In this document: positions 1 to 64,000 of the stretch, one piece after another | Layout of the letters: every line of letters begins with the position of its first letter | Numbering within the stretch: position 1 is the stretch's first letter | Position numbers and translations under genes: made by a program | Notes under the pieces: model-generated | Seen by the model: the letters and a program-made list of their open reading frames with translations, nothing else | What the model was told of the DNA's origin: nothing | The model's database searches: none | Origin: an uncultured Pseudomonadota bacterium | Lineage (GTDB): Bacteria > Oederibacteriota > Muellerivitia > Muellerivitales > Muellerivitaceae | Reading direction: 5' to 3' | DNA: 64,000 bases | Assembly (NCBI GenBank): GCA_963836235.1 | Contig: CAWIIP010000004.1 | Location: forward strand, 32,001-96,000

Positions 1-1362
1 GTTTCTTTTTCCGTTGAGAAGCAGGAGATTCCCTTCGTCGCCGGTATGGTCTTCAACGACGTTTATATCAACATCCCCCCCAGCGACCTCAAGCTCAAGG
101 CCTGCCTTCAGATCACCCATTGCGATTTGGAAAATGATCCGGAAGGGAAGTGGTGCGTGGTTTTTGGGAAATTTCTCGGCGTGTCCATTGACCTGATCAA
201 GGCGGTAAACCGCCTGAAAGACGGTTTGGTGGACCTTCGATTGGTCGAAGCGCAAAGGGAGGACTTTGACCAACTCATGGAGTTCTTCTTCGATTCAGGG
301 TTCATCTATTCGGCCAAGCGCAAGCAGCTGCAAAAGTACTCCGCCGGGGTGAAACGGACAAACCTGAAACTACTCCAATCCGACGGCGCCATCATCAAAA
401 AGGTCATCTTTAAGGATCATCGCGAGATCAAGGGGCATATCTCCGCGCTGAAATTCTTCGACCGAGCCTGGCTGGTCCAACATATGACGACGCACAATAC
501 CCCCGGTACCGCAATCGCGCGCGCCATCCTCAATTCCATCTCAAATTTTTTCCAGGATCCCGCCGCCAACCGGAAGGTCGGCACTAATTTCGTAACCTGT
601 TACTACCAGCCTGGCAATCTCTATCCGGAGATGGTTTTCGGGGAGACCCAAAGGATGGTCGCAAACCCGGACATTTGTGGCACCACTGACCTTGATTTTT
701 GTGTTTCAGCCGCGGCGGAGCCCGGACCAAAGGCCGGGAGGGAAAAATCTAAGATCAAATGTCATGAGGCCCAAGCGGAGGACCTAGCGCGCCTGGAATG
801 CCTGTTGGTAACTCAGGGGCATTTCTTTCCCATCCGCATTGAGGGACTAACCGCAGAGGGAATGACGAAACTCGAGTTGTCAGTGGAATATGAAAAAATC
901 GGCCTTTACCGCCGCCGCCGCATTTTCGTCGCTAAAGATTCGGATGGGGAGGCCGTCTACGCGATTTGTAACTATTCTTCACCGGGATGCAACTTGTCGG
1001 AACTGACAAACTCCTTCCGCTTTTATTATTCCGGTACCGGGTCGCTGCCGACCTTGGAGGCGGCCAACGCTCTCAGCCGGCATGTGTTGTCTACTTATCA
1101 GGCCACCGAGATGAACGCCCCAGCACTGCTTTTGGGTGCCAATCAGCCGATACCGGACAAGTTCAAAAAGATCCGCAAATATCGCTATTGGTACTTTGAC
1201 GCAGCCTATTGTGACCTCTTTAAGAGAGTGTCTGAGTTTAATCTCTCCAACGCGAAGGAAATTCTAAAGAAACTCAAGTCGGGAGGCTCCGAGAACGCCG
1301 AATCTGGAAAAATAAACCGTGAGAAAACAGACCAAAAGGGTATGAAATATGAGTCTGTCTAG
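1..1362 (+). CDS. 5'-truncated protein: probable PilZ-like domain followed by a GNAT/acyltransferase-like region
   Basis: Frame is open from base 1 (VSFSVEKQEIPFVAGMVF...). The N-terminal part resembles the end of a PilZ barrel. FFDSGFIY...GHISA...WLVQH resembles PilZ-GNAT fusions recalled from delta-proteobacteria/myxobacteria. Overlaps the next gene by 14 bp. Confidence 0.5.
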   Translation, partial: VSFSVEKQEIPFVAGMVFNDVYINIPPSDLKLKACLQITHCDLENDPEGKWCVVFGKFLGVSIDLIKAVNRLKDGLVDLRLVEAQREDFDQLMEFFFDSGFIYSAKRKQLQKYSAGVKRTNLKLLQSDGAIIKKVIFKDHREIKGHISALKFFDRAWLVQHMTTHNTPGTAIARAILNSISNFFQDPAANRKVGTNFVTCYYQPGNLYPEMVFGETQRMVANPDICGTTDLDFCVSAAAEPGPKAGREKSKIKCHEAQAEDLARLECLLVTQGHFFPIRIEGLTAEGMTKLELSVEYEKIGLYRRRRIFVAKDSDGEAVYAICNYSSPGCNLSELTNSFRFYYSGTGSLPTLEAANALSRHVLSTYQATEMNAPALLLGANQPIPDKFKKIRKYRYWYFDAAYCDLFKRVSEFNLSNAKEILKKLKSGGSENAESGKINREKTDQKGMKYESV

Positions 1363-3499
1363 CGGCAAACCCCTTTACTCGGACAAGTTCTATAACGTCA
1401 AGATCATGAGGATTTATGTCGCCTACCTGAAAGAAAAGTGCCTTTGGCCCAATGAGAAGATCGAACATCTATTCGATCTTTGCCACTGCGACATCACTTT
1501 CCTGGATTCGGAAGACAACTGGTTCGACCAGGACTTGGCGGACCGTTTTATCGAAAAGGTTCAGAAGATGACGGGGGATGACCAAATCGCCTATAAGGTG
1601 GGCAGTTATGGCTTCTCCGCCTATGCCCGGGGTATCTCGGGAAGGTTGATGCAGGGTTTCGTCACTCCCCAGATTGTCTTCCAAAATATCGGCAAGAATT
1701 CTATGGCCTATAGCCGGGGTGCGGTTCTCAATCCGGTGAGGGTGTCCTCCAACGACGCCGTTTTAAGGTGCACCCCGGTAGAGGGATGCGACGAAAAGCC
1801 CTATCAATGCTTAAATCGCAAGGGAATGTTGGAGTCGGTACCACTTTTTTTCGGGTGCAAAGAATCACGGATCGTGGAAAACAAATGCATTCACTGGGGG
1901 GACAAATATTGCGAATACTTGATCGAGTGGAAGAACATGACCCTTTTCCCCAGTTCCGCAATCACCGCGGGGATTGGAGGTTCCAGCCTTGTGGCGGCCT
2001 ATATGGCCACCCACAGCTCCCTTTTTTCGCTGGCCTTTGGGGCTGGTATGGGGCTACTCACCGATTTCTGGCTTCTTAGCCGCACCACAAGGGTTCTCAG
2101 GGAGTTGATCGTGGAGAAAGACAACGCGCTTCAGGAGTCGTTGCGCATTTTCAACCGGCGTTACGAAGAGAGCGCGCTGAAACAGAACCTCTTCTTCAGT
2201 GCCTTCCAATCCCTCTCGGTGGAAGAACTCTGCCTTAAAACAGCGACCATTGCCAAAGATATGATGAAATTCGATCGGGTACTGATCATGCTCAGTGATA
2301 AGGAACGCAACGTACTCAAGACCACCGCAGCTGTCGGTTTTGAGGGAAATCTGAAGGAGATTGTGGAGATGGCGGAATTCAATATCGACCCCACTAACAC
2401 CACGGGTTTTTTCATTAATGTTTACAATACTCGGAAACCGCTTTTCCTTAGGGATATCACCCATAAGATGAGCAAGTTAAGTTCTCGAAGCCAGCAGCTG
2501 CTGAAATTGATGGGGACGAAAGCTTTTATCGTCGTTCCAATTGTTACCTCCGACAAAACAGTCGGTGTCATGGCCGTAGAGAACCTTGACGAATCCCGTC
2601 CCCTAATCAACGACGATATGGATATCCTCCTGGAAATCGCAAATTTGATGGGGCTTATCATTCCGAATGTGAAAAATTTTATTGCCATCAAAAAATCAGA
2701 GAAACTGGCCAAGTCTCTGGAGGAGCAGGAACGGCAACTCCGCCAGATTTTTCAGAAATTTATACCGGGCGAGGCGGTTTCGCGCCTTCAGCACTACGGA
2801 AGTGAATTCCTCACCGTCCAAAAGAGGATGGTGGATGTCATGTTCGTGGATATTGTGGGTTTCACCAGCTTCAGTGAAACAATCCCCCCGGAGGAAGTGG
2901 CCGATATCCTCAATATTTATATCGATGAGGTTCAGGAAACAGTTGATCTTTATGGGGGTAGGATCAACAAGATTATTGGCGATGGATTGCTCATCTACTT
3001 TGAAGAAGTAGGACCCAATTCGATTCGCGCTGGATACGCCATTCTGCAAGCCTGCGTCGCCATTAACCAACGTTTGACGATGAAAGGGTATCCTTCAATC
3101 TCTATTGGAGTCGGAGCGCACCGGGGCATTTGCAGCATCGGCTATATCGGAACGAAAGAAAGGCTGGACTACACTCTCATCGGCGACACGGTCAACGTCG
3201 CCTCGCGTATTGAGGGATATACTCGCAAGACCGGACCGTGCACCTTTTGTTTTTCCTCAACTTTGATCGACGCGGCGAAGGAATTTGACTACGTTTCCAA
3301 GGGGAAAGTACCATTAAAGGGTCGGGAAGAATCCATTGAGGTGCTTCAACTTCTGAAACCGTTGCGGAAAAAGAAAGTAGGCCCGATCGGGCCTACTTTA
3401 AAACAAGCCGCGAAGAATGGGTCCAAATTGAAGTCCACCGAAAAAGTTAGTCCGGATTTTCAAGAGCTCAAGTCTCCGGTGGTTGGACGCTTCAACTAA
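1349..3499 (+). CDS. Membrane sensor class III adenylate/guanylate cyclase (H-NOX/V4R-like N-terminal domain, 2 TM, GAF, cyclase)
   Basis: V4R-type Cys pattern (CLNRKG...CIHWGDKYCEY), hydrophobic hairpin, GAF (FIVVPIV...VGVMAVEN), cyclase motifs FVDIVGFT, KIIGDG, GDTVNVASR. Confidence 0.85.
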   Translation: MSLSSGKPLYSDKFYNVKIMRIYVAYLKEKCLWPNEKIEHLFDLCHCDITFLDSEDNWFDQDLADRFIEKVQKMTGDDQIAYKVGSYGFSAYARGISGRLMQGFVTPQIVFQNIGKNSMAYSRGAVLNPVRVSSNDAVLRCTPVEGCDEKPYQCLNRKGMLESVPLFFGCKESRIVENKCIHWGDKYCEYLIEWKNMTLFPSSAITAGIGGSSLVAAYMATHSSLFSLAFGAGMGLLTDFWLLSRTTRVLRELIVEKDNALQESLRIFNRRYEESALKQNLFFSAFQSLSVEELCLKTATIAKDMMKFDRVLIMLSDKERNVLKTTAAVGFEGNLKEIVEMAEFNIDPTNTTGFFINVYNTRKPLFLRDITHKMSKLSSRSQQLLKLMGTKAFIVVPIVTSDKTVGVMAVENLDESRPLINDDMDILLEIANLMGLIIPNVKNFIAIKKSEKLAKSLEEQERQLRQIFQKFIPGEAVSRLQHYGSEFLTVQKRMVDVMFVDIVGFTSFSETIPPEEVADILNIYIDEVQETVDLYGGRINKIIGDGLLIYFEEVGPNSIRAGYAILQACVAINQRLTMKGYPSISIGVGAHRGICSIGYIGTKERLDYTLIGDTVNVASRIEGYTRKTGPCTFCFSSTLIDAAKEFDYVSKGKVPLKGREESIEVLQLLKPLRKKKVGPIGPTLKQAAKNGSKLKSTEKVSPDFQELKSPVVGRFN

Positions 3500-3621
3500 G
3501 GTGAGTTCTTTACCCTTAATATGAAAAAAGAACTAAGGACTTTGTTTTCAAATTAAAGGCCGGTAGATTTTCAAAACCCTTCCGAAAAGGAAGAATTCCA
3601 AGGGAACAGCTAGGAAGGGCT

Positions 3622-4767
3622 TTACTTAACAGGTTGTTTTTTGGAAAAAATACCGGCAATAATTTCAGCGAAACGGCTGGGCACTTCCAGCTTACGTGGC
3701 TCGTCACCGATGATGGGCTTGTCGAACAAAGCATATACCTGATTAATTCCTACGTCCTTAAACCAGGCGAGGCCCGGGTCCATCGCGCCGACGATCGCAA
3801 TGCAGGGTATTCCCATCCTTTTCGCCATCTGGGCGACAGCTACAGGCGCTTTTCCCTCACGGCTGGAGTTGTCCAAGAGACCCTCGCCGGTGATCACCAG
3901 ATCGCAGCCCTTCATTTGGTCTTCCAGTTTTAGAGTTTGGGCCACAAAGTCAAAACCACTTTCCAACTTGGCGCCCAAGGCCAGGAGGGCCATACCCATC
4001 CCGCCAGCGGCTCCTGAACCTTTTTCATTTTTCAGAAGCATTCCCGAAGTCTTTGAAAGTACTCCCTCAAATTGATAAAGACCTTTTTCCAACTCCTCGA
4101 TAGCGTCGGGGGTCGCCCCCTTCTGAGGGCCGAAGAACCGAGCGGCTCCATGATCCCCCAAGACGGGAACATTGACATCGACCAAGCCAATGATATCGAT
4201 TCCCTTGAGGGCGAGTTGGATGGGTTCCAAGTCAATAGATTGAATCAAGGACAGATGTTTGCCGGAAAGGCCTCTGGGAGGCAAGGTGCCTTTGGCCTTG
4301 AAGGTTGCGCCTAAGGCCTGAAGAAAGCCGAGGCCGCCGTCAATGGTGGCACTTCCGCCGAGGGAAATTTTTAAATGGAGCACTCCATGTTTTTTGACCG
4401 CTTCTAAAACAAGTTCTCCCGCGCCATAAGTAGTCGTTTCAAGGGGATTGCGTTCTTCCGGCGCCAGGCGAAAAAGGCCTGAAGCTTGGGCCATTTCGAT
4501 AATGCCCGTGTCTTTTTGGGGTAGTTGGGCGATCCCATATTGGGCTTGTTTTGGACGCATCAGGGGATCATTCACAGTGGTAGTGAGGGTTTTTCCCTTG
4601 AGGAGATAAATAATGGAAGTTAATGTGCCCTCTCCTCCATCGGCCACGGGGCAGAGACGAATCTGGGCGTCGGGAAGGTTTTTTTGGATTTGGTTTCTCA
4701 GAATTTCGGAGACTTCCTGGGCTGTCGAGACTCCCTTGAATTTATCGGGGGCAATTAGGATTTTCAT
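3622..4767 (-). CDS. glxK: Glycerate kinase
   Basis: KILIAPDKFKG, PVADGGEGT, GGSATIDGG, GAAGGMG, VITGEG motifs. Confidence 0.93.
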   Translation of the reverse strand: MKILIAPDKFKGVSTAQEVSEILRNQIQKNLPDAQIRLCPVADGGEGTLTSIIYLLKGKTLTTTVNDPLMRPKQAQYGIAQLPQKDTGIIEMAQASGLFRLAPEERNPLETTTYGAGELVLEAVKKHGVLHLKISLGGSATIDGGLGFLQALGATFKAKGTLPPRGLSGKHLSLIQSIDLEPIQLALKGIDIIGLVDVNVPVLGDHGAARFFGPQKGATPDAIEELEKGLYQFEGVLSKTSGMLLKNEKGSGAAGGMGMALLALGAKLESGFDFVAQTLKLEDQMKGCDLVITGEGLLDNSSREGKAPVAVAQMAKRMGIPCIAIVGAMDPGLAWFKDVGINQVYALFDKPIIGDEPRKLEVPSRFAEIIAGIFSKKQPVK

Positions 4768-4917
4768 AGGCTCCTATCGCTGCTGAGTCTTGATTTACTT
4801 TCACCATTAGTGGTGAGAGGACTAAAATCTTTTTTAATCCCATGTGCCAATTAGTTTATCTTTTTGCTTCAGCGCACTAAACTAATCTGTCTATATCGGC
4901 TATTTTAAGGAGGAAAA

Positions 4918-6900
4918 ATGACTCCGCAAGACCAATCCATCACTTCTTTACAAAAAGATTCCCTAACTTTTCCGCCTCCCAAAGCTCTGGCGGCCAAGGC
5001 CTACATCGGAACCTTTGAGAAATATAAGGAAATGTATGACCATTCTGTAAAAGACTCCCACGCCTTTTGGCTCGAACAAGCCTTCCGGGAACTCGTGTGG
5101 TTTAAAAAACCTAATCAGACTTTGGAATATACCTGGAATAGTTCCAAAGGCGTCATCCAACATACATGGTTTGCGGATGGAGAGCTAAATGCCGCAGTCA
5201 ATTGTCTGGACCGTCATTTGACGGGTCCGGTGAGGGACAAGATCGCCATCCTTTGGCAGGGTGAAAAAGATGAGGAAGTCCGAAGAATCACTTATTCCGA
5301 ACTCCACAAACTTGTCTGCCAGTTCTCCAATGTTTTGCTTTCCAAAGGCGTTCAAAAGGGCGACCGGGTTTGCGTTTATATGCCGATGGTGCCCGAGGCG
5401 GCAGTGGCCCTATTGGCTTGCGCCCGTATCGGGGCTATTCATTCGGTCGTGTTCGCCGGTTTTTCGGCGGAGTCCCTCAAAAGCCGAATCCAGGATTCGG
5501 ACAATGTCGCGGTCGTGACCGCCGATGTGGGGTTTAGGGCCGGTAGGATCATTCCCCTTAAGAATATCGTGGATGAGGCCCTCAAAGATTGCCCGACCAT
5601 AAAAAATGTCTTCGTCTTCCAAAGAGGGGACGGAAAAGTCGAGATGAAGGGTGGACGAGACCATTGGTGGCATGAAGAAATGAAAAAGGCCAGTCCCGAG
5701 CATGAAGCTGAAGCCATGATGGCGGAAGATCCCCTTTTTATTCTTTATACCTCCGGTTCTACCGGCAAACCCAAGGGGGTATTGCATACAACGGCGGGGT
5801 ATTTGTTGTGGGTGGCGATGACCCACCGCTATGTGTTCGATTATCACCCCGAGGATCTCTATTGGTGTACGGCGGATATCGGATGGGTTACCGGACACAG
5901 CTATATCGTATACGGGCCTTTGGCTAATGGCGCTACCACGCTGATGTTCGAGGGTGTTCCTAATTTTCCCGACGCCGGGCGATTTTGGCAGGTCGTTTCT
6001 AAGCATAAGGTGAATATTTTTTATACGGCTCCTACCGCCATTCGGGCCCTGATGCGGGAGGGCGAAGATTGGCCGAAGAAGTATGATTTAAGCTCTTTAA
6101 AAATATTGGGATCGGTCGGTGAACCCATTAACCCCGAAGCCTGGTTGTGGTACCACCGTAATGTGGGGCGGGGGAATTGCCCTATCGTGGATACTTGGTG
6201 GCAGACCGAAACTGGGGGGTTCATGATTACTCCCTTGCCGGGAGCCCATACCCTTAAACCCGGAAGTGCGTCTCGGCCCTTTTTTGGGGTGGAGCCAGTT
6301 GTTTTGAGGGACGACGGTACTGAGTGCAGTCCCAATGAGGGCGGAAAACTTTGCATCAAGAAGCCTTGGCCCGGCATGATGCGCACCACTTGGGGTGACC
6401 ACCAGCGGTTTATCAATACCTACTTTTCAACATTCAACAATATGTATTTCACCGGTGATGGTTGCCGCATCGACCAAGATGGTGACTATTGGCTTATGGG
6501 TCGCGTGGATGATGTGGTTAATATCTCAGGACATCGTATTGGGACGGCTGAGGTAGAAAGCGCTCTCGTGTCTTTTTCCAAAGTTTCCGAGGCTGCGGTA
6601 GTGGGCTATCCTCACGATATCAAAGGCCAAGCCCTCTACGCTTATGTTACCCTTAAAGAAGGCGTGGCCCCGACCGAGGAAATCAAAAAAGAGCTGATCC
6701 AGCATGTCCGCAAGGAGATTGGCCCCATCGCCCAGCCGGATAAAATTCAATTTTCGGAAGGGTTGCCGAAGACCCGAAGCGGCAAAATCATGCGCCGAAT
6801 CTTGAGGAAAATCGCCGAAAATGACACCGGTAACCTGGGGGACACGAGTACCTTGGCTGATCCGTCGGTGGTAGAAAAACTGGTTCAAGGTAAACAATAA
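4918..6900 (+). CDS. acs: Acetyl-CoA synthetase (AMP-forming)
   Basis: [33 protein letters not shown] motifs; AGGAGG RBS. Confidence 0.97.
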
Positions 6901-7081
6901 AACTTAAATCCATGCCTTTTTACGCTTGCGATCCTACTTTGTAGGAATGGTGTTTTTGATTTGGCCGAAGGATTTGAGGGAATTCACGGGACGAAACAAA
7001 AAACCATTTGGGTACGTCAAAACAAGGAAGAGAAGCACGCTTCGTGTGATAATAGTTCCGTCTAACCAATGAGAGGATGTT

Positions 7082-8251
7082 ATGAAAAAGACTTTAATGA
7101 TCTTGTTCGCTTTATCTTTAATACAGGGTGCTTTGGCCTTGGCCCAGGATGGCGGGGGCCGACATGGTGGGGGAGAAGGGGGTGGCGGAGGTTTTTCGGG
7201 CCAGAGTGGCGGTGGAGTCCAACCGAAGAAGCACTCGAAGGGGCCTAAAAATCATAAGAATCCTGGCGGTTGGAATCATGGAGGATCGACCTCGAGTCCT
7301 TCCGGAACCCATTCCTTTAATGCGAATAACGGAGCGTCCAACAACGCACCCCATCACTTCGGTTCAAATGCCTCGAGTCCTGGTAGCACGGGATTCAATA
7401 ACGCCCAAAATCACTCCACCCATCCCGGGGGAAGTTTCAACCACTCCGTGCGAGTTCCGTCCAACTTAAGGCAAATGGGGATTAAGCATTTGCCCCCTAC
7501 CCTGAATAAGAGCAATATGCTCTCCACGGATCCCCAACACTCTTCCATGGTTCAACCGCAAATGGGTCCCAGGGGGCAGGCTCTCCACGCCTCTGTGATC
7601 GCACCCACGAGCACGAACGCCGTAGTGGTGCAGAGCCATATGACAGCCATTAACCGTAGTCCTGCCGTTATGGCCAAAATCAATATTTACAATAGCCATG
7701 AAACGGTCGCGGGCCAGTATTATTGGCATAACTGGAACGGAACCAATTACTGCCATTATTATGATTCCTGGGGATACCACTGGTACGGATGGTATTGGGG
7801 CAATACTTGCTTTTGGTCCAGATGGTATGGAAATAATTGGTGGTGGTATGACCCGGGTTATGCCCGCTGGTGTTACTGGTATGACGGTTACTGGTGGTGG
7901 CAGGATCCGTACTTAAATGTGACCTATGTCTACAACAATGGTGAGTACACTTCTTCGGTGACCAATGGATCGTCGGTATCCACAAGTCCTTCGGCCGAAA
8001 TCGATTTTAAGAGTAAGGACGGCACCCGCATGGTGAAAGTCGTCGGTAATGACGCTTTTCTCTATGATACGGTGGATACTGCCAACAACAAACCGTTCTA
8101 TCTGGCTTCCAATATCAAGGATGTTCAGTATTCGAAAACGGATAATGGCCAGCCTTTGCAAATCATGCTGACCTTTAATGATGGCACGTCGCAAACATTC
8201 GATTCGGATGGCAATCCGATCAACAACGGTTCGAACAGCCCTGTAAATTGA
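7082..8251 (+). CDS. Secreted protein with Gly/His/Asn-rich disordered N-terminus and a Trp/Tyr-rich segment
   Basis: Signal peptide (..ALALAQD), GAGGA RBS, YYWHNWNG...WWWQDPY block. Confidence 0.8.
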   Translation: MKKTLMILFALSLIQGALALAQDGGGRHGGGEGGGGGFSGQSGGGVQPKKHSKGPKNHKNPGGWNHGGSTSSPSGTHSFNANNGASNNAPHHFGSNASSPGSTGFNNAQNHSTHPGGSFNHSVRVPSNLRQMGIKHLPPTLNKSNMLSTDPQHSSMVQPQMGPRGQALHASVIAPTSTNAVVVQSHMTAINRSPAVMAKINIYNSHETVAGQYYWHNWNGTNYCHYYDSWGYHWYGWYWGNTCFWSRWYGNNWWWYDPGYARWCYWYDGYWWWQDPYLNVTYVYNNGEYTSSVTNGSSVSTSPSAEIDFKSKDGTRMVKVVGNDAFLYDTVDTANNKPFYLASNIKDVQYSKTDNGQPLQIMLTFNDGTSQTFDSDGNPINNGSNSPVN

Positions 8252-8292
8252 TGGTTTTCATAATGGCCTAGAAATTTTGTGAGGTACTAAAA

Positions 8293-8475
8293 ATGGATTT
8301 TCAAGCTTTTGAAAAATGGATTAAAAACCTGAGTGAAGCCGATAGGGCTTTTCTTGAGCGCCATAAAGAGTGGAAGAAGGAATATCGAAAAATTCAGGAA
8401 GTGGGCGTTCTTTCCAATGGTTTTGCTGAAAAAACAATGGAGGTCCTGGAAGATGGTTCTGAAAGCGAAACATAG
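8293..8475 (+). CDS. Small hypothetical protein (60 aa)
   Basis: GAGGT RBS upstream; charged helical sequence. Confidence 0.5.
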   Translation: MDFQAFEKWIKNLSEADRAFLERHKEWKKEYRKIQEVGVLSNGFAEKTMEVLEDGSESET

Positions 8476-8589
8476 CTCTTTCTTTTAAAAAGTAAGTTCG
8501 AACCCCCTGGTTTTTCCTCGAAAATGAATTTGTAAGATCGTAAATGCCTCGACCGAGGTTACGGCCATTTAATATGATCGTGACTGGTT

Positions 8590-9294
8590 GTGTTGATGGT
8601 TTCTAACAATGGAAAGGTCGACCCAATGGATGTTCTTCGTGACGGGTTCAAATCGAGTAACGATGGGTTTCTCTTTTCGACAGTGACATTTTTTTTATTA
8701 CTTGTCCCTTCTTTATTTTGGGGGATGGGTGTTTACCAAGTGGTGACAAAGGCCAATCGCTCCTGCCAATCCATTGACGAATCCGTTAAATCCAACGCTG
8801 TTTCCCTCGAATACCTGGTTGAAATTGATTCGGCTGGGTCGGCGATCTGGAAAAAAACGGATGCTCCGGAAGACATTCCAAAAGCCGCTCCCAGCGGATC
8901 TATGCGCAACGCGAAAGTTTATTTAAACGGCACCCTGCCGGTTCGAGTTGACTTGGAACTGAAAAGCCCCTCGAAGGAATGGGTTCATTATGTCCGCTAT
9001 TATTACCGGGAGGATGGCACCCTGGAAAAAACTCATTCGGATTTCCGGCGATTTGGCGCTTACGAAAAAGAGAAGGGCATGGAGCAGGAGTTTTTGGTGA
9101 AGGTCCTCCGGGACAAATACTATGATTCAAAGGGAAAAATGGTTAAGAAAACAAGCCCGCGTTTTTTCAACATGAGCACCAAGCGGGAAATGAATAACGT
9201 TGTTTACACAGATGGTCCGTGGCCCATTTATCCCAAAGCGGAGCAACTGCCTTTTTATGGAATGTTGAAACCGACTGATTCACTCAAAAATTAA
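8590..9294 (+). CDS. Hypothetical membrane-anchored/exported protein (start may be ATG 8626)
   Basis: 234-aa ORF with one N-terminal hydrophobic segment. Confidence 0.65.
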   Translation: MLMVSNNGKVDPMDVLRDGFKSSNDGFLFSTVTFFLLLVPSLFWGMGVYQVVTKANRSCQSIDESVKSNAVSLEYLVEIDSAGSAIWKKTDAPEDIPKAAPSGSMRNAKVYLNGTLPVRVDLELKSPSKEWVHYVRYYYREDGTLEKTHSDFRRFGAYEKEKGMEQEFLVKVLRDKYYDSKGKMVKKTSPRFFNMSTKREMNNVVYTDGPWPIYPKAEQLPFYGMLKPTDSLKN

Positions 9295-9529
9295 AAATCT
9301 TAAAAGAAGTTCATGATTTGTGCGGTTGCATCCACGCTTGATGTCCCCGGATGCGTCTTAACTTGAGATGGGCGGAAATTGAACCATAGAAAATTCCCCT
9401 GAGAAAACGTTCAAATAAACCATTTTGTCCAACGGGATTGTCCATTTCTACAAACCTGTTTTACTTTTTGGAATCCCTTGTGGTTTAAGTCGAAAAGTCC
9501 TTTAAAAACCCTTGAACTAGCATTCCACT

Positions 9530-9545
9530 TGGCGCTACTCTTGCA
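9530..9545 (+). promoter_or_regulatory. Sigma54 (-24/-12) promoter of the type III glutamine synthetase
   Basis: TGGCGC-TACTC-TTGCA matches TGGCAC-N5-TTGCW with exact spacing. Confidence 0.8.
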
Positions 9546-9654
9546 TCTCTTCATAGTCGTCCAACGCATTTCGACGCCATGCTTTTTTTACTTTTGTCAA
9601 TGTAGGGCTGTTTAAAGCCGATAGCTGCTTATCAATCTGACAAGGAGCCAACGC

Positions 9655-11823
9655 ATGTCATCATCCCGCAAGAAGGTTGCCTTATCCATCGGGAAGGAAG
9701 TTTCTCCCGTCGAGAATTATATGTCTGAACCTGGACATGAAATCTTCGGATCTCTCGTATTTACCGACGCGGTCCAAAAGCAGTATTTGTCGAAGGATGT
9801 TTATAAAAAACTGCGGGCAACAACCATCAAAGGTGAACCGCTCGATCCTTCCATCGCTGACCAGGTAGCACAAGGCATGAAGGAATGGGCCTTGTCTCAT
9901 GGCGCAACCCACTACACCCACTGGTTCATTCCCTTGACTGGTTTGGGAGCGGAAAAACATGATTCCTTTCTGGAGTACACAGCTGATGGAGGAGCCATCG
10001 CCGAGTTTTCTGGTAAAACCCTCATCAAGGGTGAGCCGGACGCTTCCTCCTTTCCCTCGGGCGGAACCCGTTCCACTTTTGAGGCCCGGGGTTACACGGC
10101 CTGGGATCCGACTTCTTCCGCTTTCATTCAAAAAGAATTGAACGGCGCCACTTTGACTATCCCCACGGCTTTCGTCAGCTATACCGAAGAAGCTTTGGAC
10201 TTCAAGACCCCGCTTCTACGCTCGGTGGAAAGCCTCTCAGTCCAGGCCCTGCGCCTTCTGCGTCTGTTCGGCAATAAAACCGCCAAGCATGTGTTCACCA
10301 ATATGGGGCCGGAGCAGGAATATTTCCTCATCGATCGCAAATATTATGAACTTCGCCCCGACTTGATCGCTGGCGGACGCACTCTTTTCGGCGCTCCCCC
10401 CTACCGGGGGCAGGAATTGGAGGACCATTATTTCGGGTCCATCCGTGAGCGCATCCTGGCCTACATGATGGACCTGGATCGGGAACTGTGGCGGCTGGGC
10501 ATCCTGTCCAAGACGCGTCATAACGAAGTGGCGCCCGCTCAATTTGAGATGGCGCCCCTTTATGAGAAATCCTCCATCGCGGCGGACCATAACATGATCG
10601 TCATGGAGCTTATGCGTAAAGTGGCCTTGCGGCACGGCCTGGTCTGCCTCCTGCACGAGAAGCCATTCGCGGGCATCAACGGCAACGGCAAGCACAACAA
10701 CTGGTCCATGGGGACCGACGAGGGCGAGAACCTGTTGGAACCGGGAACCACCCCGCACGCCAACGCCCAGTTCCTGGCCTTCTTGGTGGCCATCATCGCA
10801 GCAGTGGACAAGTATGCCGAGCTGCTTCGCATCGCAATCGCAGGTCCCGGCAACGACCACCGCCTGGGAGCCAACGAGGCCCCGCCAGCCATCATCTCCA
10901 TCTTCCTGGGTGATCAATTGCAGGATATAGTCGACCAGTTGGAAAAAGGGCCGGCTTCCTCCAGCAAGTCGGGCGGAACCATGCAACTAGGGGTTTCCAC
11001 CCTGCCCCCCCTTCCCAAAGATGCCACGGACCGTAACCGTACCTCGCCTTTCGCCTTCACGGGCAACAAGTTCGAGTTCCGCGCAGTCGGGTCCTCGGCC
11101 GCCATTTATTGGCCCAACGCAGTGCTGAATACCATCGTGGCGGAGTCCATCGATCGCATCGCCATCGAATTGGAAAAGGGCGGAGACTTGAATAAGACCT
11201 TGGCCACTATTCTTCAAAGGGAACTCAAGGAACACAAAAAAGTGCTCTTCAACGGCAATGGTTACGCCGCCGATTGGCACGCCGAGGCCCAAAAGAGGGG
11301 CCTGCCGAACCTCAAGACCACGGTGGACGCCCTCAAGGCCATGCCGAAAAAAGAATACAAGGAGCTTTTCGCCAAGTACAAGGTCCTTAACGAGAAGGAG
11401 TATGAGGCTCGCGAGGAAATCATGTGGGAAAGGTACGTGAAGATCACGAATATCGAGGCCGGTGCCACGGTTGACATCGCCCAGAACCAGATCCTGCCGG
11501 CGGTTCTCAAGTACCAGAGCGAACTGGCGGAGACCATCCAGGCCACCTCGGCTGTGGTGAAAACCGGCCAAAAGGGCCAAACGGCCCTGCTGGAGGAAGT
11601 CACCAAAGGCGCCAGCGAGTTGTATGAGGCTGCTATGGCCCTGGACAAGCTCATTGAAAGCGCGAACAGCGGGTCCAGCCTGCACCAGATCGCCGCTTCC
11701 TTCAAGGACTCGGTCATCCCGGGTATGCTGAGGGTCCGAGAAATCGCCGACTGGCTGGAAGGCCTGGTGAGCGATGATCTCTGGCCCCTGCCGAAGTACC
11801 GGGAGATGCTGTTCCAGTACTAA
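9655..11823 (+). CDS. glnN: Glutamine synthetase type III
   Basis: 722 aa; [64 protein letters not shown]. Confidence 0.96.
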
Positions 11824-11840
11824 GCTGGCTGCCGTAACTG

Positions 11841-11878
11841 AAGGGCCGTTCCCGAAAGGGGATGGCCCTTTTTTATTT
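11841..11878 (+). terminator. Rho-independent terminator between convergent GSIII and mutY
   Basis: AAGGGCCGTTCCC-GAAA-GGGGATGGCCCTT followed by a T-tract. Confidence 0.85.
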
Positions 11879-13009
11879 CCGCGGGGTTCTATTCCCAAAA
11901 AGAGGAGCGAAGAGGCCTTCTCCCCCATTCTTTTCTGCTTGTTCCAAAACCCACTCGCGAAGCTTGTTTTGGGCGCTGGCGAAAGGCAGCTGGATCAACT
12001 CTTTGCCCGCGACCCATTTAAAATCCTTCGAAAACTGGGCGCTTTTCGGCGGGGGTGAAGGGAAAAGCCTCAGGCGAACCCTATGATGGGTGATTTGATG
12101 GCGCACTTCCAGCGAAGTCTCACCGTCGGATTTGGTTTTTAATTCCTTGTCCAATTTGGCGCGGGCTTCCTCGAAGGTTTTTCCTTCGGCGCTGGGGAAT
12201 TCCCACATTCCCTTCAGCCACTTTTCCTCCTGGGACCGTTTTTTCACGAGCACCAGATCCTTTTTCTGGATCAGGAAAGCCGCCATCCGGATTTCCACCG
12301 TTTCCTGCGCCTTCGGCATTTCGGGCAACTCGTTTTGGAGCCCTTTTTGGGAAGCTCGGCATTGGGTCAAGAGAGGGCAAAGCAGGCATTGGGGGTTGTC
12401 GGAAAAGCAAAGCGTTGCGCCTAATTCCATGACCGCCTGGTTGAAGTCCCCGGGACGGTCCTTGGAAATCAGGGCCCGGGCTAGGTCCCAAACCTTTTGG
12501 TGGCCCTCACCGGTTTTCAAGTTGCCCCTTAAAAGAAAAAGCCTGGAAAAAACCCGGATGACGTTTCCGTCCACCACCGGGTGGGGTTTTTGGAAGGCGA
12601 TGGATAGGACGGCTCCCGCGCTATAAGGCCCGACGCCGGGAAGTTTCGTAATTTCTTCCAAGGTGTCGGGAAGCTTTCCGTTGTAATCCCCTACCACCAT
12701 TTGGGCGGCGGCTTGGAGGTTCCGAGCCCGGCGGTAGTAGCCCAAGCCTTCCCAAAGTTTCAGCACTTTTTCTTCCTTGGCTTTTGCCAGGGACTTCCAG
12801 TCCGGCAGTTCCTTCAGGAAACGGTGGTAATAGGGGATGACGGTTTTCACTTGGGTTTGCTGAAGCATCATCTCGGAAACGAAAGTGGCGTAAGGGCTAT
12901 GGATGCCGCGCCAGGGCAGGTCCCGCTTGTTATGGTCATACCAATGGAGAAGCTTCTTTTGAAAAAGCGCGGGATTTGGGGAGTTTTCCTTGGTGAAGCG
13001 TGCCATCAA
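11873..13009 (-). CDS. mutY: A/G-specific adenine glycosylase
   Basis: RDLPWR, SEMMLQQTQV, WEGLGYYRRARNL, HhH LPGVGPY, VDGNVIRV, Fe-S motif CxxxxxxCxxCxxxxxC. Confidence 0.96.
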   Translation of the reverse strand: MMARFTKENSPNPALFQKKLLHWYDHNKRDLPWRGIHSPYATFVSEMMLQQTQVKTVIPYYHRFLKELPDWKSLAKAKEEKVLKLWEGLGYYRRARNLQAAAQMVVGDYNGKLPDTLEEITKLPGVGPYSAGAVLSIAFQKPHPVVDGNVIRVFSRLFLLRGNLKTGEGHQKVWDLARALISKDRPGDFNQAVMELGATLCFSDNPQCLLCPLLTQCRASQKGLQNELPEMPKAQETVEIRMAAFLIQKKDLVLVKKRSQEEKWLKGMWEFPSAEGKTFEEARAKLDKELKTKSDGETSLEVRHQITHHRVRLRLFPSPPPKSAQFSKDFKWVAGKELIQLPFASAQNKLREWVLEQAEKNGGEGLFAPLFGNRTPRK

Positions 13010-14763
13010 GCGAGCTGGGTTATTTCGTAGGTCTTCAAGGGTTCCATGGTACCCCTGATGGCGATGGAGTTTAAGGGATTGGCTTTGGCACCGCTTTTGA
13101 TTTTATCGTAAGTTTCCTCGGAAAGGACCGTTTGTCCCGGGGCCGCCATGGCGCAAAGGCGGGCCACCACGTGAAGGGCCTCGCCGATGATGCTGTAATC
13201 GTAATGCTTGTTGGACCCCAAATTGCCCGCGACGACTGTGCCCGTATGGATTCCGATTCCCACCGTGAAAGGCGGGTACCCTTTTTTGATCCGGGAAATA
13301 TTGAAATCCCTCAAAGCCTCTTGAATTTCCAAAGCGGCCCTTACCGCGCGCTCTTCCTTGTCCTCGTGGGTGAAGGGCGCGCCCCAAACGGCGATGGCGG
13401 TATCGCCGATGAATCTATCCAGCATTCCCTCGTGTTTGAAAACGACGTCATTGATGATGCCGAAATATTGATTCAAGGCCTCCACGAGCGCTTCCGGTGT
13501 CATGTTCTCGCTCAGGGTGTTAAAACCCTTGAGGTCGGCCCGCAGCAAGGTACATTCGCGCTTTTCGCCCTTGAGGGAAAAATAATCCTTCTCGGCGAGG
13601 AGCTTGCGCGCCGCCTGGGGATCAACCACTTTGCCTAAGATCAGTGAAATTCGTTCCTTTTCTTTCAGGCTTTCCAGCATTTCCTGAAGGGCGCCGCCCA
13701 ATTGTCCCCACTCGGTCCAGGGATCTTGGGGGATCGAACCATTGAGGTTGCCTCTGGAAATGTCGTTTATGGATTGGAAGAGACGATGGAAAGAAGAGAC
13801 GTAATATTTGACGCCAATTCCCGCTAAAACCAGTACGAGGAAAAGGATGAGAAGACCCATCGTCAGGATGCGCCGTTGAGGCGTCCCTTCCACTGTTTGG
13901 GTTTGTTTCACAGGCTGGAAAACGGCCAGGTAAGCCATGGGCTTTTGGTCCAATCCCATAAGCGCGAAACCTCTTTCGAGAAAAGGATTGGCGCCCCAGG
14001 TGACGGGGAGGGCGGGTTGGGGGCTGGTGGTTTCCGGAAGCGAGGGAAGATGAATGCGCGGGGCTGGGATGGAACCAGTGCACCAGGTTTGGGATTGGGA
14101 ATAAAGGGCTATGTCGTTGACAGAGATGTTTTTGAACGACTTCATCAAGCTCCCATCGATTTGGGACCCCACGGCGACCACGCCCAGAATTTTATCTTTG
14201 CCTTCCACCGGCACCAAAAGAGTGAGAAAGGTTGAGTCTTGGAAGGTAAAAAGCCCGCCCGTTTTGGAACCCGCCAAAGCCAGGTCCATTCCAGGCCAAT
14301 CCTTGACGGAGGCCAACATCAGCTTTTTGGATTTGGGGTGGGATTTTGTTTTTTTGGCGGTGGCGGTCGGCGAGGGGGAGGGAGTGGGTTTGGTTATTCC
14401 CCGATTGTTGTAAAGGACATTGCCGTTATGGTCCGTTAGCAAGAACAAGGCGGCGGGGTTTTGGCCTAATTCCACTTCGCTAAGGTTTTTGAAAGGGCTA
14501 ACCGATGTGACCGGGCCTGCCAGGGCCTTTTTAAGGCTCTCCTTGGCGGCGAAATGGAGAGCGTTGAGAAGGTTGCGGTTGAATTCCTTGTCATAAATTT
14601 CGGATAACCCGTTGAAGCTTTGGGACAGGGAAGCCTGTGGATCGTTCACCACTGTGGATTTGACGCTCTTCTTCAAAGTCGAGGAGGCCATCCAAATAAA
14701 AAGGCCGAGGGGGAGGATGGCCAGAACGAGGAGGAAAGCCGGCACCAAGCGGAAGTTTTTCAA
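13006..14763 (-). CDS. Membrane HAMP-domain class III nucleotide cyclase
   Basis: 2 TM flanking a periplasmic domain, HAMP, ADLKGF / RFIGD / GIHTG / DYSIIGE motifs. Confidence 0.85.
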   Translation of the reverse strand: MKNFRLVPAFLLVLAILPLGLFIWMASSTLKKSVKSTVVNDPQASLSQSFNGLSEIYDKEFNRNLLNALHFAAKESLKKALAGPVTSVSPFKNLSEVELGQNPAALFLLTDHNGNVLYNNRGITKPTPSPSPTATAKKTKSHPKSKKLMLASVKDWPGMDLALAGSKTGGLFTFQDSTFLTLLVPVEGKDKILGVVAVGSQIDGSLMKSFKNISVNDIALYSQSQTWCTGSIPAPRIHLPSLPETTSPQPALPVTWGANPFLERGFALMGLDQKPMAYLAVFQPVKQTQTVEGTPQRRILTMGLLILFLVLVLAGIGVKYYVSSFHRLFQSINDISRGNLNGSIPQDPWTEWGQLGGALQEMLESLKEKERISLILGKVVDPQAARKLLAEKDYFSLKGEKRECTLLRADLKGFNTLSENMTPEALVEALNQYFGIINDVVFKHEGMLDRFIGDTAIAVWGAPFTHEDKEERAVRAALEIQEALRDFNISRIKKGYPPFTVGIGIHTGTVVAGNLGSNKHYDYSIIGEALHVVARLCAMAAPGQTVLSEETYDKIKSGAKANPLNSIAIRGTMEPLKTYEITQLA

Positions 14764-14847
14764 GTTTTGAGGCCCTTCTTTGGAAAAGCTGGGTGAGTCA
14801 TGACCGCTACTATATTAAGGTTTCCCGAAAATTCAATCTTCCGGCCC

Positions 14848-16641
14848 CTATTGAATATAGCCTCCTTTTTGGAGGTTCCAGAGCTTCCGGTATAGCCCTG
14901 GCTTTCGGATCAGGGACTGGTGCGTTCCTTGTTGGACCACTCTTCCTTTGTCCAACACGACGATGATGTCGGCGCTCATGATGGTGGAAAGCCGGTGCGC
15001 GATCAGGATGGAAGTGCGCCCCTTCATCAGGCCTTGGAGGCCTTTCTGGATTTCGTGCTCCGTCTGGGAATCCAGCGAGGAAGTAGCCTCGTCCAAAACC
15101 AATATTTTTTTGTCGGCCAGCAGGGCGCGGGCGATGGAGACCCGTTGTTTTTCTCCGCCCGATAGCTTGACTCCGCGTTCGCCCACGATGGTATTTTCCT
15201 TTAAGGGGAGCGCCTCGATGAACTTCCCCAATTGGGAGAATTGAATGGCGGAAAAGACCTTTTCCCGGGAGGCCCCGGGGTTGGAGAAGGCGATGTTGTT
15301 ATAAAGCGTATCATCGAAGAGGATGCATTCCTGGGGCACCATGCTTAGGCTGTCCCGCAGGGACTCCTGGGCCACCTCCGCTATGTCGGCCCCGTCGATA
15401 GTGATGGTTCCGGTCTCCAGGTCGTAAAGCCGGTAAAGCAAGCGGATTAAAGTCGTCTTCCCGGCCCCCGAAGGCCCCACGATGGCCACTTTTTTGTGGG
15501 GAGGTATTTTCAGTGAAAAACCGGACAGGACTGGCCTTTTCCGGTAGGCGAAAGCCACATCCTTGAAAGCTATGGTCCCTTGGGACGGCCGCAGGGGTTG
15601 GGCGCCCGGTTTATCTTTGATCTCGTTTTCGATTTTTCCGTATTGGAAGAGGTCCTCGAAATCCGCCGTAGCCCGGTAGAGGTTCCGTATGCCGTAGACG
15701 AAGCTCGAAAGGGGTCCCAGAAGGGTGCCGAAAGTCGTGTAAATGAAGACGAAGGTGCCGATGCTGATGGCTCCCGCCATCAGGCTTTGAACTGAAAAGT
15801 AAACCAGGAAAAAGGCACCCAAGCCCAGGATGGATATCTGCCCGGATTCCAGCATCTTGTAGTAGTTCCAAAAATCTAATTGAAGCTGTTTGGTCATTTC
15901 GCTCAACTTGTTGAAGCGGTTTTTTACGTCGTTTTCTTTCGCGAAAAACTTGATGGAGTCGATATTGGTGAAGACGTCGGCGATGTTGCCCTTTTCCAGG
16001 TCGGACATGTTGTTGAAACGGGCGTTGGACTTTCTTTGCTTCTCGTTCAGGAGGAAGGAAAAGACGATATAAGCGAGAGTAGTTGTGAAGACCACCATCC
16101 CAACGGGCAGGGTGAAGTAAAAAATGGAGCCGCTGACCAGGATCATTTGGAAGAAAAGGGGAAGAATTTGGAAGATGATGACATCCGTCATAGTTTCGGC
16201 GGCTCCCGAACTCCGGGAAAGCCGGGAAATCAGGGAACCGGTCTTGTGGGAAGTGTGAAAACCGTGGGAGAGTTCCAAAAGATGGTTGAAATAAAAGCGT
16301 TTGATGTCGGTAATGAGGTCCGTCTCCAGAAGGTTGATGGAGCGCAAATAAAACCATCTTCCGATGGCCCTCGCCGCTGGAATGACCAAAAACAACCCGA
16401 AAAGCACGGGGAGAGAATGGGTGAAGTCCTCTGAGGTGATTTGATGGTGGGTATATTGGGTTCCAGCGTCGATAATCAACTTAAAGGCGTAGTTAATGGC
16501 CAGATCAAGGGAACTTAATATGAACACCAAGAAAACGAGAAAAAGGGCCGTCCATTTATATTTCTTCAGGAAGCCGAAATAAACGCTCAGGTTATATTTA
16601 AAGTCGATTTTTTCATCGTCGGATACCTCGATGCCGGCCAT
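14848..16641 (-). CDS. ABC exporter, fused permease/ATPase (ABCB type)
   Basis: 6-TM domain plus GPSGAGKT, LSGGEKQR, LDEATSSLD. Confidence 0.93.
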   Translation of the reverse strand: MAGIEVSDDEKIDFKYNLSVYFGFLKKYKWTALFLVFLVFILSSLDLAINYAFKLIIDAGTQYTHHQITSEDFTHSLPVLFGLFLVIPAARAIGRWFYLRSINLLETDLITDIKRFYFNHLLELSHGFHTSHKTGSLISRLSRSSGAAETMTDVIIFQILPLFFQMILVSGSIFYFTLPVGMVVFTTTLAYIVFSFLLNEKQRKSNARFNNMSDLEKGNIADVFTNIDSIKFFAKENDVKNRFNKLSEMTKQLQLDFWNYYKMLESGQISILGLGAFFLVYFSVQSLMAGAISIGTFVFIYTTFGTLLGPLSSFVYGIRNLYRATADFEDLFQYGKIENEIKDKPGAQPLRPSQGTIAFKDVAFAYRKRPVLSGFSLKIPPHKKVAIVGPSGAGKTTLIRLLYRLYDLETGTITIDGADIAEVAQESLRDSLSMVPQECILFDDTLYNNIAFSNPGASREKVFSAIQFSQLGKFIEALPLKENTIVGERGVKLSGGEKQRVSIARALLADKKILVLDEATSSLDSQTEHEIQKGLQGLMKGRTSILIAHRLSTIMSADIIVVLDKGRVVQQGTHQSLIRKPGLYRKLWNLQKGGYIQ

Positions 16642-16788
16642 GCGCGAATAACTCCCAATTTGTAATGGATCGAATCCAAAGGTGTGAAATAGATTTAAGT
16701 CGAGGAGTTACTTTAAGGGAGGGAAGGGTGAAGTGTAAAGGCGTCTCACAAACTTGGCTTTAGTGGAAATGTTGTTGAGGGCCGAAAT

Positions 16789-16823
16789 AAAAAAACGGAT
16801 GGGGTTTGGGCGGCCCATCCGTT
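16789..16823 (-). terminator. Rho-independent terminator after the small secreted gene
   Basis: AACGGATGGG...CCCATCCGTT stem preceded by an A-tract on the plus strand. Confidence 0.75.
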
Positions 16824-16845
16824 GGGAAAAAAGATTGTTATGGAA

Positions 16846-17043
16846 TTATTTAGTGGGACCCGTGCTGTTGTTCGTGGGGCCGACGCTGTTGGCCGCCGGG
16901 CCCTTGGAACTCTTCTTGTGTCCGTGGTGGTGCCAGTTGCATTTTTTACCGCTGCAGGTGGACGAGGTGCCGTCCGCCAGGGCCATGCTTGAAACCGCGG
17001 CCGTGAAAATCATCGCCAAACCAAGTGCCATTATTTTTTTCAT
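16846..17043 (-). CDS. Small secreted peptide (65 aa) with a Cys pair and His-rich tract
   Basis: Signal peptide (..SSMALA), AAGGAG RBS, own terminator. Confidence 0.7.
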   Translation of the reverse strand: MKKIMALGLAMIFTAAVSSMALADGTSSTCSGKKCNWHHHGHKKSSKGPAANSVGPTNNSTGPTK

Positions 17044-17244
17044 TTTCTCTCTCCTTGATTAGGATTTAAAAGTACCTCAAATCCCTTGGGATTTAGACGC
17101 GCTATTTCCGAAAAAGTGTCGGCCTTGACCGAAAGACCCGGGGGGTGATACCCCTTCTTTCTTTCCCAATTGCTTGACCATCGGTTTTTAAAATAGATAT
17201 TATGGGAACCAGTCACCCGTTTAAAACCCATTGAAAGAGAGTTT

Positions 17245-17979
17245 ATGGCCCTACAACAAGAGCTGGAAAGAAGCGGTTCTTGGTTGTTTCGATATCGAAG
17301 TTTTATTCCCCTGCTGGTGGTCCCTTTTTGCGCCTTTTGCTTGTATTCTTCCGGCGATTTTAACCGTACCCACCTTAACAATGACCTCTGGCAATCCATT
17401 TGCTTAATCCTGTCCTTTGTTGGCCTCGCGATCAGGGTCGTCACCGTGGGCCATGCCCCCGTGGGAACTTCCGGGCGAAACACCCAGCGCCAAGTGGCGG
17501 ATACTTTAAACACGACGGGAATGTATTCGATCGTCCGGAATCCTCTGTATGTCGGGAATTACCTGATTCTCTTAGGTTTCCTGGCGGTATTTCAAGACCT
17601 GTGGCTGGTGCTTTTAATCACCTGCCTTTATCTTCTTTTCTATGAGCGGATCATCATGACGGAGGAAGCTTTCTTAAGGCGGCGTTTTGGAAAAACCTTT
17701 GAAAAATGGGCCGATAAGACCCCCGCTTTTATCCCCCGGTTCTTCCAATGGAATGCCTCCCGGCATTCCTTTTCCTGGCGGGAAGTCCTCAAACGGGAAT
17801 ACAACGCCTTCTTCGTCATTACCACTTTTTTTTCATTGGCCGATTTGGCGTTTGAATCCCTGGCCGCGGGCCGGTGGACGATGGACCCGGTTTGGAGATG
17901 GGTTTTTGTCACGGGCGTGGTTGTTCTGATTGGCTTGCGGACCCTGAAACGCCAAACAAAGTTTTTAAAAGCGGCGTGA
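17245..17979 (+). CDS. lmtA: ICMT/PEMT-family membrane methyltransferase, LmtA-like (lipid A phosphate methyltransferase)
   Basis: MAL.QE..RSG.WLFRYRS N-terminus, GTSGRNT, LNTTGMYSIVRNPLYVGN, EEAFL. Confidence 0.72.
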   Translation: MALQQELERSGSWLFRYRSFIPLLVVPFCAFCLYSSGDFNRTHLNNDLWQSICLILSFVGLAIRVVTVGHAPVGTSGRNTQRQVADTLNTTGMYSIVRNPLYVGNYLILLGFLAVFQDLWLVLLITCLYLLFYERIIMTEEAFLRRRFGKTFEKWADKTPAFIPRFFQWNASRHSFSWREVLKREYNAFFVITTFFSLADLAFESLAAGRWTMDPVWRWVFVTGVVVLIGLRTLKRQTKFLKAA

Positions 17980-18054
17980 CGGTGAAAGATTTAGTTTAAG
18001 TCCCCGCTTTCGGTGCGCCAGCCGAAAAGGACCGTGAATTCAATTCACCAAGGT

Positions 18055-19215
18055 TTACTTGCCTGGTTGGCCCATGATCTTTTGGAAACCCGTCAAAAGT
18101 TGGGGATCGTCGAAGTTGAGGGTCCGCCGGTTGAAATGCTCGCCATTATCCCAAAGCATCGGGCAGATCCCCAGCCCGTAGACCTTTTGGGCCACCGACA
18201 AAATGTAAAGGCGCACGCTCTCAGGTTCCTTGGCCTTTACGGTCGCGCCATATTCGCCCAGGATGACCGGGATGCCCTGGTCCAGGAAACGGGGCTTCAG
18301 TTTTTGCATGTTCGTGTCCAGTTCGGCCAAGTCCTCCTTTGTCCCCCAGGTGGTCCGCATCTTGCCCCAGGACTCGTCCTTTTCCAGCCCGGCGAAGGTA
18401 TAGGGCGTGTAATAGTGAACTGAAACGATGGAATGGTTCTCCGGGTCTTTCGGCAGGACGAAATCCGGGTCCACCGTCAGGTCGATATCCGTGGCGTATC
18501 CGGCGATCAGGAGGTGGCGTTTGGCGTTCAGGCCTCCGGATTTGCGAACCAGATCGACAAAGGCCTGGTTGATGTTGTTGAGGATGCCATAGGCCTTTTG
18601 CTTTTGTTCGGGATTCGCAGGCCCATAGCGGTTCCAAACGTCGTTGAAGCAGCCTTCCTCGTTCAGGGACTCGAAGATCAGGCCGCCGGGATAATCCTTG
18701 AAATAGCCCGCGATCTGCGACCACATCCGGGTATAGCGCTTCATGGATTCGTCGTATGCCATCGGGAATTTGGACCACCAGCCGCCATCCCAGTGGATGT
18801 TGACCACCGCGATCATTCCGTCATTATGGACGTAATCGACGATCTCCTTGACGCGCGCCAATAGGGAAGGGTCGATCGTGTAATTGTCCCCCATCATGTT
18901 CGACCAGGCTACGGGTATCCGGATGGATTTGAAACCGGCCGCCTTGATCGCGTCGATCATTTCCGGGGTGGTCTCGGGATTGCCCCAAGCGGTCTCGAAA
19001 CTACGGACACTCGGTCCCTTGATCCATTCCCCGGCGCAATCCATCGTGTTGCCCAGGTTCCATCCCAGCCCCATGCGCCGGACGACCTCCACCGAACTCA
19101 GGTTTTCCAGGGCCGCGGGAGCGGCGTTTTGGGCGGGCAGGTTTACGGGAACCAAGCCAGCTAAAAGCGCCGCGAAACCGAGCCGGAAAACAGAAAGATA
19201 ATTTCGGATGGACAT
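18055..19215 (-). CDS. Secreted glycoside hydrolase family 5 (endoglucanase-like)
   Basis: Signal peptide; GWNLGNT, SIRIPVAW, NIHWD, ESLNEE, HYYTP, GEYG, WDNG. Confidence 0.92.
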   Translation of the reverse strand: MSIRNYLSVFRLGFAALLAGLVPVNLPAQNAAPAALENLSSVEVVRRMGLGWNLGNTMDCAGEWIKGPSVRSFETAWGNPETTPEMIDAIKAAGFKSIRIPVAWSNMMGDNYTIDPSLLARVKEIVDYVHNDGMIAVVNIHWDGGWWSKFPMAYDESMKRYTRMWSQIAGYFKDYPGGLIFESLNEEGCFNDVWNRYGPANPEQKQKAYGILNNINQAFVDLVRKSGGLNAKRHLLIAGYATDIDLTVDPDFVLPKDPENHSIVSVHYYTPYTFAGLEKDESWGKMRTTWGTKEDLAELDTNMQKLKPRFLDQGIPVILGEYGATVKAKEPESVRLYILSVAQKVYGLGICPMLWDNGEHFNRRTLNFDDPQLLTGFQKIMGQPGK

Positions 19216-19412
19216 GGACGGACTCCCTTAATTTTTGAGTAATATAAATTCACTTCAGGTGGATAGCCAAACAAATGAAGGTTATTATTGCGTGGAAACA
19301 CTCGAATTTAAGCCTTATCGAAGGTCCGCTTCCGAAGTTCGCTTCCGAACCAGACCATTTGATGATTCCAAGAATTCCTTGCCTGTCCACGTATGATATT
19401 ATTTGAATCTAT

Positions 19413-22178
19413 ATGATCCTCCCTTATAAGACAATTTATATGGCGGTCTCAGCGATCTTGGTTTTATTTCTCCATGACCAGTCTTTTCTCCGGAAGGTCC
19501 CTCAGAACTCGGCCCTTTTACGAACCAGTAAGGCGGGTTACGGCCAGATCCCCCTCGCCTTTGAGGCCAACCAGGGCCAAACCGATCCTTCCGTTAGGTT
19601 CCTTGCCCTTGGAAATGGTTACAGCTTGTTCCTCACTCCCACCCAGGCGGTTTGGGCCCTGCGGGACCGCCCCCGTCGGACGAGGTCCCGTTCCGCTTCC
19701 CGGACTTCTCCCGAAAAAACAGACTATCTTTGGATGAGTCTCAAGGGGGCTGACCCCAGGTGCCGGGCCGAAGGTTTGGGAGAATTGCCGGGGAAGAGTA
19801 ATTACTTGGTGGGCCAGGACCCTTCCCGGTACAAGACCAATACCCCCCAATTTGCGAAGGTCAAATTCACCGGTGTCTATCCCCACATCGACCTTTTCTA
19901 TTACGGTTCCACCGGGGGAAAACTTGAGTACGATTTCGTCCTCCAACCCCACGCCCGCCCTGAGGACATCCGTCTCCAGTTCCGCGGCGCCAAGAAGTTG
20001 TGGTTGAGGGATGATGGCAGCTTGGAAGTGGCGATGGGCCTCAAAAAAATGTCGTTCCAACTTCCGGCGGTCTATCAGAGTGGCACCCAAGGCAGGGAAA
20101 CCTTGAAGGGGCGGTTCGTGCTGCGGTCGGGGAATGAGGTGGGGTTCGAAGTGGCGGGTTACGACCCCTCAAGGCCCCTGGTCATCGACCCAACCTTTAC
20201 CCTGGTTTATTCCACTTATATCGGTTCCACCGCCGCTTACTTTCATAACGAGCTCGCCGACTTTTGCGTGGACCCTTCCGGGTTCACTTATTTGGTCGAA
20301 CCGGGTCCTGGCGGTTTTCCTTATCCCACCACCTCGGGGGCTTTTCAAACGACGGACAAGGGCACGATCAACGCCATCATCGTGAAATTGAACCAAGCCG
20401 GGTCGGCGTTGGTTTACGCGACCTACCTGGGGGGATCCGTGGAGGATCAGTGCTTTTCCATCGCCGCTGACGCCGGGGGGAACGCCTACCTGACCGGTTT
20501 CGCCGGCTCGTCCGATTTTCCGACAACGCCGGGGGCCTACCGGGCCGGCCCGCCTGTCGGCCCCGACGCCTTCGTTGCCAAGCTCAATCCCACCGGGACC
20601 GCGTTGGTCTATTCCACCTTGCTCGGCGGGTCAAGCCAGGACGTAGGGAGGAGCATCGTGGTGGACAGTGACGGGGACGCCTATGTGGGCGGGTACACCC
20701 AATCCACCGATTTTCCCACCACCTCCGGAGCCTTTATGACCACGAAACCCAGCGGGAGCCAATCCCTTTTCGTCACGAAAGTAAATCCCACGGGGACCGC
20801 CTTGGTCTATTCCACCTACTTGGGTGGATCGGGGAACGACCAGTTGGACGCCCTCGCAATCGATGGGTCGGGCGACGCATATGTGACAGGCATCACTTCT
20901 TCCACGGATTTTCCCACGACATCGGGAGCCTACCGGACCACCGCCAGCGGCAGTTCGGATGCCTTCGTGACCAAGCTCAACCCCACGGGTACCGCTTTAG
21001 CCTATTCCACCTACTTGGGGGGCAGCCAGCAGGACGAAGGCCAAGCCATCGCAGTGGATGCCTCAGGTAGCGCCTATGTGACCGGTTATACGGCCTCCGC
21101 GGACTTTCCCACGACCCCGGGTGTTTTGGGCCTGAGCCTGACGGGGACTGAGAATTGTTTCGTGACGAAATTGAGTCCCGCGGGGAACAGCCTAGTCTTC
21201 TCCACTTATTTGGGGGGAAAAACGGTTGATCTGGGTTACGGCATCACCGTGGATGGGTCGGGCCAGGTCTATGTGGGGGGGCTCACGGGCTCGTCGGATT
21301 TCCCCACAACCCCAGGCGCGCTCAAAACGACCTTTATCAGCTCCACGACCTTTTTTTCGCTCCTGAACCCTACGGCCACTTCACTGCTCTATTCAACCTT
21401 TTGGGGAGGGTCCGGTGGCGAGGATGACGGGGCACGGATCGGATTGGATTCTTCCGGCGCCGTCTATCTGGGAGGGGGCACCTATACCAGCGATTACCCC
21501 ACGACTGCGGGGGCTTACGAAACAACTCATGCCGCCGATAGCGAGGACCTTTTCGTGGCCAAACTGGTGATGGGGATCACCAATTCCCCCACCGCGACCA
21601 ACAGCCCGTCACCCACACCAACCCTTTCCAGCACGGCTACTCCGACCTCGACCGGCAACGCCACCAACACCCCCACCTTCACTCTTACTTCTACCTTCAC
21701 CTCATCCATTACCGACACACCCACTCCGACCGGCAGCTGGACCTCAACTCCCACCGTGACCGAGACCTTTACCCCGACAGGGAGCTACACCTTGACCTTC
21801 ACCCAAACTCCCACGGCTACCTTGACCCCTACGCCGACCAATACACCGGCCCTCACTTTCACACCCACCGGCACGTCCACCCTGGGATCGTCTTCCTTTG
21901 GTTTCTGTCCCCCCTATCCCAACCCCTCGGATGGTTCGTCACCGGTTTCTTTTTGCGTCGATGTGCCCGAAGGGTCCTTGGTCGATCTGGGCATTTACAC
22001 CACGGCTTTCCGGAAGATCTACGGCCGCCACCCCACTCTTTCGGGCCAAAACTTCCTGAATTGGAACTTGAGGGATGATTGGGGGACTCCCGCAGCCAAC
22101 GGGGTTTATTACCTGAAAATTCAAGTTACGGGAATCCAACCCGTGACCAAGATCTTCAAAATACTGGTTATCCGTTAG
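19413..22178 (+). CDS. Secreted SBBP beta-propeller repeat protein with Thr/Pro linker and T9SS/FlgD-like C-terminal domain
   Basis: FEANQGQTD N-domain, LVYSTYLGG...DFPTT repeats, TPT linker, PYPNP...NGVYY...KILVIR. Confidence 0.88.
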   Translation: MILPYKTIYMAVSAILVLFLHDQSFLRKVPQNSALLRTSKAGYGQIPLAFEANQGQTDPSVRFLALGNGYSLFLTPTQAVWALRDRPRRTRSRSASRTSPEKTDYLWMSLKGADPRCRAEGLGELPGKSNYLVGQDPSRYKTNTPQFAKVKFTGVYPHIDLFYYGSTGGKLEYDFVLQPHARPEDIRLQFRGAKKLWLRDDGSLEVAMGLKKMSFQLPAVYQSGTQGRETLKGRFVLRSGNEVGFEVAGYDPSRPLVIDPTFTLVYSTYIGSTAAYFHNELADFCVDPSGFTYLVEPGPGGFPYPTTSGAFQTTDKGTINAIIVKLNQAGSALVYATYLGGSVEDQCFSIAADAGGNAYLTGFAGSSDFPTTPGAYRAGPPVGPDAFVAKLNPTGTALVYSTLLGGSSQDVGRSIVVDSDGDAYVGGYTQSTDFPTTSGAFMTTKPSGSQSLFVTKVNPTGTALVYSTYLGGSGNDQLDALAIDGSGDAYVTGITSSTDFPTTSGAYRTTASGSSDAFVTKLNPTGTALAYSTYLGGSQQDEGQAIAVDASGSAYVTGYTASADFPTTPGVLGLSLTGTENCFVTKLSPAGNSLVFSTYLGGKTVDLGYGITVDGSGQVYVGGLTGSSDFPTTPGALKTTFISSTTFFSLLNPTATSLLYSTFWGGSGGEDDGARIGLDSSGAVYLGGGTYTSDYPTTAGAYETTHAADSEDLFVAKLVMGITNSPTATNSPSPTPTLSSTATPTSTGNATNTPTFTLTSTFTSSITDTPTPTGSWTSTPTVTETFTPTGSYTLTFTQTPTATLTPTPTNTPALTFTPTGTSTLGSSSFGFCPPYPNPSDGSSPVSFCVDVPEGSLVDLGIYTTAFRKIYGRHPTLSGQNFLNWNLRDDWGTPAANGVYYLKIQVTGIQPVTKIFKILVIR

Positions 22179-22186
22179 GAACATGA

Positions 22187-24835
22187 ATGAAAAAACATCC
22201 AAGATCATTTGAATTTTACCGGCTCTTTTCTGTCATTTTTTTAGTTGGCGGATTTGTGGTCGTAATTTTTGATCCGAACCTTCTCGCCGGTATTTTTCAT
22301 CGGGCCGCTGCCCTGAAATCGACTCGACAAGATTCTTCCGGGGAAATGAAATTTAAAAGATCCTACGGCCAACTCCCATTGATCTTCGAACCCAACGAAG
22401 GCCAAACCGATCCCCGGGTGAGCTATTTCTGCCGGGGCGCGGGATACAGCCTATTCTTGACCCCGAAAGAAGCGGTGCTCACCTTAAGACAACCCGAACC
22501 ACCATCCCGCCATCCGGGCCGCGAGAAGGGCCAGGCCTTGCCTCTCGAACCGTCCCGGGTCCGGGAGAGGGTGTTGCGCATCAAGTTAAAAGAGGCCCAA
22601 TCGCCTTCCTCGGTGGAGGGGATGGATAAATTGGAAGGTACCAGCAATTATTTCATCGGCAAGGACCCCCGAAAATGGCGCACAGGGATCCCCCAATTCG
22701 CCAGGGTGAAATTAAAGGATGTTTATCCCGGCATCGACATCGTTTATTACGGCAACGGGGGAAAATTGGAGTATGACTTCGTGGTAAAACCGGGGGCCGA
22801 TCCGAGGTCGATCCAGATGGCTTTTGAGGGCACCCAAGGGATGAAGTTGGTCGATGGCGATTGGGTTTTGAAAGCGGGGAAAGACCAACTGGTTTTTAAA
22901 GCGCCCGTGATCTATCAGCCGCAAGGGGGCTCGCGCAGAAGGGTGGAGGGACGGTATGTGCGGATGGGGCCTCATCAGCTGGGTTTCCAGGTGGATGGCT
23001 ATGACCCGACGCGAACGCTTGTCATCGATCCCGTATTAGATTATTCGACCTATTTGAGCGGGAGCGCCTCGAACCAGAGCTTCGGGATCGCGGTGAACTC
23101 CAGCGGAAATGCTTATGTGATCGGACAGGTTACTTCCATTACTTTCCCAACGACGGCAGGGGCCTTCCAGACCGCCCCCCCTGGCGGTACCTCGGACGCT
23201 TTTGTCTCGGAGCTGAACGCCGCCGGGACGGGGTTGGTCTATTCGACCTATTTGGGCGGGACGGGGATAGAGGGCGCCATGAAGATTGCGGTGGACGCCG
23301 CGGGAAATGCCTATGTGGTGGGAGTCACCAGTTCCACCGATTTTCCCATCACGCCCGGAGCCTTCCAAACGGCCTCCACGGGGGTTACCTATAACATTTA
23401 TTTGACCAAATTGAATCCCGCCGGGACCGCCCTCGTTTATTCCACGTACTTTGGCGGGAATGCCGACACGCAATGCGACGCCCTCGCAGTCGACAACACC
23501 GGGCAGGCTTATATCGGCGGCTTTTCCAGCGCCACCAATTTACCCACAACGGCCGGCGCCTATCAAAGCACGATGAAGGGAAGTACCAACGCCTATGTGG
23601 CAAAGTTCAACGCCCTCGGGACGGCTTTGGTGTACATGACTTATCTGGGAGGGACCAATTATGACGGTCTTTCTGGGATCGCGTTGGACCCTTCGGGGGA
23701 CGCTTATCTCTGCGGCGGGACCCGCTCCGTCGATTTCCCCACGACCGCCGGAGTTTTTAAATCGGCTTATGGCGGGGGAATCAATGATGGCTTTGTGGCC
23801 AAGTTGAATCCCACTGGTACTGCCTTGTTGTACTCTACTTACCTGGGTGGAAGCGGGAACGACAGCATCTCCGGTATCAAAATAGATTCTTCGGGAGACG
23901 CCTATATTGCCGGCGGCACCACTTCCGTGAATTTCCCCACCACCGCGGGCGCTTATCAAGGCGCGTTGGCGGGAAATACCAACGTCTTCATCACTGAATT
24001 AAACCCAACAGCCACTTCATTGATTTACTCCACCCTCCTGGGAGGCAGTAATAATGATGCGGCCTATGGAATGGATATGGATTCCTCCTATAGGGTCTAC
24101 GTGACGGGGCAGATCAATTCGGTGAATTTTCCAACCACCGCGGGGGCGTTCCAAACGGTTTTTGGGGGTTTCGACGATTCCTTTATCAGTGTCATGAACC
24201 CGACCGGCACGGCCTTGGTCTATTCCAGTTACCTCGGAGGGAGCAGTGAGGACGTGGGCTATGGCATTGCCTTGGACCCGGCCGGGAACGCTTATCTGGC
24301 AGGCTATACCTGGTCGACCGACTTTCCCACGACGGCGGGCGCTTACCAACCGGTGTACGGCGGCGGAAGTTCCAACGCCTTTGCCGCTAAATTCGACGTG
24401 ACGACCTTTAGCATCCCCGCCATCACCGCAACCCCGACCTCCACTCCGACGAGTAGTCCAACTTCAACGCCCACACCCTTGGTTACCAGCACGCCCACTT
24501 CCACACCGACCTTTACGCCGACCGCCCTGATGACCAACACGCTCACACCCGGTTCAACTTCAGGCTGTGTGATCCATGTTTGGCCCAATCCTTATAGCTT
24601 GAAATACGCCCATGACCATGCCTTGAAGTTCAGCTGCCTGCCCGCGAACGCCGAGGTTTATATCTATACGGTATCGGGCGAGTTGGTGGCCCAGTTCGGC
24701 CCCTCCGGCGACCCCACCGAATGGAAAGATGGGAAAAATCTCAATGGGGCCAGTGTTTCCTCCGGCATTTATTATTACGCTATTCAGAATGGCCAAACCC
24801 TCTTGCAACGGGGTAAGTTTTTGATCACACCTTAA
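22187..24835 (+). CDS. Secreted SBBP beta-propeller repeat protein (paralogue) with Thr/Pro linker and C-terminal sorting-like domain
   Basis: FEPNEGQTD, repeated YSTYLGG, WPNP...IYTVSGELV...SGIYYY. Confidence 0.88.
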   Translation: MKKHPRSFEFYRLFSVIFLVGGFVVVIFDPNLLAGIFHRAAALKSTRQDSSGEMKFKRSYGQLPLIFEPNEGQTDPRVSYFCRGAGYSLFLTPKEAVLTLRQPEPPSRHPGREKGQALPLEPSRVRERVLRIKLKEAQSPSSVEGMDKLEGTSNYFIGKDPRKWRTGIPQFARVKLKDVYPGIDIVYYGNGGKLEYDFVVKPGADPRSIQMAFEGTQGMKLVDGDWVLKAGKDQLVFKAPVIYQPQGGSRRRVEGRYVRMGPHQLGFQVDGYDPTRTLVIDPVLDYSTYLSGSASNQSFGIAVNSSGNAYVIGQVTSITFPTTAGAFQTAPPGGTSDAFVSELNAAGTGLVYSTYLGGTGIEGAMKIAVDAAGNAYVVGVTSSTDFPITPGAFQTASTGVTYNIYLTKLNPAGTALVYSTYFGGNADTQCDALAVDNTGQAYIGGFSSATNLPTTAGAYQSTMKGSTNAYVAKFNALGTALVYMTYLGGTNYDGLSGIALDPSGDAYLCGGTRSVDFPTTAGVFKSAYGGGINDGFVAKLNPTGTALLYSTYLGGSGNDSISGIKIDSSGDAYIAGGTTSVNFPTTAGAYQGALAGNTNVFITELNPTATSLIYSTLLGGSNNDAAYGMDMDSSYRVYVTGQINSVNFPTTAGAFQTVFGGFDDSFISVMNPTGTALVYSSYLGGSSEDVGYGIALDPAGNAYLAGYTWSTDFPTTAGAYQPVYGGGSSNAFAAKFDVTTFSIPAITATPTSTPTSSPTSTPTPLVTSTPTSTPTFTPTALMTNTLTPGSTSGCVIHVWPNPYSLKYAHDHALKFSCLPANAEVYIYTVSGELVAQFGPSGDPTEWKDGKNLNGASVSSGIYYYAIQNGQTLLQRGKFLITP

Positions 24836-24838
24836 CGT

Positions 24839-24870
24839 GTTGTCCACGACGGGGACCCGTCGTGGACAAG
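24839..24870. repeat. 32-bp palindromic site P1
   Basis: GTTGTCCACGAC-GGGGACCC-GTCGTGGACAAG; starts 3 bp after the SBBP stop codon. Confidence 0.9.
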
Positions 24871-24884
24871 GATAATAGGGACAC

Positions 24885-24913
24885 TTGACGTATAACGCTC
24901 TCCGTTATACCCT
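24885..24913 (+). promoter_or_regulatory. higBA sigma70 promoter with overlapping operator palindrome; probably leaderless
   Basis: TTGACG-17bp-TACCCT, 6 bp before the ATG; inverted repeat GTATAACG-N5-CGTTATAC at 24890-24910. Confidence 0.7.
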
Positions 24914-24919
24914 TAAAGA

Positions 24920-25201
24920 ATGATCCGAAGCTTTAAGGGTAAAGAAACCGAGCTTATCTTCAACCGGACTTTTTCCCATCGGCTGCCCCACGACATTCAA
25001 ACGGTGGCCTTTCGGAAACTCCGAATGATAAGCCGGGCGGTATCCTTAAACGATTTGAGGGTTCCCCCAGCAAACCATTTGGAAGCCCTGCACGGGAACC
25101 GTAAGGGCCAACACAGCATTCGGATTAATAATCAATGGCGTGTTTGTTTTGAATGGCGCGCGGGGGACGCACATAACGTTGAGATCGTGGATTACCACTA
25201 G
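24920..25201 (+). CDS. higB: HigB-family (RelE-like) toxin
   Basis: MIRSF...DLRVPPANHLEALHGNRKGQHSIRINNQWRVCFEW...VEIVDYH. Confidence 0.94.
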   Translation: MIRSFKGKETELIFNRTFSHRLPHDIQTVAFRKLRMISRAVSLNDLRVPPANHLEALHGNRKGQHSIRINNQWRVCFEWRAGDAHNVEIVDYH

Positions 25202-25209
25202 GAGGAAAA

Positions 25210-25512
25210 ATGAAGACAGCTAAAATTCCGCCGCTACATCCAGGCGAAGTTCTTCAAGAGGAGTTTTTAGCTCCCATGAAGATCAGCCAAAATAAGCTGG
25301 GTCAGGACCTGGGGGTCCCTCCCCGCCGCATCAATGAAATCATCCAGGGGAAAAGGGGCATCACAGCCGATACCGCCTTGCGCTTGGCCAGGTATTTCAA
25401 CATGTCCCCCCAATTTTGGCTTGGCTTGCAAATGGATTTTGAGTTGGACCAGGAAGCAGACCATCTTGCATCCCGCCTCAAAAAGGAAGTCCACGTCTAC
25501 CAGGCTGTTTAA
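25210..25512 (+). CDS. higA: HigA-family HTH antitoxin
   Basis: HPGEVLQEEFL, RINEIIQGKRGITADTALRLARYF, FWLGLQ. Confidence 0.94.
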   Translation: MKTAKIPPLHPGEVLQEEFLAPMKISQNKLGQDLGVPPRRINEIIQGKRGITADTALRLARYFNMSPQFWLGLQMDFELDQEADHLASRLKKEVHVYQAV

Positions 25513-25526
25513 GATCGGTTCCATGG

Positions 25527-25558
25527 GTTGTCCACGACGGGGACCCATCGTGGACAGG
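25527..25558. repeat. 32-bp palindromic site P2
   Basis: GTTGTCCACGAC-GGGGACCC-ATCGTGGACAGG. Confidence 0.9.
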
Positions 25559-25608
25559 TAAAAGGGGTATAATCCAATCTTCGTTACGCTTCTATAATTG
25601 AGGCAAGT

Positions 25609-26742
25609 ATGAATCGACTTTTCCTTATCGCGGTAATCCTCTTGATCGGCCTGTTCCCCCTGGCTTGCCAGAAGACCTATACGTTAGGCCCTCTGAGCGT
25701 TCCAACTCCCGCTCCACCTCCCACCAAAACCTTTACCGCCACAGGTTCGCCTACCCCCACCTGTAGCGGGAAAATCGTTTCGACCTTGGCGGGGTCCGGG
25801 TTGGTTGGAGCCGTCAACGCCACTGGTACAGCCGCGTCGTTCAATTTCCCTACGGGGGCCGCCGTGGATTCTTCCGGGAATGTTTATGTGGCGGATACTT
25901 ACAACAACCTGATACGGGAAATCACGTCAGGTGGGGTAGTAACGACCTTGGCCGGGTCCGGGGCGATTGGAGCCGTCAACGCCACCGGGACCGCCGCGTC
26001 CTTTCATACTCCCTACGCCCTGGCGGTGGATTCTTCGGGCAATGTTTATGTCGCGGATACCATTAACAACCTGATCCGGATGATAACCCCCGGTGGGGTG
26101 GTGACCACCTTGGCCGGAGGCGGGCCTTGTTGCGCGGTAAACGCAACGGGAACCGCCGCTTCGTTCAACGGACCTTGGGGAATAGCCGTCGATGCTTCCG
26201 GAAACGTTTATGTGGCGGATCAAACCAACGACCTCATCCGGAAAATTACCCCGGGCGGCGTCGTGACGACCCTGGCGGGATCGGGTGCCTGGGGGGCCAC
26301 CAACGGAACCGGAACCGCCGCGTCTTTTTATAATCCCGTTGGACTCGCGGTCGATTCTTCGGGGAATGTTTATGTCGCGGATTCTTACAACGACATGATC
26401 CGGAAAATCACTCCGGGAGGCGTGGTGACGACCCTGGCGGGGTCCGGGTCAGCCGGCTCGGCCGACGGAATCGGGACCGCGGCGTCTTTCAATATGCCCC
26501 TTGGGGTCGCGGTGGATTCCTCCGGAAATGTTTACGTGACGGACGCGTGGAACAACCTGATCCGTGAAATTACCCCAGGGGGCGTGGTGACGACCCTGTT
26601 GGGAAAAGTGGGGGTCGCGGGTTCAACCAACGGAAATTGCTACCAGGCCCTTTTCAACCAGCCTGATGGAATCGCGGTGGATTCCTCCGGGAAAATCTAC
26701 ATCGCGGACCAGGACAACAACCTGATCCGGGAAATCCAATAA
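25609..26742 (+). CDS. NHL-repeat beta-propeller lipoprotein
   Basis: Lipobox PLAC; six AVDSSGNVYVAD..NNLIR.IT repeats. Confidence 0.9.
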   Translation: MNRLFLIAVILLIGLFPLACQKTYTLGPLSVPTPAPPPTKTFTATGSPTPTCSGKIVSTLAGSGLVGAVNATGTAASFNFPTGAAVDSSGNVYVADTYNNLIREITSGGVVTTLAGSGAIGAVNATGTAASFHTPYALAVDSSGNVYVADTINNLIRMITPGGVVTTLAGGGPCCAVNATGTAASFNGPWGIAVDASGNVYVADQTNDLIRKITPGGVVTTLAGSGAWGATNGTGTAASFYNPVGLAVDSSGNVYVADSYNDMIRKITPGGVVTTLAGSGSAGSADGIGTAASFNMPLGVAVDSSGNVYVTDAWNNLIREITPGGVVTTLLGKVGVAGSTNGNCYQALFNQPDGIAVDSSGKIYIADQDNNLIREIQ

Positions 26743-26771
26743 ATTCCAATTCGCCCTTTTGATATAAAAAA

Positions 26772-26803
26772 TCTGTCCACTACGGGGACCCGTCGTGGAC
26801 AAC
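26772..26803. repeat. 32-bp palindromic site P3
   Basis: TCTGTCCACTAC-GGGGACCC-GTCGTGGACAAC. Confidence 0.9.
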
Positions 26804-26812
26804 AAAGAATTG

Positions 26813-26849
26813 CCTGCACATGCCTGTCGCAAAAAGGATAGTGTGCAAC
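26813..26849. repeat. 37-bp direct repeat R1
   Basis: CCTGCACATGCCTGTCGCAAAAAGGATAGTGTGCAAC; identical copies at 27821 and 28778. Confidence 0.97.
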
Positions 26850-26850
26850 C

Positions 26851-27120
26851 GATGCTCTTTTTGATGCTTCGGCACCTTTTGTGAGTGAAGTAGGTAGTGA
26901 TTTGGCCGTTGGCGCATTGGAAGCAGGGGGAGCAGCATTGGCCTCAGTTTCGGGGCCTTTGGCTCCGCTGGTGGAAGAGGGAACACAAGCGCTTGCACCC
27001 CTTGCCTATGTTGCCGGTTCGACCGCGGCATCGGCAGGTTGGAAATATATTCAACAACAAGCCGCTCCCGTAATAAACAATGCGATAAGCACCATTAGTG
27101 GGTGGTTTTCAGGACCGTGA
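26851..27120 (+). pseudogene. 3' gene fragment with an Ala/Gly-rich hydrophobic C-terminus, cut by R1
   Basis: Frame is open from inside R1 (DALFDASAPFVSEVG...GWFSGP*); no convincing RBS/start. Confidence 0.6.
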
Positions 27121-27147
27121 TTTTTCTTTTTCAATTTTAAAGATTAA

Positions 27148-27633
27148 GTGAAGTGGTTTGAAATGAAAAACACAAAAGTTTATGGATCTAAATTCACTGT
27201 TTTGCTCATGGGACTTTTTTTAGGGATGAGCCTTTTTGTTCTTGTGAAGAAATTGGGGGAACCAGATGCCGAAATCACGAAACCAATCTTAATAGTTGTC
27301 TTTGGTCTGTTTTTATTTTTGGTGGCTTTTAATCGAGCATTAACCCCTCGATGGACCTATGACGAGAGTGGAGTCACGATGAAAAACTCATTTAAGCCAA
27401 AAGATGAAAATTTTTGGCCTTGGAGTGAAGTTGTTGGCATTTATAGACGCGCTTATTGGTCGTGGAATTACTACATCGATTTTAAACGCGGGGGTGTCAT
27501 GGTTAGTTTTCTCTGGACTAGCAATCATTTAAGGATTTTAGTGGATGCGGTACATTTTGCACAAAAAAATAACCCAAATGTGGAAATTACACCTTCTGTT
27601 TTGGGAAAAGTTAAAAAATATTTTAACCGATAG
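27148..27633 (+). CDS. AT-rich 2-TM membrane protein with a soluble C-terminal domain (immunity-like)
   Basis: Two hydrophobic helices, then a WTYDESGV...WPWSEV pattern; start GTG 27148 or ATG 27163. Confidence 0.7.
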   Translation: MKWFEMKNTKVYGSKFTVLLMGLFLGMSLFVLVKKLGEPDAEITKPILIVVFGLFLFLVAFNRALTPRWTYDESGVTMKNSFKPKDENFWPWSEVVGIYRRAYWSWNYYIDFKRGGVMVSFLWTSNHLRILVDAVHFAQKNNPNVEITPSVLGKVKKYFNR

Positions 27634-27689
27634 ATATTTTTGAAAAGTAACTTTTGGGCAACAGTTAGTAGATTGAAAGGCGTTTGTTA

Positions 27690-27820
27690 ATGAATGGCGA
27701 AGTTTTTAAAAATTTAAAAAGTGCCAAGAGATTATGGGGCTTATTGCTGTTTCTCACTTTGGGAAACAGCTCAATATCTTTCGCCCAGACAGCCACGCCT
27801 ACCCCCATGCCCACGCCGAC
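27690..27820 (+). pseudogene. 5' gene fragment (signal peptide plus TPTP linker) cut by R2
   Basis: GAAAGG RBS; MNGEVFKNLKSAKRLWGLLLFLTLGNSSISFAQTATPTPMPTP runs into R2 and stops at 27860. Confidence 0.65.
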
Positions 27821-27857
27821 CCTGCACATGCCTGTCGCAAAAAGGATAGTGTGCAAC
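27821..27857. repeat. 37-bp direct repeat R2
   Basis: Identical to R1. Confidence 0.97.
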
Positions 27858-27864
27858 TAACTAA

Positions 27865-28635
27865 TCACTTTTCCGAAGATTTTAATTCATTCAATATTTC
27901 TTTTGATTTCTTTTCCAACTCTTGTCGATTCCCCCTAAGACTCAAGTTCGTTTTATGATATTGTTCAACAGTTTGCTTATATGAAATTCTCAATTTTAAT
28001 CTCTTCTCACGGTTCAAAAAATATTGATCGGCGGTACTTTTCGAACCAAACGTTTTAATTTTGCGATCTTTATACTCTCCATATATTTTGGAGCCCGTTA
28101 TTTTTTTGAATATTTGATCCGTTAATTCGTTTGCGTTTTTCAGACCACCTTTATGCCAAGTCAATTTAGAATAAGTCCCATTAATCATCGCCTCTTCCCT
28201 AATCCATTGACAAAGATCATCAGTTTTACCATCGCCCAATTCGTTTCCTAATTGATCCGCTTTTTCAATTCCCTCTTTTTGTTTTGACTTCACATTCATT
28301 TGATCTATCGGCATACTTTCGGGATTATTGTGTGCACCCATCGAAGTTAGATCGTTGGATAAATCTTTAAGTTTTTTAATTAAAGCCATTTGATCATCAG
28401 TTAAGTTCAACGATGACACCGATATTAAATCTTCATCCACTTTTGGTAAAAAACCGGATGCACTCCAAATCTTTATTGCTCGAATTTTTTCGGCAGACAC
28501 TGGCAAAACCTCAGAAGTAATGGCGGGTGTTTGAGCAATAACCCATCTAATAGGCGCAGCCCAAAGAACCAATATTTCAAAAGCAAAAATCATTTTCCGC
28601 CATTTTTGAAATTTCATCCCTGTTTTGAAATCCAT
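27865..28635 (-). CDS. AT-rich exported helical hypothetical protein
   Basis: 256-aa ORF, signal-like N-terminus (..VIAQT), GGGGGA RBS; stop lies 7 bp from R2. Confidence 0.75.
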   Translation of the reverse strand: MDFKTGMKFQKWRKMIFAFEILVLWAAPIRWVIAQTPAITSEVLPVSAEKIRAIKIWSASGFLPKVDEDLISVSSLNLTDDQMALIKKLKDLSNDLTSMGAHNNPESMPIDQMNVKSKQKEGIEKADQLGNELGDGKTDDLCQWIREEAMINGTYSKLTWHKGGLKNANELTDQIFKKITGSKIYGEYKDRKIKTFGSKSTADQYFLNREKRLKLRISYKQTVEQYHKTNLSLRGNRQELEKKSKEILNELKSSEK

Positions 28636-28652
28636 TACATCCCCCTGATGTG

Positions 28653-28677
28653 GTTTGCCCTAAGCGTTGTCGAAGGG
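28653..28677. repeat. Single REP-like element
   Basis: GTTTGCCCTAAGCGTTGTCGAAGGG resembles the widespread CCCTGAGCTTGTCGAAGGG-type intergenic repeat; only one copy seen here. Confidence 0.35.
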
Positions 28678-28777
28678 TTGGTGTTGTTTAAACGAAGGTG
28701 AGCGAGGTAAAAGCGAAAACTTTTTCAGTTGGACTATATCAAAACGATAAATATTTACTATGTTTAAAGGTAAATGG

Positions 28778-28814
28778 CCTGCACATGCCTGTCGCAAAAA
28801 GGATAGTGTGCAAC
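28778..28814. repeat. 37-bp direct repeat R3
   Basis: Identical to R1 and R2. Confidence 0.97.
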
Positions 28815-28952
28815 GGTTCAAGCTCTTATTCAAAATAATGATGGGAATGGGCGAAAGTGGGGTTTCGGGCCTATTTTAGAAGCCTGAAGAAATCATTTAA
28901 AAGAAAAGCAGTTATGCCATTTTTTGGAAATAAAAGATAATGGCAATATGTA

Positions 28953-28984
28953 GTTGTCCATAGTGGGGACCCTGATTGGACAAC
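28953..28984. repeat. 32-bp palindromic site P4 (degenerate)
   Basis: GTTGTCCATAGT-GGGGACCC-TGATTGGACAAC; outer 8-bp arms and 8-bp core are retained. Confidence 0.85.
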
Positions 28985-29018
28985 CCAATCCCTTCAACCC
29001 GCTATTTGAGGATGTGAG

Positions 29019-29366
29019 TTAAAATGGCACCAGCACAAATCTCCCATAGGCAACGAATAGGACCAGGAGAGCGGGCACCAAAGCCCAGAGAAAGCCCTGA
29101 AACTTGACGCCGGTCAACGCGGAAACTGATACCGTTTCGACGGCTACGCAGACTGCCACGATGGGGGTTAGGATGGGCAGTATCCCGATTGCTCCAGGCA
29201 AAACCAGGCCTAAGGCGAACAGGGCCTGGAGCACACCCAGAGCCATCCAGGCGGGCTTTGGCAGAATTTTCAACCAGACCCCCGGGACTTTAAATACCAT
29301 CCAGCTCCCGCCCATCAAATAGTACAAGCACAGCAAAATTTGAAGCACCCATAGCAGAATGTTCAT
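29019..29366 (-). CDS. DoxX-like 4-TM membrane protein
   Basis: MNILLWVLQILL...GLVLP...FVAYGRF pattern; GAGGAG RBS. Confidence 0.8.
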   Translation of the reverse strand: MNILLWVLQILLCLYYLMGGSWMVFKVPGVWLKILPKPAWMALGVLQALFALGLVLPGAIGILPILTPIVAVCVAVETVSVSALTGVKFQGFLWALVPALLVLFVAYGRFVLVPF

Positions 29367-29490
29367 CCTAGTCTCCTCGAATTCGCCGGCGCGCGGCCAG
29401 CTTATTTTAAAACGCTGTCATCGCCTAAGGTACAAAGGGGCCCGACCTTTTTTCCACCTCCGTGTCGTAACGGAGAGGACGGGCGAATTA

Positions 29491-29517
29491 TGTCACACCC
29501 TTCCCCCTTGATTCGTC
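29491..29517 (+). promoter_or_regulatory. ECF41-type promoter driving the sigma gene
   Basis: TGTCACA-N16-CGTC. Confidence 0.8.
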
Positions 29518-29525
29518 ATTATCAT

Positions 29526-29552
29526 GACGGATAAGAATAGGAAAATGTGACA
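29526..29552 (-). promoter_or_regulatory. ECF41-type promoter driving the DoxX-like gene
   Basis: Minus-strand TGTCACA-N16-CGTC (plus strand GACG-N16-TGTGACA). Confidence 0.8.
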
Positions 29553-29569
29553 AGGGAAAGGGGCACAAA

Positions 29570-30463
29570 ATGGCTGAAAGCGATCGGCTGGCTGACCGGT
29601 TCCAGGAGAACCGCTCCCATTTACGGACCTTGGCCTACCGGATTCTGGGCTCCAATGGGGAAGCCGATGACGCGGTCCAAGAGGCCTGGCTCCGCCTGAC
29701 GCGCTCGGACGTTCAAGCGATCGAAAACCTGGGTGGGTGGCTTACGACCGTGACGGCCCGGGTTTGCCTGGATATGTTGAGATCGCGCAAAACCCGGAAA
29801 GAAGAATCCATCCAAGAGAATATTTTGGAAATGCCGGAAAACCCCAGCGCTCCCAATCCGGCGGATGAGGCCCTGCTGGCCGACTCCGTGGGTTCGGCCC
29901 TCTTGATCATCCTTCGCAGCCTGACGCCCGCCGAGCGGGTCGCCTTTGTTCTGCACGACATGTTTGACCTGCCTTTCGATGAAATCGCTCCGATCGTGGG
30001 CCGGTCTGAACCGGCGGTGAGGCAGCTCGCCAGCCGCGCCCGCCGCAGGGTCCGGGGAGGCGGGGAAAGCCGGGAGGACGAGGGAAAAAAACGGGAGATC
30101 GTCTCGGCCTTCCTGGCCGCCTCCCGGGAGGGACATTTCGACGCCCTGCTTCAATTACTCGACCCTGAAGTCCTGTTGGACGCGGATGACACCGCCGTCA
30201 AAATCACCACGGCCAACAAAGACAAGGGCGCGCCGCCTTTCCAAAGCCGCATGCGAGGCATGCGAAAGGTCGCCGAAACCTTCAAGGGCCGGGCTGTGGC
30301 CGCCCAACTGGCCCTTATCGACGGCTCGGTGGGAACCACCTGGATCGGCGGCGGAAAACCCAGGGTAGCTTTCCTGTTCGCGATCGAGAAGGGGAAGATC
30401 CGGGAAATCAACGTGGTCATGGACCCCGAGGATTTGGGCAAAATGAAAATCGAGCTTCTGTAA
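29570..30463 (+). CDS. ECF sigma factor with C-terminal SnoaL-like extension (ECF41/SigJ-like)
   Basis: AYRILGS..EADDAVQEAWLR, ERVAFVLHDMF, RQLASRARRRVR, AFLAASR.G.FDALL.LLDP. Confidence 0.9.
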   Translation: MAESDRLADRFQENRSHLRTLAYRILGSNGEADDAVQEAWLRLTRSDVQAIENLGGWLTTVTARVCLDMLRSRKTRKEESIQENILEMPENPSAPNPADEALLADSVGSALLIILRSLTPAERVAFVLHDMFDLPFDEIAPIVGRSEPAVRQLASRARRRVRGGGESREDEGKKREIVSAFLAASREGHFDALLQLLDPEVLLDADDTAVKITTANKDKGAPPFQSRMRGMRKVAETFKGRAVAAQLALIDGSVGTTWIGGGKPRVAFLFAIEKGKIREINVVMDPEDLGKMKIELL

Positions 30464-30790
30464 AATCAAAAAAGATCAGAATTTAAAGTGAAGACTTGAC
30501 GAATAGGGGTTAGGTATAAGTTGTGAAATAGGGATTCTGAAATTTTTCCACGAGATTCTTTACCTCTTCTTTACCCGTTTCGGGAACCTTTTTTTAAAAA
30601 AAAAGGTAATCTTAAAAGACTTGGAGAAATTAATTTTAAAAAAAGATATTGCCGGGAATTTATTTTTTAATATTCCGGCGGGCCGGTGAGTTTATTTTAA
30701 ACACACCTTTCTTGCCCGTTGGTTTCCTTCGCGGGGGCGGATAAATTCCACCGGTCTTTTTTTCGATAATCAAAATTTAATGAGGAACGC

Positions 30791-33700
30791 ATGAAACGCC
30801 ATCCTCCCATTCGAAACGTTTTCATGGCCCTAGGCTTTCTTAGTCTCGCGGGTTTGGGGACCGCCCCCCTTTCCCCTCTCAAAAATGTTTCCCGTAAAAC
30901 CCCTGCCCGGCTTGCGCCCTCCCAACCCCTCCACCAGGTGGCCAATTACGGCAACCTGCCCCTGGCCTTTGAGCCCAATCAGGGCCAAACCGACCCCCAA
31001 GTCCAGTTTCTCTCGCGCGGAAGGGGCTACATTCTTTTTATTACTCCCCAAGGAGCGATCCTCTCGCTTAAAAAACCAAAGGCTCTCCCGCAAAAGTTAA
31101 CGGCTAAGGGGTCCCGGCGCGGGGCCAAGGCCCTTCCTACGCAGGACAACTCGCCCCCCACCGTCTTGCGCTTGGAAACGGAGGGAGCCCAACCCGGCGT
31201 GAAATTCGAAAGCCAGGAAAAGCTTCCCGGCGTCTCCAATTATTTCATCGGCAAGGACCCTTCCAAATGGATCAAGGGAGTCCCCCAATATTCCAAGGTG
31301 ACCGCCCGGGAACTTTATCCCGGCGTGGATATGGTTTATTACGGAAACCAGGGGAAGCTGGAATATGATTTCGTCGTCCAGCCGGGGGCGGACCCCGGCG
31401 CCATCCGCCTGGGGATAAAGGGAGCGCAGGGTGTCCAGGTGAACAGCCAGGGGGATTTGGAACTGGGGACGAAACAAGGGACGGTGGTTTTCCGGGCGCC
31501 CACGGTGTACCAGGAAACCGGGGGGGTGAAAAGCCCGGTGACGGGCCGCTACAAGCTAAAGGAGGGAAACAAGGTTGGTTTTGAGGTGGAAGATTATGAC
31601 GCTACCAAGCCCCTGGTGATTGACCCAATCCTGGATTATTCCACTTACCTGGGCGGGATCTACACGGACTGGGCCTATGGCGTGGCGGCGGATTCATTGG
31701 GGGATGCCTATATCACCGGCAGCACCCAGTCCACCGACTTTCCAACCACGGCTGGGGCCTACCAAACCACTTTGGGGGGGACCGGGAACGCCTTCATCAC
31801 CGAGTTTGACCCCTCCGGCACCGCCTTGGTCTTTTCCGACTACCTGGGTGGAAACGGTTCTGATACGGGCTGGTCCATCGCCTTGGATTCATCGGCCGAT
31901 ATCTTCGTAACAGGCCAAACCAATTCCACTAATTTTCCCACCACCTCTAATGCGGTCCAGGCTACTTTGAATGGCGCCGTAAACGCCTTCGTGACCAAGC
32001 TCCCGCCCGGGGGCGGCGCCTTGGACTACTCCACTTACCTGGGTGGTTCCGGATCCGACTACGGTTATGCGATCGCCGTGGACTCTTGCGGGAATCTTTA
32101 CGTCACGGGGTCAACTTCCTCCCCCAATTTCCCCTTGCTCAACCCCATCCAAAGTACCCTGGGCTCTGCTTCGGGCGGCAATGCCTTCGTCACTAAGATC
32201 AACGCCGGGAGCGCATTGGCATACTCCACTTACCTCGGCGGCAGCGGAAACAATGGGGATATTGGCTATGCCATCGCGGTGGACGACGGCGGTGACGCCT
32301 GGGTGACGGGCTCTACGGCTTCGTCCGATTTCCCCATCGTCAACGCCTTTCAGTCCACGTTCGGAGGCAATCAAAACGGCTTTATCACCGAAGTCAACGC
32401 GGCTGGCACCGCCTGGGTCTATTCCACCTATCTCGGCGGCTTGTCGCAAACCAGCTACTTAACCTTGCAAACCGGCGGCCACGTATTCGATATTTGCTAC
32501 GGCATTGCTTTGGACGGAAGCCAGAACATTTACGTGGCGGGGTACACCACCTCGCCGAACTTTCCCACCCTGAACCCCATCCAACCCACCAACACGAACC
32601 CCTTTGGGATGGGTTTCGTGTCCGAGCTGGCCGCCGGGGGGGCGTCGCTGGTCTATTCCACCTATTTGGGGGGGACTGGAGACAGCGCCGTTGGCACCCA
32701 GGACGAAGCGAATGGCATCCGGGTCGATGGAAGCGGAAACGCCTATGTGGCGGGCGAAACCGGTTCCTTTGATTTCCCCACGGTCAACCCCCTCCAGTCG
32801 ACCGATTTACAACCAAAGGCGAAAGGGAACAACACCACTTTCGTGACCATAGTGGCCGCCCAGGGAACGTCCTATCTTTTTTCCACCTACTGGGGCGGCT
32901 CGATTGAAGATGGGGCTGAGGCCCTGGCATTGGATCCGGCGAACAATATCTACGTCGCGGGCTATAGCTTTTCCAACGATTTCCCCGTGACGAACGCTCT
33001 CCAGGCGGGTTTGGCAGGGGTCATTGATGCCGTTATTTTTAAGATCGCCCAGTCCCCCTCCACCGCGACGGGCACGAATCCGGTGGTGCGGGTTGGCTCC
33101 ACCGCTCCATCCCCTCCTATCACGACAGTGGGGCAGGGGGCCACCAACGTGCCGGTATTGCAGGTGAGCGTTTCCAACCAAAGCGTGGAAACGGTGCAAT
33201 TGACTGGTGCGACCTTGACCGAATCGGGGACAGGTCTTGCCGCAACGGGAATCGCCTCCTTAACGGTTTATGTGATCGTAGGCGGGTCACCCGTGTCTAT
33301 AGGGCAGGTTTCCTCGCCTTTTTCCTTGTCCAACAGTACAACGGTGCCCCTGCCCAACCTTAATCTTCCTCCCTCATCCGCCCAGACCATCCTGGTGACT
33401 TTTAACTTCAGTCCCGCGGCTTCCCTGGGCACTTATACTTTAAGCCTCGCCAATTCCTGCGCATTATCCGGCCAGGGCTTGACCTCGGGCAAGGGCATCC
33501 AATCGACGGGAGCACCGGTGAACGGGGCGGTCTTGACGGTGGTCCCACCCACGGCCACTTTCACCGCGACCTCCACCCCCACGGCGACGAGCACTCCCTC
33601 CACCATGGCAACGCCTACCCGCACTTATACTCCGTCTTCCACTCCCACCTTCACCCCTACGGTTACCATCACATCGACGGCTACTCCCACCCCAACCCAT

Positions 33701-34015
33701 TCCCCCACGGCCACGCCCGTGGTCAACTCCGTCACCATCGGCTACCCTTACCCCGACCCCGTCACCGGCCCCGGGGTTGTTTCCATGCCCGTCACCGCCC
33801 CCGCGGGTTCCACCGCCCATTGGGCCGTCTTTACGGTGGGTTTCCGGAAAGTTTATGAGAATACCCAAAACCTCCCCGGTACCAGTGGCACCTTGTCCTG
33901 GAACCAGGAGGACAGCTGGGGTTCCCCCGTGTCCAACGGGCTTTATTACATCCGCGTTGAGGTTGCGGGACAGGATTCCGGTACGAAAATTGTGAAGGTC
34001 CTGGTGATCCGGTAA
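30791..34015 (+). CDS. Secreted SBBP beta-propeller protein with extra Ig-like domain, Thr/Pro linker and C-terminal sorting-like domain
   Basis: FEPNQGQTD, YSTYLGG repeats, YPDP...NGLYY...KVLVIR. Confidence 0.88.
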   Translation: MKRHPPIRNVFMALGFLSLAGLGTAPLSPLKNVSRKTPARLAPSQPLHQVANYGNLPLAFEPNQGQTDPQVQFLSRGRGYILFITPQGAILSLKKPKALPQKLTAKGSRRGAKALPTQDNSPPTVLRLETEGAQPGVKFESQEKLPGVSNYFIGKDPSKWIKGVPQYSKVTARELYPGVDMVYYGNQGKLEYDFVVQPGADPGAIRLGIKGAQGVQVNSQGDLELGTKQGTVVFRAPTVYQETGGVKSPVTGRYKLKEGNKVGFEVEDYDATKPLVIDPILDYSTYLGGIYTDWAYGVAADSLGDAYITGSTQSTDFPTTAGAYQTTLGGTGNAFITEFDPSGTALVFSDYLGGNGSDTGWSIALDSSADIFVTGQTNSTNFPTTSNAVQATLNGAVNAFVTKLPPGGGALDYSTYLGGSGSDYGYAIAVDSCGNLYVTGSTSSPNFPLLNPIQSTLGSASGGNAFVTKINAGSALAYSTYLGGSGNNGDIGYAIAVDDGGDAWVTGSTASSDFPIVNAFQSTFGGNQNGFITEVNAAGTAWVYSTYLGGLSQTSYLTLQTGGHVFDICYGIALDGSQNIYVAGYTTSPNFPTLNPIQPTNTNPFGMGFVSELAAGGASLVYSTYLGGTGDSAVGTQDEANGIRVDGSGNAYVAGETGSFDFPTVNPLQSTDLQPKAKGNNTTFVTIVAAQGTSYLFSTYWGGSIEDGAEALALDPANNIYVAGYSFSNDFPVTNALQAGLAGVIDAVIFKIAQSPSTATGTNPVVRVGSTAPSPPITTVGQGATNVPVLQVSVSNQSVETVQLTGATLTESGTGLAATGIASLTVYVIVGGSPVSIGQVSSPFSLSNSTTVPLPNLNLPPSSAQTILVTFNFSPAASLGTYTLSLANSCALSGQGLTSGKGIQSTGAPVNGAVLTVVPPTATFTATSTPTATSTPSTMATPTRTYTPSSTPTFTPTVTITSTATPTPTHSPTATPVVNSVTIGYPYPDPVTGPGVVSMPVTAPAGSTAHWAVFTVGFRKVYENTQNLPGTSGTLSWNQEDSWGSPVSNGLYYIRVEVAGQDSGTKIVKVLVIR

Positions 34016-34566
34016 AGTCCTAAATGGATCATTTAAAATCAAAAACTTTACCCTGTAAAAAACGCAACTCAACCACTTCAAAAACAGAGGCCGCCTTCGG
34101 GGATAAGTTCAATCATTTCACTTCCTTCTTTGGTAAGCGGGATAGAGGAGGTGGAGGGGTGCTGAAGTTGAACCTCCTACGATGCTAGGAATGCACATTA
34201 TCGGTTCCCATTAAATGTTCCTGGGGTATCCCAGTGGGTGGGAAAGGGAATCTGTAAAATTACCGATTTCTTTCCTTTTTACCCTTGGAGGACCACGGGA
34301 TTTTTGGCGTAGCCTGCCTGTCGAGTTTCCAGGTAGTCGCATAGGATCAAAACTTTCGCTAAACGTTCTAATGAATTTTCAAAACAGACGTCAGTTTTAT
34401 TAATAAATAAAATCAGAATAAATCCGCCTGCCTTTACCGCATCTTTACCATCCCAAACCCATTTTTAAATGGGATGAGAGATAAAATTTAGTAAACCAAC
34501 CACAGCTTTCTATGCCCTTGGAAGATTTGGAGAGTTGGACAAAATTAATGCGGATGCGAAAACCGA

Positions 34567-37500
34567 TTGAAGTCGGTTGAGAGAGATATTATGTACGACG
34601 AAAAGAAGCTTAAAACTACTTCCGTTGAAGGCGAAGTTTTTCCTACTGAAAAATATTTTCTTCATGCTCCTGAAAAGGGCAGGCCAGTTTTTGCGAGTCG
34701 ATTGAAAGCCCAGCCGATTCCTAAACCGAAGCTTTCCTTGATCCCCGAGAACTTACTTCAAGGCCGAATTTTAACGAATGTTTTTTGGATAAGACTGGCC
34801 GTGTTTTCCACCCTCTTTTTCCTGGCAACCTGCGGGAACTTGTTCGCCCAAGGTTGGTCAACCGTGGGATCCAAATGCTTCAGCCCGGGAGCGGCGTACC
34901 AACAATCGCTCGCGGGCTGCAATGGCAATCTATATTTAGCTTTTTACGACGCTGCGAACCCCGGCCTAAGCGTTCAGACCTACAACGGAAGCGGTTGGGT
35001 ATACGTGGGGTCCCCAGGTTTCGGGAACATGACCACAAGCGTTCGCAATTCCGCGACCGGGTATCCCGAATTGGTGTTAGATCCCGTCTCGTGCCAGCCT
35101 TACGTGGTTTTTTTGGACAACACGACGAATGTTGTCACGGTCGAAACGTTCACAGGGGGCACTTGGGTTAAACTTGGAACCGTCAACGCGGCAACAGACT
35201 ATGGCCCCTCGCTTGTTATCTACAACGGCACTCCCTATGTATCTTTTGGGAGCGGAGGATCCGAATACGTCGAGAAATGGAATGGAACCAGTTGGGTTAT
35301 TGTTGGAAGCCCCATCCCCGTCGGGGACAGCACCACTCAAACTTCACTCGCGGTCGATCCCGCCACGGGTACGCTTTACTTAACCTATGGAACGGGCCCC
35401 AGTCCCGTTTGGAAATTTAACGGGACGAGTTGGGTTCAAGTCGGAAACAACGTTTCCTTTTCCAATGGAATCCTGGGTAATAAAGCCCTGCAGATTTGTG
35501 GTGGCGAGCCTTACCTTGTCTATGAAACGAGCGCTGGCGGCGGCGGTGGAGGCGCCGGCAATCGACAGGTATATGTTCAGACGTTTAACGGGACGAGTTG
35601 GGTTACTTTGGGGGGTGGGTCTATTTCTTCCGATGATATCGAATGGCCAAGCCTGGCCTTCTGTACCCAGTGCGGAACTTGTGTTCCCTTTGTGTCCGTT
35701 GACGAGGAGACCGCCCTCACCGTAGGGGTCTACGAGTTCCTGAGTGGTTCTTGGATCAATATCGGGGCTCTTCCCCAAGGTTCGGGGGATGTGGAATACA
35801 CATCCCTTTATCTTGACGCCAACTGCAAGGGCTATGTCGCTTTTATGGATGCCACTTGTAGCAATCAGAACACCGTTTATTCATCGCCGTTTCCGTTGGT
35901 TTGTCCGAGCACGCCCACGCCCACGCGCACGACCACGTTCACACCCACGCGTACGGCCACGCGTACACCCACATTCACGACTACGTCCACGATCACATCC
36001 TCAACCACCGCCACGACCACCGCCACGACCACAAACTCGGCCACCGCCGTATTCACAACCACACCCACCAATACCCCGACCCTGATACCTACTCACACCG
36101 CTACCGCGGTGCCTCCAACCCTTACGCCCACCTACACCCCTAGTCCGCTACCGACGGCCACCGCTATCGCGCATGCGCCCACCTCGACACCCACGAATAC
36201 CTCTACTGCTTTAAGCACGGCCATTGCTTCCGCTGTGACGGGCCCCAGCGATACCCCCACAATCGATCCTACGCCAGTGAACACCTCTGTGGCTTCCGCT
36301 GTGACAGGCCCCAGTGACACACCTACCATTGACCCGACACCGGTAAATACGATTGTGTCTACAGTAGTGACAGGGCCTACGGATACGCCGACCACAGACC
36401 CCACCCCGGTGAATACGATTGTGTCTACGGTAGTGACGGGTCCTACCAATACGCCGACGATTGACCCTACGCCGGCGACCACAATTGTGTCCACGGTGGT
36501 GACAGGACCCACAAATACACCGACCACAGACCCGACACCGGCGAATACCAGCGTTTCTACGGTAGGAACGGGTCCTACTAACACACCGACGATTGACCCG
36601 ACGCCAGCGAATACTACGGTTTCAACCGTTGGGACGGGACCAACTAATACGGCGACCATTGATCCGACACCGGCGAATACGAGCGTGTCTACGGTTGGAA
36701 CGGGTCCTACCAACACACCGACGATTGACCCGACACCGGCAAGCACTACGGTTTCTACGGTTGGGACAGGGCCAACCAATACGCCGACCATTGATCCCAC
36801 GCCTGCGAATACGAGCGTGTCAACAGTCGGGATACACTCTACCAATACACCGACTATCGACCCAACTCCGGAAAGTACTAGCGTGTCTACGGTTGGAGCG
36901 GGTTCTACCGACACACCGACGATTGACCCGACACCAGCGAGTACCAAGGTTTCAACAGTTGGGACGGGACCTACCAATACACCCGTGAATACCTTGACGA
37001 CAGTAACCACGGTCGTATCTACGGTTATAACCGGGCCTACAAACACGCCTACTATCGACCCGACACCGGCGAATACGAGCGTGTCGACGGTTGGAACGGG
37101 TCCAACCAACACACCGACGATTGACCCGACTCCAGCGAACACAACGCTTTCAACAGTTGGGACAGGACCTACCAATACACCCGTGAATACCTTGACGGCG
37201 GTGAACACGGTCGTATCTACGGTTGTAATTGGGCCTACAAACACGCCTACCATTGACCCGACGCCAGTGAATACTGCCATATCCACGGTTCAAGCGGGCC
37301 CTACCGATACACCCACCATTGACCCAACACCGGTAAATACGATTGTGTCCACAGTGGTGACGGGGCCAACGAATACTGTCACTGACACATTTACTCCGGT
37401 GGATACCGTTGTTTCAACGGTTGGAGCTATGGCCACCAATACTCCAACCAACAGCTTCACGCCAATGAACACCCCAACGGTCACCAACACTCATATCCCA

Positions 37501-38949
37501 ACAAGCACCCCGGTCGCGACTGATACGGCGACGTCTACCGACACAGGTGTTCCCACCCGAACCTACACGGATACGCCTACGCCAGCCTTCACCTTCACTA
37601 TTACCAATACGCCGACTATCACCTTTACGGTGACGCCGACTCCCACTTTCCAAGTGACGATGAATAAGATGGTGTCTTCCGCCGCGGCGGAATCGGGGAA
37701 CATCCTGACTTATTTCTTGAACCTGGTCGTGACGGGCAATACGGCTTCCGGAGTGGTGGTGACGGACACCCTTCCGGCCAATGTGACTTACGTTGGTTCC
37801 GGGCCTAACAACCCTTCAACCCTCCCCACGCCGCTGGTGAATAGTACGCTGGATCAATTGACCTGGGTTTTGCCCCTCCTCAATCCAGGGACTTACCAGC
37901 TTAGATATCAAACCCAAGTTAATAATTTCCTGGCGAATGGGACCCAAATCCTTAACCAAGCGGTCATGACCTATCCGGGATCGGTTCCGGTGACGAGCGT
38001 GGTGCCCGTGGTGGTGGTGGCCAATGACGTCGTGATCATCGCGGTGTACAACGAGGCGGGTGAACTGGTGAATCAGATATACACGAATAACGAATCCCAA
38101 CCCCTCCAGACCGTTTCTATCGGAGGCAACAGCGACGTGACGTCCATCAACGGCCCGGGCGGGGCGGTAACGGTTTATTACGCGGGCACGGCGGTCGCGG
38201 TTTGGAACGGGGCTAATGCCAACGGAACGCCGGCTTCCAATGGCACCTACTTCCTTAAAGTGGACAATATCAACAGTAGTGGCGCGGTATCCAGCGAAAC
38301 CCTTCCGGTGGTCGTAACCCGAGCCCTCTATCAGATAACGGCCTTGATTTACAACGAAGCGGGGGAGGTCATGCGGCACCTTTATGCCTATGTTTCCAAT
38401 ATCGGGCAGACTACCGTTACCGGTATGAGCCTTTCCACTTCGACGATAGCCCCCTCCGAGACGGGGTTGGGAGGAGGCGCGCCATCCCAATTGGAGATCC
38501 TCTTAAGCAACGGGACCACGATTATTTGGGACGGGAGGAGCGACAACGGAAACTTCGTGCAAAGCGGCCAGTATATCGTGGAAGTCAATAACCAAGACGC
38601 CGGCATGGGCACGGGGACACTCCTCATCCAACACGTGTTCGTGGATGACCGCAACAGCTCCGCCGGGGCGGGGGTGATCACCGCCTGGCCGAATATTTTG
38701 AAAGCTTCAAGTGGCTCAATGGTAACGACCTTCCATACAAACTCCTCCTTAAGCCTGACCCTGAACCTGTCCATTTATACGGTAACAGGTGAACTGGTTC
38801 ATGTAAGCAATGGCAGCCAAGGAGGCAGTCAGGTCGCATGGGATGCCACCGGGTTGGCCAGTGGAATCTATATCGCCTCCGTGGAAGAGCTGGACGCCAG
38901 GGGTGGTTTGCTGAACCGCCAGACGGTCAAAATCGCGATCATCCACTGA
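34567..38949 (+). CDS. Large surface protein: Cys-containing propeller head, Thr-rich repeat stalk, DUF11-like domain, FlgD-like Ig domains, C-terminal sorting-like domain (start TTG 34567 or ATG 34591)
   Basis: WNGTSW repeats; 22-aa repeats; VVVTDTLPANVTYV; YNEAGE..V twice; WPN...IYTVTGELV...ASGIY...KIAIIH. Confidence 0.85.
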   Translation: MKSVERDIMYDEKKLKTTSVEGEVFPTEKYFLHAPEKGRPVFASRLKAQPIPKPKLSLIPENLLQGRILTNVFWIRLAVFSTLFFLATCGNLFAQGWSTVGSKCFSPGAAYQQSLAGCNGNLYLAFYDAANPGLSVQTYNGSGWVYVGSPGFGNMTTSVRNSATGYPELVLDPVSCQPYVVFLDNTTNVVTVETFTGGTWVKLGTVNAATDYGPSLVIYNGTPYVSFGSGGSEYVEKWNGTSWVIVGSPIPVGDSTTQTSLAVDPATGTLYLTYGTGPSPVWKFNGTSWVQVGNNVSFSNGILGNKALQICGGEPYLVYETSAGGGGGGAGNRQVYVQTFNGTSWVTLGGGSISSDDIEWPSLAFCTQCGTCVPFVSVDEETALTVGVYEFLSGSWINIGALPQGSGDVEYTSLYLDANCKGYVAFMDATCSNQNTVYSSPFPLVCPSTPTPTRTTTFTPTRTATRTPTFTTTSTITSSTTATTTATTTNSATAVFTTTPTNTPTLIPTHTATAVPPTLTPTYTPSPLPTATAIAHAPTSTPTNTSTALSTAIASAVTGPSDTPTIDPTPVNTSVASAVTGPSDTPTIDPTPVNTIVSTVVTGPTDTPTTDPTPVNTIVSTVVTGPTNTPTIDPTPATTIVSTVVTGPTNTPTTDPTPANTSVSTVGTGPTNTPTIDPTPANTTVSTVGTGPTNTATIDPTPANTSVSTVGTGPTNTPTIDPTPASTTVSTVGTGPTNTPTIDPTPANTSVSTVGIHSTNTPTIDPTPESTSVSTVGAGSTDTPTIDPTPASTKVSTVGTGPTNTPVNTLTTVTTVVSTVITGPTNTPTIDPTPANTSVSTVGTGPTNTPTIDPTPANTTLSTVGTGPTNTPVNTLTAVNTVVSTVVIGPTNTPTIDPTPVNTAISTVQAGPTDTPTIDPTPVNTIVSTVVTGPTNTVTDTFTPVDTVVSTVGAMATNTPTNSFTPMNTPTVTNTHIPTSTPVATDTATSTDTGVPTRTYTDTPTPAFTFTITNTPTITFTVTPTPTFQVTMNKMVSSAAAESGNILTYFLNLVVTGNTASGVVVTDTLPANVTYVGSGPNNPSTLPTPLVNSTLDQLTWVLPLLNPGTYQLRYQTQVNNFLANGTQILNQAVMTYPGSVPVTSVVPVVVVANDVVIIAVYNEAGELVNQIYTNNESQPLQTVSIGGNSDVTSINGPGGAVTVYYAGTAVAVWNGANANGTPASNGTYFLKVDNINSSGAVSSETLPVVVTRALYQITALIYNEAGEVMRHLYAYVSNIGQTTVTGMSLSTSTIAPSETGLGGGAPSQLEILLSNGTTIIWDGRSDNGNFVQSGQYIVEVNNQDAGMGTGTLLIQHVFVDDRNSSAGAGVITAWPNILKASSGSMVTTFHTNSSLSLTLNLSIYTVTGELVHVSNGSQGGSQVAWDATGLASGIYIASVEELDARGGLLNRQTVKIAIIH
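36247..37434 (+). repeat. 18 tandem 66-bp (22-aa) coding repeats
   Basis: Consensus TNTPTIDPTPANTSVSTVGTGP, counted in the translation; period is exact without indels. Confidence 0.9.
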
Positions 38950-39000
38950 AATTCCAAAATTCGTAAGTTGATTTGGAAGTTTGATTTCAATTGGCTTGAT

Positions 39001-39354
39001 TTAAACCAGCGCCTTTTCCCGCCGTTTTGAGGCTCTTTTTCTTTGGTGGGGTGTTGGGACGGGTACCTGGGCGGGGATGACGGGTTGCGGGGGCTGGATC
39101 ATCGCCTCCGGCTCCTCTTCCGGCAACCGATTCTTCCATGCCTTCCAGAACAACCCTACCTCAAAAGCCAGCATGGCCAAGATCATCAGAATGGATAAAG
39201 CCATCGAGAGATGAACCGAGTCGGGGCCGGTCGTTTCGGCGGCAAAAGCCGATGAGGTCCAAAAACCAAACATCGCCAATCGACTGCCAATGGTGAACCG
39301 CGACCTTGAAAGAATTCTTCCCATGCCCGCACCTCCGATTCTGTGATTTTGCAT
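39001..39354 (-). CDS. Small membrane protein (start uncertain)
   Basis: Signal-like segment (SAFAAE), one TM, Pro-rich and basic tail. Confidence 0.55.
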   Translation of the reverse strand: MQNHRIGGAGMGRILSRSRFTIGSRLAMFGFWTSSAFAAETTGPDSVHLSMALSILMILAMLAFEVGLFWKAWKNRLPEEEPEAMIQPPQPVIPAQVPVPTPHQRKRASKRREKALV

Positions 39355-39700
39355 TTTTGATTTTTTTGATTATGGAGAGGGAAGCGGATAAATTGAAAGG
39401 CCGGCTCGGAAAAATTCCCAGGGAAAATTGCGTCCATAAAACCGATTTCCGTTTGAGGAAAAAACTTGCTAAAAATGAATCGTTAAAACCAAATTGATTT
39501 TTGGTGAAATTTTTTTATGCTGATCCAAGAAAATGGTCCCCGCCTCATTTTGGATTAGAGTAATCGAAGAACCTGAATTGCGAGTATCCGGGGTTGAAAA
39601 AACAAGAATGCTGGACAAGGATATATTAGTTATTCAACTCTCTACCAAACCAAACCAAGGATCCAAAAGAAATAATCTTCACGATGGATCAGGAGGCCAA

Positions 39701-40132
39701 ATGCCCGCGACCCAGGAAGAAAAGACCAAACACGTTGAAATACTGCTTGCGGAGGACAATCCCACTGACGCCTATCTCATCCGGGAGCTCCTCAAACGCA
39801 GCAAATATTCGGTCCACTTGTCGGTGGTTTACAACGGGGCGAAGGCATTGGCCTACCTCCAACACGAAGGCCCTTACCTCGGCGCGCCCGATCCGGACCT
39901 GGTCCTGCTTGATTTGGATCTGCCGAAAATAACCGGGTGGGATGTGCTCGGGAATATGAAGCAGGACCCCCAGATGAGCCAAATCCCGGTGCTGGTAGTT
40001 ACCGCCTCCGACAGCGAAAAGGACAAATGGCGGGCCCACGCCTTGGGGGCGGATGAGTACCTGGTTAAACCGATGAATATGTTCGAGTTTCCCAGCCTGG
40101 TCTGGACCGTCGACCGGCTGGTGGGGGATTGA
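39701..40132 (+). CDS. Stand-alone response regulator receiver (Rcp1/CheY-like)
   Basis: ILLAEDN, PDLVLLDLDLP, VVTAS, YLVKP; AGGAGG before ATG 39701 favours this start over 39533. Confidence 0.9.
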   Translation: MPATQEEKTKHVEILLAEDNPTDAYLIRELLKRSKYSVHLSVVYNGAKALAYLQHEGPYLGAPDPDLVLLDLDLPKITGWDVLGNMKQDPQMSQIPVLVVTASDSEKDKWRAHALGADEYLVKPMNMFEFPSLVWTVDRLVGD

Positions 40133-40187
40133 TTCCAAGCTCGGGACGGCCTGGTCTTTGTGACTTAACCGGATTAGGGAACCGGAA

Positions 40188-40754
40188 TTATTCCTTCCAA
40201 CCCGCGGGTTTTTCACAGGCTCTCACGAAATTTCCGCTCTTGTCGATCAAAAACCACTTTCCCCCTTCACGCACTACGGCTTGATCTTTCGCGCTGTAGC
40301 CAAAAGGGCCGGCGGTGTCATATTGGAAAGGGATGATGGTTTTGCCGGTTTTATCGATGTATCCCCATTTTTTATTCAATTGGGCCGGGGCCAAGCCCTC
40401 TGCAAAACTTTGAACAAAGTCATAAATGGGCTCAAAGGGAAACTTCCCGCTGGGATCGATAAAGCCGCATCGGGATCCCTTGTCTTTCTGCCGCTCGATC
40501 GCCGCGAGCCCTTCCGTGAAATCGGAAACATTCGCGAAAGTTTCATCCGTTATTTTTTTGCCCTCTTTGTCCACCAGCATGAACTTGCCGTATTCGCCAT
40601 CCCAATAGGCGCCGACATCCTCCACGGGTTTGGGGGCCGCCTCCAGGGGTTTTCGTGTCACTCCGGAAAATTGATCGATGACCGTTTCGATACCCCTGGT
40701 ATTGACGCCAAACAATCTCAATATTTCCAAAAACAAATTTGTCTTCGATTCCAT
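40188..40754 (-). CDS. WG-repeat protein
   Basis: FTEGLAA, GFID.SGK, FAEGLA...KWGYIDKTGK..IPFQYD. Confidence 0.85.
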   Translation of the reverse strand: MESKTNLFLEILRLFGVNTRGIETVIDQFSGVTRKPLEAAPKPVEDVGAYWDGEYGKFMLVDKEGKKITDETFANVSDFTEGLAAIERQKDKGSRCGFIDPSGKFPFEPIYDFVQSFAEGLAPAQLNKKWGYIDKTGKTIIPFQYDTAGPFGYSAKDQAVVREGGKWFLIDKSGNFVRACEKPAGWKE

Positions 40755-40888
40755 TTCTACCCCCTTCTATACTGAATGACTAATAAATTACGCCTAAATT
40801 AAAGCCAAAGGCCTTTTTCGAAAAGCGAAAAAACAGTGCCACCAGTTAACCGATTAGCCTGATTTCAAAATTCTCTTTTGAAGATTAT

Positions 40889-42847
40889 TTATTCATACCT
40901 TAAGGCGTTAATGGGGTTTAGGCGGGAGGCCTTGAAGGCGGGCCAGAAGCCGGCGGCCACACCCACTCCGGCGGAGAAAAGAAACCCTAAGAGAATCGCG
41001 CCCAGCGTCACGGGGGCCTGCCAATCGGCTATCCAGCTGAAAATCACGGCCGCGAGCCAGCCTAAAAGAATGCCGATGACCCCGCCGATGAGGCTGACGA
41101 CCGTGGATTCGATGAGGAACTGAAAGAGGATGTCCCGGCGCTTGGCGCCGAGCGCCTTGCGCAGGCCGATTTCGCGGGTTCTTTCCGTCACCGTCACCAG
41201 CATGATGTTCATGATGCCGATGCCGCCCACCAAGAGGCAGAAAAAGGCGATGCCCAAAATCAGGTAGGAAAGGGTGTTGGCGCTTTGCGACATGGCGTTC
41301 TGGTAGTCGGCCATGTCGTTGATGCGGAAGGCCTTATCCTGGTCGGGGGGGATATGGTGCCGCTGGAGCATGAGGTCCTTGGCGGCGTCCTTGACGGCGG
41401 GGATGTGCTCGGGGGCGTCCACTTCCACGTCGATGACGCCGATGAACTGCTGGCCCAGCACCCGGTACATGGCGGTGGAAACGGGGACCAGGATATTGTC
41501 GTCCGCGTCCCACCAGGCATTGGCGCCTTTTTCCGGCAGGACGCCGATGACCTGGAAATTGATCTTGTTGATCTTGATGTTGGCGCCGATGGGGTTTGCC
41601 TTGCCGAAAAGCTGGCGCACGTTTGTCATGCCCAGGACGGCCACCTTGTTCCTTTGCAGGACGTCGTCCTCGGTGAAAAAGCTCCCGGCGGTGGGGACGG
41701 AGGCCTTTATGGGCGCGAAGGCGGGAGTGGTGCCGATCAAATAAGTGTTCCAGTTCTTGTCGCAATTGACCACCTGCACCTTGCCCCAAACCTCGGGGGC
41801 GGTGCTTTTGACGCCCGAAAGGTAACTGCCGACCGCCTGGCAATCCCCCAGGGTGAGGCGGGTCATGGGGTCCCACCAGCCGAGGGAGACGCCCTTGATG
41901 TTGCGGGTCCCGGACTGGACTTGGACGACGTTGGCGCCCAGAGCGGCGATGGATTTTTGCAGGGATATCTTGGCCCCGGCGCCCATGGCCAGCATGGCGA
42001 TGACCACCATGACCCCGATGAGCACCCCCAAAATGGAAAGGGCGGTCCTCAATTTGTTCGCCTGGAGGGAACGCAGGGCCTGGAGGAAGTACTCGAAATA
42101 TTTTAGGAGGTGAAAGGCGGAGGCGGATTCGAGGGAGCCGACGGCTTGGGCGCTTGGGGAGGCGGGAGGGGGATCGGGGTTCAGTCTTTCGTCCGAATCG
42201 ATTTTTCCGTCCTTGACGTGGATGACGCGGCGGGCCTGGCGGGCGATAGTGGGTTCGTGGGTGACCAGGATGACGGTGATGCCTTCCTGATTCAGTTTTC
42301 GAAGCAGGTCCAGGATATCCAGGGAGCTTTTCGTGTCGAGGTTTCCCGTGGGCTCGTCGGCGAGGATCATGACCGGCCGGTTGACGAGGGAGCGCGCGAT
42401 GGCCACCCTTTGCTGTTGGCCGCCCGATAGCTCGTTGGGCCGGTGGGACGAGCGGGCTTTCAGGCCGACTTCCTCCAGCAATTTCCCCGGGCGTTGGGGA
42501 TCCACCGGGCTGGAGGCGTAAAGCTGGGGCAGAGAGGTATTTTCCAGCGCGGAGGTCCGCGGCAATAGGTTGAACTGCTGGAAGACGAAGCCAATGGTCT
42601 GGCTGCGGATGGAAGCCAGCTCGTCCTCGCTGAGGTTGGCGACTTCCTTGCCCATCAGACGGTAGGAACCGGCGTCGGGCGTGTCGAGGAGGCCTAATAT
42701 ATGAAGAAGAGTGGATTTTCCCGAACCGGACAGGCCCATGATAGCTACGAATTCGCCTTGCTCAATGGACAAGGAAACCCCGTCCAGGGCGCGGACTTCT
42801 TCCGTGCCCATTTGGTAGACCTTCGAGATGTTGGAGATTTGGATCAT
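40889..42847 (-). CDS. macB: MacB-like ABC transporter (ATPase-permease fusion), copy 1
   Basis: [48 protein letters not shown]. Confidence 0.9.
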
Positions 42848-42878
42848 TCCGGGGCTTTCAAGAAAGGTATCCGAGCGC

Positions 42879-43823
42879 TTATTTGGCGGTCTTGCGTTCC
42901 CAAGGCGGGATGGGGTTGGGGCCGCCCCCGATGGTTATCTCGGGAACCTCGACCTTGTCGCCTTCCTTCAAGCCCGCCACCACCTCGACCTTTTGACCGT
43001 CGGTAATGCCGGTGGTGATTTCTTTTTTAATGGGGGTTTTCGGGTTCGCCGGGTCGTCCACCAACACCAGGGCCTTGCCATCCTCATGGGTGATGCTTTC
43101 GAAGGGCAACATCAGGGCGCCCTTCTTTTGGGCGGTAATGAAGGTGGCGTTTGCGGTCATTCCGCTTCGCATGAAGGAGGGAACGGTTTTGGGCAGGACA
43201 TCCACTTCGTAAACGGTGACGTTGTTCACGTTCTGGGCCTCGAAGGCTATCTGATCCACGATCGCGTCCACCGATTGGCCCGGATAGGCGTCCAGCGTGA
43301 TGACCGCGTCCTGGCCCAACTGGATATGGGCCAAGTCGGTTTCGTCCACTTGGGCCTTCACGACGAGATGGTCCGACATGGCGAAAAGGGCATCCCCGGG
43401 GCCGACAATTTGGCCCGGGTTCACGGCTTTTTTGATCAGGATGCCGTCCAAGGGAGCCACAATATAAACGGGTTTGAACATTTTCTCCCAATGGGCTGCG
43501 TCTTTGGGATTTTGGGCCCGGGCGGTGTCCAACAATAAGGCCCGCTCGCTGCTGCTCATCATCGCCACGATCTGGTTCTTATGGAGGGTTTGACCTTCCT
43601 TCACCAGGACCTTGTCGATGCGCCCCGCTACCGGCGGTTTTATTTCCAGGCGGTTTTCCGGCTGGACGACTCCCGTGGAAAGGACCGTAGATTGGATGTC
43701 ATCCCTGGTGACTTGGACCGATCGGTAGGTCATCACCACCTTTTTGGGTTTCATCCCCAGGTAAATTCCCCATCCCAGGACGATCAATAACAGGAGCCAC
43801 CATTTTTTTTTGAAGAGATTCAT
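42879..43823 (-). CDS. macA: MacA-like periplasmic adaptor, copy 1
   Basis: N-terminal TM, GRIDKVLVKEG, VDETDL, MRSGMTA. Confidence 0.85.
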   Translation of the reverse strand: MNLFKKKWWLLLLIVLGWGIYLGMKPKKVVMTYRSVQVTRDDIQSTVLSTGVVQPENRLEIKPPVAGRIDKVLVKEGQTLHKNQIVAMMSSSERALLLDTARAQNPKDAAHWEKMFKPVYIVAPLDGILIKKAVNPGQIVGPGDALFAMSDHLVVKAQVDETDLAHIQLGQDAVITLDAYPGQSVDAIVDQIAFEAQNVNNVTVYEVDVLPKTVPSFMRSGMTANATFITAQKKGALMLPFESITHEDGKALVLVDDPANPKTPIKKEITTGITDGQKVEVVAGLKEGDKVEVPEITIGGGPNPIPPWERKTAK

Positions 43824-43888
43824 ACCAGCCTTATCAAAATTTTTCCAATTATACCCGGGGCTTGCATGTTTAGACGTTTCAAAGAGCC

Positions 43889-44425
43889 TTAAGTACCGTA
43901 CTTTATGACTTGTCCCTCATAAGAATTATGTCCGATCCCGATATATAACGAGCCTTGATTATGGGTCAGTTCCCAATGGTTGTCCCGGCTTAAGGACGAT
44001 CCCAGGGCGTTCAAAAAGCGCTGGTCGAAGGAGTAAATGCCGATGGATTCTAGCCGGTGTACCTCCTGCGCCTGGAAATCCTTGACGAGCATTTGGCCAT
44101 CCTTGTGGGTATATATAAGAACCTGTTTGACCGATTTACAGGCCTTGTGGATGCGTTTGGCCGTGGGATTGCCGATGTCGATCCAAAGGTCGATGCCGCC
44201 GGTGAGGCCCATGACCTTGAGGGCCGGTTCCTCGGGGGTGCTGATGCCGCCGGAAAATTCCAGGCCCTCTTGGTGGTTCAAGCAATAGGCCAGGATTCGG
44301 GTGACAAAAAAAGGAATGGATTCGGAGGGGTGAAGGGCGGCCCTGAATTCCAGGGTTTGATAAAGATTCCGGTCCACGTCGGATAGGTCGATGGTGAATC
44401 GGTAGAGAGTCGAGGTTAGGCCCAA
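43889..44425 (-). CDS. yaeQ: YaeQ-family protein
   Basis: LSDVDR..Y, ALHPSE, RILAYCL, LWIDIGNP..KRIHKA. Confidence 0.88.
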   Translation of the reverse strand: MGLTSTLYRFTIDLSDVDRNLYQTLEFRAALHPSESIPFFVTRILAYCLNHQEGLEFSGGISTPEEPALKVMGLTGGIDLWIDIGNPTAKRIHKACKSVKQVLIYTHKDGQMLVKDFQAQEVHRLESIGIYSFDQRFLNALGSSLSRDNHWELTHNQGSLYIGIGHNSYEGQVIKYGT

Positions 44426-44475
44426 GGGAGCTCCTGAAAAGGATGCCTTATTCTAAGAAGAACCGACAGATATGG

Positions 44476-46458
44476 CTATTCGTACCTGAGGGCCATGATG
44501 GGGCTCAGGCGGGAAGCCTTGTAGGCGGGCCAAAGGCCGAAGACCAGGCCCACCAAGGCCGAGAAGACGGTGGAGACCAGGATGGCCATGGGCGTAATAA
44601 GGGTTGGCATGGACTTCCAGAGTTCGATGACTTCCGCGAAACCCCAGCCCAAGCCGATGCCTAAAAGGCCGCCGAGAAGGCTGACAAAAACCGCCTCGAT
44701 CAGGAATTGGGAGAGGACGTCGAACCCCCGGGCGCCGATGGCCTTGCGCAGGCCGATCTCGCGGGTCCTTTCCGTGACCGAGACCAGCATGATGTTCATG
44801 ATGCCGATGCCGCCCACCAGGAGGGAAATGGCCCCGATGGCCGTCAGCAGGACCGAAAAGGTCTGCGCGGCCTGGTTCCGGACGGCCTGGATGTCGGCCA
44901 TGTTGCGGACGTTGAAGGCTTGCGAGTTGTCCGGGGTATTGGGGATGTGCATTTGGTGCATCATGAAGTTAAAGACGGAGGTGGCGACGAGGCCGGTATC
45001 GTCGCTGTTATCCGCCTCGATGTCGACCTGGTTGACGTAAAGCTTTCCGAAAAGCCGGTACATGGCGGTGGTGACCGGAACAATAATGATGTCATCCTGG
45101 TCGAAGTAACCGTTGTAACCCTTGACGGGGAGGACGCCGATGACCTGATAGTTTTCGCGGTTGATTTTAACCGTTTCTCCGACCGGGTTCGCCTTGTCCC
45201 CGAAAAGGTTTTTGATGATGGTCAAGCCGAGGAGGGCCACCCGATTGCGTTTTTTGACGTCGTCAATGGTGATGAAGCGCCCGTAAATCGGCTGGGCGGC
45301 CTTCATTTCGGCGTAGTTAGGGGTGGTTCCGGTTACCTGAGTATTCCAGTTTTTATCACTGTAGGTCGTTTGGACCCGGCCCGAGACTTCGGGGGCGATG
45401 CGATTGACCATGGGGACCGTCGCTACCGACATGGCGTCTGGAAGGGTGATGCGGCTGCTTCCGCCCACACCCTGTTGGACTCCCCCGACGGCGAGCGATC
45501 CGGGCCGCAGGGTCACCAGGTTGGTGCCAAGGGAGGCCAATTGGGCTTCGGTGGCCTTTTGGGCGCCGGTACCGATGGCCTGGCTGCCAATCACCGCTCC
45601 GACCCCGATCATGACGCCCAGGATCGAAAGGGCGGAGCGGACCTTGTTGGCCATGAGGGCCCGCATGGCCTGGCGGAAATATTCCTTTACCTGCTTTAGG
45701 CTGAAGCTGGAATGGCTGTCGGAAACGGCGTTTTTCAGGATCGCGCTGGTTTTTTCCGGCTGGGGAGGCCGGGCCGTGGCCTGGGAATTGGCCAGGTCCG
45801 TGAGGATTTTCCCGTCCTTCATGGTGATGATTCGGCGGGCGTGGGTGGCGATATCAGGCTCGTGAGTGACCAGGATGATTGTGATGCCGCTTTCGTTCAT
45901 CTTGCCCAGGAACTCGATGATGTCCTCGGAACTTTTGGAATCCAGGTTTCCCGTGGGTTCGTCCGCGAGGATGATCTTGGGTTTGTTGGTGAGGGCCCGC
46001 GCGATGGCGACCCGCTGCTGCTGGCCTCCCGAAAGCTCGTTGGGCTTATGGCCCATGCGCTCTCCCAGGCCGACCATGTTCAGGAGTTCCTTGGGGTCGC
46101 TGTGGGGGGCGTTGGGGTCGGAATAGAGAAGGGGCAGGGAAACCTGTTCCAGCGAGGAAGTGCGGGCCAGGAGGTTAAACATCTGGAAGATGAACCCCAG
46201 CGTTTGGCCCCGGACCGCCGCCAACTGGTCTTCCTTCAGGCTGGAAACCTCGTTCCCCAAAAGCTTATAGGAACCCGAAGTGGGGGCGTCCAAGAGGCCG
46301 AGGATCTGAAGCATGGTGGATTTGCCGGAGCCGGACGCGCCCATAATGGCCACGAACTCGCCCGCCTCGATCTTGAGGGAAACGCCGTTCAGGGCGCGCA
46401 CCTCACTGTCGCCCATCTTATAAACCTTATGGATGTCCGTGATCTCGATGACGTTCAA
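44476..46458 (-). CDS. macB: MacB-like ABC transporter, copy 2
   Basis: [36 protein letters not shown]. Confidence 0.9.
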
Positions 46459-46539
46459 TGAAAGCTCCTGAAAAATGTCGGGGGTTGAACCGTGAAGGGT
46501 TTTTAGGAAATATCGTCCAAAGCCATGGGCCGCCGCCTT

Positions 46540-47523
46540 TTAATGGCCGCCGCCACCTCCGCCTCCACCGCTCCGGTTTCCGCCTCCCGGGCCCGCCCCG
46601 GGCATCAGGGGATTGTTGCTGGCGCCCTGGCCGCTGAATTGGGAGCTGGAAAAGGATTTGATCAAGACCTTGTCGCCTTCCGCCAAGCCGGAAACCACCT
46701 CAATCCGCTTTCCGTCGGTCACGCCGGTTTGAATGGGCTGGAATTGCGGCTTGCCTTTATCCACGGCCAGCAGGACGCCCGTTTGGCCGTCCTGTTGCTG
46801 CACGGCGTCGGCGGGTATTTCCAAGACGTCATCCTTCTCTGAAACATTGAACACGACATTGGCGGTCATTCCGCTTCGCATGAAGGCGGGAACCTGGTCC
46901 GGCCATACATCCACTTCGTAAGTGGTGACGTTGTTGACCAAAATGGAAAAATAGGAAATGCGCTTCACCACTCCGGAAAAAGGTTTGTCGGGATAAGCGT
47001 CCAGGGTGATGGTGGCATTCTCGCCCATTTTGATTTGGGCCAAGTCTGTCTCGTCCACCTGGGTATTGACCATCAGATGGTCGGACATGACCATGATGGT
47101 GACACCCGTGCTGATAACTTGGCCCGGAACGGTTGGCAAATAAATAATCTGGCCGTTTTCGGGGGAAAGAAGAGGTGTTTCCTGGTAATACTTCTCCCAA
47201 TGGGACAATTGGGAGGTTCCTTGGGCGGCGGCTTCATCCAAAACGGTGGCGCGTTCGGTGGAGCTTAACTGCATAAGCTGTTGGCCCTTTTTAACGGTGT
47301 CCCCTTCCTGGCACAGGATTTTTTCAATTCTGCCCGTGATGGCCGGGAAAATGGCCAGTTCATTATGAGGTTGGACATTGCCGGTGGCGAGAACCGTGAT
47401 CTGAAGGTCGCCCCGCTTGACGGGAACCGTCCGCATGCCGCCGGCCTGTTTTTTGTGGCTCCCGCAACCGACCCCCAGCAATGTTGCCGTCAAAATAAAC
47501 ACAAGTGAAAGTGACTTCCTCAT
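46540..47523 (-). CDS. macA: MacA-like periplasmic adaptor (lipoprotein), copy 2
   Basis: Lipobox GVGC; VDETDL, MRSGMTA. Confidence 0.85.
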   Translation of the reverse strand: MRKSLSLVFILTATLLGVGCGSHKKQAGGMRTVPVKRGDLQITVLATGNVQPHNELAIFPAITGRIEKILCQEGDTVKKGQQLMQLSSTERATVLDEAAAQGTSQLSHWEKYYQETPLLSPENGQIIYLPTVPGQVISTGVTIMVMSDHLMVNTQVDETDLAQIKMGENATITLDAYPDKPFSGVVKRISYFSILVNNVTTYEVDVWPDQVPAFMRSGMTANVVFNVSEKDDVLEIPADAVQQQDGQTGVLLAVDKGKPQFQPIQTGVTDGKRIEVVSGLAEGDKVLIKSFSSSQFSGQGASNNPLMPGAGPGGGNRSGGGGGGGGH

Positions 47524-48812
47524 GGAATTTCTCCTTTTCCCTCGTCGAATTCCCAGGCCGCTTGAGAACTTTTGATATTTAATTGATCCGATAACTCGGT
47601 TTTTTGTTGATTGGTGAGAGCCGTTTCCAGCAGGTTCCAGTTCACGAAAATCAGGAGGCCGTTCAAATATTCGACTTTTCCGATTTCTTCTTGGACTTTG
47701 GCCGCCTTTACTTGAAACTCCTGGACTTTAATCTGGCCCACGGCGTTCGCGTAATTGGCCCAATCGCTTTCCAACTGGCTTTCGGTTTTCAAATCGGTGC
47801 TTTGGAGGGCGTCCTGGACGCCCTGCTTGGATTCTTCGGCGCTCTTGAGGGTAAAGAGGTCGTGCCCCCCGGTGAAAAGGGGAAAGGAAAGTGAAAGTCC
47901 CGCCGACCACTCCGGCTGGGTTTCATTAAAATTCAATCCATCTTGGGAAAGGGAGGCGTTAGCTGAGAGGGTTGGCAAGAAAGCCCCCCGTGCGGTGACA
48001 TATTGGCTCTCTGAGAGGCCCAATTGGGCGACGGCCTCCAGGTGGGAAGGGGTTTGATTTGTCAATTCAATGAAGTTAGGACGGGAATCGGGAAGAGTGG
48101 GGATTTCAAAATTACCCTGCACTTCCAGGTTGCCCATCGGATTCCTACCCAAGACCTGATCCAATTGTTTTTGCGCCACCCTTGATTCCCGCTGTGCCTC
48201 AAGAACATATAATTTATCCTGTTCCACGGCGACCTGGGCTTGAAGCAGGGAACCCTTGTTGTCCGTACCACCCTCAAAATTCATTTTGACCAGGTCGGCG
48301 TTGGCCTGGTCGCGTTTTGTAATATCCTCCAAAAGGCTTATTTCCTGTTGGGAATAAAGCAAGGTGTAAAAATCAATTTTCAAGTCGTGCGAAAGCTGTG
48401 CCTTGGCTTGTTTAAGCTGGGCGCGGGCCAAATCGAGCTGGGCGTTGGATTGATCGACAGAGGCGAAATCCTTAAATCCGGAAAAGATGTCCTGTTGGGC
48501 ATTCAGGGAAAGGCTGGAGTTTTGGTTGTAATAAGGAGTGTTGAGGGCGTCACTGAACCCGCCGGCTCCCGAACGACCGATAGAAGCATTGAAAGATATC
48601 TGGGGAAGAAATTGTCCCAAACTGGCGATATGGCTGTCATCGGCCGCTGTGAGGGTTTGTTCCGCGGCCAAAAGATCTTTGTTGTGAGTAGAGGCTTCTT
48701 TGACGCATTGGTCCCAAGTGAGCGCTGGGGAATCTTGGGCGCCCAGACTGGATTGATAGATTAAAAGAATCAGCCCCGTTAAGGCGACGGAAAGAAAAGA
48801 GCGGGTTTTCAT
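47520..48812 (-). CDS. TolC-family outer membrane efflux protein
   Basis: Signal peptide; duplicated FLP.(I/L)S..AS and LS.PLF.G motifs; 4-bp overlap with macA. Confidence 0.87.
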   Translation of the reverse strand: MKTRSFLSVALTGLILLIYQSSLGAQDSPALTWDQCVKEASTHNKDLLAAEQTLTAADDSHIASLGQFLPQISFNASIGRSGAGGFSDALNTPYYNQNSSLSLNAQQDIFSGFKDFASVDQSNAQLDLARAQLKQAKAQLSHDLKIDFYTLLYSQQEISLLEDITKRDQANADLVKMNFEGGTDNKGSLLQAQVAVEQDKLYVLEAQRESRVAQKQLDQVLGRNPMGNLEVQGNFEIPTLPDSRPNFIELTNQTPSHLEAVAQLGLSESQYVTARGAFLPTLSANASLSQDGLNFNETQPEWSAGLSLSFPLFTGGHDLFTLKSAEESKQGVQDALQSTDLKTESQLESDWANYANAVGQIKVQEFQVKAAKVQEEIGKVEYLNGLLIFVNWNLLETALTNQQKTELSDQLNIKSSQAAWEFDEGKGEIP

Positions 48813-49042
48813 GAGAGCCTTTTAGCATAAGGGGGAATGACAATCCATCTTTCAAATCGTCTTTATCAGGACCCCATCAATATTTCTGCTTCGTTTTGAC
48901 GTCAAGAACCCGGAACGAGTGTTGATGAGAAGGGTTTGCGGAGGTAAGAAATATTTTTGTTACGTATTGACATAATTGTAGTAGATTGCTCAAATTGACA
49001 AGTCGTCCAAATTTGTCATAAATTCTCATTTCGAGGTTTCCA

Positions 49043-50623
49043 ATGGTGGATCATCAAAAACGTTCCCAACGAAAAATCCAAGAGCTCACGGCGCTTTATG
49101 AGATCAGCCATTCAATGGCCTCGGTTTTGGAATTCAAGTCCGTTCTCAATCATGTCCTGGAAGCCCTCGCCAATTATTTGGATATGAACCGTGGAACCGT
49201 CTCAATTTTGGATCAAAAGACGGGCCAGTTGGGAATCGAAGCCGCGCACGGATTGACGAAAGAAGAAATAGCCCGGGGCAAGTACAAAATCGGGGAAGGG
49301 GTGACCGGGAAAGTCATGGAAAGAGGAGAGCCCATGATTATTCCGGATATCGGTAAAGAACCTTTATTTTTGAATCGCACTAAATCCCGTGGGGACGTAA
49401 AGCGCCAAAATATCGCCTTCATTTGTATCCCGATAAAATTGAAGGGCGAAACATTGGGAGTCCTTTCGGTGGACCGGCTCTTCAAGGACGCGGACATTTC
49501 CTTTGAGGAAGATGTTCGCTTGTTGACGGCGGTGGCCGCGCTCATCGGACAAAACCTTAAGCTTCATCAGATGATCGAAAAAGAAAAAGAAGATTTGCTT
49601 GAAGAAAATCGTGAACTGCACAGCGAGCTCAAAGGTAAATACAAACTGGAAAACGTCGTGGGGAACTCCAAGTCGATGGTGGAGGTTTATAAATCGGTTC
49701 AAAGGGTGGCGGCTACCCGGACGACCGTCATTATTCGGGGGGAATCGGGCACGGGAAAAGAGTTGATCGCCCGGGCTGTCCATTACAACAGCCCCCGGGC
49801 TGAAAAGCCTTTCGTGAAAGTCTCCTGCGCGGCCTTGCCCGAAACCCTTTTGGAGAGCGAGCTTTTTGGCCATGAAAAGGGAAGCTATACAGGAGCTTCC
49901 GAGATGGTCAAGGGCCGTTTTGAATTGGCGGACGCCGGTACCTTATTTTTGGATGAGATCGGGGATATTTCCCAGGCCACCCAGGTCAAACTGCTGCGGG
50001 TCCTTCAGGAAAAGAAGTTCGAGCGAGTGGGAGGCACAAAAACCTTGTCGGTGGATGTCCGGATCATCGCCGCCACGAATCGGAACTTGGAGAAAGCCAT
50101 AGCGGAGGGAAAATTCCGCGAGGATCTTTATTACCGCTTGAATGTGGTGCCCATTTTTTTACCGTCGCTCCGAGAACGAAAAGAAGATATTCCCCTTCTC
50201 TTGAACCATTTTTTGGTGAAATACAACGAAGAAAATAAAACCCACTTTAAGTTGGCACCTGAAGTGGTGACCCGCCTTGTCGGTTATCCGTGGCCTGGAA
50301 ACGTTCGGGAACTTGAAAACACCATGGAGCGCATGGCGGTCATGTCGAAAGGGAATCTTCTAACCGTGGAAGATATCCCCTTGCCTCTTGATCTTTCATC
50401 AAACTATTCTCCTTCTTACCGGGATGGAGCCGACCAAGTTGCTTCGCCCAGCCTTTCCAGCAATAACACCTTATCCGAAATCGAGAAGATGAAGGTAATG
50501 GAGGCTATGGAACGTTGTGGTGGAGTCCAGGCGAAGGCTTGCAAGCTTTTAGGGATCACTCCCCGCCAGTTGGGCTATAAGCTAAAAAAGTACAAAATCG
50601 GGTATAAACCTACTTTTTTGTAA
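49043..50623 (+). CDS. NifA-like sigma54 enhancer-binding protein (GAF-AAA+-Fis HTH)
   Basis: GAF ([19 protein letters not shown]), [54 protein letters not shown]. Confidence 0.92.
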
Positions 50624-50747
50624 TTAAACCTGAATAGAAGTGTTTTCTTTGAGGGAAGAGTTGGCTGTCCTTTCGAGTACTTCAAAAGCATAATATTTCC
50701 TTAATAGTTAGGTTAAATCTAAGGTTACCCCACATTTTTCCATTCTC

Positions 50748-50763
50748 TGGCAGGGCTTTTGCT
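50748..50763 (+). promoter_or_regulatory. Sigma54 promoter of glnA
   Basis: TGGCAG-GGCTT-TTGCT. Confidence 0.78.
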
Positions 50764-50979
50764 TTATGTTCAGGTCTCAATGATTTGGATAAGACTGCTT
50801 AGTGGGTGCGGAAGTCATTGGTTATTTAATTAAAGAAGGCTTTCTCCAGTTTTCTCAGGGAGGCCTTTTGGGGTAGAAGGTATGGACAACGCTTCAAGAA
50901 CGGTTGTCCAAAGAAGAATATTTATTTGTGGGCCAATATGGAGGGTCCATCTGAAATAAATTTTTAAGGAGGTCGCGAA

Positions 50980-52395
50980 ATGACGACTAAAGAAGTAATG
51001 GATTTGATCAAGCAAAAAGATGTCAAGTATGTGGATTTTCGTTTCATCGACATGCCCGGCATCTGGCAACATACGACTTCACCGGTGAAGTTTTTTGATG
51101 AGGATGTTTTCAAGGACGGAAAGGGGTTTGACGGGTCCTCCATCCGCGGTTTTCAAGCCATCAACGAATCGGACATGCTATTGATCCCCGATCCAAACAG
51201 CGCTTTTATCGATCCCTTTTTCGCCGAAACAACCCTTGTGATGACTTGTAATGTCATTGACCCAGTTACCCGCGAATCCTATTCGCGTGATCCGCGCTAT
51301 GTGGCGCAGAAGGCCGAGAAGCACCTCAAGACCACCGGCATTGCCGATATTTCCTATTGGGGTCCGGAAGCCGAATTTTTCATATTCAACGACATGAAGT
51401 TCGACCAGAACATGCATAGCGGGTACTATTCGGTAGATTCCACGGAAGGCCTCTGGAACACCGGACGTGACGAATATCCGAACTTGGCCTACAAGGTCCG
51501 TAATAAAGAAGGGTACTTTCCGGTACCCCCGACCGACAGCCAAATGGATATCCGTTCCGAGATGGTGACGATTATGCAACAAGTGGGCATTCCCATTGAG
51601 ACCCACCATCATGAGGTCGCCACCGGAGGCCAGGCTGAGATCGACATGGTGTTTGACACGCTGGTCAGCATGGCCGATAAGCTATTGAAATATAAGTATG
51701 TCGTCAAAAGCGTGGCGCGCAAGCACAACATGGTGGCTACTTTTATGCCCAAGCCCCTTTTCGGAGACAATGGGTCGGGGATGCACGTCCACCAATCCAT
51801 CTGGAAGGGCAGCACTAATGTGATGTATGACGAGAAAGGTTACGGCGGCTTGTCCCAGAGCGCTCTTTATTACATCGGGGGCTTGCTAAAACACGCTCCG
51901 GCCCTATGCGCCTTTATCTGCCCGACCGTCAACAGCTACAAACGGTTGACGCCCGGCTTTGAGGCACCGGTTAATTTAGTATACAGCCAGCGCAATCGTT
52001 CGGCGGCCTGCCGCATTCCGCTTTACTCCAAGAGTCCCAAGGCCAAAAGAGTCGAGTTCCGCACGCCGGACCCATCCTGCAATCCCTACCTGGCCTTTTC
52101 CGCCATGCTGATGGCGGGATTGGACGGTATCGAGAACAAAATTGATCCGGGCAAACCCCATGATATGAATCTTTATGAATTGGAAGGGCGGGAATTAAAG
52201 AAGATCAAGAATGTTCCCGGATCGCTTAACGAAGCTTTAGAGGCCTTAGAAGACGATCATGAATTCCTTCTTAAAGGAGGAGTTTTTACCGAAGACTTAA
52301 TCACTGAATGGGTTAACTATAAACGAAGCAAAGAGATAGACGCCATTCGTCTTCGGCCCCATCCATACGAGTTTGTGTTGTATCACGATATTTGA
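50980..52395 (+). CDS. glnA: Glutamine synthetase type I
   Basis: FDGSSIRGF, HHHEVATGGQAEI, ATFMPKPLFGDNGSGMHVH, adenylylation-type NLYEL. Confidence 0.97.
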   Translation: MTTKEVMDLIKQKDVKYVDFRFIDMPGIWQHTTSPVKFFDEDVFKDGKGFDGSSIRGFQAINESDMLLIPDPNSAFIDPFFAETTLVMTCNVIDPVTRESYSRDPRYVAQKAEKHLKTTGIADISYWGPEAEFFIFNDMKFDQNMHSGYYSVDSTEGLWNTGRDEYPNLAYKVRNKEGYFPVPPTDSQMDIRSEMVTIMQQVGIPIETHHHEVATGGQAEIDMVFDTLVSMADKLLKYKYVVKSVARKHNMVATFMPKPLFGDNGSGMHVHQSIWKGSTNVMYDEKGYGGLSQSALYYIGGLLKHAPALCAFICPTVNSYKRLTPGFEAPVNLVYSQRNRSAACRIPLYSKSPKAKRVEFRTPDPSCNPYLAFSAMLMAGLDGIENKIDPGKPHDMNLYELEGRELKKIKNVPGSLNEALEALEDDHEFLLKGGVFTEDLITEWVNYKRSKEIDAIRLRPHPYEFVLYHDI

Positions 52396-52416
52396 TTTCA
52401 AATAAACCGTTGTTTT

Positions 52417-52450
52417 AAAGCCCTGCTTACTTAAAGTGGGGCTTTTTTTT
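52417..52450 (+). terminator. Rho-independent terminator of glnA
   Basis: AAAGCCCTGCTT...AAGTGGGGCTTT followed by a T-tract. Confidence 0.8.
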
Positions 52451-52667
52451 AGTGCTAAGAATTTTTTGAAGTAAAGTTTGATCTTATAGTCTTTGGAATT
52501 ATCCCGACTTGACTGTGAAGAAAGCGCTCCCTTTTGATTAGCCGGCCTATCCTTTGAAAATCACAGTGGAATTTTGCCTAAAATGAGGTATTTTTGATGT
52601 ATAAACAATCTGTCTGATCGTGAAACATTTTGGGAAACAACCGATATCGTTTTAATAATGGTGATTA

Positions 52668-55610
52668 ATGACTAGGAAAAAAAACCTAAATTTTGGAAAG
52701 ATTATTCTATTTTTGGTTTTTTTATGCGTCATTCCCGTATCCCGCCTGCTGGCTTGTGGCAGCGGGCTCAGTATCTTAAGTGTGACCCTTTCGCCGTCAA
52801 CGGCCGCTCTTGGGTCATCCATTTCGGTGACAGTGGTGTACCAACAAACCGCAGGATGGAATCAGGTCTATCTTCTGGGTGGGTTCAACCTCAATCAAAA
52901 TACTTTTCAAGGTTGCAACACGACTGGCCAGGATTTTGTAATTTACCAGGGCGCTCCCGGCAATGGGGACAGCCCTGGGGCCGGATCGGACGCGGGGGGT
53001 TACCTCGTTAATCCCGGCGGAACCGGACCTGCCACCCAAGTTTTCACCGTTACTGTTCCCCCGGAATTGACCCCGGGCGTGACTTATAATTTCATCGTGG
53101 GGGGGAGCGGTTGCGACGCTAAATGCGGCGATGCGGGTAACATGGAATCCCAAAGTTCCGCTTCCTTGACAACCCTGCTTCCGCCGCCCAGTTGCGCGGC
53201 CACGGTTTTGACGGAAGGCGTCACCGCTGCGCCTAACGGTTTTTTCCTTTTCGATATCGATTACAGTTTCGTGAATGCCGGGAGCAGCAATATTGTTTAT
53301 CCGCTTCCCAGCAATGTCACTTATGTATCCGCCGGTCCGAATGCCGTTTATAACGGCGGTTCCAATAGCGTTAGTTGGAATTTAGGCAATGTTTCCTCAC
53401 CTCAAACAGGAGTCTTGTGGACTTTGGTGAGTGTGAATTCAGGCACAGGGACGGGGGTGGTCATTCCCAACGTGGCAACTCTCAATAGTGCGAATTGCGG
53501 GACGAGTTCGAGCAACACTGCCAATGCAATGGTTCAAATCCCCAACCTAACTTTAACCAAAAGCCAATCCGCCGCTTCGTTGTCGGCAGGGTCAACGATC
53601 ACGTATAACTTGGATTGGACTTCCATGGGCCAGAACCTTCAGTTTTATGATTCCTATGACAACATCCCTCAGGGCAGCAATACCAACGGTAGCGCAGTTG
53701 CATGGGGTTATGATTTAACGAATTATACCGTTGCGTCAGCCGGAAGCCCTTCGGCCAACGGAACTTGGACCGTGGAAACAGACGCTCTGGGTAACCACTA
53801 TATTGACGCGACGGTAGCCAGCCAATGTGGTGGTGGAGCTCCCAACCAAAATCCCGAGTTAATCCGAAATATCCCAGGTGTGGACATTTGTGGTAATTTT
53901 ATCGTTGAGGGGGATATCGAGGTTCCCAACTCAACCTCTTGTCCGGCGGGCGCGGACGCCCACATGGTACTGGCTTGCAATCCATCCCAGGGCATTACCT
54001 TGAAAGCAGCGATCTCGATAGACAACAATCCGGGCAACCTTTTCATTCAGAAGAACAATATCTATCCCCTTCCGGCTGGCGCCAGTATGGGTGTTACTTT
54101 CCCAAGCGGTTCCCCCACGACCATCGTCATAGGCAATTGGTACACCTTGCGGGTACAAGTCCAATGTTCGGGGACGGGAACCATTACCTATACTGCGGCG
54201 CTTTGGCCCAAGGGCGATCCGGCCGCCGCGGTGACTCTTAATTACACGGATAACACCCCCATCCAACCGATTTGTTCTGGGGGATGGACGCAAGGCTGGC
54301 AAGTCGATGAGACATCGGGCGAGGATTGGTACTCGAACCTAAAAGTTTTCGGCCCGGGGCCGATATTAAGCGCCGCCGTTACCGATGTCGTTCCCGCCGG
54401 AGTAACCTATATCGGTAGCACCGCTTTCGGAATTTACAATGGCGGGACTAACACGATTTCCTGGAGTTCTCCTAATGCCTTCCCGGTTACCATGTTTTCT
54501 TTCGATACGCCTATCAACTGGTGGGGAACCGTGGCTTGTCCGGGGCCGATTACCAATAACTTTACAATGGCTGCCAATTCCATCCCCGCGGTTACTTCAA
54601 ACACGGTTACTTTAAGTATCTCTGGAGGTTGTATTACCACCACACCGACTCCCTCACCCACCGCAACACCTCCGATTGTTTCGTCTTTCGGGTGTTTTGC
54701 CCTGAGCGGAGATGGGGGCGATACGATCATTTCGAATGTCGGCGGCTATGTCGGCACCGCTCCAGCGCCCGCAGTTGTTGTGACGGATGTAACTTTGGCC
54801 TCGCCCATGAACTGGCCGAGCGCTTGTGGCGGCCAATGGATATCGGATAATGCCAATGCCTTTGCCCTCCAATCCACCCCCGCGACCATGGTGTTTCAAC
54901 GGACCTTTTCCATCAGTTCCGCGATTATCAGTAGCGGTTCTTTTGGGATTTCCTTTGGGGCCGATGATACGGCTTACTATGTTTTATCCAATAGCCTTTA
55001 CCCATCGGGAGTGACCATCGCTTCTACACTTTTTAAAAATTGCCAAGGGCAGGCTTTTAGTGGAAGCCTTTTGAGCAGCTCGGGCCCCAATACTTTGACT
55101 AGTTATTTGATAAATACCACCAGCATTCCAACTGGTGTTGGCTCTAATTACGGGTTTACGGGTCTTTATTATGCACTTTGTGTCATGGGCCTCACTCCTA
55201 CCCCGACGGCAACTCCCACTCTTACTCCAACTTCCACTATTACCGCGACACCCACCTTAACCATAACACCGACCATTACTAATACTTCCTCGTTGACCCC
55301 AACATCCATACCCACCCCTGTGGGTCTTCATGTTTGGCCCAATCCCTTTAACCCACAATATGCCTGGCCCGGCAATGGTGTTGGCTATTTGCGGGCTTAC
55401 ATGGTTCCGCCAGGAACGAAGATGAAAATCTATTCCATTTCCGGAGAATTGGTGATCACATTGGGCGAAGATCCTGCTTATCCTGGGTACATTGATTGGG
55501 ATGCAAAGAACAACAAAGGCGTGCCGGTTTCGGCTGGGATTTATTACTATGTCATCCAAAACAATAATTCCACCTTGTTGAGTGGAAAGGTATTAATTTT
55601 GAGGGATTAA
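52668..55610 (+). CDS. Secreted Cys-rich multi-beta-domain protein (DUF11-like, lectin-like) with Thr/Pro linker and C-terminal sorting-like domain
   Basis: Signal peptide; LPSNVTYVSA, VTDVVPAGVTY; WPNPFN...IYSISGELV...SAGIYYY...GKVLILRD. Confidence 0.82.
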   Translation: MTRKKNLNFGKIILFLVFLCVIPVSRLLACGSGLSILSVTLSPSTAALGSSISVTVVYQQTAGWNQVYLLGGFNLNQNTFQGCNTTGQDFVIYQGAPGNGDSPGAGSDAGGYLVNPGGTGPATQVFTVTVPPELTPGVTYNFIVGGSGCDAKCGDAGNMESQSSASLTTLLPPPSCAATVLTEGVTAAPNGFFLFDIDYSFVNAGSSNIVYPLPSNVTYVSAGPNAVYNGGSNSVSWNLGNVSSPQTGVLWTLVSVNSGTGTGVVIPNVATLNSANCGTSSSNTANAMVQIPNLTLTKSQSAASLSAGSTITYNLDWTSMGQNLQFYDSYDNIPQGSNTNGSAVAWGYDLTNYTVASAGSPSANGTWTVETDALGNHYIDATVASQCGGGAPNQNPELIRNIPGVDICGNFIVEGDIEVPNSTSCPAGADAHMVLACNPSQGITLKAAISIDNNPGNLFIQKNNIYPLPAGASMGVTFPSGSPTTIVIGNWYTLRVQVQCSGTGTITYTAALWPKGDPAAAVTLNYTDNTPIQPICSGGWTQGWQVDETSGEDWYSNLKVFGPGPILSAAVTDVVPAGVTYIGSTAFGIYNGGTNTISWSSPNAFPVTMFSFDTPINWWGTVACPGPITNNFTMAANSIPAVTSNTVTLSISGGCITTTPTPSPTATPPIVSSFGCFALSGDGGDTIISNVGGYVGTAPAPAVVVTDVTLASPMNWPSACGGQWISDNANAFALQSTPATMVFQRTFSISSAIISSGSFGISFGADDTAYYVLSNSLYPSGVTIASTLFKNCQGQAFSGSLLSSSGPNTLTSYLINTTSIPTGVGSNYGFTGLYYALCVMGLTPTPTATPTLTPTSTITATPTLTITPTITNTSSLTPTSIPTPVGLHVWPNPFNPQYAWPGNGVGYLRAYMVPPGTKMKIYSISGELVITLGEDPAYPGYIDWDAKNNKGVPVSAGIYYYVIQNNNSTLLSGKVLILRD

Positions 55611-55760
55611 TCTAATACGGGGTTTTTGACGTTCAATCCTTTCTTAGTTCGGAAAATTGAAATAGCGGTTTAAAGGCCAACTGATTATGATAGTTAAGCT
55701 TTTCGGATGATTCTTATTTAACAAGTTTGTATTAATTAATTCTCGTAACCAACATCGTTT

Positions 55761-57962
55761 ATGAGGAAGCCTATGCCGTGTGATAAATCATATTTTTCCC
55801 TGTGTTTTGGGCGGATAATACTAAGTTTGGCCGCTGCCTTATTCCTTTTTACCTTTAGTCTCCCCTTCCCTACAGAAGCCCAACAGGTGTCGGGTGCCGG
55901 TAGCACCAGCACGAATTTCCAAAAGATAGGCATGGGGGCCCGTGCGGCGGGAATGGGAAACGCTTTTACAGGTGTGGCAAATGATGTCACCGCCGTTTTT
56001 TGGAACCCGGCTGGCCTGATTCTAGCCAAGGGAACTCAGTTCAATTTCACTGAAGGGGTTTGGCTCCAGGGAGTCAGCGACGAGTATTTCGCCTTTAGCC
56101 AGAACATCGATCAGGATGGAGCCTTTGGCGGGAGCATCGAGTATTTAGGGACGGGTTCCTTTCCAGGGGCATTAGAAAATCCCGACGGGTCTTATGGAGG
56201 TGTAGGTCCCAATATCAGCGCTTCCAACTATTTCGGTACCTTGGCCTATGCCCAAAGGCTGGGTAACTGGATTCCGGGAGATTTTTTCAAAAAGTCCATG
56301 TTGGGTCTTGAAGCATCAGTCGTGGGCCAGAACGTCGTCAATATCGGCAACGCCGCATCGTCTTTCAACCTGGGATATCTTTACGAAATTACCCGGAAGA
56401 CTTTTTACTTGGGCGCTCTTTTATCCAATGTGGGAACCAGTATTCAAAGTTTCACCCAGCCATTAAGTTATCGATTTGCCGGTTCCTATACCCTTCGGAA
56501 TACCCTCATGAAAAAAGATCGGGATATTATCGCTATGGATGCGAATGGGTATAACGACACGGGTTTTAAGTTCGACCTCGGTGATGAATATCAAATGACT
56601 TTAGGGCGAAACGATGTTGCCTTGCGAGTGGGGTACAATACCGAGGATGACCTTTCGGGAATCACAGCGGGTGCAGGTATCGCCCACCGGTTTGACGATT
56701 TCACCGCTTCCTTGGACTATGCTTTTGTTCCTTATGGAGTGTTGGGGAATACCCATCGGGTTTCACTCAACCTTTTAATGGGTGGCGATCTAATTAAGCC
56801 CGAGGCCTATGTCAACGCGCAATCGGCTTTCGTCTTAGGCCAGCAGACCATTAACGTCAATTTCGCCACCAAAAGCGAAGAACCCATCGACAGCTACAAC
56901 ATCACCATCCTGGATTCCTCGGGTACTTTGGTTAAGACCTTTTCCGGCAAGGGAACGCCTCCTTCCCATTATCTTTGGGACGGCCGTAATCAAGCAGGGG
57001 AATTAGTCCCCCAAGGAACCTATTCTTTTAACTTGTCTGTTACCGACGATAACGACTTGTCCGGAACCGCTCGGCCTGCCCAAACCTACGCAAAATGGGT
57101 TCCCAAAAGAGTCCCCTATCAATATACCTTCGGAGTTTCAGGCGACTTGTTGTTTAACTCTGGCAAGGATGATTTGCAGCCAAGGGGTTACGATGCCATC
57201 CAAAAGGCCGCCATGGCCATCCGCCATCGGTATCCCGACAGCCTGATTATCATCGCGGGCCACACGGATAATGAGAAATTGGCTAAAGGGGCCAAGTTTG
57301 CCGATAACCAACAGCTTTCTTTGGCCCGAGCCCAGGCTGTCATGAATTATTTGGTCCGTAATGGAATGGATGCTTCCAAGTTAAGCGTTGTGGGTTACGG
57401 AGATACCAAACCGATCGCGGATAACGCCACGCCGGAGGGCAGGGCAAAAAACCGCCGGGTGGAACTGGTGGTCTCGGGCGTTATGGACGCCACCGCGACC
57501 GACTTGATCGACGAAGGGATGATCCAGTTTAAACAACAAAATTACCGGGAAGCCTTGGACCGTTTCTTGAAGGCCCTTGAATCCGACAGCCGAAATGCCA
57601 AAGCATATCACTTGGCGGGGGATTGCTATATGCGCTTGGGGGGCAGGGACCAGGCCATTGCCGCTTATCAGAAATCGCTGAAATACAATCCGGGAGACGC
57701 GCCCTTGAGACAATGGATGGACCAGTATGCGCCTAAGCCCGTACCTGTGGCGCCGACAACGAACGTGGCCCCGGCGGCGACTTCACCCCAAGCCAATTCC
57801 GTCCAACCGGCTCCGAATAGTCCCGCTACTTCTGCCCAACCTGAAGCACAGCCCCAGCCCGCTCAACCCGCGGTTCAAGAACAGCCGGCCCAGCCCCAAT
57901 CGGCCGCACCAGCTACTCAAGCCTCTCCCACAGGTATGCCCCAGCCAGTCGATGGAAATTAA
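55761..57962 (+). CDS. PorV/PorQ-like (UPF0164) beta-barrel fused to FlgD-like Ig, OmpA-like peptidoglycan-binding domain, TPR and Pro/Gln tail
   Basis: GARAAGMGNAF..VA.D.TAVFWNPAGL, DYAFVPYG.LG.THR.SL, WDGRNQAGELV, GHTD...LSLARA...GRAKNRRVE. Confidence 0.85.
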   Translation: MRKPMPCDKSYFSLCFGRIILSLAAALFLFTFSLPFPTEAQQVSGAGSTSTNFQKIGMGARAAGMGNAFTGVANDVTAVFWNPAGLILAKGTQFNFTEGVWLQGVSDEYFAFSQNIDQDGAFGGSIEYLGTGSFPGALENPDGSYGGVGPNISASNYFGTLAYAQRLGNWIPGDFFKKSMLGLEASVVGQNVVNIGNAASSFNLGYLYEITRKTFYLGALLSNVGTSIQSFTQPLSYRFAGSYTLRNTLMKKDRDIIAMDANGYNDTGFKFDLGDEYQMTLGRNDVALRVGYNTEDDLSGITAGAGIAHRFDDFTASLDYAFVPYGVLGNTHRVSLNLLMGGDLIKPEAYVNAQSAFVLGQQTINVNFATKSEEPIDSYNITILDSSGTLVKTFSGKGTPPSHYLWDGRNQAGELVPQGTYSFNLSVTDDNDLSGTARPAQTYAKWVPKRVPYQYTFGVSGDLLFNSGKDDLQPRGYDAIQKAAMAIRHRYPDSLIIIAGHTDNEKLAKGAKFADNQQLSLARAQAVMNYLVRNGMDASKLSVVGYGDTKPIADNATPEGRAKNRRVELVVSGVMDATATDLIDEGMIQFKQQNYREALDRFLKALESDSRNAKAYHLAGDCYMRLGGRDQAIAAYQKSLKYNPGDAPLRQWMDQYAPKPVPVAPTTNVAPAATSPQANSVQPAPNSPATSAQPEAQPQPAQPAVQEQPAQPQSAAPATQASPTGMPQPVDGN

Positions 57963-58302
57963 TTAGGTTTTGTGGCGAGCACGAATAAATTTTTTATACA
58001 TGGTTTCTCTTAAAATTCTAGATATTTGAAAAGATATCGAAGTTATTGCAGTTCAATTCCAAGGCTTTTCCAAAGACGTTTTTTAATTTGCTGATCCCCT
58101 TTTTTCCGTACCTTCTTGGTCATCCCGATGACCCATGTGCTATGGGGTGAAGAGTTATGAGTACAAATAGTGGGATTCCACAAAGAATTTCCTAAGGATG
58201 CGGGCGATAAAGTCCAAGGTGGGGAGGCGGTTTTTCCTTGTCCGCGGGGTTGGCTTCTGGGTAGCATAGGAAACATTCAGCTTACGGGAGCGCAGGCGTC
58301 AT

Positions 58303-58752
58303 ATGAGAAAAATACTTGTTCTTCATGGCCCCAATTTGAATCTTTTAGGGGAGAGAGAACCTAATGTTTACGGTTCGGTTACCTTGGAGGAAATCAACCG
58401 GGAATTGAACGACCTAGCCTCCGAAATCGGCGCAGAACTCCGTATCGTCCAATCGAATCATGAGGGTGAAATCGTCGAGACTATCCAAAATTCCAGGCAT
58501 TGGGCCGATGTCATCATCATTAATCCCGCCGCTTATACTCATACGTCGGTAGCCATCCGGGACGCGCTATCGGCAATATCCACCCCCACCATCGAGGTTC
58601 ACCTTTCTAATATTTACGCGCGAGAGGGATTCCGCCAGGCTTCCCATATTTCGCCGGTGGCGGTGGGTCAAATCACGGGGTTCGGAAAAAACAGCTATCT
58701 TTTGGCCCTCCAGGCCGCCACGGTTATTCCATTGCCGGAAAAGAAGAAATAG
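58303..58752 (+). CDS. aroQ: Type II 3-dehydroquinate dehydratase
   Basis: [36 protein letters not shown]. Confidence 0.97.
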
Positions 58753-58934
58753 TTCTTAAAGCCGCTGACCAAGAAGGCGAATATCATCCATTTATTCCGA
58801 ATGATAGATGGACAACTCTGAAAATTCTTTTTTGGGGTTTGGAGATGTAAAAAATAAGACTTTCTTGGCGTCCTGGCCGTTGGCAGCTTGAAGGCTTCAT
58901 GGTGAATTATTAGGGATTCCCTTAAAATGACAGG

Positions 58935-61871
58935 ATGAAATCCATTCCCTCCATTGCTATTTCTTCTGACCGAATATTTGAAATTTCCTGCCTCACCATT
59001 GGGATTTACCTTCTTTTTCACCCCGCCTTAGCCTACCCCCAATCCCGTGCCGTGGCGCTTGGGGGAGGTTTATTACTTCTACTATTTAAAAGGGTGGAGC
59101 CAAATTCCTTTGCCGTTTTAGGGAAGGCATGGTGGTTTTTTCTACTTTATGCTGTTTTGTCTTCTTTCGGTTCTTTTCAGCATGGTTTGACATTACAGTC
59201 GGCTGGATTTGTCTTTTTGGGTACGATTCTCTATTTAATGGCCCAGCACCGGGATCCGACGGCCAAAATAAGAATGGAAACGGTTTGGGTCTTAACGGCT
59301 GGAGTGGCAGCTACGTTGGCTTTGGCCCAACGTTTTTACGGGTTTGATCAATTGGCTTTAGCCTTGCCGAGTCTTTCCGGGGAAGAATTAAAAATTGCCA
59401 CGGCAGGCGCCCATAACCACCGTGCTTTCGGCCCCCTAGTGACCCCGGGGGCTTTGGCCGCTTTGATGATTCTTTTGATCCCGCTCAGTTTCGTGTTTGC
59501 TTGGGTTCATTCCGGTTTTAAAAGAATTCTCTTCTCCCTTTTAACCCTCTTGATGGTTTTAGGGCTTTGGTCCACCCAAAGCGTAGGGGCGCTGGTTTGC
59601 CTCACCCTGGCGGTTTTAGCGGTGCTGGGATTCCGGAAATCCCGGCTTTGGATTCTTGGGTCACTGGTTTTGGGGCTTGCGGGCATATTTAAAATGGTAG
59701 CGATGCGAGGATTGCAAAGCTGGATATGGGCCGCCTTTTCCATGAGATTAGACCTCTGGAAATCAGCCTGGGCGCTTTTTCTGCAACATCCTTTTCTGGG
59801 TTCGGGCTTGGGAACATTCGGGGAAGTTTATCAGCAATCTGGCCTTAGTTTGGATATCGGCGCCAGGTTCGCGCACAACCTCCTATTACAACTTTTGGTG
59901 GAAACGGGTTTAACGGGAATAATTCTGTTCTTTTGGGGGATCGTCGGGTTCATCCGAAGATTAAAACTACCCTCCCGATGGGAAGGCTGGGGAGTATTGA
60001 CGGGTGTTATGGCTTTTCTTCTGTTTTCTTTAGTGGACCTACCTTTTCAAATGCCGGAACTGGTTTGGGTATTCGCCTTGATGGCTGGACGACTTGAATT
60101 GAGGCCAGAAACAGAAAGAATTTTTCTGGCCCTTTCTGTTTCGTGTCTTGAATACGGACTGCTTGGAGTAATGGTGATTTCGGGTTTTTGGCCTCCCTTC
60201 CGGCCCTGGAATTTCGCCTTATTGGCAGGCGCTCTTTGGGTTACCCTGGCCTTGTTGGGAAAGTCTTTCGACCGGATTCCATTGTGGGTATTCCTTGGCG
60301 GGCTTTTTGTCGGGTTGAGGGCTTTTAACTCGTCTTCGGCCGAGGGAACAGTCCGTTTCTTGGAAACAGCGGGGATTGCCCTGGTTTTTTGGCTTGTGGC
60401 GGGTACTTTGGATTCAAAGGGTACTTTTGTCCGGCGTTTTTGTCTATTGGGACTGGCTTGGGGAGCCGCCGCTTGGGTTGTTTCCTTTTCTGGAGCGCCA
60501 TTCGAGGCCTGGGCGAATTTTACCAATCCCAAGCATCTCGCTGTTTTTTTGATTCCGCTAATAATCTTGTTTTTTCCAACGGGAATTCCGCAGACGAAAA
60601 ACATTCTCGTTTCCGGGGCGGCTCTTTTGACCATGGCAAGATTGAGAGCGACAGGGGCCTTAGTCGGGCTGACTGTGGGTTTCCTAATGCTTCCGAAACT
60701 TTCCAAAAAAATAAAACTCTTATCGCTGGCGCTTTTGATCCTGGCGGCTTGGGTCATTCGTGCGCTCCAGCCCAGTTCAACGCAATGGGATCGCCTCCTG
60801 ATCTGGAAAGCCTCCGCTCAAGTCTGGAGCCGCCATTTATTGATAGGGAATGGCCCGGGAGTTTTTGATGGCGAGTTCGAAAAGATCGAAGAACCGCGTT
60901 CGGGAGGATTGAGTCGCTATCTAATGGAAGCCGGTTATTCCCACAACGAGTTTTTGGAATTTCTCACCGCTTTCGGTGTTGTGGGAGGCCTTTTTGTGGT
61001 GGTTGGGTTGTGGACTTTATTCCGGGCAAACAAAGACGGCCCTCGTACCGCCGCTTTTGGCGGGGTAAGCGCCGCTTCTTTGGTGGACTTTTGCCTCCAT
61101 ACACCCCGGGTTTTTCTGCAATGGGTTGCTTTGATGGCCCCACAGCAAGAAGAAAATCTTGGGATTTCCTGGCCGGGTGGGTTCTTGGCTTTTGGCCTAG
61201 TTTGCGGACTTTTTTGGGCAGCCGCCTTTGTGCCGCATCTTGAGGTTCAGGCAGGTGAAGCGGAAAACCAAAACCAATTCCCCCTAGAGCTTCGGCTTTT
61301 GGAAACGGCAGAAAAATTGAATGCCTGGGATGCCCAGAACAGTTGGGTGAAGGCCCAATTCCTCGAGAGACTTTACCTTGCGACGGGTGATCTCAACTGG
61401 AAACAAAAGTCCGACGACACCCTGGCGAAGATTTTGTACCTGGAGCCGAACCAGGGGGATTGGTATTGGAAAAAAGCGAGACTTCTCTCTGAGCGGGTGA
61501 ATAAGGAAAAGACGCCCGCATCCATGACAGCCGCAGTCCAGGCCTGGCGGGAAGCGGAAATCCAACTGCCTTATTCCGCCTACTTGCGCTATGAAGAAGG
61601 GATGTTCTTCCTTCAGTCTGGGCAAAAAGAAGAGGCGGTCTCATCCCTTCAAAAAGCGGTGGAACTGGAGCCCAACTATGCGGTGGCCTGGGCCAAGCTG
61701 GGATTCCTATTGAAAATGGAAGGGAGCAAGGACCAAGCCCGGCAGGCCTTCCAGCAAGCCCTCCAGGTCCATGAGGCTTGGAAGGATAAATCGATCGATT
61801 CGCCGGAAAAACCCATGTTGGCCATCCCGGACGATGTGATCAACCAAATCCGCCAGGAAGCGCGGTTATGA
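58935..61871 (+). CDS. Tandem O-antigen-ligase-like (two Wzy_C-type domains) membrane protein with C-terminal TPRs
   Basis: Two copies of R..(L/I)W...G.G.G.F...(A/S)HN..L..L...G..G; many TMs; AVELEPNYA.AW TPR. Confidence 0.82.
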   Translation: MKSIPSIAISSDRIFEISCLTIGIYLLFHPALAYPQSRAVALGGGLLLLLFKRVEPNSFAVLGKAWWFFLLYAVLSSFGSFQHGLTLQSAGFVFLGTILYLMAQHRDPTAKIRMETVWVLTAGVAATLALAQRFYGFDQLALALPSLSGEELKIATAGAHNHRAFGPLVTPGALAALMILLIPLSFVFAWVHSGFKRILFSLLTLLMVLGLWSTQSVGALVCLTLAVLAVLGFRKSRLWILGSLVLGLAGIFKMVAMRGLQSWIWAAFSMRLDLWKSAWALFLQHPFLGSGLGTFGEVYQQSGLSLDIGARFAHNLLLQLLVETGLTGIILFFWGIVGFIRRLKLPSRWEGWGVLTGVMAFLLFSLVDLPFQMPELVWVFALMAGRLELRPETERIFLALSVSCLEYGLLGVMVISGFWPPFRPWNFALLAGALWVTLALLGKSFDRIPLWVFLGGLFVGLRAFNSSSAEGTVRFLETAGIALVFWLVAGTLDSKGTFVRRFCLLGLAWGAAAWVVSFSGAPFEAWANFTNPKHLAVFLIPLIILFFPTGIPQTKNILVSGAALLTMARLRATGALVGLTVGFLMLPKLSKKIKLLSLALLILAAWVIRALQPSSTQWDRLLIWKASAQVWSRHLLIGNGPGVFDGEFEKIEEPRSGGLSRYLMEAGYSHNEFLEFLTAFGVVGGLFVVVGLWTLFRANKDGPRTAAFGGVSAASLVDFCLHTPRVFLQWVALMAPQQEENLGISWPGGFLAFGLVCGLFWAAAFVPHLEVQAGEAENQNQFPLELRLLETAEKLNAWDAQNSWVKAQFLERLYLATGDLNWKQKSDDTLAKILYLEPNQGDWYWKKARLLSERVNKEKTPASMTAAVQAWREAEIQLPYSAYLRYEEGMFFLQSGQKEEAVSSLQKAVELEPNYAVAWAKLGFLLKMEGSKDQARQAFQQALQVHEAWKDKSIDSPEKPMLAIPDDVINQIRQEARL

Positions 61872-64000
61872 AATCGATAGATGAGCCCCGGAAGGACTGG
61901 GCTTGGGTGGCGCTTTTGTCGGGGTTGGTTATCGCTTTTTATTTCCGGGTTTTATTTGAAAACCAAATTTTTGTTTTCGTGGACGCTTCCCGTTTCTTTT
62001 ATCCGCTCTGGAAATGGGGCGCGGATGTGCTGAGACAGGGGTGGATTCCCCTCTGGAATCCCGACGCCCAATTTGGAACACCCTACCTGGCCGATCCCCA
62101 GATGGCCTATGCTTATCCGCCCGTGCCCCTGCTTTATCTGCTCTTGAACCCCACCAACGCTTTCGCGGCCTTGGTGATACTTCACCACTTTTGGGCCCTG
62201 TTGGGTTTTTGGATTTTCGCCCGGGCGGAAGGTTTTTCCACCCGGGCCGCCCTCTTGGGCAGTTTGATCTTCGGGTTTTCCCTTCACTTGGTTTGCTCTT
62301 CCTGGACGCCGGTGGCCCTTTCGACCATCAGCTGGATTCCATGGGTTTTCCTGGGGGCGGGAATGTGCTATCGGAAGGAAAGAGGAGGGTTTCTATTCCT
62401 CTCCTTCGCCTGGGCCATGCAATTGGCGGCGGGTTATCCCGTCTTAACTTATTTGACGGTCATGGCGGTAGGGCTTCATTTCGGATGGAAGACCATTGGG
62501 GCCATGAAGAAATCGAAGGGGCCTGAGTTTTCCTGGCTTGGGGTCTTTTTCTCGGCGGGAATGACGGCGCTTGTTTACAACCTAGTCTGGGGCTTGCCCT
62601 TTTTGGAAATGTTCCAACAGAGCAATTACGAGAATGGGGCCAGCCGTTTCCATGATTTGAACTGGTTGGACTTGGGGACGATCTTAAGCCCCTTTGACCA
62701 GGGGCATCCTTTGCTTTCCGGTTACCACGGCCCCCATTATTGGGTTTCGACTTATTTCGCCGGGTTGCCGACCCTTTGCCTTTTAGCTTGGGGGGCTATT
62801 TACATGGTTTATCGCAAGACTTCCTGGGGGCTGCTTCTGGCATTCTTGGTTTTGAGCTTGGGCGTCCTGGGAATGGGCCATGTTTTGATGGCGATCTTGC
62901 CGGGCTATTCTTTGGTAATTCATTCAGGCTTCTGGCTTTCGCTTCTTATTTTTTGGATGGCCTGGTTAGCCATGGAATCGTTGATAGATTTCCTGGGCCC
63001 AAACCTTTTGCCCAGCCAAACCCTATTGTGGACCACGATGGTTGCGGGAATTTATGGTTTGTCCTACTTCATTCAAGTCCCCTTGTCTCCGGCGGCTTTT
63101 TGGATTTCGCTGGTCGCCGCTGGTTTGGCGGCTTGGCCGCAGGATGCCCGTCTTCGGTGGGTTTTGCTCCTACTTTCCCTCGGGATTTCCTTGGGAACTG
63201 CGGCTTCGAGTCTCAATATTCTTCTGGACCGCTCTTATTACGATAAATCACCGCTAACGATGGGATCGATTCCCAAACCCGGCCGACTTTTTTTCACACC
63301 TCCTTTACTGGGACAGGCGGCCCGCCTGCAGGGGGAAAGCATGGTGGCGGCTTATGAATCGGCGAAAGAAAACTTCTACCCGAATTGGCCCTTAGCTTAC
63401 GGAAGGGAAGAAGTTCCTCTCTATAATACCATTCAATTAAGGGATTCCTTCACCTGGACCTTTCAGTCTTTCCAACATTCCTTGCGACATTCCCGGAGCG
63501 TTTTGGATTACCTGGGTATCCGATATGTGTTCGGGAAAAACCAGTTTGAGGATTTTAAAAATGTTAATCCGATCGGAAGTCCTATTCAGATTTCCGAGAA
63601 TCCGAATCCTGGCCCAAAGTGGTTTTCGGTAGGCCGTGCCAGGGTGGCAAGCCTTTCCCTGAAAGATGACTTTGACCAGGCGGACAAGACTTCCATGGAT
63701 TACCGTAAAGAATGTTTCATTGGAGATTCGGCTAAAGCGGGTTCCTATAGTCTTTGTGAAGTCGATTGGAAAGAGGAGACCCCCACTCGGCTTGTCTTGG
63801 AATCCAAGGGTTCGGGGAAGGCCCTGCTGGTTTCTTCCGAGACGGATTATCCCGGCTGGAAAGTAAAGGTGGGCGATCATCAGGGGACGGTCGAGCAAAT
63901 CAACCACAGTTTTCGGGGAGTCGTCCTGAACGAGGGTGAAACCCGGGCGCTTTTTTATTTCGAGCCCGTCACTTTCCGGCTTGGACTTTTTCTTTCATTG
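61868..64000 (+). CDS. YfhO-like polytopic GT-C glycosyltransferase, 3'-truncated by the window edge
   Basis: Read by hand from ATG 61868 (4-bp overlap with the previous gene): FFYP.W...G.IPLWNPDAQFG.PYLADPQ...YP; late ETDYPGWKV and NHSFRGV motifs. Confidence 0.8.
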   Translation, partial: MKSIDEPRKDWAWVALLSGLVIAFYFRVLFENQIFVFVDASRFFYPLWKWGADVLRQGWIPLWNPDAQFGTPYLADPQMAYAYPPVPLLYLLLNPTNAFAALVILHHFWALLGFWIFARAEGFSTRAALLGSLIFGFSLHLVCSSWTPVALSTISWIPWVFLGAGMCYRKERGGFLFLSFAWAMQLAAGYPVLTYLTVMAVGLHFGWKTIGAMKKSKGPEFSWLGVFFSAGMTALVYNLVWGLPFLEMFQQSNYENGASRFHDLNWLDLGTILSPFDQGHPLLSGYHGPHYWVSTYFAGLPTLCLLAWGAIYMVYRKTSWGLLLAFLVLSLGVLGMGHVLMAILPGYSLVIHSGFWLSLLIFWMAWLAMESLIDFLGPNLLPSQTLLWTTMVAGIYGLSYFIQVPLSPAAFWISLVAAGLAAWPQDARLRWVLLLLSLGISLGTAASSLNILLDRSYYDKSPLTMGSIPKPGRLFFTPPLLGQAARLQGESMVAAYESAKENFYPNWPLAYGREEVPLYNTIQLRDSFTWTFQSFQHSLRHSRSVLDYLGIRYVFGKNQFEDFKNVNPIGSPIQISENPNPGPKWFSVGRARVASLSLKDDFDQADKTSMDYRKECFIGDSAKAGSYSLCEVDWKEETPTRLVLESKGSGKALLVSSETDYPGWKVKVGDHQGTVEQINHSFRGVVLNEGETRALFYFEPVTFRLGLFLSL

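Follow-up and report, generated by a model that had tools for sequence, protein, structure and literature searches.

A lineage-wide 28-bp palindromic site divides accessory DNA into swappable cassettes in an uncultured bacterial family, with a truncated large serine recombinase as the candidate enzyme

Four 28-bp palindromes (P1-P4) bound an array of accessory genes in the analyzed stretch of 64,000 nucleotides (the window), which corresponds to C4:32001-96000 of a 3.97-Mb genome (G000). All four are members of a lineage-wide family of recombination sites, which divide accessory DNA into swappable cassettes. The reading favored here, held with slightly better than even confidence, is that P1-P4 are family-wide sites bounding mobile cassettes and that a truncated large serine recombinase (LSR) of ~277 aa, termed SR277, is the enzyme most likely to act on them in trans. 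An initial annotation had interpreted the locus as a cassette array served by a tyrosine recombinase; its cassette reading holds, whereas its guess at the enzyme is not supported.

A pattern search of the window for GTTGTCCA-N16-TGGACAAC, with up to three mismatches allowed, returned four matches at 24839, 25527, 26772, and 28953, all on the + strand, which confirms the four co-oriented sites previously described; shuffled windows gave a mean of 0.26 matches, and 0 of 100 shuffles reached four. A genome-wide profile search found no further copy within the window, and the inter-site intervals of 656, 1213, and 2149 bp were reproduced. The core GGGGACCC is alike in P1, P2, P3, and P4. It had been called asymmetric, which is correct for the central dinucleotide GA, whereas the rest of the 28-bp site is a perfect 13-bp inverted repeat. 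P1 begins 5 nt past the stop codon of the resident 882-aa gene (Table 1). At the other end of the array, the reported loss of inner pairing in P4 was recovered as four unpaired positions (TAGT opposite TGAT); the left inner arm of P4 is unusual, and its right arm is the recurrent “class 2” form (N-N-A-T-TGGACA).

The contents of the units were also as annotated, namely HigB (PF05015, E 1.1e-19) and HigA (TIGR02607, 104 bits, cut-off 47.7) in the first, an NHL/SBBP lipoprotein gene in the second, and three copies of a 37-bp repeat in the third. The promoter assigned to higBA was not recovered by a consensus scan, which found no promoter-like site between P1 and higB. Within unit 3, the segment 26893-27780 matches G047:C3:399835-400722 at 100% identity. 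The Y1 transposase genes of the lineage adjoin this separate 37-bp R repeat and not the P sites. Both resident downstream genes have counterparts in G047/G045 (71% and 77% identical), and no site adjoins them there. The nearest genomes available for comparison with the array of the window are ~70-80% identical.

Table 1. Coordinates of the sites, units, and resident genes in the window.
Feature	Position	Strand	Description
Resident upstream gene	22187..24835	+	882-aa SBBP propeller protein with T9SS sorting tail; 3′ end bears P1
P1	24841..24868	+	28-bp site, full consensus TGTCCACGACGGGGACCCGTCGTGGACA; opens the array
Cassette 1	24869..25528	+	higB (24920-25201) and higA (25210-25512), toxin-antitoxin pair
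P2	25529..25556	+	Right inner arm ATCG, a variant travelling with the NHL cassette
Cassette 2	25557..26773	+	Single NHL/SBBP beta-propeller lipoprotein gene (25609-26742)
P3	26774..26801	+	Left inner arm CTAC, a variant also seen with the NHL cassette copy on C2
Unit 3	26802..28954		2.15 kb; three R repeats, 161-aa ORF, and 256-aa ORF
R repeats of unit 3	26813-26849, 27821-27857, 28778-28814		37 bp each, identical
161-aa ORF of unit 3	27148-27633	+	
256-aa ORF of unit 3	27865-28635	-	
P4	28955..28982	+	TGTCCATAGT-GGGGACCC-TGATTGGACA; closes the array
Resident downstream genes	29019..30463		115-aa ORF (29019-29366, -) and ECF-type sigma factor (29570-30463, +)

The motif scan that the initial annotation had proposed for the genome and its relatives places P1-P4 in a large family of sites. 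The profile search found ~76 copies of TGTCCACGAC-GGGGACCC-GTCGTGGACA in G000, of which 68 lie within 13 arrays; orientation is uniform in all 13, as it is in 156 of the 177 multi-site loci of other assemblies. The random dispersal typical of REP elements or terminators was therefore not seen. An ORF in the same sense precedes 68 of the 76 sites, with a median of 25 nt from stop codon to site, and the sites follow gene-strand and replication polarity. The median inter-site unit of G000 (n = 55) is 828 bp long, and cassette units span ~0.2-4.7 kb; 64 cassette ORFs match 78 Pfam families (HigBA, BrnTA, GNAT, HAD, and LOG among them), with no family in more than three ORFs. Beyond G000, the motif occurs in 18 of 24 family genomes and in 0 of 16 from outside the family, and a single consensus is kept over more than 12 genera. 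Among 326 full sites, 23 of the 28 positions are 91-99% conserved (96-97% for the central GA), compared with 79% at position 10 and 59-75% at positions 19-22.

Judging from comparisons among assemblies, the units behave as mobile cassettes. The NHL cassette is duplicated from site to site in another array (G000:C2:1195352-1196624, - strand; 100% over 1276 nt). The segment L004:6663-7682 is 100% identical to G047:C15, from a different genus, and the identity stops at site position 18; the core flanks of this pair are 70-73% identical, and core genes between these genera are 70-77% identical. In G047, the counterparts of the cassettes in the largest array lie on different contigs, with the core flank still syntenic. 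Two pairs of empty and occupied alleles differ by inserts of 1741 bp (L160/L251) and 2612 bp (L193/G000 C2), with both junctions at sites in each case. Thus, as had been proposed, the sites delimit cassettes, and the content between them differs among genomes with junctions at the core. In locus pairs sharing the left flank only (n = 24), positions 1-15 are linked to that flank and positions 19-28 are unlinked; in pairs sharing the right flank only (n = 24), positions 16-28 are linked to it. A variant at position 11 follows the left flank, and variants at positions 16-18 follow the right flank. Flank homology therefore ends within the core, somewhere from position 11 to position 16, at a resolution limited by the near-invariance of positions 11-18. 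The crossover is central in the P site, so that a cassette has half a site on either end. In other assemblies, group II introns and IS110-family elements insert at the sites.

No recombinase is encoded at the window locus, as the initial annotation had inferred. In a survey of 225 site loci, no recombinase family other than SR277 recurred near the sites, and SR277 is the only recombinase repeatedly found touching them. SR277 has the catalytic and “recombinase” domains of LSRs (PF00239, 79.3 bits; PF07508, 52.7 bits), and its fold matches the Bxb1, phiC31, and LI integrases (Foldseek, E down to 5e-13). Like the genes of LSR elements, its gene adjoins an att site with hybrid junctions; the zinc ribbon with coiled coil found in such enzymes is absent from SR277, which has no PF13408 match and whose C-terminus falls where the zinc ribbon of a 515-aa paralog starts. 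The clade is tight (19 clusters, 275-283 aa, 74-100% identity), with an invariant YVRVSS motif. The gene is linked to a terminal hybrid site at eight loci in seven genomes and is always convergent to an array, both in the five full-length copies (G000, G001, G022, G042, and G045) and in three degraded ones (G018, a second copy in G042, and G046/L049/L236). For four of the full-length copies, 8-34 nt separate the end of the gene from the terminal site, whose proximal arm belongs to the element itself; in G001, gene and site are separated by a group II intron, and the degraded copies are ~40-50 nt from theirs. At G045:C17, an SR277-ArdC-RadC block is flanked by two sites like a 7-kb cassette, and in G042 the gene is adjoined by TraG/VirB4-like and ArdC genes. 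Against such a role, SR277 touches only one of the 13 arrays in G000, the 55 sites of G018 are accompanied by a fragment of the gene, and six site-rich genomes (listed below) yielded no PF00239 gene. SR277 is the best candidate for the enzyme that moves the cassettes, which would probably be a small serine recombinase and not an integron integrase. The 13-bp arms around the non-palindromic central GA fit serine recombinases at least as well as the tyrosine class, and cleavage at the central GA would be compatible with the sequence and with breakpoints at positions 11-16.

SR277 may nevertheless serve only to integrate an element that homes in on the sites, as group II introns and IS110-family elements also do. 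A related possibility is that these are true cassette sites served by another enzyme, an unrecognized or unbinned recombinase that could be of the tyrosine type, with 10-bp arms flanking an 8-bp overlap; the SR277 element would then be one more parasite. This explanation is unlikely but deserves serious attention, because no PF00239 serine recombinase was found in six site-rich genomes (G023, G021, G010, G005, G002, and G016; 9-27 strict sites each, 89-99% complete) and because a consensus kept over more than 12 genera points to a widespread factor. In addition, further mobile elements target the sites, the 10-8-10 geometry is that of the lineage's own dif-like site, and breakpoints at positions 11-16 suit a central dinucleotide no better than an 8-bp overlap. 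On the other hand, all eight PF00589 genes of G000 are otherwise accounted for: six form paralogous Xis-Int pairs (four directly abut tRNA genes, with tRNA 3′ fragments following the other two), one is an integrase overlapping tRNA-Gln, and one is Xer. No IntI was found, no rival recombinase family recurred in the 225 loci, and the SR277 unit has the exact cassette architecture. The tyrosine recombinase inferred in the initial annotation is therefore not borne out, given the lack of IntI in 31 family genomes, an Xer with a dif-like site of its own, and paralogous integrases located at tRNAs. It is improbable that the sites are REP-like or structural 3′-end hairpins (for RNA stability, termination, or as a protein-binding mark), with the mosaics arising from homologous recombination or gene conversion between 28-mers. 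The position of the sites after stop codons, in sense orientation and following gene-strand and replication polarity, would suit such hairpins, as would the folding of consensus copies at -15.8 kcal/mol (z -5.7) and the insertion of hairpin-seeking group II introns and IS110 elements; if crossovers were limited to positions 1-18, the longest tract of identity, the right arm would likewise stay with the right flank. Nonetheless, the clustering of 68 of 76 sites in 13 arrays, the 100% identity of cassettes between genera with 28-bp anchors only, and the hybrid site carried by a recombinase gene all argue against this explanation. A selected hairpin was rejected on the 326 full sites, in which the right inner arm is 59-75% conserved compared with 79-96% for its partners, counts of compensatory pairs are as low as 1, 2, 3, and 13, and roughly one site in four no longer has an inner stem. 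Intrinsic terminators were likewise not supported, since the scan reported none of P1-P4, which have A-rich flanks, no T tail, and no Rfam match. A REP/RAYT system was not supported because the Y1/RAYT gene (PF01797) is absent from the site-bearing genomes G018 (55 sites), G001 (29), G023 (26), and G020 (5) and present in the site-less G017 and G024. REP elements are also short extragenic palindromes after genes and targets of IS110-family elements, but P sites differ in being clustered and polar and in bounding exchangeable units.

The sites are neither attC nor dif, as first annotated. Integrons and CALIN arrays share with the P-site arrays a co-oriented series of palindrome-closed, mostly single-gene cassettes of unrelated function, and many arrays of both kinds have no adjoining recombinase. 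Both kinds are also rich in toxin-antitoxin pairs, the P-site cassettes look mostly promoterless, and group II introns and IS110-family elements target attC sites as they do P sites. Even so, it is scarcely credible that these are integron arrays with unusually short attC sites. No integron integrase was found in the family genomes (TIGR02249, 0 of 31 above the cut-off of 265; best score 84.5 bits, and 40.9 bits in G000). Whereas attC sites are imperfect palindromes of about 55-140 bp that conserve structure over sequence and cross over at one end, P sites are 28 bp long, near-perfect, and sequence-conserved, with a central crossover. Furthermore, an integron has one platform, compared with at least 13 P-site arrays per genome, and the candidate enzyme here is a serine recombinase, convergent at the downstream end. 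It is also very improbable that the units depend on the host Xer recombinase in the manner of dif modules on Acinetobacter plasmids. As far as those modules are outlined in the sources used, they resemble the P-site units in their 28-bp sites, in their small size and shuffling between replicons, in often carrying toxin-antitoxin genes, and in their site-targeting IS elements, and one Xer-like gene is present in every family genome searched. However, pdif sites as outlined there resemble the host dif and are served by XerC/XerD, whereas P sites are unrelated in sequence to the dif-like site of this lineage (TTCGGTATAA-CTGTAA-TTATACCGAA), which is unique in G000 and lies beside xer in at least nine family genomes. 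Moreover, neighboring pdif sites alternate in orientation, whereas P sites are co-oriented.

Serine recombinase islands offer further parallels. SCC and SCCmec composite islands stack cassettes by means of serine recombinases at one chromosomal attB in the conserved gene rlmH; a full-length LSR-family integrase lies next to the att site, accretion is in tandem, and units of ~10-60 kb include recombinase-less ones between the same repeat that are presumably mobilized in trans. The ssrA genomic islands of Dehalococcoides, in the portion of the account used here, present the same features, including the unit size, with a full-length integrase of ~540 aa and a single attB in the conserved gene ssrA (PMC3146451). 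The P-site system differs from both in its small units (~0.2-4.7 kb), in a free-standing palindrome at many loci, and in a candidate enzyme devoid of the zinc ribbon and coiled coil.

A feasible model of recombination at P sites is as follows. A cassette consists of its own right arm, one or two genes, and then the left arm and core. A recombinase dimer would bind both arms, and two sites would synapse and exchange strands within the core, so that a circular one-site cassette could insert at any resident site and DNA between two direct sites could be released; cassettes would thus pass through circles. In this way, arrays could grow at many chromosomal places and cassettes could move between genomes. 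Among the runs that contain the stretch, all of them shallow contig sets, no circular junction or excision product was seen. SR277, the putative catalyst of the exchange, is borne by a cassette-like integrative element, in some genomes with conjugation-related genes, and would work in trans on recombinase-less cassettes such as those of the window. It is tempting to see here a serine recombinase counterpart of the integron, in which a minimal LSR derivative, reduced to the catalytic and recombinase domains and carried on a transmissible element, inserts, excises, and shuffles hundreds of single-gene cassettes via a single 28-bp palindrome centered on GA. The traffic would run among at least a dozen chromosomal arrays in each genome and between genera of an uncultured phylum; this broader proposal is tentative and falls a little short of even confidence.

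Integrons are the textbook route to banking and reshuffling single genes, and they depend on one tyrosine recombinase family and folded attC sites. The uncultured soil and peat lineage described here has an integron-like architecture, in which arrays are numerous, units hold one gene each, some cassettes encode toxin-antitoxin pairs, and identical cassettes recur in different genera; it is built on an unrelated, much simpler site and probably on a different class of enzyme. The 28-mer provides a handle for retrieving the accessory gene pool of the phylum from metagenomes. Should SR277 be the enzyme, the banking of cassettes would have arisen at least twice in evolution, and SR277 would represent a natural LSR core that works without the zinc-ribbon and coiled-coil control module, as well as a compact recombinase with a 28-bp site that may serve as a tool.

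The pattern GTTGTCCA-N16-TGGACAAC is matched four times in the window (24839, 25527, 26772 and 28953), as against 0.26 matches expected from shuffled sequence, and this confirms the four co-oriented palindromic sites (P1-P4) of the initial annotation. The intervals of 656, 1213 and 2149 bp between them are as claimed there, as are the contents of the three units: the first encodes HigB and HigA, the second a single NHL/SBBP lipoprotein, and the third contains a 37-bp repeat (R) in three copies. The conserved unit spans 28 bp and is composed of TGTCCACGAC-GGGGACCC-GTCGTGGACA, a perfect 13-bp inverted repeat with GA at its centre, so that the direction of a site is given by the central dinucleotide only. 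GGGGACCC is present in P1-P4 in one shared sense; of the asymmetric core first described, the common sense holds and the asymmetry is limited to GA.

In the source genome (G000; 3.97 Mb in five contigs), the motif has 44 copies by the strict pattern and 76 by a profile search. The clustering for which a genome scan had been proposed is evident, since 68 of the 76 sites are located in 13 arrays of 2-13 sites each, all 13 of uniform orientation, and the remaining eight are singletons. Sites are mostly found downstream of an ORF of the same sense (68/76; median distance from the stop codon, 25 nt), and their polarity tracks that of the replichores, which is strong in both gene strand and GC skew. 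The units between sites (n = 55) have a median length of 828 bp (range 234-4747), and 64 array ORFs match 78 Pfam families, with at most three ORFs per family; their products include HigBA, BrnT with an RHH partner, GNAT proteins, HAD hydrolases, LOG, an OMP beta-barrel, SUKH immunity proteins and a beta-lactamase-fold protein. Downstream array ends are half sites, in which the left arm and core are followed by unrelated DNA. A conserved stretch, aaaATGGATAATGgtggcc, begins approximately 5-12 nt past some sites and accompanies the right-arm variant TTCGTGAACA; the ORFs that it opens in G000 have 10-35 codons only.

Comparison of repeated and homologous units indicates that the units are mobile and that their boundaries lie inside the site. 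The NHL cassette of the window has a second copy at C2:1195352-1196624, with 100% identity along the 1276 nt that run from one site to the next, and the DNA outside the two copies is unrelated. Similarly, a 1020-bp cassette of the array at C4:854-860k is 100% identical to C15:1026-2045 of G047, a genome apparently from a different genus of the same family, whereas the surrounding core genes show 70-73% identity; the identity of the cassette ends exactly past position 18 of the downstream site. This cassette (C4:856690-857664; L004:6690-7664) contains no ORF of at least 70 codons by the ORF call used, and it may lack an ORF altogether or encode a small peptide. For the largest array, the counterparts of the cassettes in G047 are spread over different contigs, with the adjoining core block still syntenic.

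Breakpoints were mapped on 663 sites from G000 and the fetched site-bearing loci. Among left-flank-only pairs (n = 24), the share that mismatches is 0-12% at positions 1-15 and 46-54% at positions 19-22, the latter being close to the random level. Right-flank-only pairs (n = 24; intron-flanked sites removed) have one mismatch over positions 11-18, six at position 19 and at most one at each of positions 20-28. Rare variants place the exchange point between positions 11 and 16. Empty and occupied alleles were not found by comparison without gaps, and a BLAST-based search returned two independent pairs: locus L160 is A-site-B and L251 is A-site-1741 bp-site-B (flank identity 90.7% and 71.3%), and locus L193 has a single site where C2:1476543-1479155 of G000 has a 2612-bp insert. 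The initial annotation had suggested comparing strains for cassette gain and loss exactly at the core; the empty versus occupied alleles are seen at loci other than the array of the window. The array of the window has no close relative among the genomes compared; both in this array and in that at C4:854-860k, the sites are absent from the orthologous G047 loci, in which the insertion points are not placeable because divergence is too great (70-77% identity). The sequencing runs with parts of the stretch comprise five shallow contig sets (share at most 0.22), which yield, over 23500-30500, pieces of 150-600 nt at a depth of approximately 3; in this interval they contain no informative joints across P sites, nor was an excision product seen in these sets, and one joint skipping 670 has a side of 20 nt within a repeat.

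The statement that the sites are neither attC nor dif is borne out. No integron integrase was found in G000 or in any of 31 family genomes, and the sites differ from attC in length, sequence conservation and crossover position as well. The sole Xer-like gene of G000 has its own, distinct site, a dif-like palindrome that is unique in G000, lies near the inferred terminus and is kept beside xer in at least nine family genomes, an arrangement like that of XerS/difSL-type systems. A REP/RAYT system with a Y1 transposase as partner is rejected, as four genomes (G018, G001, G023 and G020) have no Y1 genes, and so are intrinsic terminators, as P1-P4 lack a T tail; Rfam yielded no family at E values up to 1 for 24000-30000 of the window. 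Nor are the sites selected hairpins: over 326 full sites, positions 19-22, which form the right inner arm, show 59-75% conservation as against 79-96% for their pairing partners, and compensatory pairs (1, 2, 3 and 13) are at the chance level.

Coordinates of repeats, introns and genes at or near P sites and of the elements compared with them (C, contigs of G000 unless stated; L, fetched loci)
Feature	Position	Description
R copies in the window	26813-26849, 27821-27857, 28778-28814	37 bp, CCTGCACATGCCTGTCGCAAAAAGGATAGTGTGCAAC
R copies elsewhere in G000	C1:380527, 405292, 431426; C2:189969, 917797, 917902, 919266	
Group II intron sites	L068:2591, L068:7691, L072:5925, L124:7444; L284:5155 and L152 (G047:C3)	
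aaaATGGATAATGgtggcc stretch, examples	C1:432892, C1:381444, C4:855064; loci L025, L087, L107, L074	
dif-like palindrome	C1:329898-329925 (L007:2399-2426)	28 bp, GTTCGGTATA-TCTGTAAT-TATACCGAAC; directly upstream of the 353-aa Xer-like gene
SR277 of G000	C2:163827-164663	278 aa; Resolvase and Recombinase domains, no zinc ribbon
Six paralogous integrases	C2:508543, C2:1185612, C2:1373842, C5:272301, C4:195984, C4:244739	366-386 aa; 57-70% identical

The R repeat is family-wide, and in G000 all its copies point the same way as the P sites. Nine of the G000 copies are identical and one has two differing positions; other family members carry 25 (G045), 11 (G012), 6 (G042), 5 (G043) and 2 (G023) copies, and R arrays are co-oriented with a spacing of 0.6-4 kb. 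Since several copies in G012, G042 and G045 lie approximately 0.1-1.5 kb from Y1 transposase genes, R may be the REP/RAYT-type element of this lineage. In one run, the 37-mer reached a depth of 62 versus approximately 5 for its flanks. The 888-bp piece at 26893-27780, between the first two R copies of the window (ORFs of 79 and 161 aa), is 100% identical to G047:C3:399835-400722, where two R copies immediately enclose it but have the opposite orientation, and it has the look of a small mobile unit of its own, associated with R. In other assemblies, two kinds of group II introns home to P sites. The first begins right after position 28, encodes an RT and maturase ORF, and leaves its 5′ signature on 20 of the 663 sites; the second is inserted within the site, past position ~11-12. 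Neither 5′ signature was found in G000. IS110-family (DEDD) transposase genes are found beside P sites at six loci (L068:5803-6879, L121:4578-5684 and four more).

The best candidate enzyme for the P sites is SR277, a truncated large serine recombinase of ~277 aa. In G000, 34 nt separate the end of its gene from the last site of an array, to which the gene is convergent; five full-length genes are found in the family (G000, G001, G022, G042 and G045), all convergent at an array end, and three degraded copies share this placement (G018; a second in G042; G046/L049/L236). In seven of these eight loci, the gene-proximal site arm is the element's own (TGTTCCTTTT, TGTTCACTTT and others), with core and distal arm canonical; the degraded G046/L049/L236 copy adjoins a fully canonical site. 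Five loci have a small conserved palindrome ahead of the site, and the site at the G001 locus contains a group II intron. The clade is tight (19 clusters, 275-283 aa, 74-100% identity); its next relatives, at no more than 61% identity, include full-length large serine recombinases, and relatives in PLSDB plasmids reach 31% identity at most. The catalytic motif is invariant, the protein stops where the zinc ribbon of a 515-aa paralog starts, and the predicted model (pLDDT 72.6) matches the Bxb1, phiC31 and LI integrases. Judging from the structures of large serine recombinases, a protein with the inner DNA-binding domain alone would require a short site of ~28 bp.

SR277 may instead only parasitise the sites, as the group II introns and IS110 elements that likewise target them do. 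Six genomes are devoid of serine recombinase genes despite carrying 9-27 strict sites each, which favours this alternative; 12 of the 13 G000 arrays are without SR277, the gene is degraded in G018, and no far junction of its element was found within 65 kb in G000. If SR277 acts on the sites, a transmissible element may supply the enzyme transiently. At G045:C17, an SR277-ArdC-toxin/antitoxin-RadC-IS block lies between two sites and is built as a 7-kb cassette, and in G042 the gene has ArdC and a TraG/VirB4-like ATPase as neighbours, which suggests a conjugative vehicle. Other candidates were rejected. A 229-aa resolvase lies next to a site in L159, and its two G018 homologues have no site nearby, so the adjacency was treated as coincidence. 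The six paralogous integrases of G000 have no P-site motif nearby. A tRNA gene directly abuts four of them and tRNA 3′ fragments follow the other two, so that they look like island integrases and would represent a family of tRNA-targeting islands. An ORF of 84-91 aa lies upstream of five, with none immediately upstream of C4:195984; one such ORF, scanned against NCBIfam, matched an excisionase family.

Outside G000, the motif is present in 18 of 24 family genomes, across more than 12 genera, and in none of 16 genomes from other families of the phylum. It is found on more than 120 metagenome contigs, and among the matches listed, almost all named contigs bear candidate division FCPU426 in their titles. 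No match was obtained in IMG/VR viral contigs, and P1 was unmatched in PLSDB plasmids. Among 15 of 134 papers on FCPU426 bacteria, none deals with genome repeats by title or abstract, and no such system is described in the titles and abstracts found on attC or non-integron tyrosine recombinase cassettes and on integron-like serine recombinase cassettes. SCC composite islands are among the closest relatives at the enzyme level; their units are large, their integrases are full-length, and their single attB is located within a conserved gene. The Dehalococcoides ssrA islands, the other close relatives at this level, likewise combine a single attB inside a conserved gene with large units and integrases of full length (PMC3146451). 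By site size, the closest of the systems compared is that of the Acinetobacter dif modules. Integrons are based on IntI, whereas no integron integrase was found in the 31 family genomes and the 28-bp site is conserved in sequence; integron membership fails, yet the architecture is integron-like in operation.

Follow-up and report, generated by a model that had tools for sequence, protein, structure and literature searches.

A mobile NHL-repeat gene cassette bounded by hybrid palindromic sites points to central-crossover cassette recombination in FCPU426 bacteria

Integrons are the textbook case of single-gene capture by site-specific recombination. Their attC sites are 57–141 bp long and have an R''-L''...L'-R' architecture with extrahelical bases and the motifs RYYYAAC...GTTRRRY, and the cassette boundary falls on the outer margin of each site, between the G and the TT of R'. 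Class C group II introns insert at attC sites. Tandem units separated by repeated att sites, some of them without a recombinase, are also found in SCC composite islands and in the ssrA islands of Dehalococcoides. These islands sit at the end of a single gene (rlmH, ssrA, or a tRNA gene), from which their att sites derive, and their units span several kb. In pdif modules, the flanking sites are oppositely oriented (C/D and D/C), and serine recombinases follow a central-dinucleotide logic at their crossover sites. The pdif modules of Acinetobacter are described as resistance and toxin-antitoxin modules flanked by XerC/XerD sites (PMC12907356; PMC11705084). A central asymmetric dinucleotide marks the sites at which serine recombinases cross over, such as hix/gix, res site I, and the att sites of large serine integrases (a related article is PMC5062993).

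Here, we analyzed a DNA stretch of 64,000 nucleotides (the window) from G000, a metagenome-assembled genome of five contigs, in which a short palindromic site recurs between small genes. The site is 28–32 bp long with the consensus TGTCCAC-GAC-GGGGACCC-GTC-GTGGACA at its conserved positions 3–30; positions 1, 2, 10–12, 21–24, 31, and 32 are variable and the flanks are not conserved. About 62 copies with no more than seven mismatches (74 with up to nine) are spread over four contigs of the genome, where they form 12 arrays. The core at positions 13–20 is conserved in 57–62 of the 62 copies, including G16 in 62 and A17 in 60, and the site is symmetric in a 15-2-15 arrangement around the GA at positions 16–17, its sole asymmetric element. 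Each array of G000 has a single polarity, which is set by the central GGGGACCC, and adjacent sites were co-oriented in 283 of 284 pairs from 173 loci, a count that includes repeats since the loci from the collection scans partly overlap. The site was also present in 18 of the 24 other genomes of the family and in the one genome that represented a second family, whereas all 15 genomes from eight further families of this phylum were without it. The exact 28-mer occurred in 51 stretches from a collection of 185,579 species, mostly from metagenome-assembled genomes labeled candidate division FCPU426 and some with other or vague labels. For comparison, we used 79 site-bearing loci of other genomes together with 78 found on metagenome contigs.

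The segments between sites in G000 (n = 54) measured 266–4779 bp with a median of 860 bp. The largest ORF was co-oriented with the site in 50 of the 54 cassettes, and the four reversed cassettes kept the polarity of their array; the ORF started a median of 49 nt past the site and ended a median of 15.5 nt short of the next one. Site polarity tracked GC skew and gene direction. Most cassettes held a single gene or a toxin-antitoxin pair, the latter comprising HigBA, BrnT/RHH, PIN plus MazE, and PemK according to Pfam. Other Pfam-assigned cargo included immunity-like proteins (SUFU, WapI, DUF4265), enzymes (GNAT acetyltransferase, HAD, LOG), and small membrane proteins, and for many cargo proteins Pfam gave no match. 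The arrays also contained a group II intron, inserted into the site twice, and a few IS elements. No conserved gene flanking the arrays was common to the 12 arrays of G000.

These arrays resemble integrons and CALINs in their co-oriented, mostly single-ORF cassettes of 860 bp median length, each closed by a palindromic site, in a cargo rich in toxin-antitoxin systems, acetyltransferases, immunity-like proteins, and proteins without known function, in the many arrays that lack an adjacent recombinase, and in the group II intron within a site. However, the site is a near-symmetric sequence of 28–32 bp instead of an imperfect attC of 57–141 bp. By inspection against the attC features listed above, it is a near-perfect palindrome whose outer bases, GTT...AAC, stand in the opposite order. 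Furthermore, the cassette boundary lies at the center of the site, with two half-sites per cassette, no IntI was found, and the sites form 12 dispersed arrays rather than one platform. The system is integron-like in its working but lacks IntI, the attC architecture, and a boundary at the site edge.

The array in the window begins with the palindrome P1 (24839..24870, + strand), which has one mismatch to the 32-mer form of the site and lies directly 3' of a gene for an 882-aa beta-propeller-repeat protein; folded as DNA, it forms a hairpin of −15.8 kcal/mol (z = −4.6). P1 and P2 bound a toxin-antitoxin cassette (24920..25512) consisting of the ORFs higB (24920–25201, +; Pfam HigB-like_toxin, 1.1e-19) and higA (25210–25512, +; Pfam HTH_3, 8.7e-10). 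The next cassette, between P2 (25527..25558, +; GTTGTCCACGACGGGGACCCATCGTGGACAGG) and P3 (26772..26803, +; TCTGTCCACTACGGGGACCCGTCGTGGACAAC), carries a gene for a 377-aa NHL-repeat lipoprotein-like protein (25609..26742, +; Pfam NHL, 3.8e-46; TEN_NHL, 9e-36) with internal repeats of 162 nt. All genes between P1, P2, and P3 are on the + strand, and a degenerate fourth site with eight mismatches (P4, 28953..28984, +) closes a further segment of 2.2 kb. The palindrome is far removed from chance, with an expectation of 0.00 matches from 100 shuffles. No Rfam family matched in 24000–29500, and a promoter and terminator scan called neither a T-tract terminator nor a promoter at the sites. The possibility that the site is an intrinsic terminator (hairpin plus T-tract) was rejected, as no such terminator was called and the sequence downstream of the sites is A-rich.

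The first-pass annotation of this DNA had proposed that P2 and P3 carry a half-site swap signature, and the sequences are exactly as it described: relative to its 32-mer, P2 has mismatches only at positions 21, 31, and 32, all in the right half, and P3 only at positions 1, 2, and 10, all in the left half. The complementarity of the cassette-side variants CTGTCCA and TGGACAG was confirmed as well. This pattern is real but by itself at chance level. Of the 62 copies in the genome, 16 combine a perfect left half with a variant right one, six show the opposite combination, and none has both halves perfect; from these frequencies, variant inner halves with perfect outer halves are expected in about 2.5% of cassettes, and they were seen in 2 of 43. 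The right half of P2, ATCGTGGACAGG, is common (5/62 copies; A21 alone, 13/62), and the left half of P3 is confined, among the 62 copies, to the two copies of the NHL cassette. Two further proposals did not hold. A compensatory C:G pair between the variant halves proved to be at chance level, as positions 2 and 31 paired across the cassette in 56% of 148 cassettes against 51.5 ± 3.5% after shuffling (p = 0.12), and all variable pairs taken together revealed no half-site covariation (p = 0.24). That the outer halves rebuild a perfect site is a coincidence of the window copy: position 1 of P2 is G in the window and C in the second copy described below, and the perfect 32-mer occurs nowhere in the genome.

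Independent evidence came from a second copy of the NHL cassette, the only cassette duplicated among the arrays of G000. The sequence from 25528 to 26803 of the window (contig C4) is 100% identical over 1276 bp (blastn, 1276/1276) to contig C2 at approximately 1195350–1196625 (minus strand), within the largest array. The identical stretch runs from the second base of P2 through the last base of P3 and ends abruptly on both sides at unrelated flanks; the upstream neighbor is higBA in the window and a BrnT/RHH pair on C2, and the downstream cassettes are also unrelated. Because the right-half variants of P2 and the rare left half of P3 were both kept in the identical copy, they are linked to the NHL gene. 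Both copies come from one metagenome-assembled genome, in which an assembly or strain-mixing artifact is possible. The BrnT/RHH pair of C2 has an 89% homologue in locus L101, which is followed by a cassette other than NHL, and the site between them has the same left half as on C2, CTTGTCCACGAC, with another right half, GTCGTGGACAGA, that lacks A21. Since L101 shares the left half and not the right half, the right half with A21 and GG belongs with the NHL cassette. Taken together, the comparisons support the assignment of the left half and core of P2 to the resident site on the higBA side and of its right half ATCGTGGACAGG to the NHL cassette, and likewise of the left half of P3, TCTGTCCACTAC, to the cassette and of its right half to the resident site. 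The reading of P2 and P3 as attL/attR-type hybrids from a crossover in the core, also put forward in the first-pass annotation, is thus supported by this second copy with unrelated flanks and by the other cassette pairs considered next.

In the comparison across genomes, 26 aligned stretches (11 different cassettes, 75–100% identity) spanned 60% or more of a G000 cassette. All 26 ended no more than 7 nt past the outer edges of the flanking sites; most of the loci extend on both sides, and in three, one side coincides with the end of the locus. Breakpoints were read from near-identical cassette pairs, within and between genomes, whose contexts had changed. Eight pairs had at least 95% identity: the NHL pair, C4 856659 with L124, C2 1193138 with L069, and five pairs of loci. 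The cassette at C4 856659–857693 shared 1020 nt at 100% identity with L124/L125; this stretch began at position 4 in the left site and stopped at position 20 in the right one, and the downstream right halves were GGATTGGACAGG and ATCGTGGACATC. In the L067/L239 pair, 100% identity likewise broke after position 20. The L335/L354 pair (99.5%) had identical upstream right halves and identical downstream left halves, whereas the upstream left halves differed at positions 1 and 12 and the downstream right halves also differed. The members of the L334/L383 pair (96.7%) had the rare right half GTAGTGGACAGC in common, and the L362/L379 pair was 99.5% identical. Across the eight pairs, the downstream left half was identical in seven and the downstream right half was different in seven. 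The upstream context was different and readable in five pairs, of which four had identical right halves and all five had different left halves; the exception was L102/L385 (95%), in which the 5' region and the upstream right half both differed. This partition of half-sites, taken over the high-identity pairs together, supports a crossover between site positions 12 and 21, that is, inside GGGGACCC (positions 13–20). At the level of sequence comparison, then, the cassette-limited identity, the half-site partition, the crossover interval, and the constant site polarity were all demonstrated.

We consider it very probable that these arrays arose through cassette recombination with a central crossover. 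The NHL cassette would have entered a resident site of 28–32 bp by conservative site-specific recombination, and an exchange within the central GGGGACCC would have generated two hybrid sites. If the exchange took place at the central GA, the crossover interval would give a mobile unit of 1245 bp (25543..26787, +) consisting of the right half of P2, the NHL gene, and the left half of P3. A conservative exchange at the center accounts for hybrid sites, for arrays with one site per junction, and for constant polarity, and by this route cassettes would reassort singly between arrays and between genomes of FCPU426. A circular intermediate would be the simplest route and is presumed here. The empty-site allele and the circle junction that the first-pass annotation had suggested looking for were both sought and neither was found, in data poorly able to show them. 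Circle and empty-site junctions built from slices of the window had no match in G000 and 412 loci. Ten public read runs contained small parts of the stretch; the four that we mapped to 23800–29300 assembled into short contigs at a depth of 2–4, none of which bridged P2 or P3. The NHL 3' end joined to the left half of P3 had no exact match in metagenome contigs, and a synteny check of a same-genus genome and four others yielded only NHL paralogues of about 70% identity and isolated sites.

As to the enzyme, G000 has two genes with the PF00239 domain, one of which encodes a protein of 278 aa with Resolvase and Recombinase domains, equivalent to the N-terminal half of a large serine recombinase without zinc ribbon and coiled coil. 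The gene (C2 163827–164660) converges on the terminal site of the array at C2 164696–168038, with 32 nt between the gene end and that site. Orthologues of 275–281 aa with 74–81% identity are present in four more genomes of other genera, and in four of the five carrier genomes the gene is directly followed by a terminal hybrid site composed of a left half, the core, and a variant right half. In G000, about 105 nt of the 3' end of the recombinase gene remain beside another terminal site (C1 399374), and a gene fragment has the same arrangement in G018. The dN/dS values of 0.08–0.16, obtained with saturated synonymous sites, indicate purifying selection, and both 100%-identical transfers involving G000 occurred within or between genomes that carry the gene. 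No C-terminal half of the short recombinase was found elsewhere with the 515-aa paralogue of the genome and nine full-length relatives as queries, and the idea of a split gene was rejected since no C-terminal fragment appeared. We tentatively propose the conserved 278-aa serine recombinase as the candidate enzyme for the site, an assignment to which we give slightly less than an even chance; it would cut at the central GA, and the GA would set the polarity. The short recombinase is intact in only five of the 31 genomes of the family, and a PF00239 match is absent from the site-rich genomes G005 (98% complete), G010 (99%), G021 (90%), and G023 (89%). G018, which has the most sites, has only the fragment, yet it has two other serine recombinase genes. 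Only two arrays of G000 adjoin the recombinase gene or its remnant. In two genomes, a gene of about 300 aa, whose start we take to be ArdC-like, lies beside the recombinase gene, and the recombinase could instead belong to a larger element as its integrase, with the site as no more than a target.

A tyrosine recombinase acting with the same central crossover is rather unlikely in our view; the candidates would be the sole Xer-like protein (353 aa; C1 328834–329895) and six paralogous integrases of about 367 aa. The site can be parsed as 11-6-11 (TGTCCACGACG-GGGACC-CGTCGTGGACA) or 11-8-11, like dif/lox, and the finding of only one Xer-like gene would fit the identical arms. Tyrosine recombinases also occur in 26 of the 31 family genomes and could serve the arrays of genomes devoid of serine recombinases, and one of the ~367-aa integrases lies about 5.4 kb past the distal end of the largest array. 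However, the eight PF00589 genes all lie apart from the 12 arrays, members of the integrase family also occur in the site-less genomes G009 and G017, and only the middle 2 bp interrupt the palindrome at the center of the site; such a palindromic center is unusual for the spacer of a tyrosine recombinase. Nor was an integron integrase found, the best TIGR02249 match scoring 40.9 bits against a cut-off of 265.

Explanations with no such double-strand recombinase are less likely. If the sites were REP-like hairpins at which homologous recombination or gene conversion acted over some 28 bp, the identity of 20–32 bp at every cassette boundary, the stable hairpins such as that of P1, and the resolution of the breakpoints to no better than a 9-bp interval would be accommodated. 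Such exchange would, however, be blind to a 2-bp asymmetry between inverted arms and would invert cassettes and mix polarity, in contrast to the 283 of 284 co-oriented pairs, and on this ground we regard it as improbable. In addition, the informative breakpoints are all central and none falls in the equally conserved outer boxes, and 28 bp does not exceed the shortest length that RecA-dependent exchange usually needs. RAYT/Y1 transposases were rejected as candidates: the query was negative in G018 (94 site hits), G001, G023, and G013, the first three of these being site-rich, and the three Y1 genes of G000 lie away from the sites. Very improbable, too, is a single-strand mechanism, with an integron-like folded strand or HUH/Y1 cleavage at the hairpin. 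The site is indeed a near-perfect hairpin, the arrays are like those of integrons in their size, their genes, and the placement of the ORFs, and twice a site is occupied by a group II intron; but integron-type exchange would place the boundary at one outer edge, whereas here the cassette takes both inner halves along, the hairpin has no extrahelical bases, its GTT...AAC order is the reverse of that in R''...R', no IntI was found, and the distribution of the Y1 enzyme does not follow that of the sites. Finally, nothing may have moved, and the variants in P2 and P3 might be coincidental point changes in a palindrome that serves as terminator or operator. The chance-level frequency of the pattern (2 of 43 cassettes) agrees with this, as does the location of A21 and T12 at CpG steps and their recurrence in many copies. 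Nevertheless, the 100% identical second copy with different neighbors, the many cassette-limited homologies across genomes, and the absence of a terminator, promoter, or Rfam match at the locus make it hardly credible. Overall, the explanation that we favor as the probable one is a mobile NHL cassette exchanged at the center of its sites, with the 278-aa serine recombinase as the most likely enzyme, judged from genome sequences.

A cassette exchanged at the center of its sites can also be set beside the other systems introduced above. As in the pdif modules, short (28 bp) sites bound small modules in varied contexts and the modules bear no recombinase; here, however, the sites are all direct (283/284), the two arms do not differ, and the search yielded only one Xer-like gene. 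With SCC and ssrA islands, the arrays share tandem units split by repeated sites, some of them without their own recombinase, but the site is a free-standing palindrome in 12 dispersed arrays. With REP/RAYT, they share a short, lineage-specific extragenic palindrome in tens of copies, but Y1 is not co-distributed and the copies bound exchangeable cassettes with fixed polarity. The crossover sites of serine recombinases are alike in their inverted half-sites, in a non-palindromic central dinucleotide, here GA, as the sole source of polarity, and in central exchange, and a Resolvase-family protein is encoded beside terminal sites here. To our knowledge, arrays in which single-gene cassettes share one universal site have not been described for any known invertase, resolvase, or integrase. 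The geometry of the site, read from its sequence, matches that of serine-recombinase crossover sites, and the link to the enzyme is incomplete. We found no description of such arrays in the literature covered, which comprised partly accessible texts and lay outside subscription journals.

The system consists of cassette arrays made by site-specific recombination with parts unlike those of the integron. It is possible, and we put this forward with reserve, that FCPU426 has an independent gene-capture system composed of a ~30-bp palindrome centered on GA, a 278-aa serine recombinase acting in trans, and site-homing group II introns as parasites. Under this arrangement, held with the same reserve, single-gene cassettes would be excised from and inserted at any of dozens of sites and passed between genomes. 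The half-site partition provides a testable map of the position at which the DNA is cut, and a compact recombinase acting on one short symmetric site would, if confirmed, be a simple tool for DNA assembly. A second solution to single-gene capture, with another site geometry, another exchange point, and probably another class of enzyme, would mean that cassette platforms arose more than once, and a second cassette system would explain gene-by-gene exchange in this uncultured phylum of soil and peat.

The palindromic site itself is interrupted or altered at several places in the source genome, which is metagenome-assembled in five contigs (C1-C5). Two copies of a group II intron, matching Rfam RF02005 and RF00029 and carrying an RT/maturase ORF, lie at C2 1476543-1478501 and C1 ~223030-224990 and are 99.85% identical to each other. 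Both are inserted within a palindromic site, with the core GGGGACCC on one side of the intron and the right half on the other. At L069, a site-bearing locus from outside this genome, a half-site is preceded by a different intron-like 3' end. Site variants on C2 at ~427144 (minus strand), 1231182, and 1943062 read ATTCGAC… after the left half and core, and in the first of these an insert places the core and an intact right half 23 nt apart.

Along C1-C5, GC skew and gene direction match the polarity of the palindromic sites. This polarity is + for all sites on C4 and - for all sites on C5, whereas C2 contains a switch located somewhere in the 1.20-1.48 Mb interval.

The palindromic-site array of the window is flanked by three large paralogous beta-propeller-repeat (SBBP-like) proteins of 921, 882, and 1074 aa, encoded at 19413-24835 and 30791-34015, whose linkers are Pro/Thr-rich. 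Immediately to the right of P3, the hybrid site at the right-hand end of the NHL cassette, a 37-38 nt repeat (…CCTGCACATGCCTGTCGCAAAAAGGATAGTGTGCAAC) occurs in three copies spaced by ~1 kb (26812-26849, 27820-27857, and 28777-28814), and 10 copies are present genome-wide. In a contig from one public read run, position 27671 is joined to a copy of this repeat.

Some relatives (G012, G016, G042, and others) have multiple copies of a 317-aa Y1-transposase-like gene, with 29 matches in G042 and 19 in G012; many of the full-length copies in the relatives contain either one TAG or two TGA codons in frame.

The source genome also encodes a set of six tyrosine integrases, each 366-386 aa long (C2 508543, C5 272301, C4 244739, C2 1373842, C2 1185612, and C4 195984), which are paralogues sharing 57-70% pairwise identity. 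Orthologues of the enzyme at C2 1185612 with 88-90% identity were found in six other genomes representing five other genera, and its conservation across genera is unusually high for an integrase.

Follow-up and report, generated by a model that had tools for sequence, protein, structure and literature searches.

Three identical 37-bp repeats in the genome of an uncultured soil bacterium enclose gene-sized pieces of unrelated DNA, and the same repeat lies directly behind a cas1-cas2 gene pair on another contig of that genome. It is probable, in our judgement, that this Cas1-Cas2 integrates long DNA at the 37-bp repeat and duplicates the repeat in doing so. A wider reading, which we hold as a serious but tentative one, is that these are working Cas1-Cas2 'gene-capture arrays', without RNA-guided interference, that would store kilobase DNA of neighbouring cells and of mobile elements. 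No description of long-spacer Cas1-Cas2 arrays appears in the literature searched, which included passages of PMC6509639 and PMC12669027.

The window array and copies of its DNA elsewhere

The window, that is, the whole stretch of 64,000 nucleotides that was analysed, contains three exact copies of the 37-mer CCTGCACATGCCTGTCGCAAAAAGGATAGTGTGCAAC, all on the plus strand, at 26813-26849 (R1, the first repeat of an orphan array without adjoining cas genes), 27821-27857 (R2) and 28778-28814 (R3); dinucleotide-preserving shuffles gave no match in 100 trials, even with up to 3 mismatches allowed. The source genome of the window (G000) has ten copies, and in all ten a C stands ahead of the 36-mer core, making the repeat unit 37 nt long. 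The repeat is direct, partly palindromic and identical within arrays, as is usual for repeats of the CRISPR type. Its plus strand is predicted to form a hairpin of -12.5 kcal/mol (z = -3.1), and across 46 repeat variants 91% of cells are paired, with compensatory changes at two pairs. Rfam returned neither a CRISPR-repeat nor any other family for the repeat, its 8 matches (E 0.63-8.6) all lying elsewhere or far below threshold, and the repeat pattern had 0 matches among the IMG/VR viral contigs. In a signal scan, promoter-like and terminator-like sites were no commoner than in shuffles, and a start codon within the repeat driving expression was rejected, the ATG not being conserved across variants.

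Between the repeats lie two AT-rich spacers, S1 (26850-27820, plus strand, 971 bp, 41.7% GC) and S2 (27858-28777, minus strand, 920 bp, 35.4% GC), in flanks of 52-55% GC. S1, apparently a captured fragment of foreign DNA, opens with what is left of a gene that R1 truncates, its 3' end (26850-27120, plus strand), stop-free for 89 codons from the spacer boundary and encoding a Gly/Ala-rich C-terminus; no Pfam or PADLOC family and no longer homologue was found for it. There follows a complete 161-aa ORF (27148-27633, plus strand) encoding a small membrane protein, part of which resembles a bacterial PH domain. It gave a weak bPH_7 match (E = 0.0018) and DUF304/DUF5673-like language-model neighbours, and its homologue search returned nothing but itself. 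S1 closes with the 5' end of a secreted-protein gene cut at 27820 (27684-27860, plus strand; signal peptide and Thr/Pro linker), the frame of which crosses R2 to a stop at 27858-27860. Since the S1 proteins are without informative homologues, reading S1 as toxin plus immunity genes is only a guess, and homologue, language-model and PADLOC searches made no such function demonstrable. The gene orientation is opposed in S2, where one complete 256-aa ORF (27865-28635, minus strand) has no match in Pfam, PADLOC or Atlas.

On the left, the array is bordered by a REP-like palindrome at 26772-26803, 9 nt upstream of R1 and behind an NHL-repeat gene that ends at 26742. This palindrome marks the native left border, and in the cas module the same element recurs 41 nt ahead of cas1. 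On the right, R3 is followed by an AT-rich trailer of 138 bp (28815-28952, 34.8% GC) that reaches to a palindromic element and may be the remnant of a last spacer without a closing repeat. An origin of the two flanking REP-like palindromes by duplication upon off-target insertion was rejected: they are ~69% alike by a hand count, and REP copies often lie close to other arrays yet do not touch a repeat. The locus has no cas genes and no leader-like flank. Neither at any repeat copy nor around the whole array is there a target-site duplication, the longest word common to the 45-nt flanks being 3-6 nt, against a random-pair mean of 5.3 nt.

DNA of S1 recurs elsewhere with other ends. Positions 26893-27780 are found, 100% identical and inverted, in a spacer between two repeats in another genus of the family (G025), the overlap of 885-888 bp differing from S1 in its ends, and soil contigs carry S1 DNA bounded by the repeat at 27083, 27671 and 27702. 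One soil-metagenome contig follows 27216-27822 at 100% identity and then continues in other sequence without a repeat, from which it is clear that R2 joins unrelated DNA. Altogether seven boundaries of S1 DNA are seen (left, 26850, 26893 and 27083; right, 27671, 27702, 27780 and 27820); none falls inside the 161-aa ORF, the sole S1 gene that is whole in every independent copy. When S1 and S2 were compared with 99 genomes of the phylum in search of donors, the matches were limited to the G025 spacer and, for S2, 165 nt at 83% identity in one further genome (G018).

These results bear out what the initial annotation had observed, namely three identical 37-mers, unrelated AT-rich spacers with genes in opposite orientations, an S1 that begins and ends inside coding sequence, the lack of target-site duplications and the joining of unrelated DNAs at R2. 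They also speak against the 37-mer being the end of an IS or MITE dispersed genome-wide, which the annotation had named as a refuting finding, as flanks are never contiguous, no duplication is seen and no transposase is associated with it. Every spacer sits between two identical 37-mers, which has the look of a 37-bp duplication, with no pair of empty and filled sites found. A repeat-free version of the window locus, and of the solo-repeat locus on the cas contig, was sought in a genome of the same genus (G001) and in other relatives; the matches were only 65-85% identical and scattered, and for this reason an empty site could not be defined. Among the genomes compared, there was no strain pair differing by one spacer.

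The cas1-cas2 module and its link to the repeat

The only cas1 of G000 lies on another contig (C1), followed by a divergent cas2 and, 27 bp past the cas2 stop, by a copy of the repeat. The Cas1 matches PF01867 (3.2e-68) and TIGR00287 (1.7e-74), keeps the catalytic motifs intact in alignment with structure 4n06 (tEG and HSER..DLVEEFR), and has clear kinship with the solved casposase 6opm (1.3e-25) as well. The cas2-like product of 111 aa has a PADLOC Cas2b match (1.9e-7) and no Pfam or NCBIfam match; of its AF2 model (pLDDT 77), all eight PDB fold matches with E ⩽ 0.001 are Cas2 or Cas2 chains of Cas1-Cas2 complexes, and on this predicted fold the protein is a divergent Cas2.

The link between repeat and genes holds well beyond G000. 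Six of the family's 31 genomes have the repeat, five of these six also have this Cas1 at 94-100% identity, and none of the 25 repeat-less genomes has it. The whole cas1-cas2-repeat module has spread horizontally: other genera of the family (candidate division FCPU426) have it at 98-99% identity, a single genome can contain as many as four copies, and the nucleotide homology between copies stops precisely with the final base of the repeat. In Patescibacteria MAGs there are Cas1 homologues of 59-72% identity with a cas2-like gene behind them wherever callable, and a related 37-mer occupies the same place in nine of ten loci; the exception (L054) has a partial Cas1 match, some 2.3 kb downstream of which the repeats begin to appear. 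A further 60 JGI contigs contribute about 40 variants of the repeat; six of these contigs have complete cas1 and/or cas2 upstream, and another four have fragments. A tRNA gene directly precedes the module in 3 of the 9 Patescibacteria loci scanned, the large ORFs beside the Patescibacteria modules are housekeeping genes in all ten cases tested, and no annotated neighbour of the cas modules is a PolB gene.

The constancy of this arrangement also bears on the trivial explanation, according to which the 37-mer would be a technical sequence or the site of mis-joins through a short repeat. Most of the genomes involved are indeed MAGs of one long-read project, and no public contig bridges the window's own three junctions; in four soil runs no piece runs across the whole stretch, 27916-28723 being uncovered. 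Against this, the repeat stands at a constant distance from cas1-cas2, and its divergence across phyla parallels that of Cas1. Unrelated Illumina assemblies (SPAdes-style NODE and JGI Ga contigs) also contain it, as do Logan contigs from other soils, and 55 of the 61 related genomes searched lack it. The same type of junction is present in independent short-read and long-read assemblies. We therefore regard an assembly or library artefact as extremely improbable.

The initial annotation had proposed an integrase that acts in trans, captures kilobase fragments and duplicates its site. The module on the other contig, its co-occurrence with the repeat, the long spacers and the varied donor ends support such an enzyme, which would integrate the fragments and duplicate the repeat. 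Two associated suggestions fared worse. In G000, which is 99.4% complete, the effector profiles used, for RAMP, Cas5d and the Cas12/TnpB TNB domain, gave no match, and no Cas6 or RAMP genes were found; a likeness to type V-F repeats finds no backing in these profiles or in Rfam, and a use of the array as 'memory' is unsupported because no effector genes were found. As for other enzymes, neither a tyrosine recombinase, a serine recombinase nor a Y1 transposase is encoded within 10 kb of any G000 repeat copy. The genome has 8 tyrosine (PF00589) and 2 serine recombinase genes, the nearest 10.5 kb from a copy, and three Y1 transposase genes, all far from the repeats.

Lengths, contents and ends of the spacers

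The 66 inter-repeat intervals collected measure 68-26097 bp (median 1288 bp), and not one is 60 bp or shorter. Three of ~12 kb and two of ~25 kb may represent normal chromosomal sequence that happens to separate scattered repeats, with no capture involved. Many contents are evidently fragments: one spacer is a 559-bp internal piece of a transposase gene with the repeat abutting on both sides, another holds a 5'-truncated cas1 (from residue 103) plus cas2, and others carry the ends of RHS-type toxin genes. IS200-type and DDE transposase genes also occur in spacers. In G025, spacers overlap with staggered ends, and one consists of 7.7 kb that is 100% identical to the G000 chromosome. This segment is native to the family, with orthologues 84-85% identical in the same genus and 65-80% identical in other genera.

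It is these properties that make it unlikely that we are dealing with relics, in which ordinary short-spacer arrays would have lost their effectors, the long spacers would come from later mobile-element insertion, homologous recombination or rearrangement, and Cas1-Cas2 would be idle or still making normal spacers. Transposase genes in spacers and the lack of effector genes would suit such decay, as would a G025 cas1 copy with a stop codon and two truncated cas1 copies. Arrays also mix repeat variants, and whole repeat-spacer blocks are nested in other arrays, which means that recombination between arrays has shaped them too. Yet CRISPR-sized spacers number 0 of 66 across two phyla and about 40 repeat variants from independent assemblies, and later insertion into a spacer cannot yield an internal gene fragment that abuts the repeat on both sides. 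The 98-100% identity of Cas1 and Cas2 between genera, together with the intact catalytic motifs, implies a recent transfer of a working module, and since repeats are exact within an array and spacers 100% identical to their donors, the arrays are young.

Apart from an AT-rich bias of the last ~7 nt, the spacer ends have no sequence in common, nor are spacers enclosed by paired inverted repeats. On both strands, C is seldom the third-last base at the 3' end (9/104, p = 8 × 10−5; 12/127, p = 4 × 10−5), a symmetric signature that is what an enzyme treating both 3' ends alike would leave. That spacer ends are ends of IS200 elements was considered and rejected: the boundaries, which lie in a hairpin loop and 427 nt beyond tnpA, cannot be shown to coincide with the ends of an element. 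Spacer boundaries lie in open frames of at least 80 codons in 51% of 74 cases, as against 72% for random positions.

Orientation is far from random. Within a cluster the repeats nearly always point in one direction, and FCPU426 spacers 0.4-5 kb long hold 49 ORFs of 110 aa or more, which are not independent of each other and of which 42 are co-oriented with the repeats. Both features would be expected if the 37-mer were the attachment or crossover site of a non-Cas1 recombinase, or of homologous recombination, that inserts circular gene cassettes, with cas1-cas2 as mere neighbours. The 161-aa ORF that stays whole in every copy of S1, and the RHS-type toxin gene ends, reminiscent of the orphan cassettes of polymorphic-toxin loci, could be understood in the same way. 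We nevertheless consider such a recombination-site array improbable. Copies of the same DNA differ in their ends and lie either way round with respect to the repeat, a pattern that fixed cassettes with one crossover site could not produce; the distance to the nearest recombinase gene of either type and the housekeeping nature of the large Patescibacteria neighbours offer no candidate enzyme; the 37-bp unit lacks paired core sites and is shorter than any known integron attC; and the position of the repeat after cas2 is constant across phyla. A contig (C16 of genome G023) with repeats near both ends was likewise rejected as a circular cassette, for its outer flanks differ and the contig is identical to parts of two longer JGI contigs.

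A closer relative of the explanation we prefer is a casposon-like selfish element, in which the cas1-cas2-repeat module itself would be transposon-like, the repeats would be target-site duplications left by serial transposition of the module with passenger DNA, and the host would gain nothing. The near-identical module copies in different genera, their number per genome, the tRNA genes directly ahead of some, the kinship of Cas1 to 6opm and the Cas1 fragments present as spacers all fit this picture. On the other hand, terminal inverted repeats are missing, the spacer ends show no conservation, a common REP-like palindrome is all that marks the module's left end, most spacers carry no cas genes, and Cas2 is present, which casposons are not known to have. 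We consider this element very unlikely; the chemistry is the same as in our own explanation, from which it differs mainly in the beneficiary.

Proposed mechanism and comparison with known systems

In the explanation that we favour, integration of long DNA by Cas1-Cas2, the system would be a CRISPR-derived one that is confined to adaptation and has no interference genes. Its parts would be the Cas1 integrase, the divergent Cas2 and the 37-bp repeat with its hairpin. Cas1-Cas2 would take free double-stranded DNA of almost any length, from about 70 bp to more than 10 kb, and join the two 3' ends of this donor to a repeat, one at either border. The repeat would then be duplicated by gap repair, each insertion adding one 'spacer' and one repeat. 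Any DNA in the cell could serve as donor, be it from related bacteria, from insertion sequences or from the system's own genes and arrays, and selection would keep those pieces that carry a useful intact gene. On the window array, an orphan, the module on contig C1 would act in trans within this genome. The sequences themselves show how repeat and genes are associated, how the arrays are built, that the spacers are fragments with varied ends and origins, and that there has been horizontal spread; the integration chemistry, the duplication of the repeat and the biological role are inferred from them.

Several points count against this explanation. Canonical Cas1-Cas2 measures out a ~33-bp prespacer with Cas2 as the ruler, and as Cas2 is kept here, the accommodation of long DNA would need explaining. 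How the first repeat arrived at the cas-less and leader-less window locus lies outside the model. The co-orientation of spacer genes is not predicted by random capture alone and needs selection or a directional mechanism, coding sequence contains fewer of the spacer boundaries than random positions would lead one to expect, and recombination between repeat-variant arrays is a further force at work.

If the explanation is correct, its consequences are considerable. The derivation of CRISPR adaptation from casposon-like transposition has, as far as we are aware, been argued from comparative genomics only, and here would be a living system for testing it. Mechanistically it would occupy the long-sought middle ground between the transposition of casposons, with long DNA and a duplicated target, and the acquisition of CRISPR spacers, with a repeat that is used again and again in a tandem array. 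It would also be a new route of horizontal gene transfer, as exemplified by the 7.7 kb of another genus's chromosome within one array. For the reduced-genome Patescibacteria and for FCPU426, lineages in which little is known of how genes are acquired and of how the cells defend themselves, it would offer homology-independent gene acquisition, an analogue of the integron built on CRISPR chemistry. Tools for DNA insertion and recording could moreover benefit from so small an integrase, made of two proteins, with a landing site of 37 bp and a cargo that is apparently unrestricted in length and sequence.

Among known systems, the recombinase-associated acquired interbacterial defence (rAID) arrays of Bacteroidales reportedly consist of toxin-gene remnants followed by small intact genes and employ a tyrosine recombinase. 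S1, with its gene 3' end and intact small membrane protein, and the RHS fragments resemble these, although no tyrosine recombinase is encoded near the G000 repeats and S1 has no demonstrable toxin or immunity function. Integrons and CALINs (attC clusters without integrase) are alike in their gene-sized tandem units, recurring structured site, mostly co-oriented genes and clusters far from the enzyme gene. They differ in the enzyme, an integron having an IntI-type tyrosine recombinase and attI where we find Cas1-Cas2, with none of the 8 PF00589 genes within 10 kb of a repeat. They differ also in the site, since attC sites are 57-141 bp long with paired R/L core boxes (none is known to be as short as 37 bp), and in the units, which have fixed ends in integron cassettes but variable ones here, often cutting genes.

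Casposons are transposons with a Cas1-solo 'casposase', terminal inverted repeats, a family B DNA polymerase and target-site duplication. The likeness lies in a Cas1-family integrase that would insert kilobase DNA and leave a direct target duplication on both sides, in the Cas1 sequence kinship and in the tRNA genes, classic sites for integrating elements, that some module copies adjoin. Here, in contrast, the inserted DNA has no terminal inverted repeats, Cas2 is present, a fixed 37-bp site is reused many times in tandem, and the cargo is arbitrary rather than the element itself.

CRISPR-Cas loci are recognized by direct repeats of about 23-55 bp, short, near-uniform spacers of about 25-70 bp, and interference genes. 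Our arrays depart from them in spacers that run very unevenly from 68 bp to 26 kb and hold whole genes instead of measuring about 30-40 bp, in the lack of effector, Cas6 or RAMP genes in searches that covered RAMP, Cas5d and Cas12/TnpB TNB-domain profiles, and in the absence of a long leader, the first repeat following the cas2 stop by just 27 bp. They nonetheless share with CRISPR arrays the co-directional repeats, the unrelated spacers of foreign and self origin, some from mobile elements, and the orphan arrays elsewhere in the genome. With the CRISPR adaptation module they share a cas1 with its catalytic motifs, a protein of predicted Cas2 fold and a 37-bp, partly palindromic direct repeat immediately after cas2.

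The window array and its surroundings

The three identical 37-mers claimed in the initial annotation are exact copies of a direct repeat (CCTGCACATGCCTGTCGCAAAAAGGATAGTGTGCAAC), all on the plus strand and starting at window positions 26813, 27821 and 28778 (R1–R3), and no match was found in any of 100 dinucleotide-preserving shuffles of the window. The annotated AT-richness of the spacers and the opposite orientation of their genes were both confirmed: S1 (971 bp) and S2 (920 bp) have GC contents of 41.7% and 35.4%, compared with 52–55% in the flanks, and the complete 161-aa ORF in the middle of S1 lies on the strand opposite to the single complete 256-aa ORF of S2. S1 also starts and stops within coding sequence, as had been proposed: an open frame runs from the spacer start to 27120 and, at the right end, an ORF with a signal peptide and a Thr/Pro linker reads into repeat 2. 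This truncated ORF (27684–27860) is closed by the same repeat frame that, with its ATG, reads MPVAKRIVCN directly into a 290-aa RHS/YD-repeat fragment elsewhere in the source genome (L014, G000 C2:916954–917833); an ATG within the repeat is absent as a conserved feature from the variants of Patescibacteria, the second carrier group. As annotated, no single window copy has a flanking duplication, and the whole block has none either (longest common words 3–6 nt; random pairs average 5.3 nt).

The native genes around the array encode two SBBP/DUF7948 proteins, a HigB/HigA pair, an NHL-repeat protein and a sigma factor. The two ~900-aa DUF7948 and SBBP beta-propeller proteins (19413–24835) lie just upstream of the NHL-repeat gene (25609–26742), whose 377-aa product is encoded by 162-nt (54-aa) tandem units that are 70–86% alike in DNA, and the HigB-like toxin/HTH antitoxin pair (24920–25512) has a REP-like palindrome on either side. 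Copies of this perfect palindrome (GTTGTCCACGACGGGGACCC... type) come after one gene after another, at 24839–24870, 25527–25558, 26772–26803 and 28953–28989. With ⩽5 mismatches allowed, the genome has ~35 copies, of which the window's contig, C4, carries 16.

The cas1–cas2 module and its distribution

The genome-wide search suggested with the annotation revealed ten copies, nine exact, in the source genome (G000; 3.97 Mb, 5 contigs, 99.4% complete). The window contains three of them; C2 has three more, separated by spacers of 68 and 1327 bp, C1 has three that lie ~25 kb apart, and a solo copy has 2 mismatches. Their flanks are unrelated outside the 37 nt. One C1 copy lies just after the cas1–cas2 genes, in the same orientation and 27 bp past the stop codon of a 111-aa ORF that follows the genome's sole cas1. 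The 346-aa Cas1 (PF01867, 3.2e-68; TIGR00287, 1.7e-74) has catalytic motifs that align with solved Cas1 structures (top match 4n06, 1e-34; casposase 6opm, 1.3e-25). The 111-aa ORF has no match in Pfam or NCBIfam; its AlphaFold model (12-sequence alignment, pLDDT 77) resembles Cas2 structures, all eight PDB matches with E ⩽ 0.001 being Cas2 or Cas2 chains of Cas1–Cas2 complexes, and PADLOC Cas2b matches it at 1.9e-7. Profile searches of G000 gave no RAMP, Cas5d, Cas12/TnpB TNB-domain or canonical Cas2 match. A rival reading is an array of recombination sites worked by another enzyme; the genome encodes 8 tyrosine recombinases, 2 serine recombinases and 3 Y1 transposases, and every one of these genes lies more than 10 kb from the nearest repeat copy.

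A magnesium P-type ATPase gene lies upstream of cas1. The first 'spacer' downstream of the module opens with a candidate defence pair, HEC-01A/HEC-01B (AAA_21 and DUF4276; PADLOC 2e-155 and 4e-78), right after the cas-proximal repeat at C1:429412–431171 (L012:1412–3171).

Six of 61 related genomes, all in the window's family, contain the repeat (⩽3 mismatches), with 10 copies in G000, 11 in G012, 2 in G023, 25 in G025, 6 in G026 and 5 in G030. Among the 31 genomes of the family, a Cas1 94–100% identical to that of G000 occurs in five of these six carriers, the exception being G023 (89% complete), and in none of the 25 without the repeat. The module of ~1505 bp comprises a REP-like palindrome, cas1, cas2 and the repeat; the palindrome lies 41 nt upstream of cas1 and is also dense near the G025 cas loci. 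Its nucleotide identity between G000 and G025 or G012, which belong to different genera, is 98.1–98.8%, compared with ~65–80% for ordinary orthologues, and is 92–93% in G026 and G030; the homology between genomes ends exactly at the final base of the repeat. G025 has three full copies and one truncated. A selfish casposon-like element is thus to be weighed as a rival.

Cas1 homologues of 59–72% identity were found in MAGs that come from other projects and assemblers and are labelled Patescibacteria, Saccharibacteria, Taylorbacteria or 'uncultured bacterium', which counts against the further rival of an artefact. Wherever a cas2-like gene could be called it comes next, and a related 37-mer in the same position follows it in nine of ten loci; the tenth (L054) has a partial Cas1 match with two repeats ~2.3 kb downstream. 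The repeat consensus is CCTGCAyA-N-GTCGCAmAAAGGA-NN-TTGTGCAAC. Of nine Patescibacteria-type loci scanned, three have a tRNA gene no more than ~70 nt from the start of cas1 (L046 9879–9953, Arg; L048 9857–9928, Gly; L052 8307–8394, Ser), where integrated mobile elements often sit. All ten large ORFs tested that adjoin these modules code for housekeeping proteins, PolA, FtsH, PNPase, RNase J and RNase Y among them. At L053 (repeat at 11333–11369), L048 and L051, cas1–cas2 and one lone repeat give way to ordinary genes, PNPase for example; such loci may be arrays in an empty ground state.

Scanning JGI metagenomes for the motif gave 60 contigs with 69 repeats of ~40 variants, six with full cas1 and/or cas2 upstream and four more with fragments; IMG/VR gave none. 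Among 1.84 billion representatives, the Cas2-like family comprises 129 representative clusters when the threshold is E ⩽ 1e-3, and 57 when it is E ⩽ 1e-10.

Contents, lengths and ends of the spacers

The spacers are fragments rather than defined cassettes. Part of S1 (26893–27780) is, at 100% identity and inverted, a complete spacer between two G025 repeats, the window copy being longer by 43 and 40 bp at its ends. In Logan soil contigs from four metagenomes, S1 DNA meets a repeat at 27083, 27671 (inverted) and 27702, and in one contig 27216–27822 runs on into other sequence with no repeat, giving the donor context; none of the seven known boundaries of this DNA cuts the 161-aa ORF. The 37-nt repeat unitig has ~10 times the depth of its neighbours in these data.

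G025 spacers overlap each other with staggered ends at 99.6–100% identity, some of this similarity being the conserved end of RHS-type genes. One G025 spacer consists of cas1 from residue 103 plus cas2, and further cas1 fragments adjoin repeats in two JGI contigs. In G026, a spacer of 559 bp is the interior of a transposase gene with at least six copies in G000. In a 7.8-kb G025 spacer, 7723 bp are 100% identical to G000 C2:1355284–1363006, which contains no repeats. Orthologues of this segment are 84–85% identical in G001, of the same genus as G000, and 65–80% in other genera, including a G025 congener (79%). By this comparison the segment is native to the window's family, so that the array of one genus carries fresh chromosomal DNA of another. 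A separate 1.3-kb stretch (L142 16722–18000, G000 C2:1366722–1368000) shares 99% identity with G018 C82:57083–58361, of a different genus, and is probably another shared mobile element.

Spacers of L046, an 876-kb Patescibacteria-like chromosome, hold a kinase gene without its 5′ part, NDK and CoiA fragments and a five-gene block. Other spacer genes encode outer-membrane barrels, Nramp, DnaX, a PD-(D/E)XK nuclease, and IS200 and DDE transposases, and many spacer proteins belong to no known family. An IS200-type Y1 gene (144 aa) in four spacers (G025 C3 61876–64335, 71023–75249 and 393393–396774; G012 C5 45875–49377) starts 46–52 nt past the repeat in two of them, with no demonstrable link to the repeat.

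The 66 pooled inter-repeat intervals (45 from genomes of FCPU426, the candidate division of the window's family; 7 from L046; 14 from other contigs) range from 68 to 26097 bp (median 1288 bp, quartiles 603 and 2911 bp), and none is ⩽60 bp. Three G025 C3 spacers (48671–60720, 77826–89970, 90008–101991; 11984–12145 bp) and two G000 C1 spacers (380564–405291, 405329–431425; 24728–26097 bp) are alike in length and unrelated in sequence; this could be a packaging- or uptake-size limit or chance, and all five may be ordinary chromosome between dispersed repeats.

Spacer ends often cut genes, yet lean to non-coding, AT-rich places: for spacers ⩾600 bp, 51% of 74 boundaries fall within open frames ⩾80 codons long, compared with 72% of positions drawn at random from this DNA (p = 6e-4). 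In a non-redundant set, the third base ahead of the repeat is seldom C (9/104, p = 8e-5) and the third base beyond it seldom G (12/127, p = 4e-5), and the ~7 nt nearest the repeat are AT-rich on both sides. When each side is read as the 3′ end of its strand, the two give one pattern, such as would be left by an enzyme that treats the two 3′ ends of a captured duplex identically. No PAM-like donor motif was derivable from the few spacers with known donor context.

On its plus strand the repeat forms a two-step hairpin (−12.5 kcal/mol, z = −3.1; minus strand, z = −1.0). In 46 distinct variants, pairing holds for 91% of cells, compared with 23–57% when partners are slid by 1–3 columns, and compensatory changes occur at pairs 12–29 and 13–28; on three of five measures none of the 500 shuffles reaches the observed value. 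These figures carry the caveats that a single member supplied the structure and that the sequences are related. Rfam has no family matching the repeat.

Proposed capture at the repeat and relation to known systems

Taken together, the evidence best supports an adaptation-only relative of CRISPR, in which Cas1–Cas2 would integrate free DNA of almost any length at the 37-bp repeat, each integration would duplicate the repeat, and pieces with useful whole genes would then be retained by selection. We infer this chemistry from the established reactions of Cas1–Cas2 and casposases. Simple random capture is misfitted by the co-orientation of ORFs with the repeats (42 of 49 ORFs ⩾110 aa in FCPU426 spacers of 0.4–5 kb, several being duplicates and so non-independent); in L046 the orientation is mixed. 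Arrays also combine repeat variants, for example two variant-5 repeats 7.8 kb apart within a variant-1 array, which suggests re-captured array pieces or recombination between arrays and counts in favour of the less likely rival that these are relic arrays enlarged by secondary events. Comparison of loci with relatives found no route by which the first repeat reached a new locus such as the window's.

A literature search of incomplete coverage gave no account of Cas1–Cas2 arrays with kilobase spacers, and none is described in passages from PMC6509639 and PMC12669027. If its capture function is confirmed, this would be a new kind of system. It departs from CRISPR in spacer length and effector genes, from casposons in terminal inverted repeats, and from integrons in recombinase, site structure and fixed cassette ends. 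By analogy, it would most resemble a casposase reaction directed repeatedly at a single reusable target, and such repeated use of one target is, in evolutionary models, a step between casposons and CRISPR.
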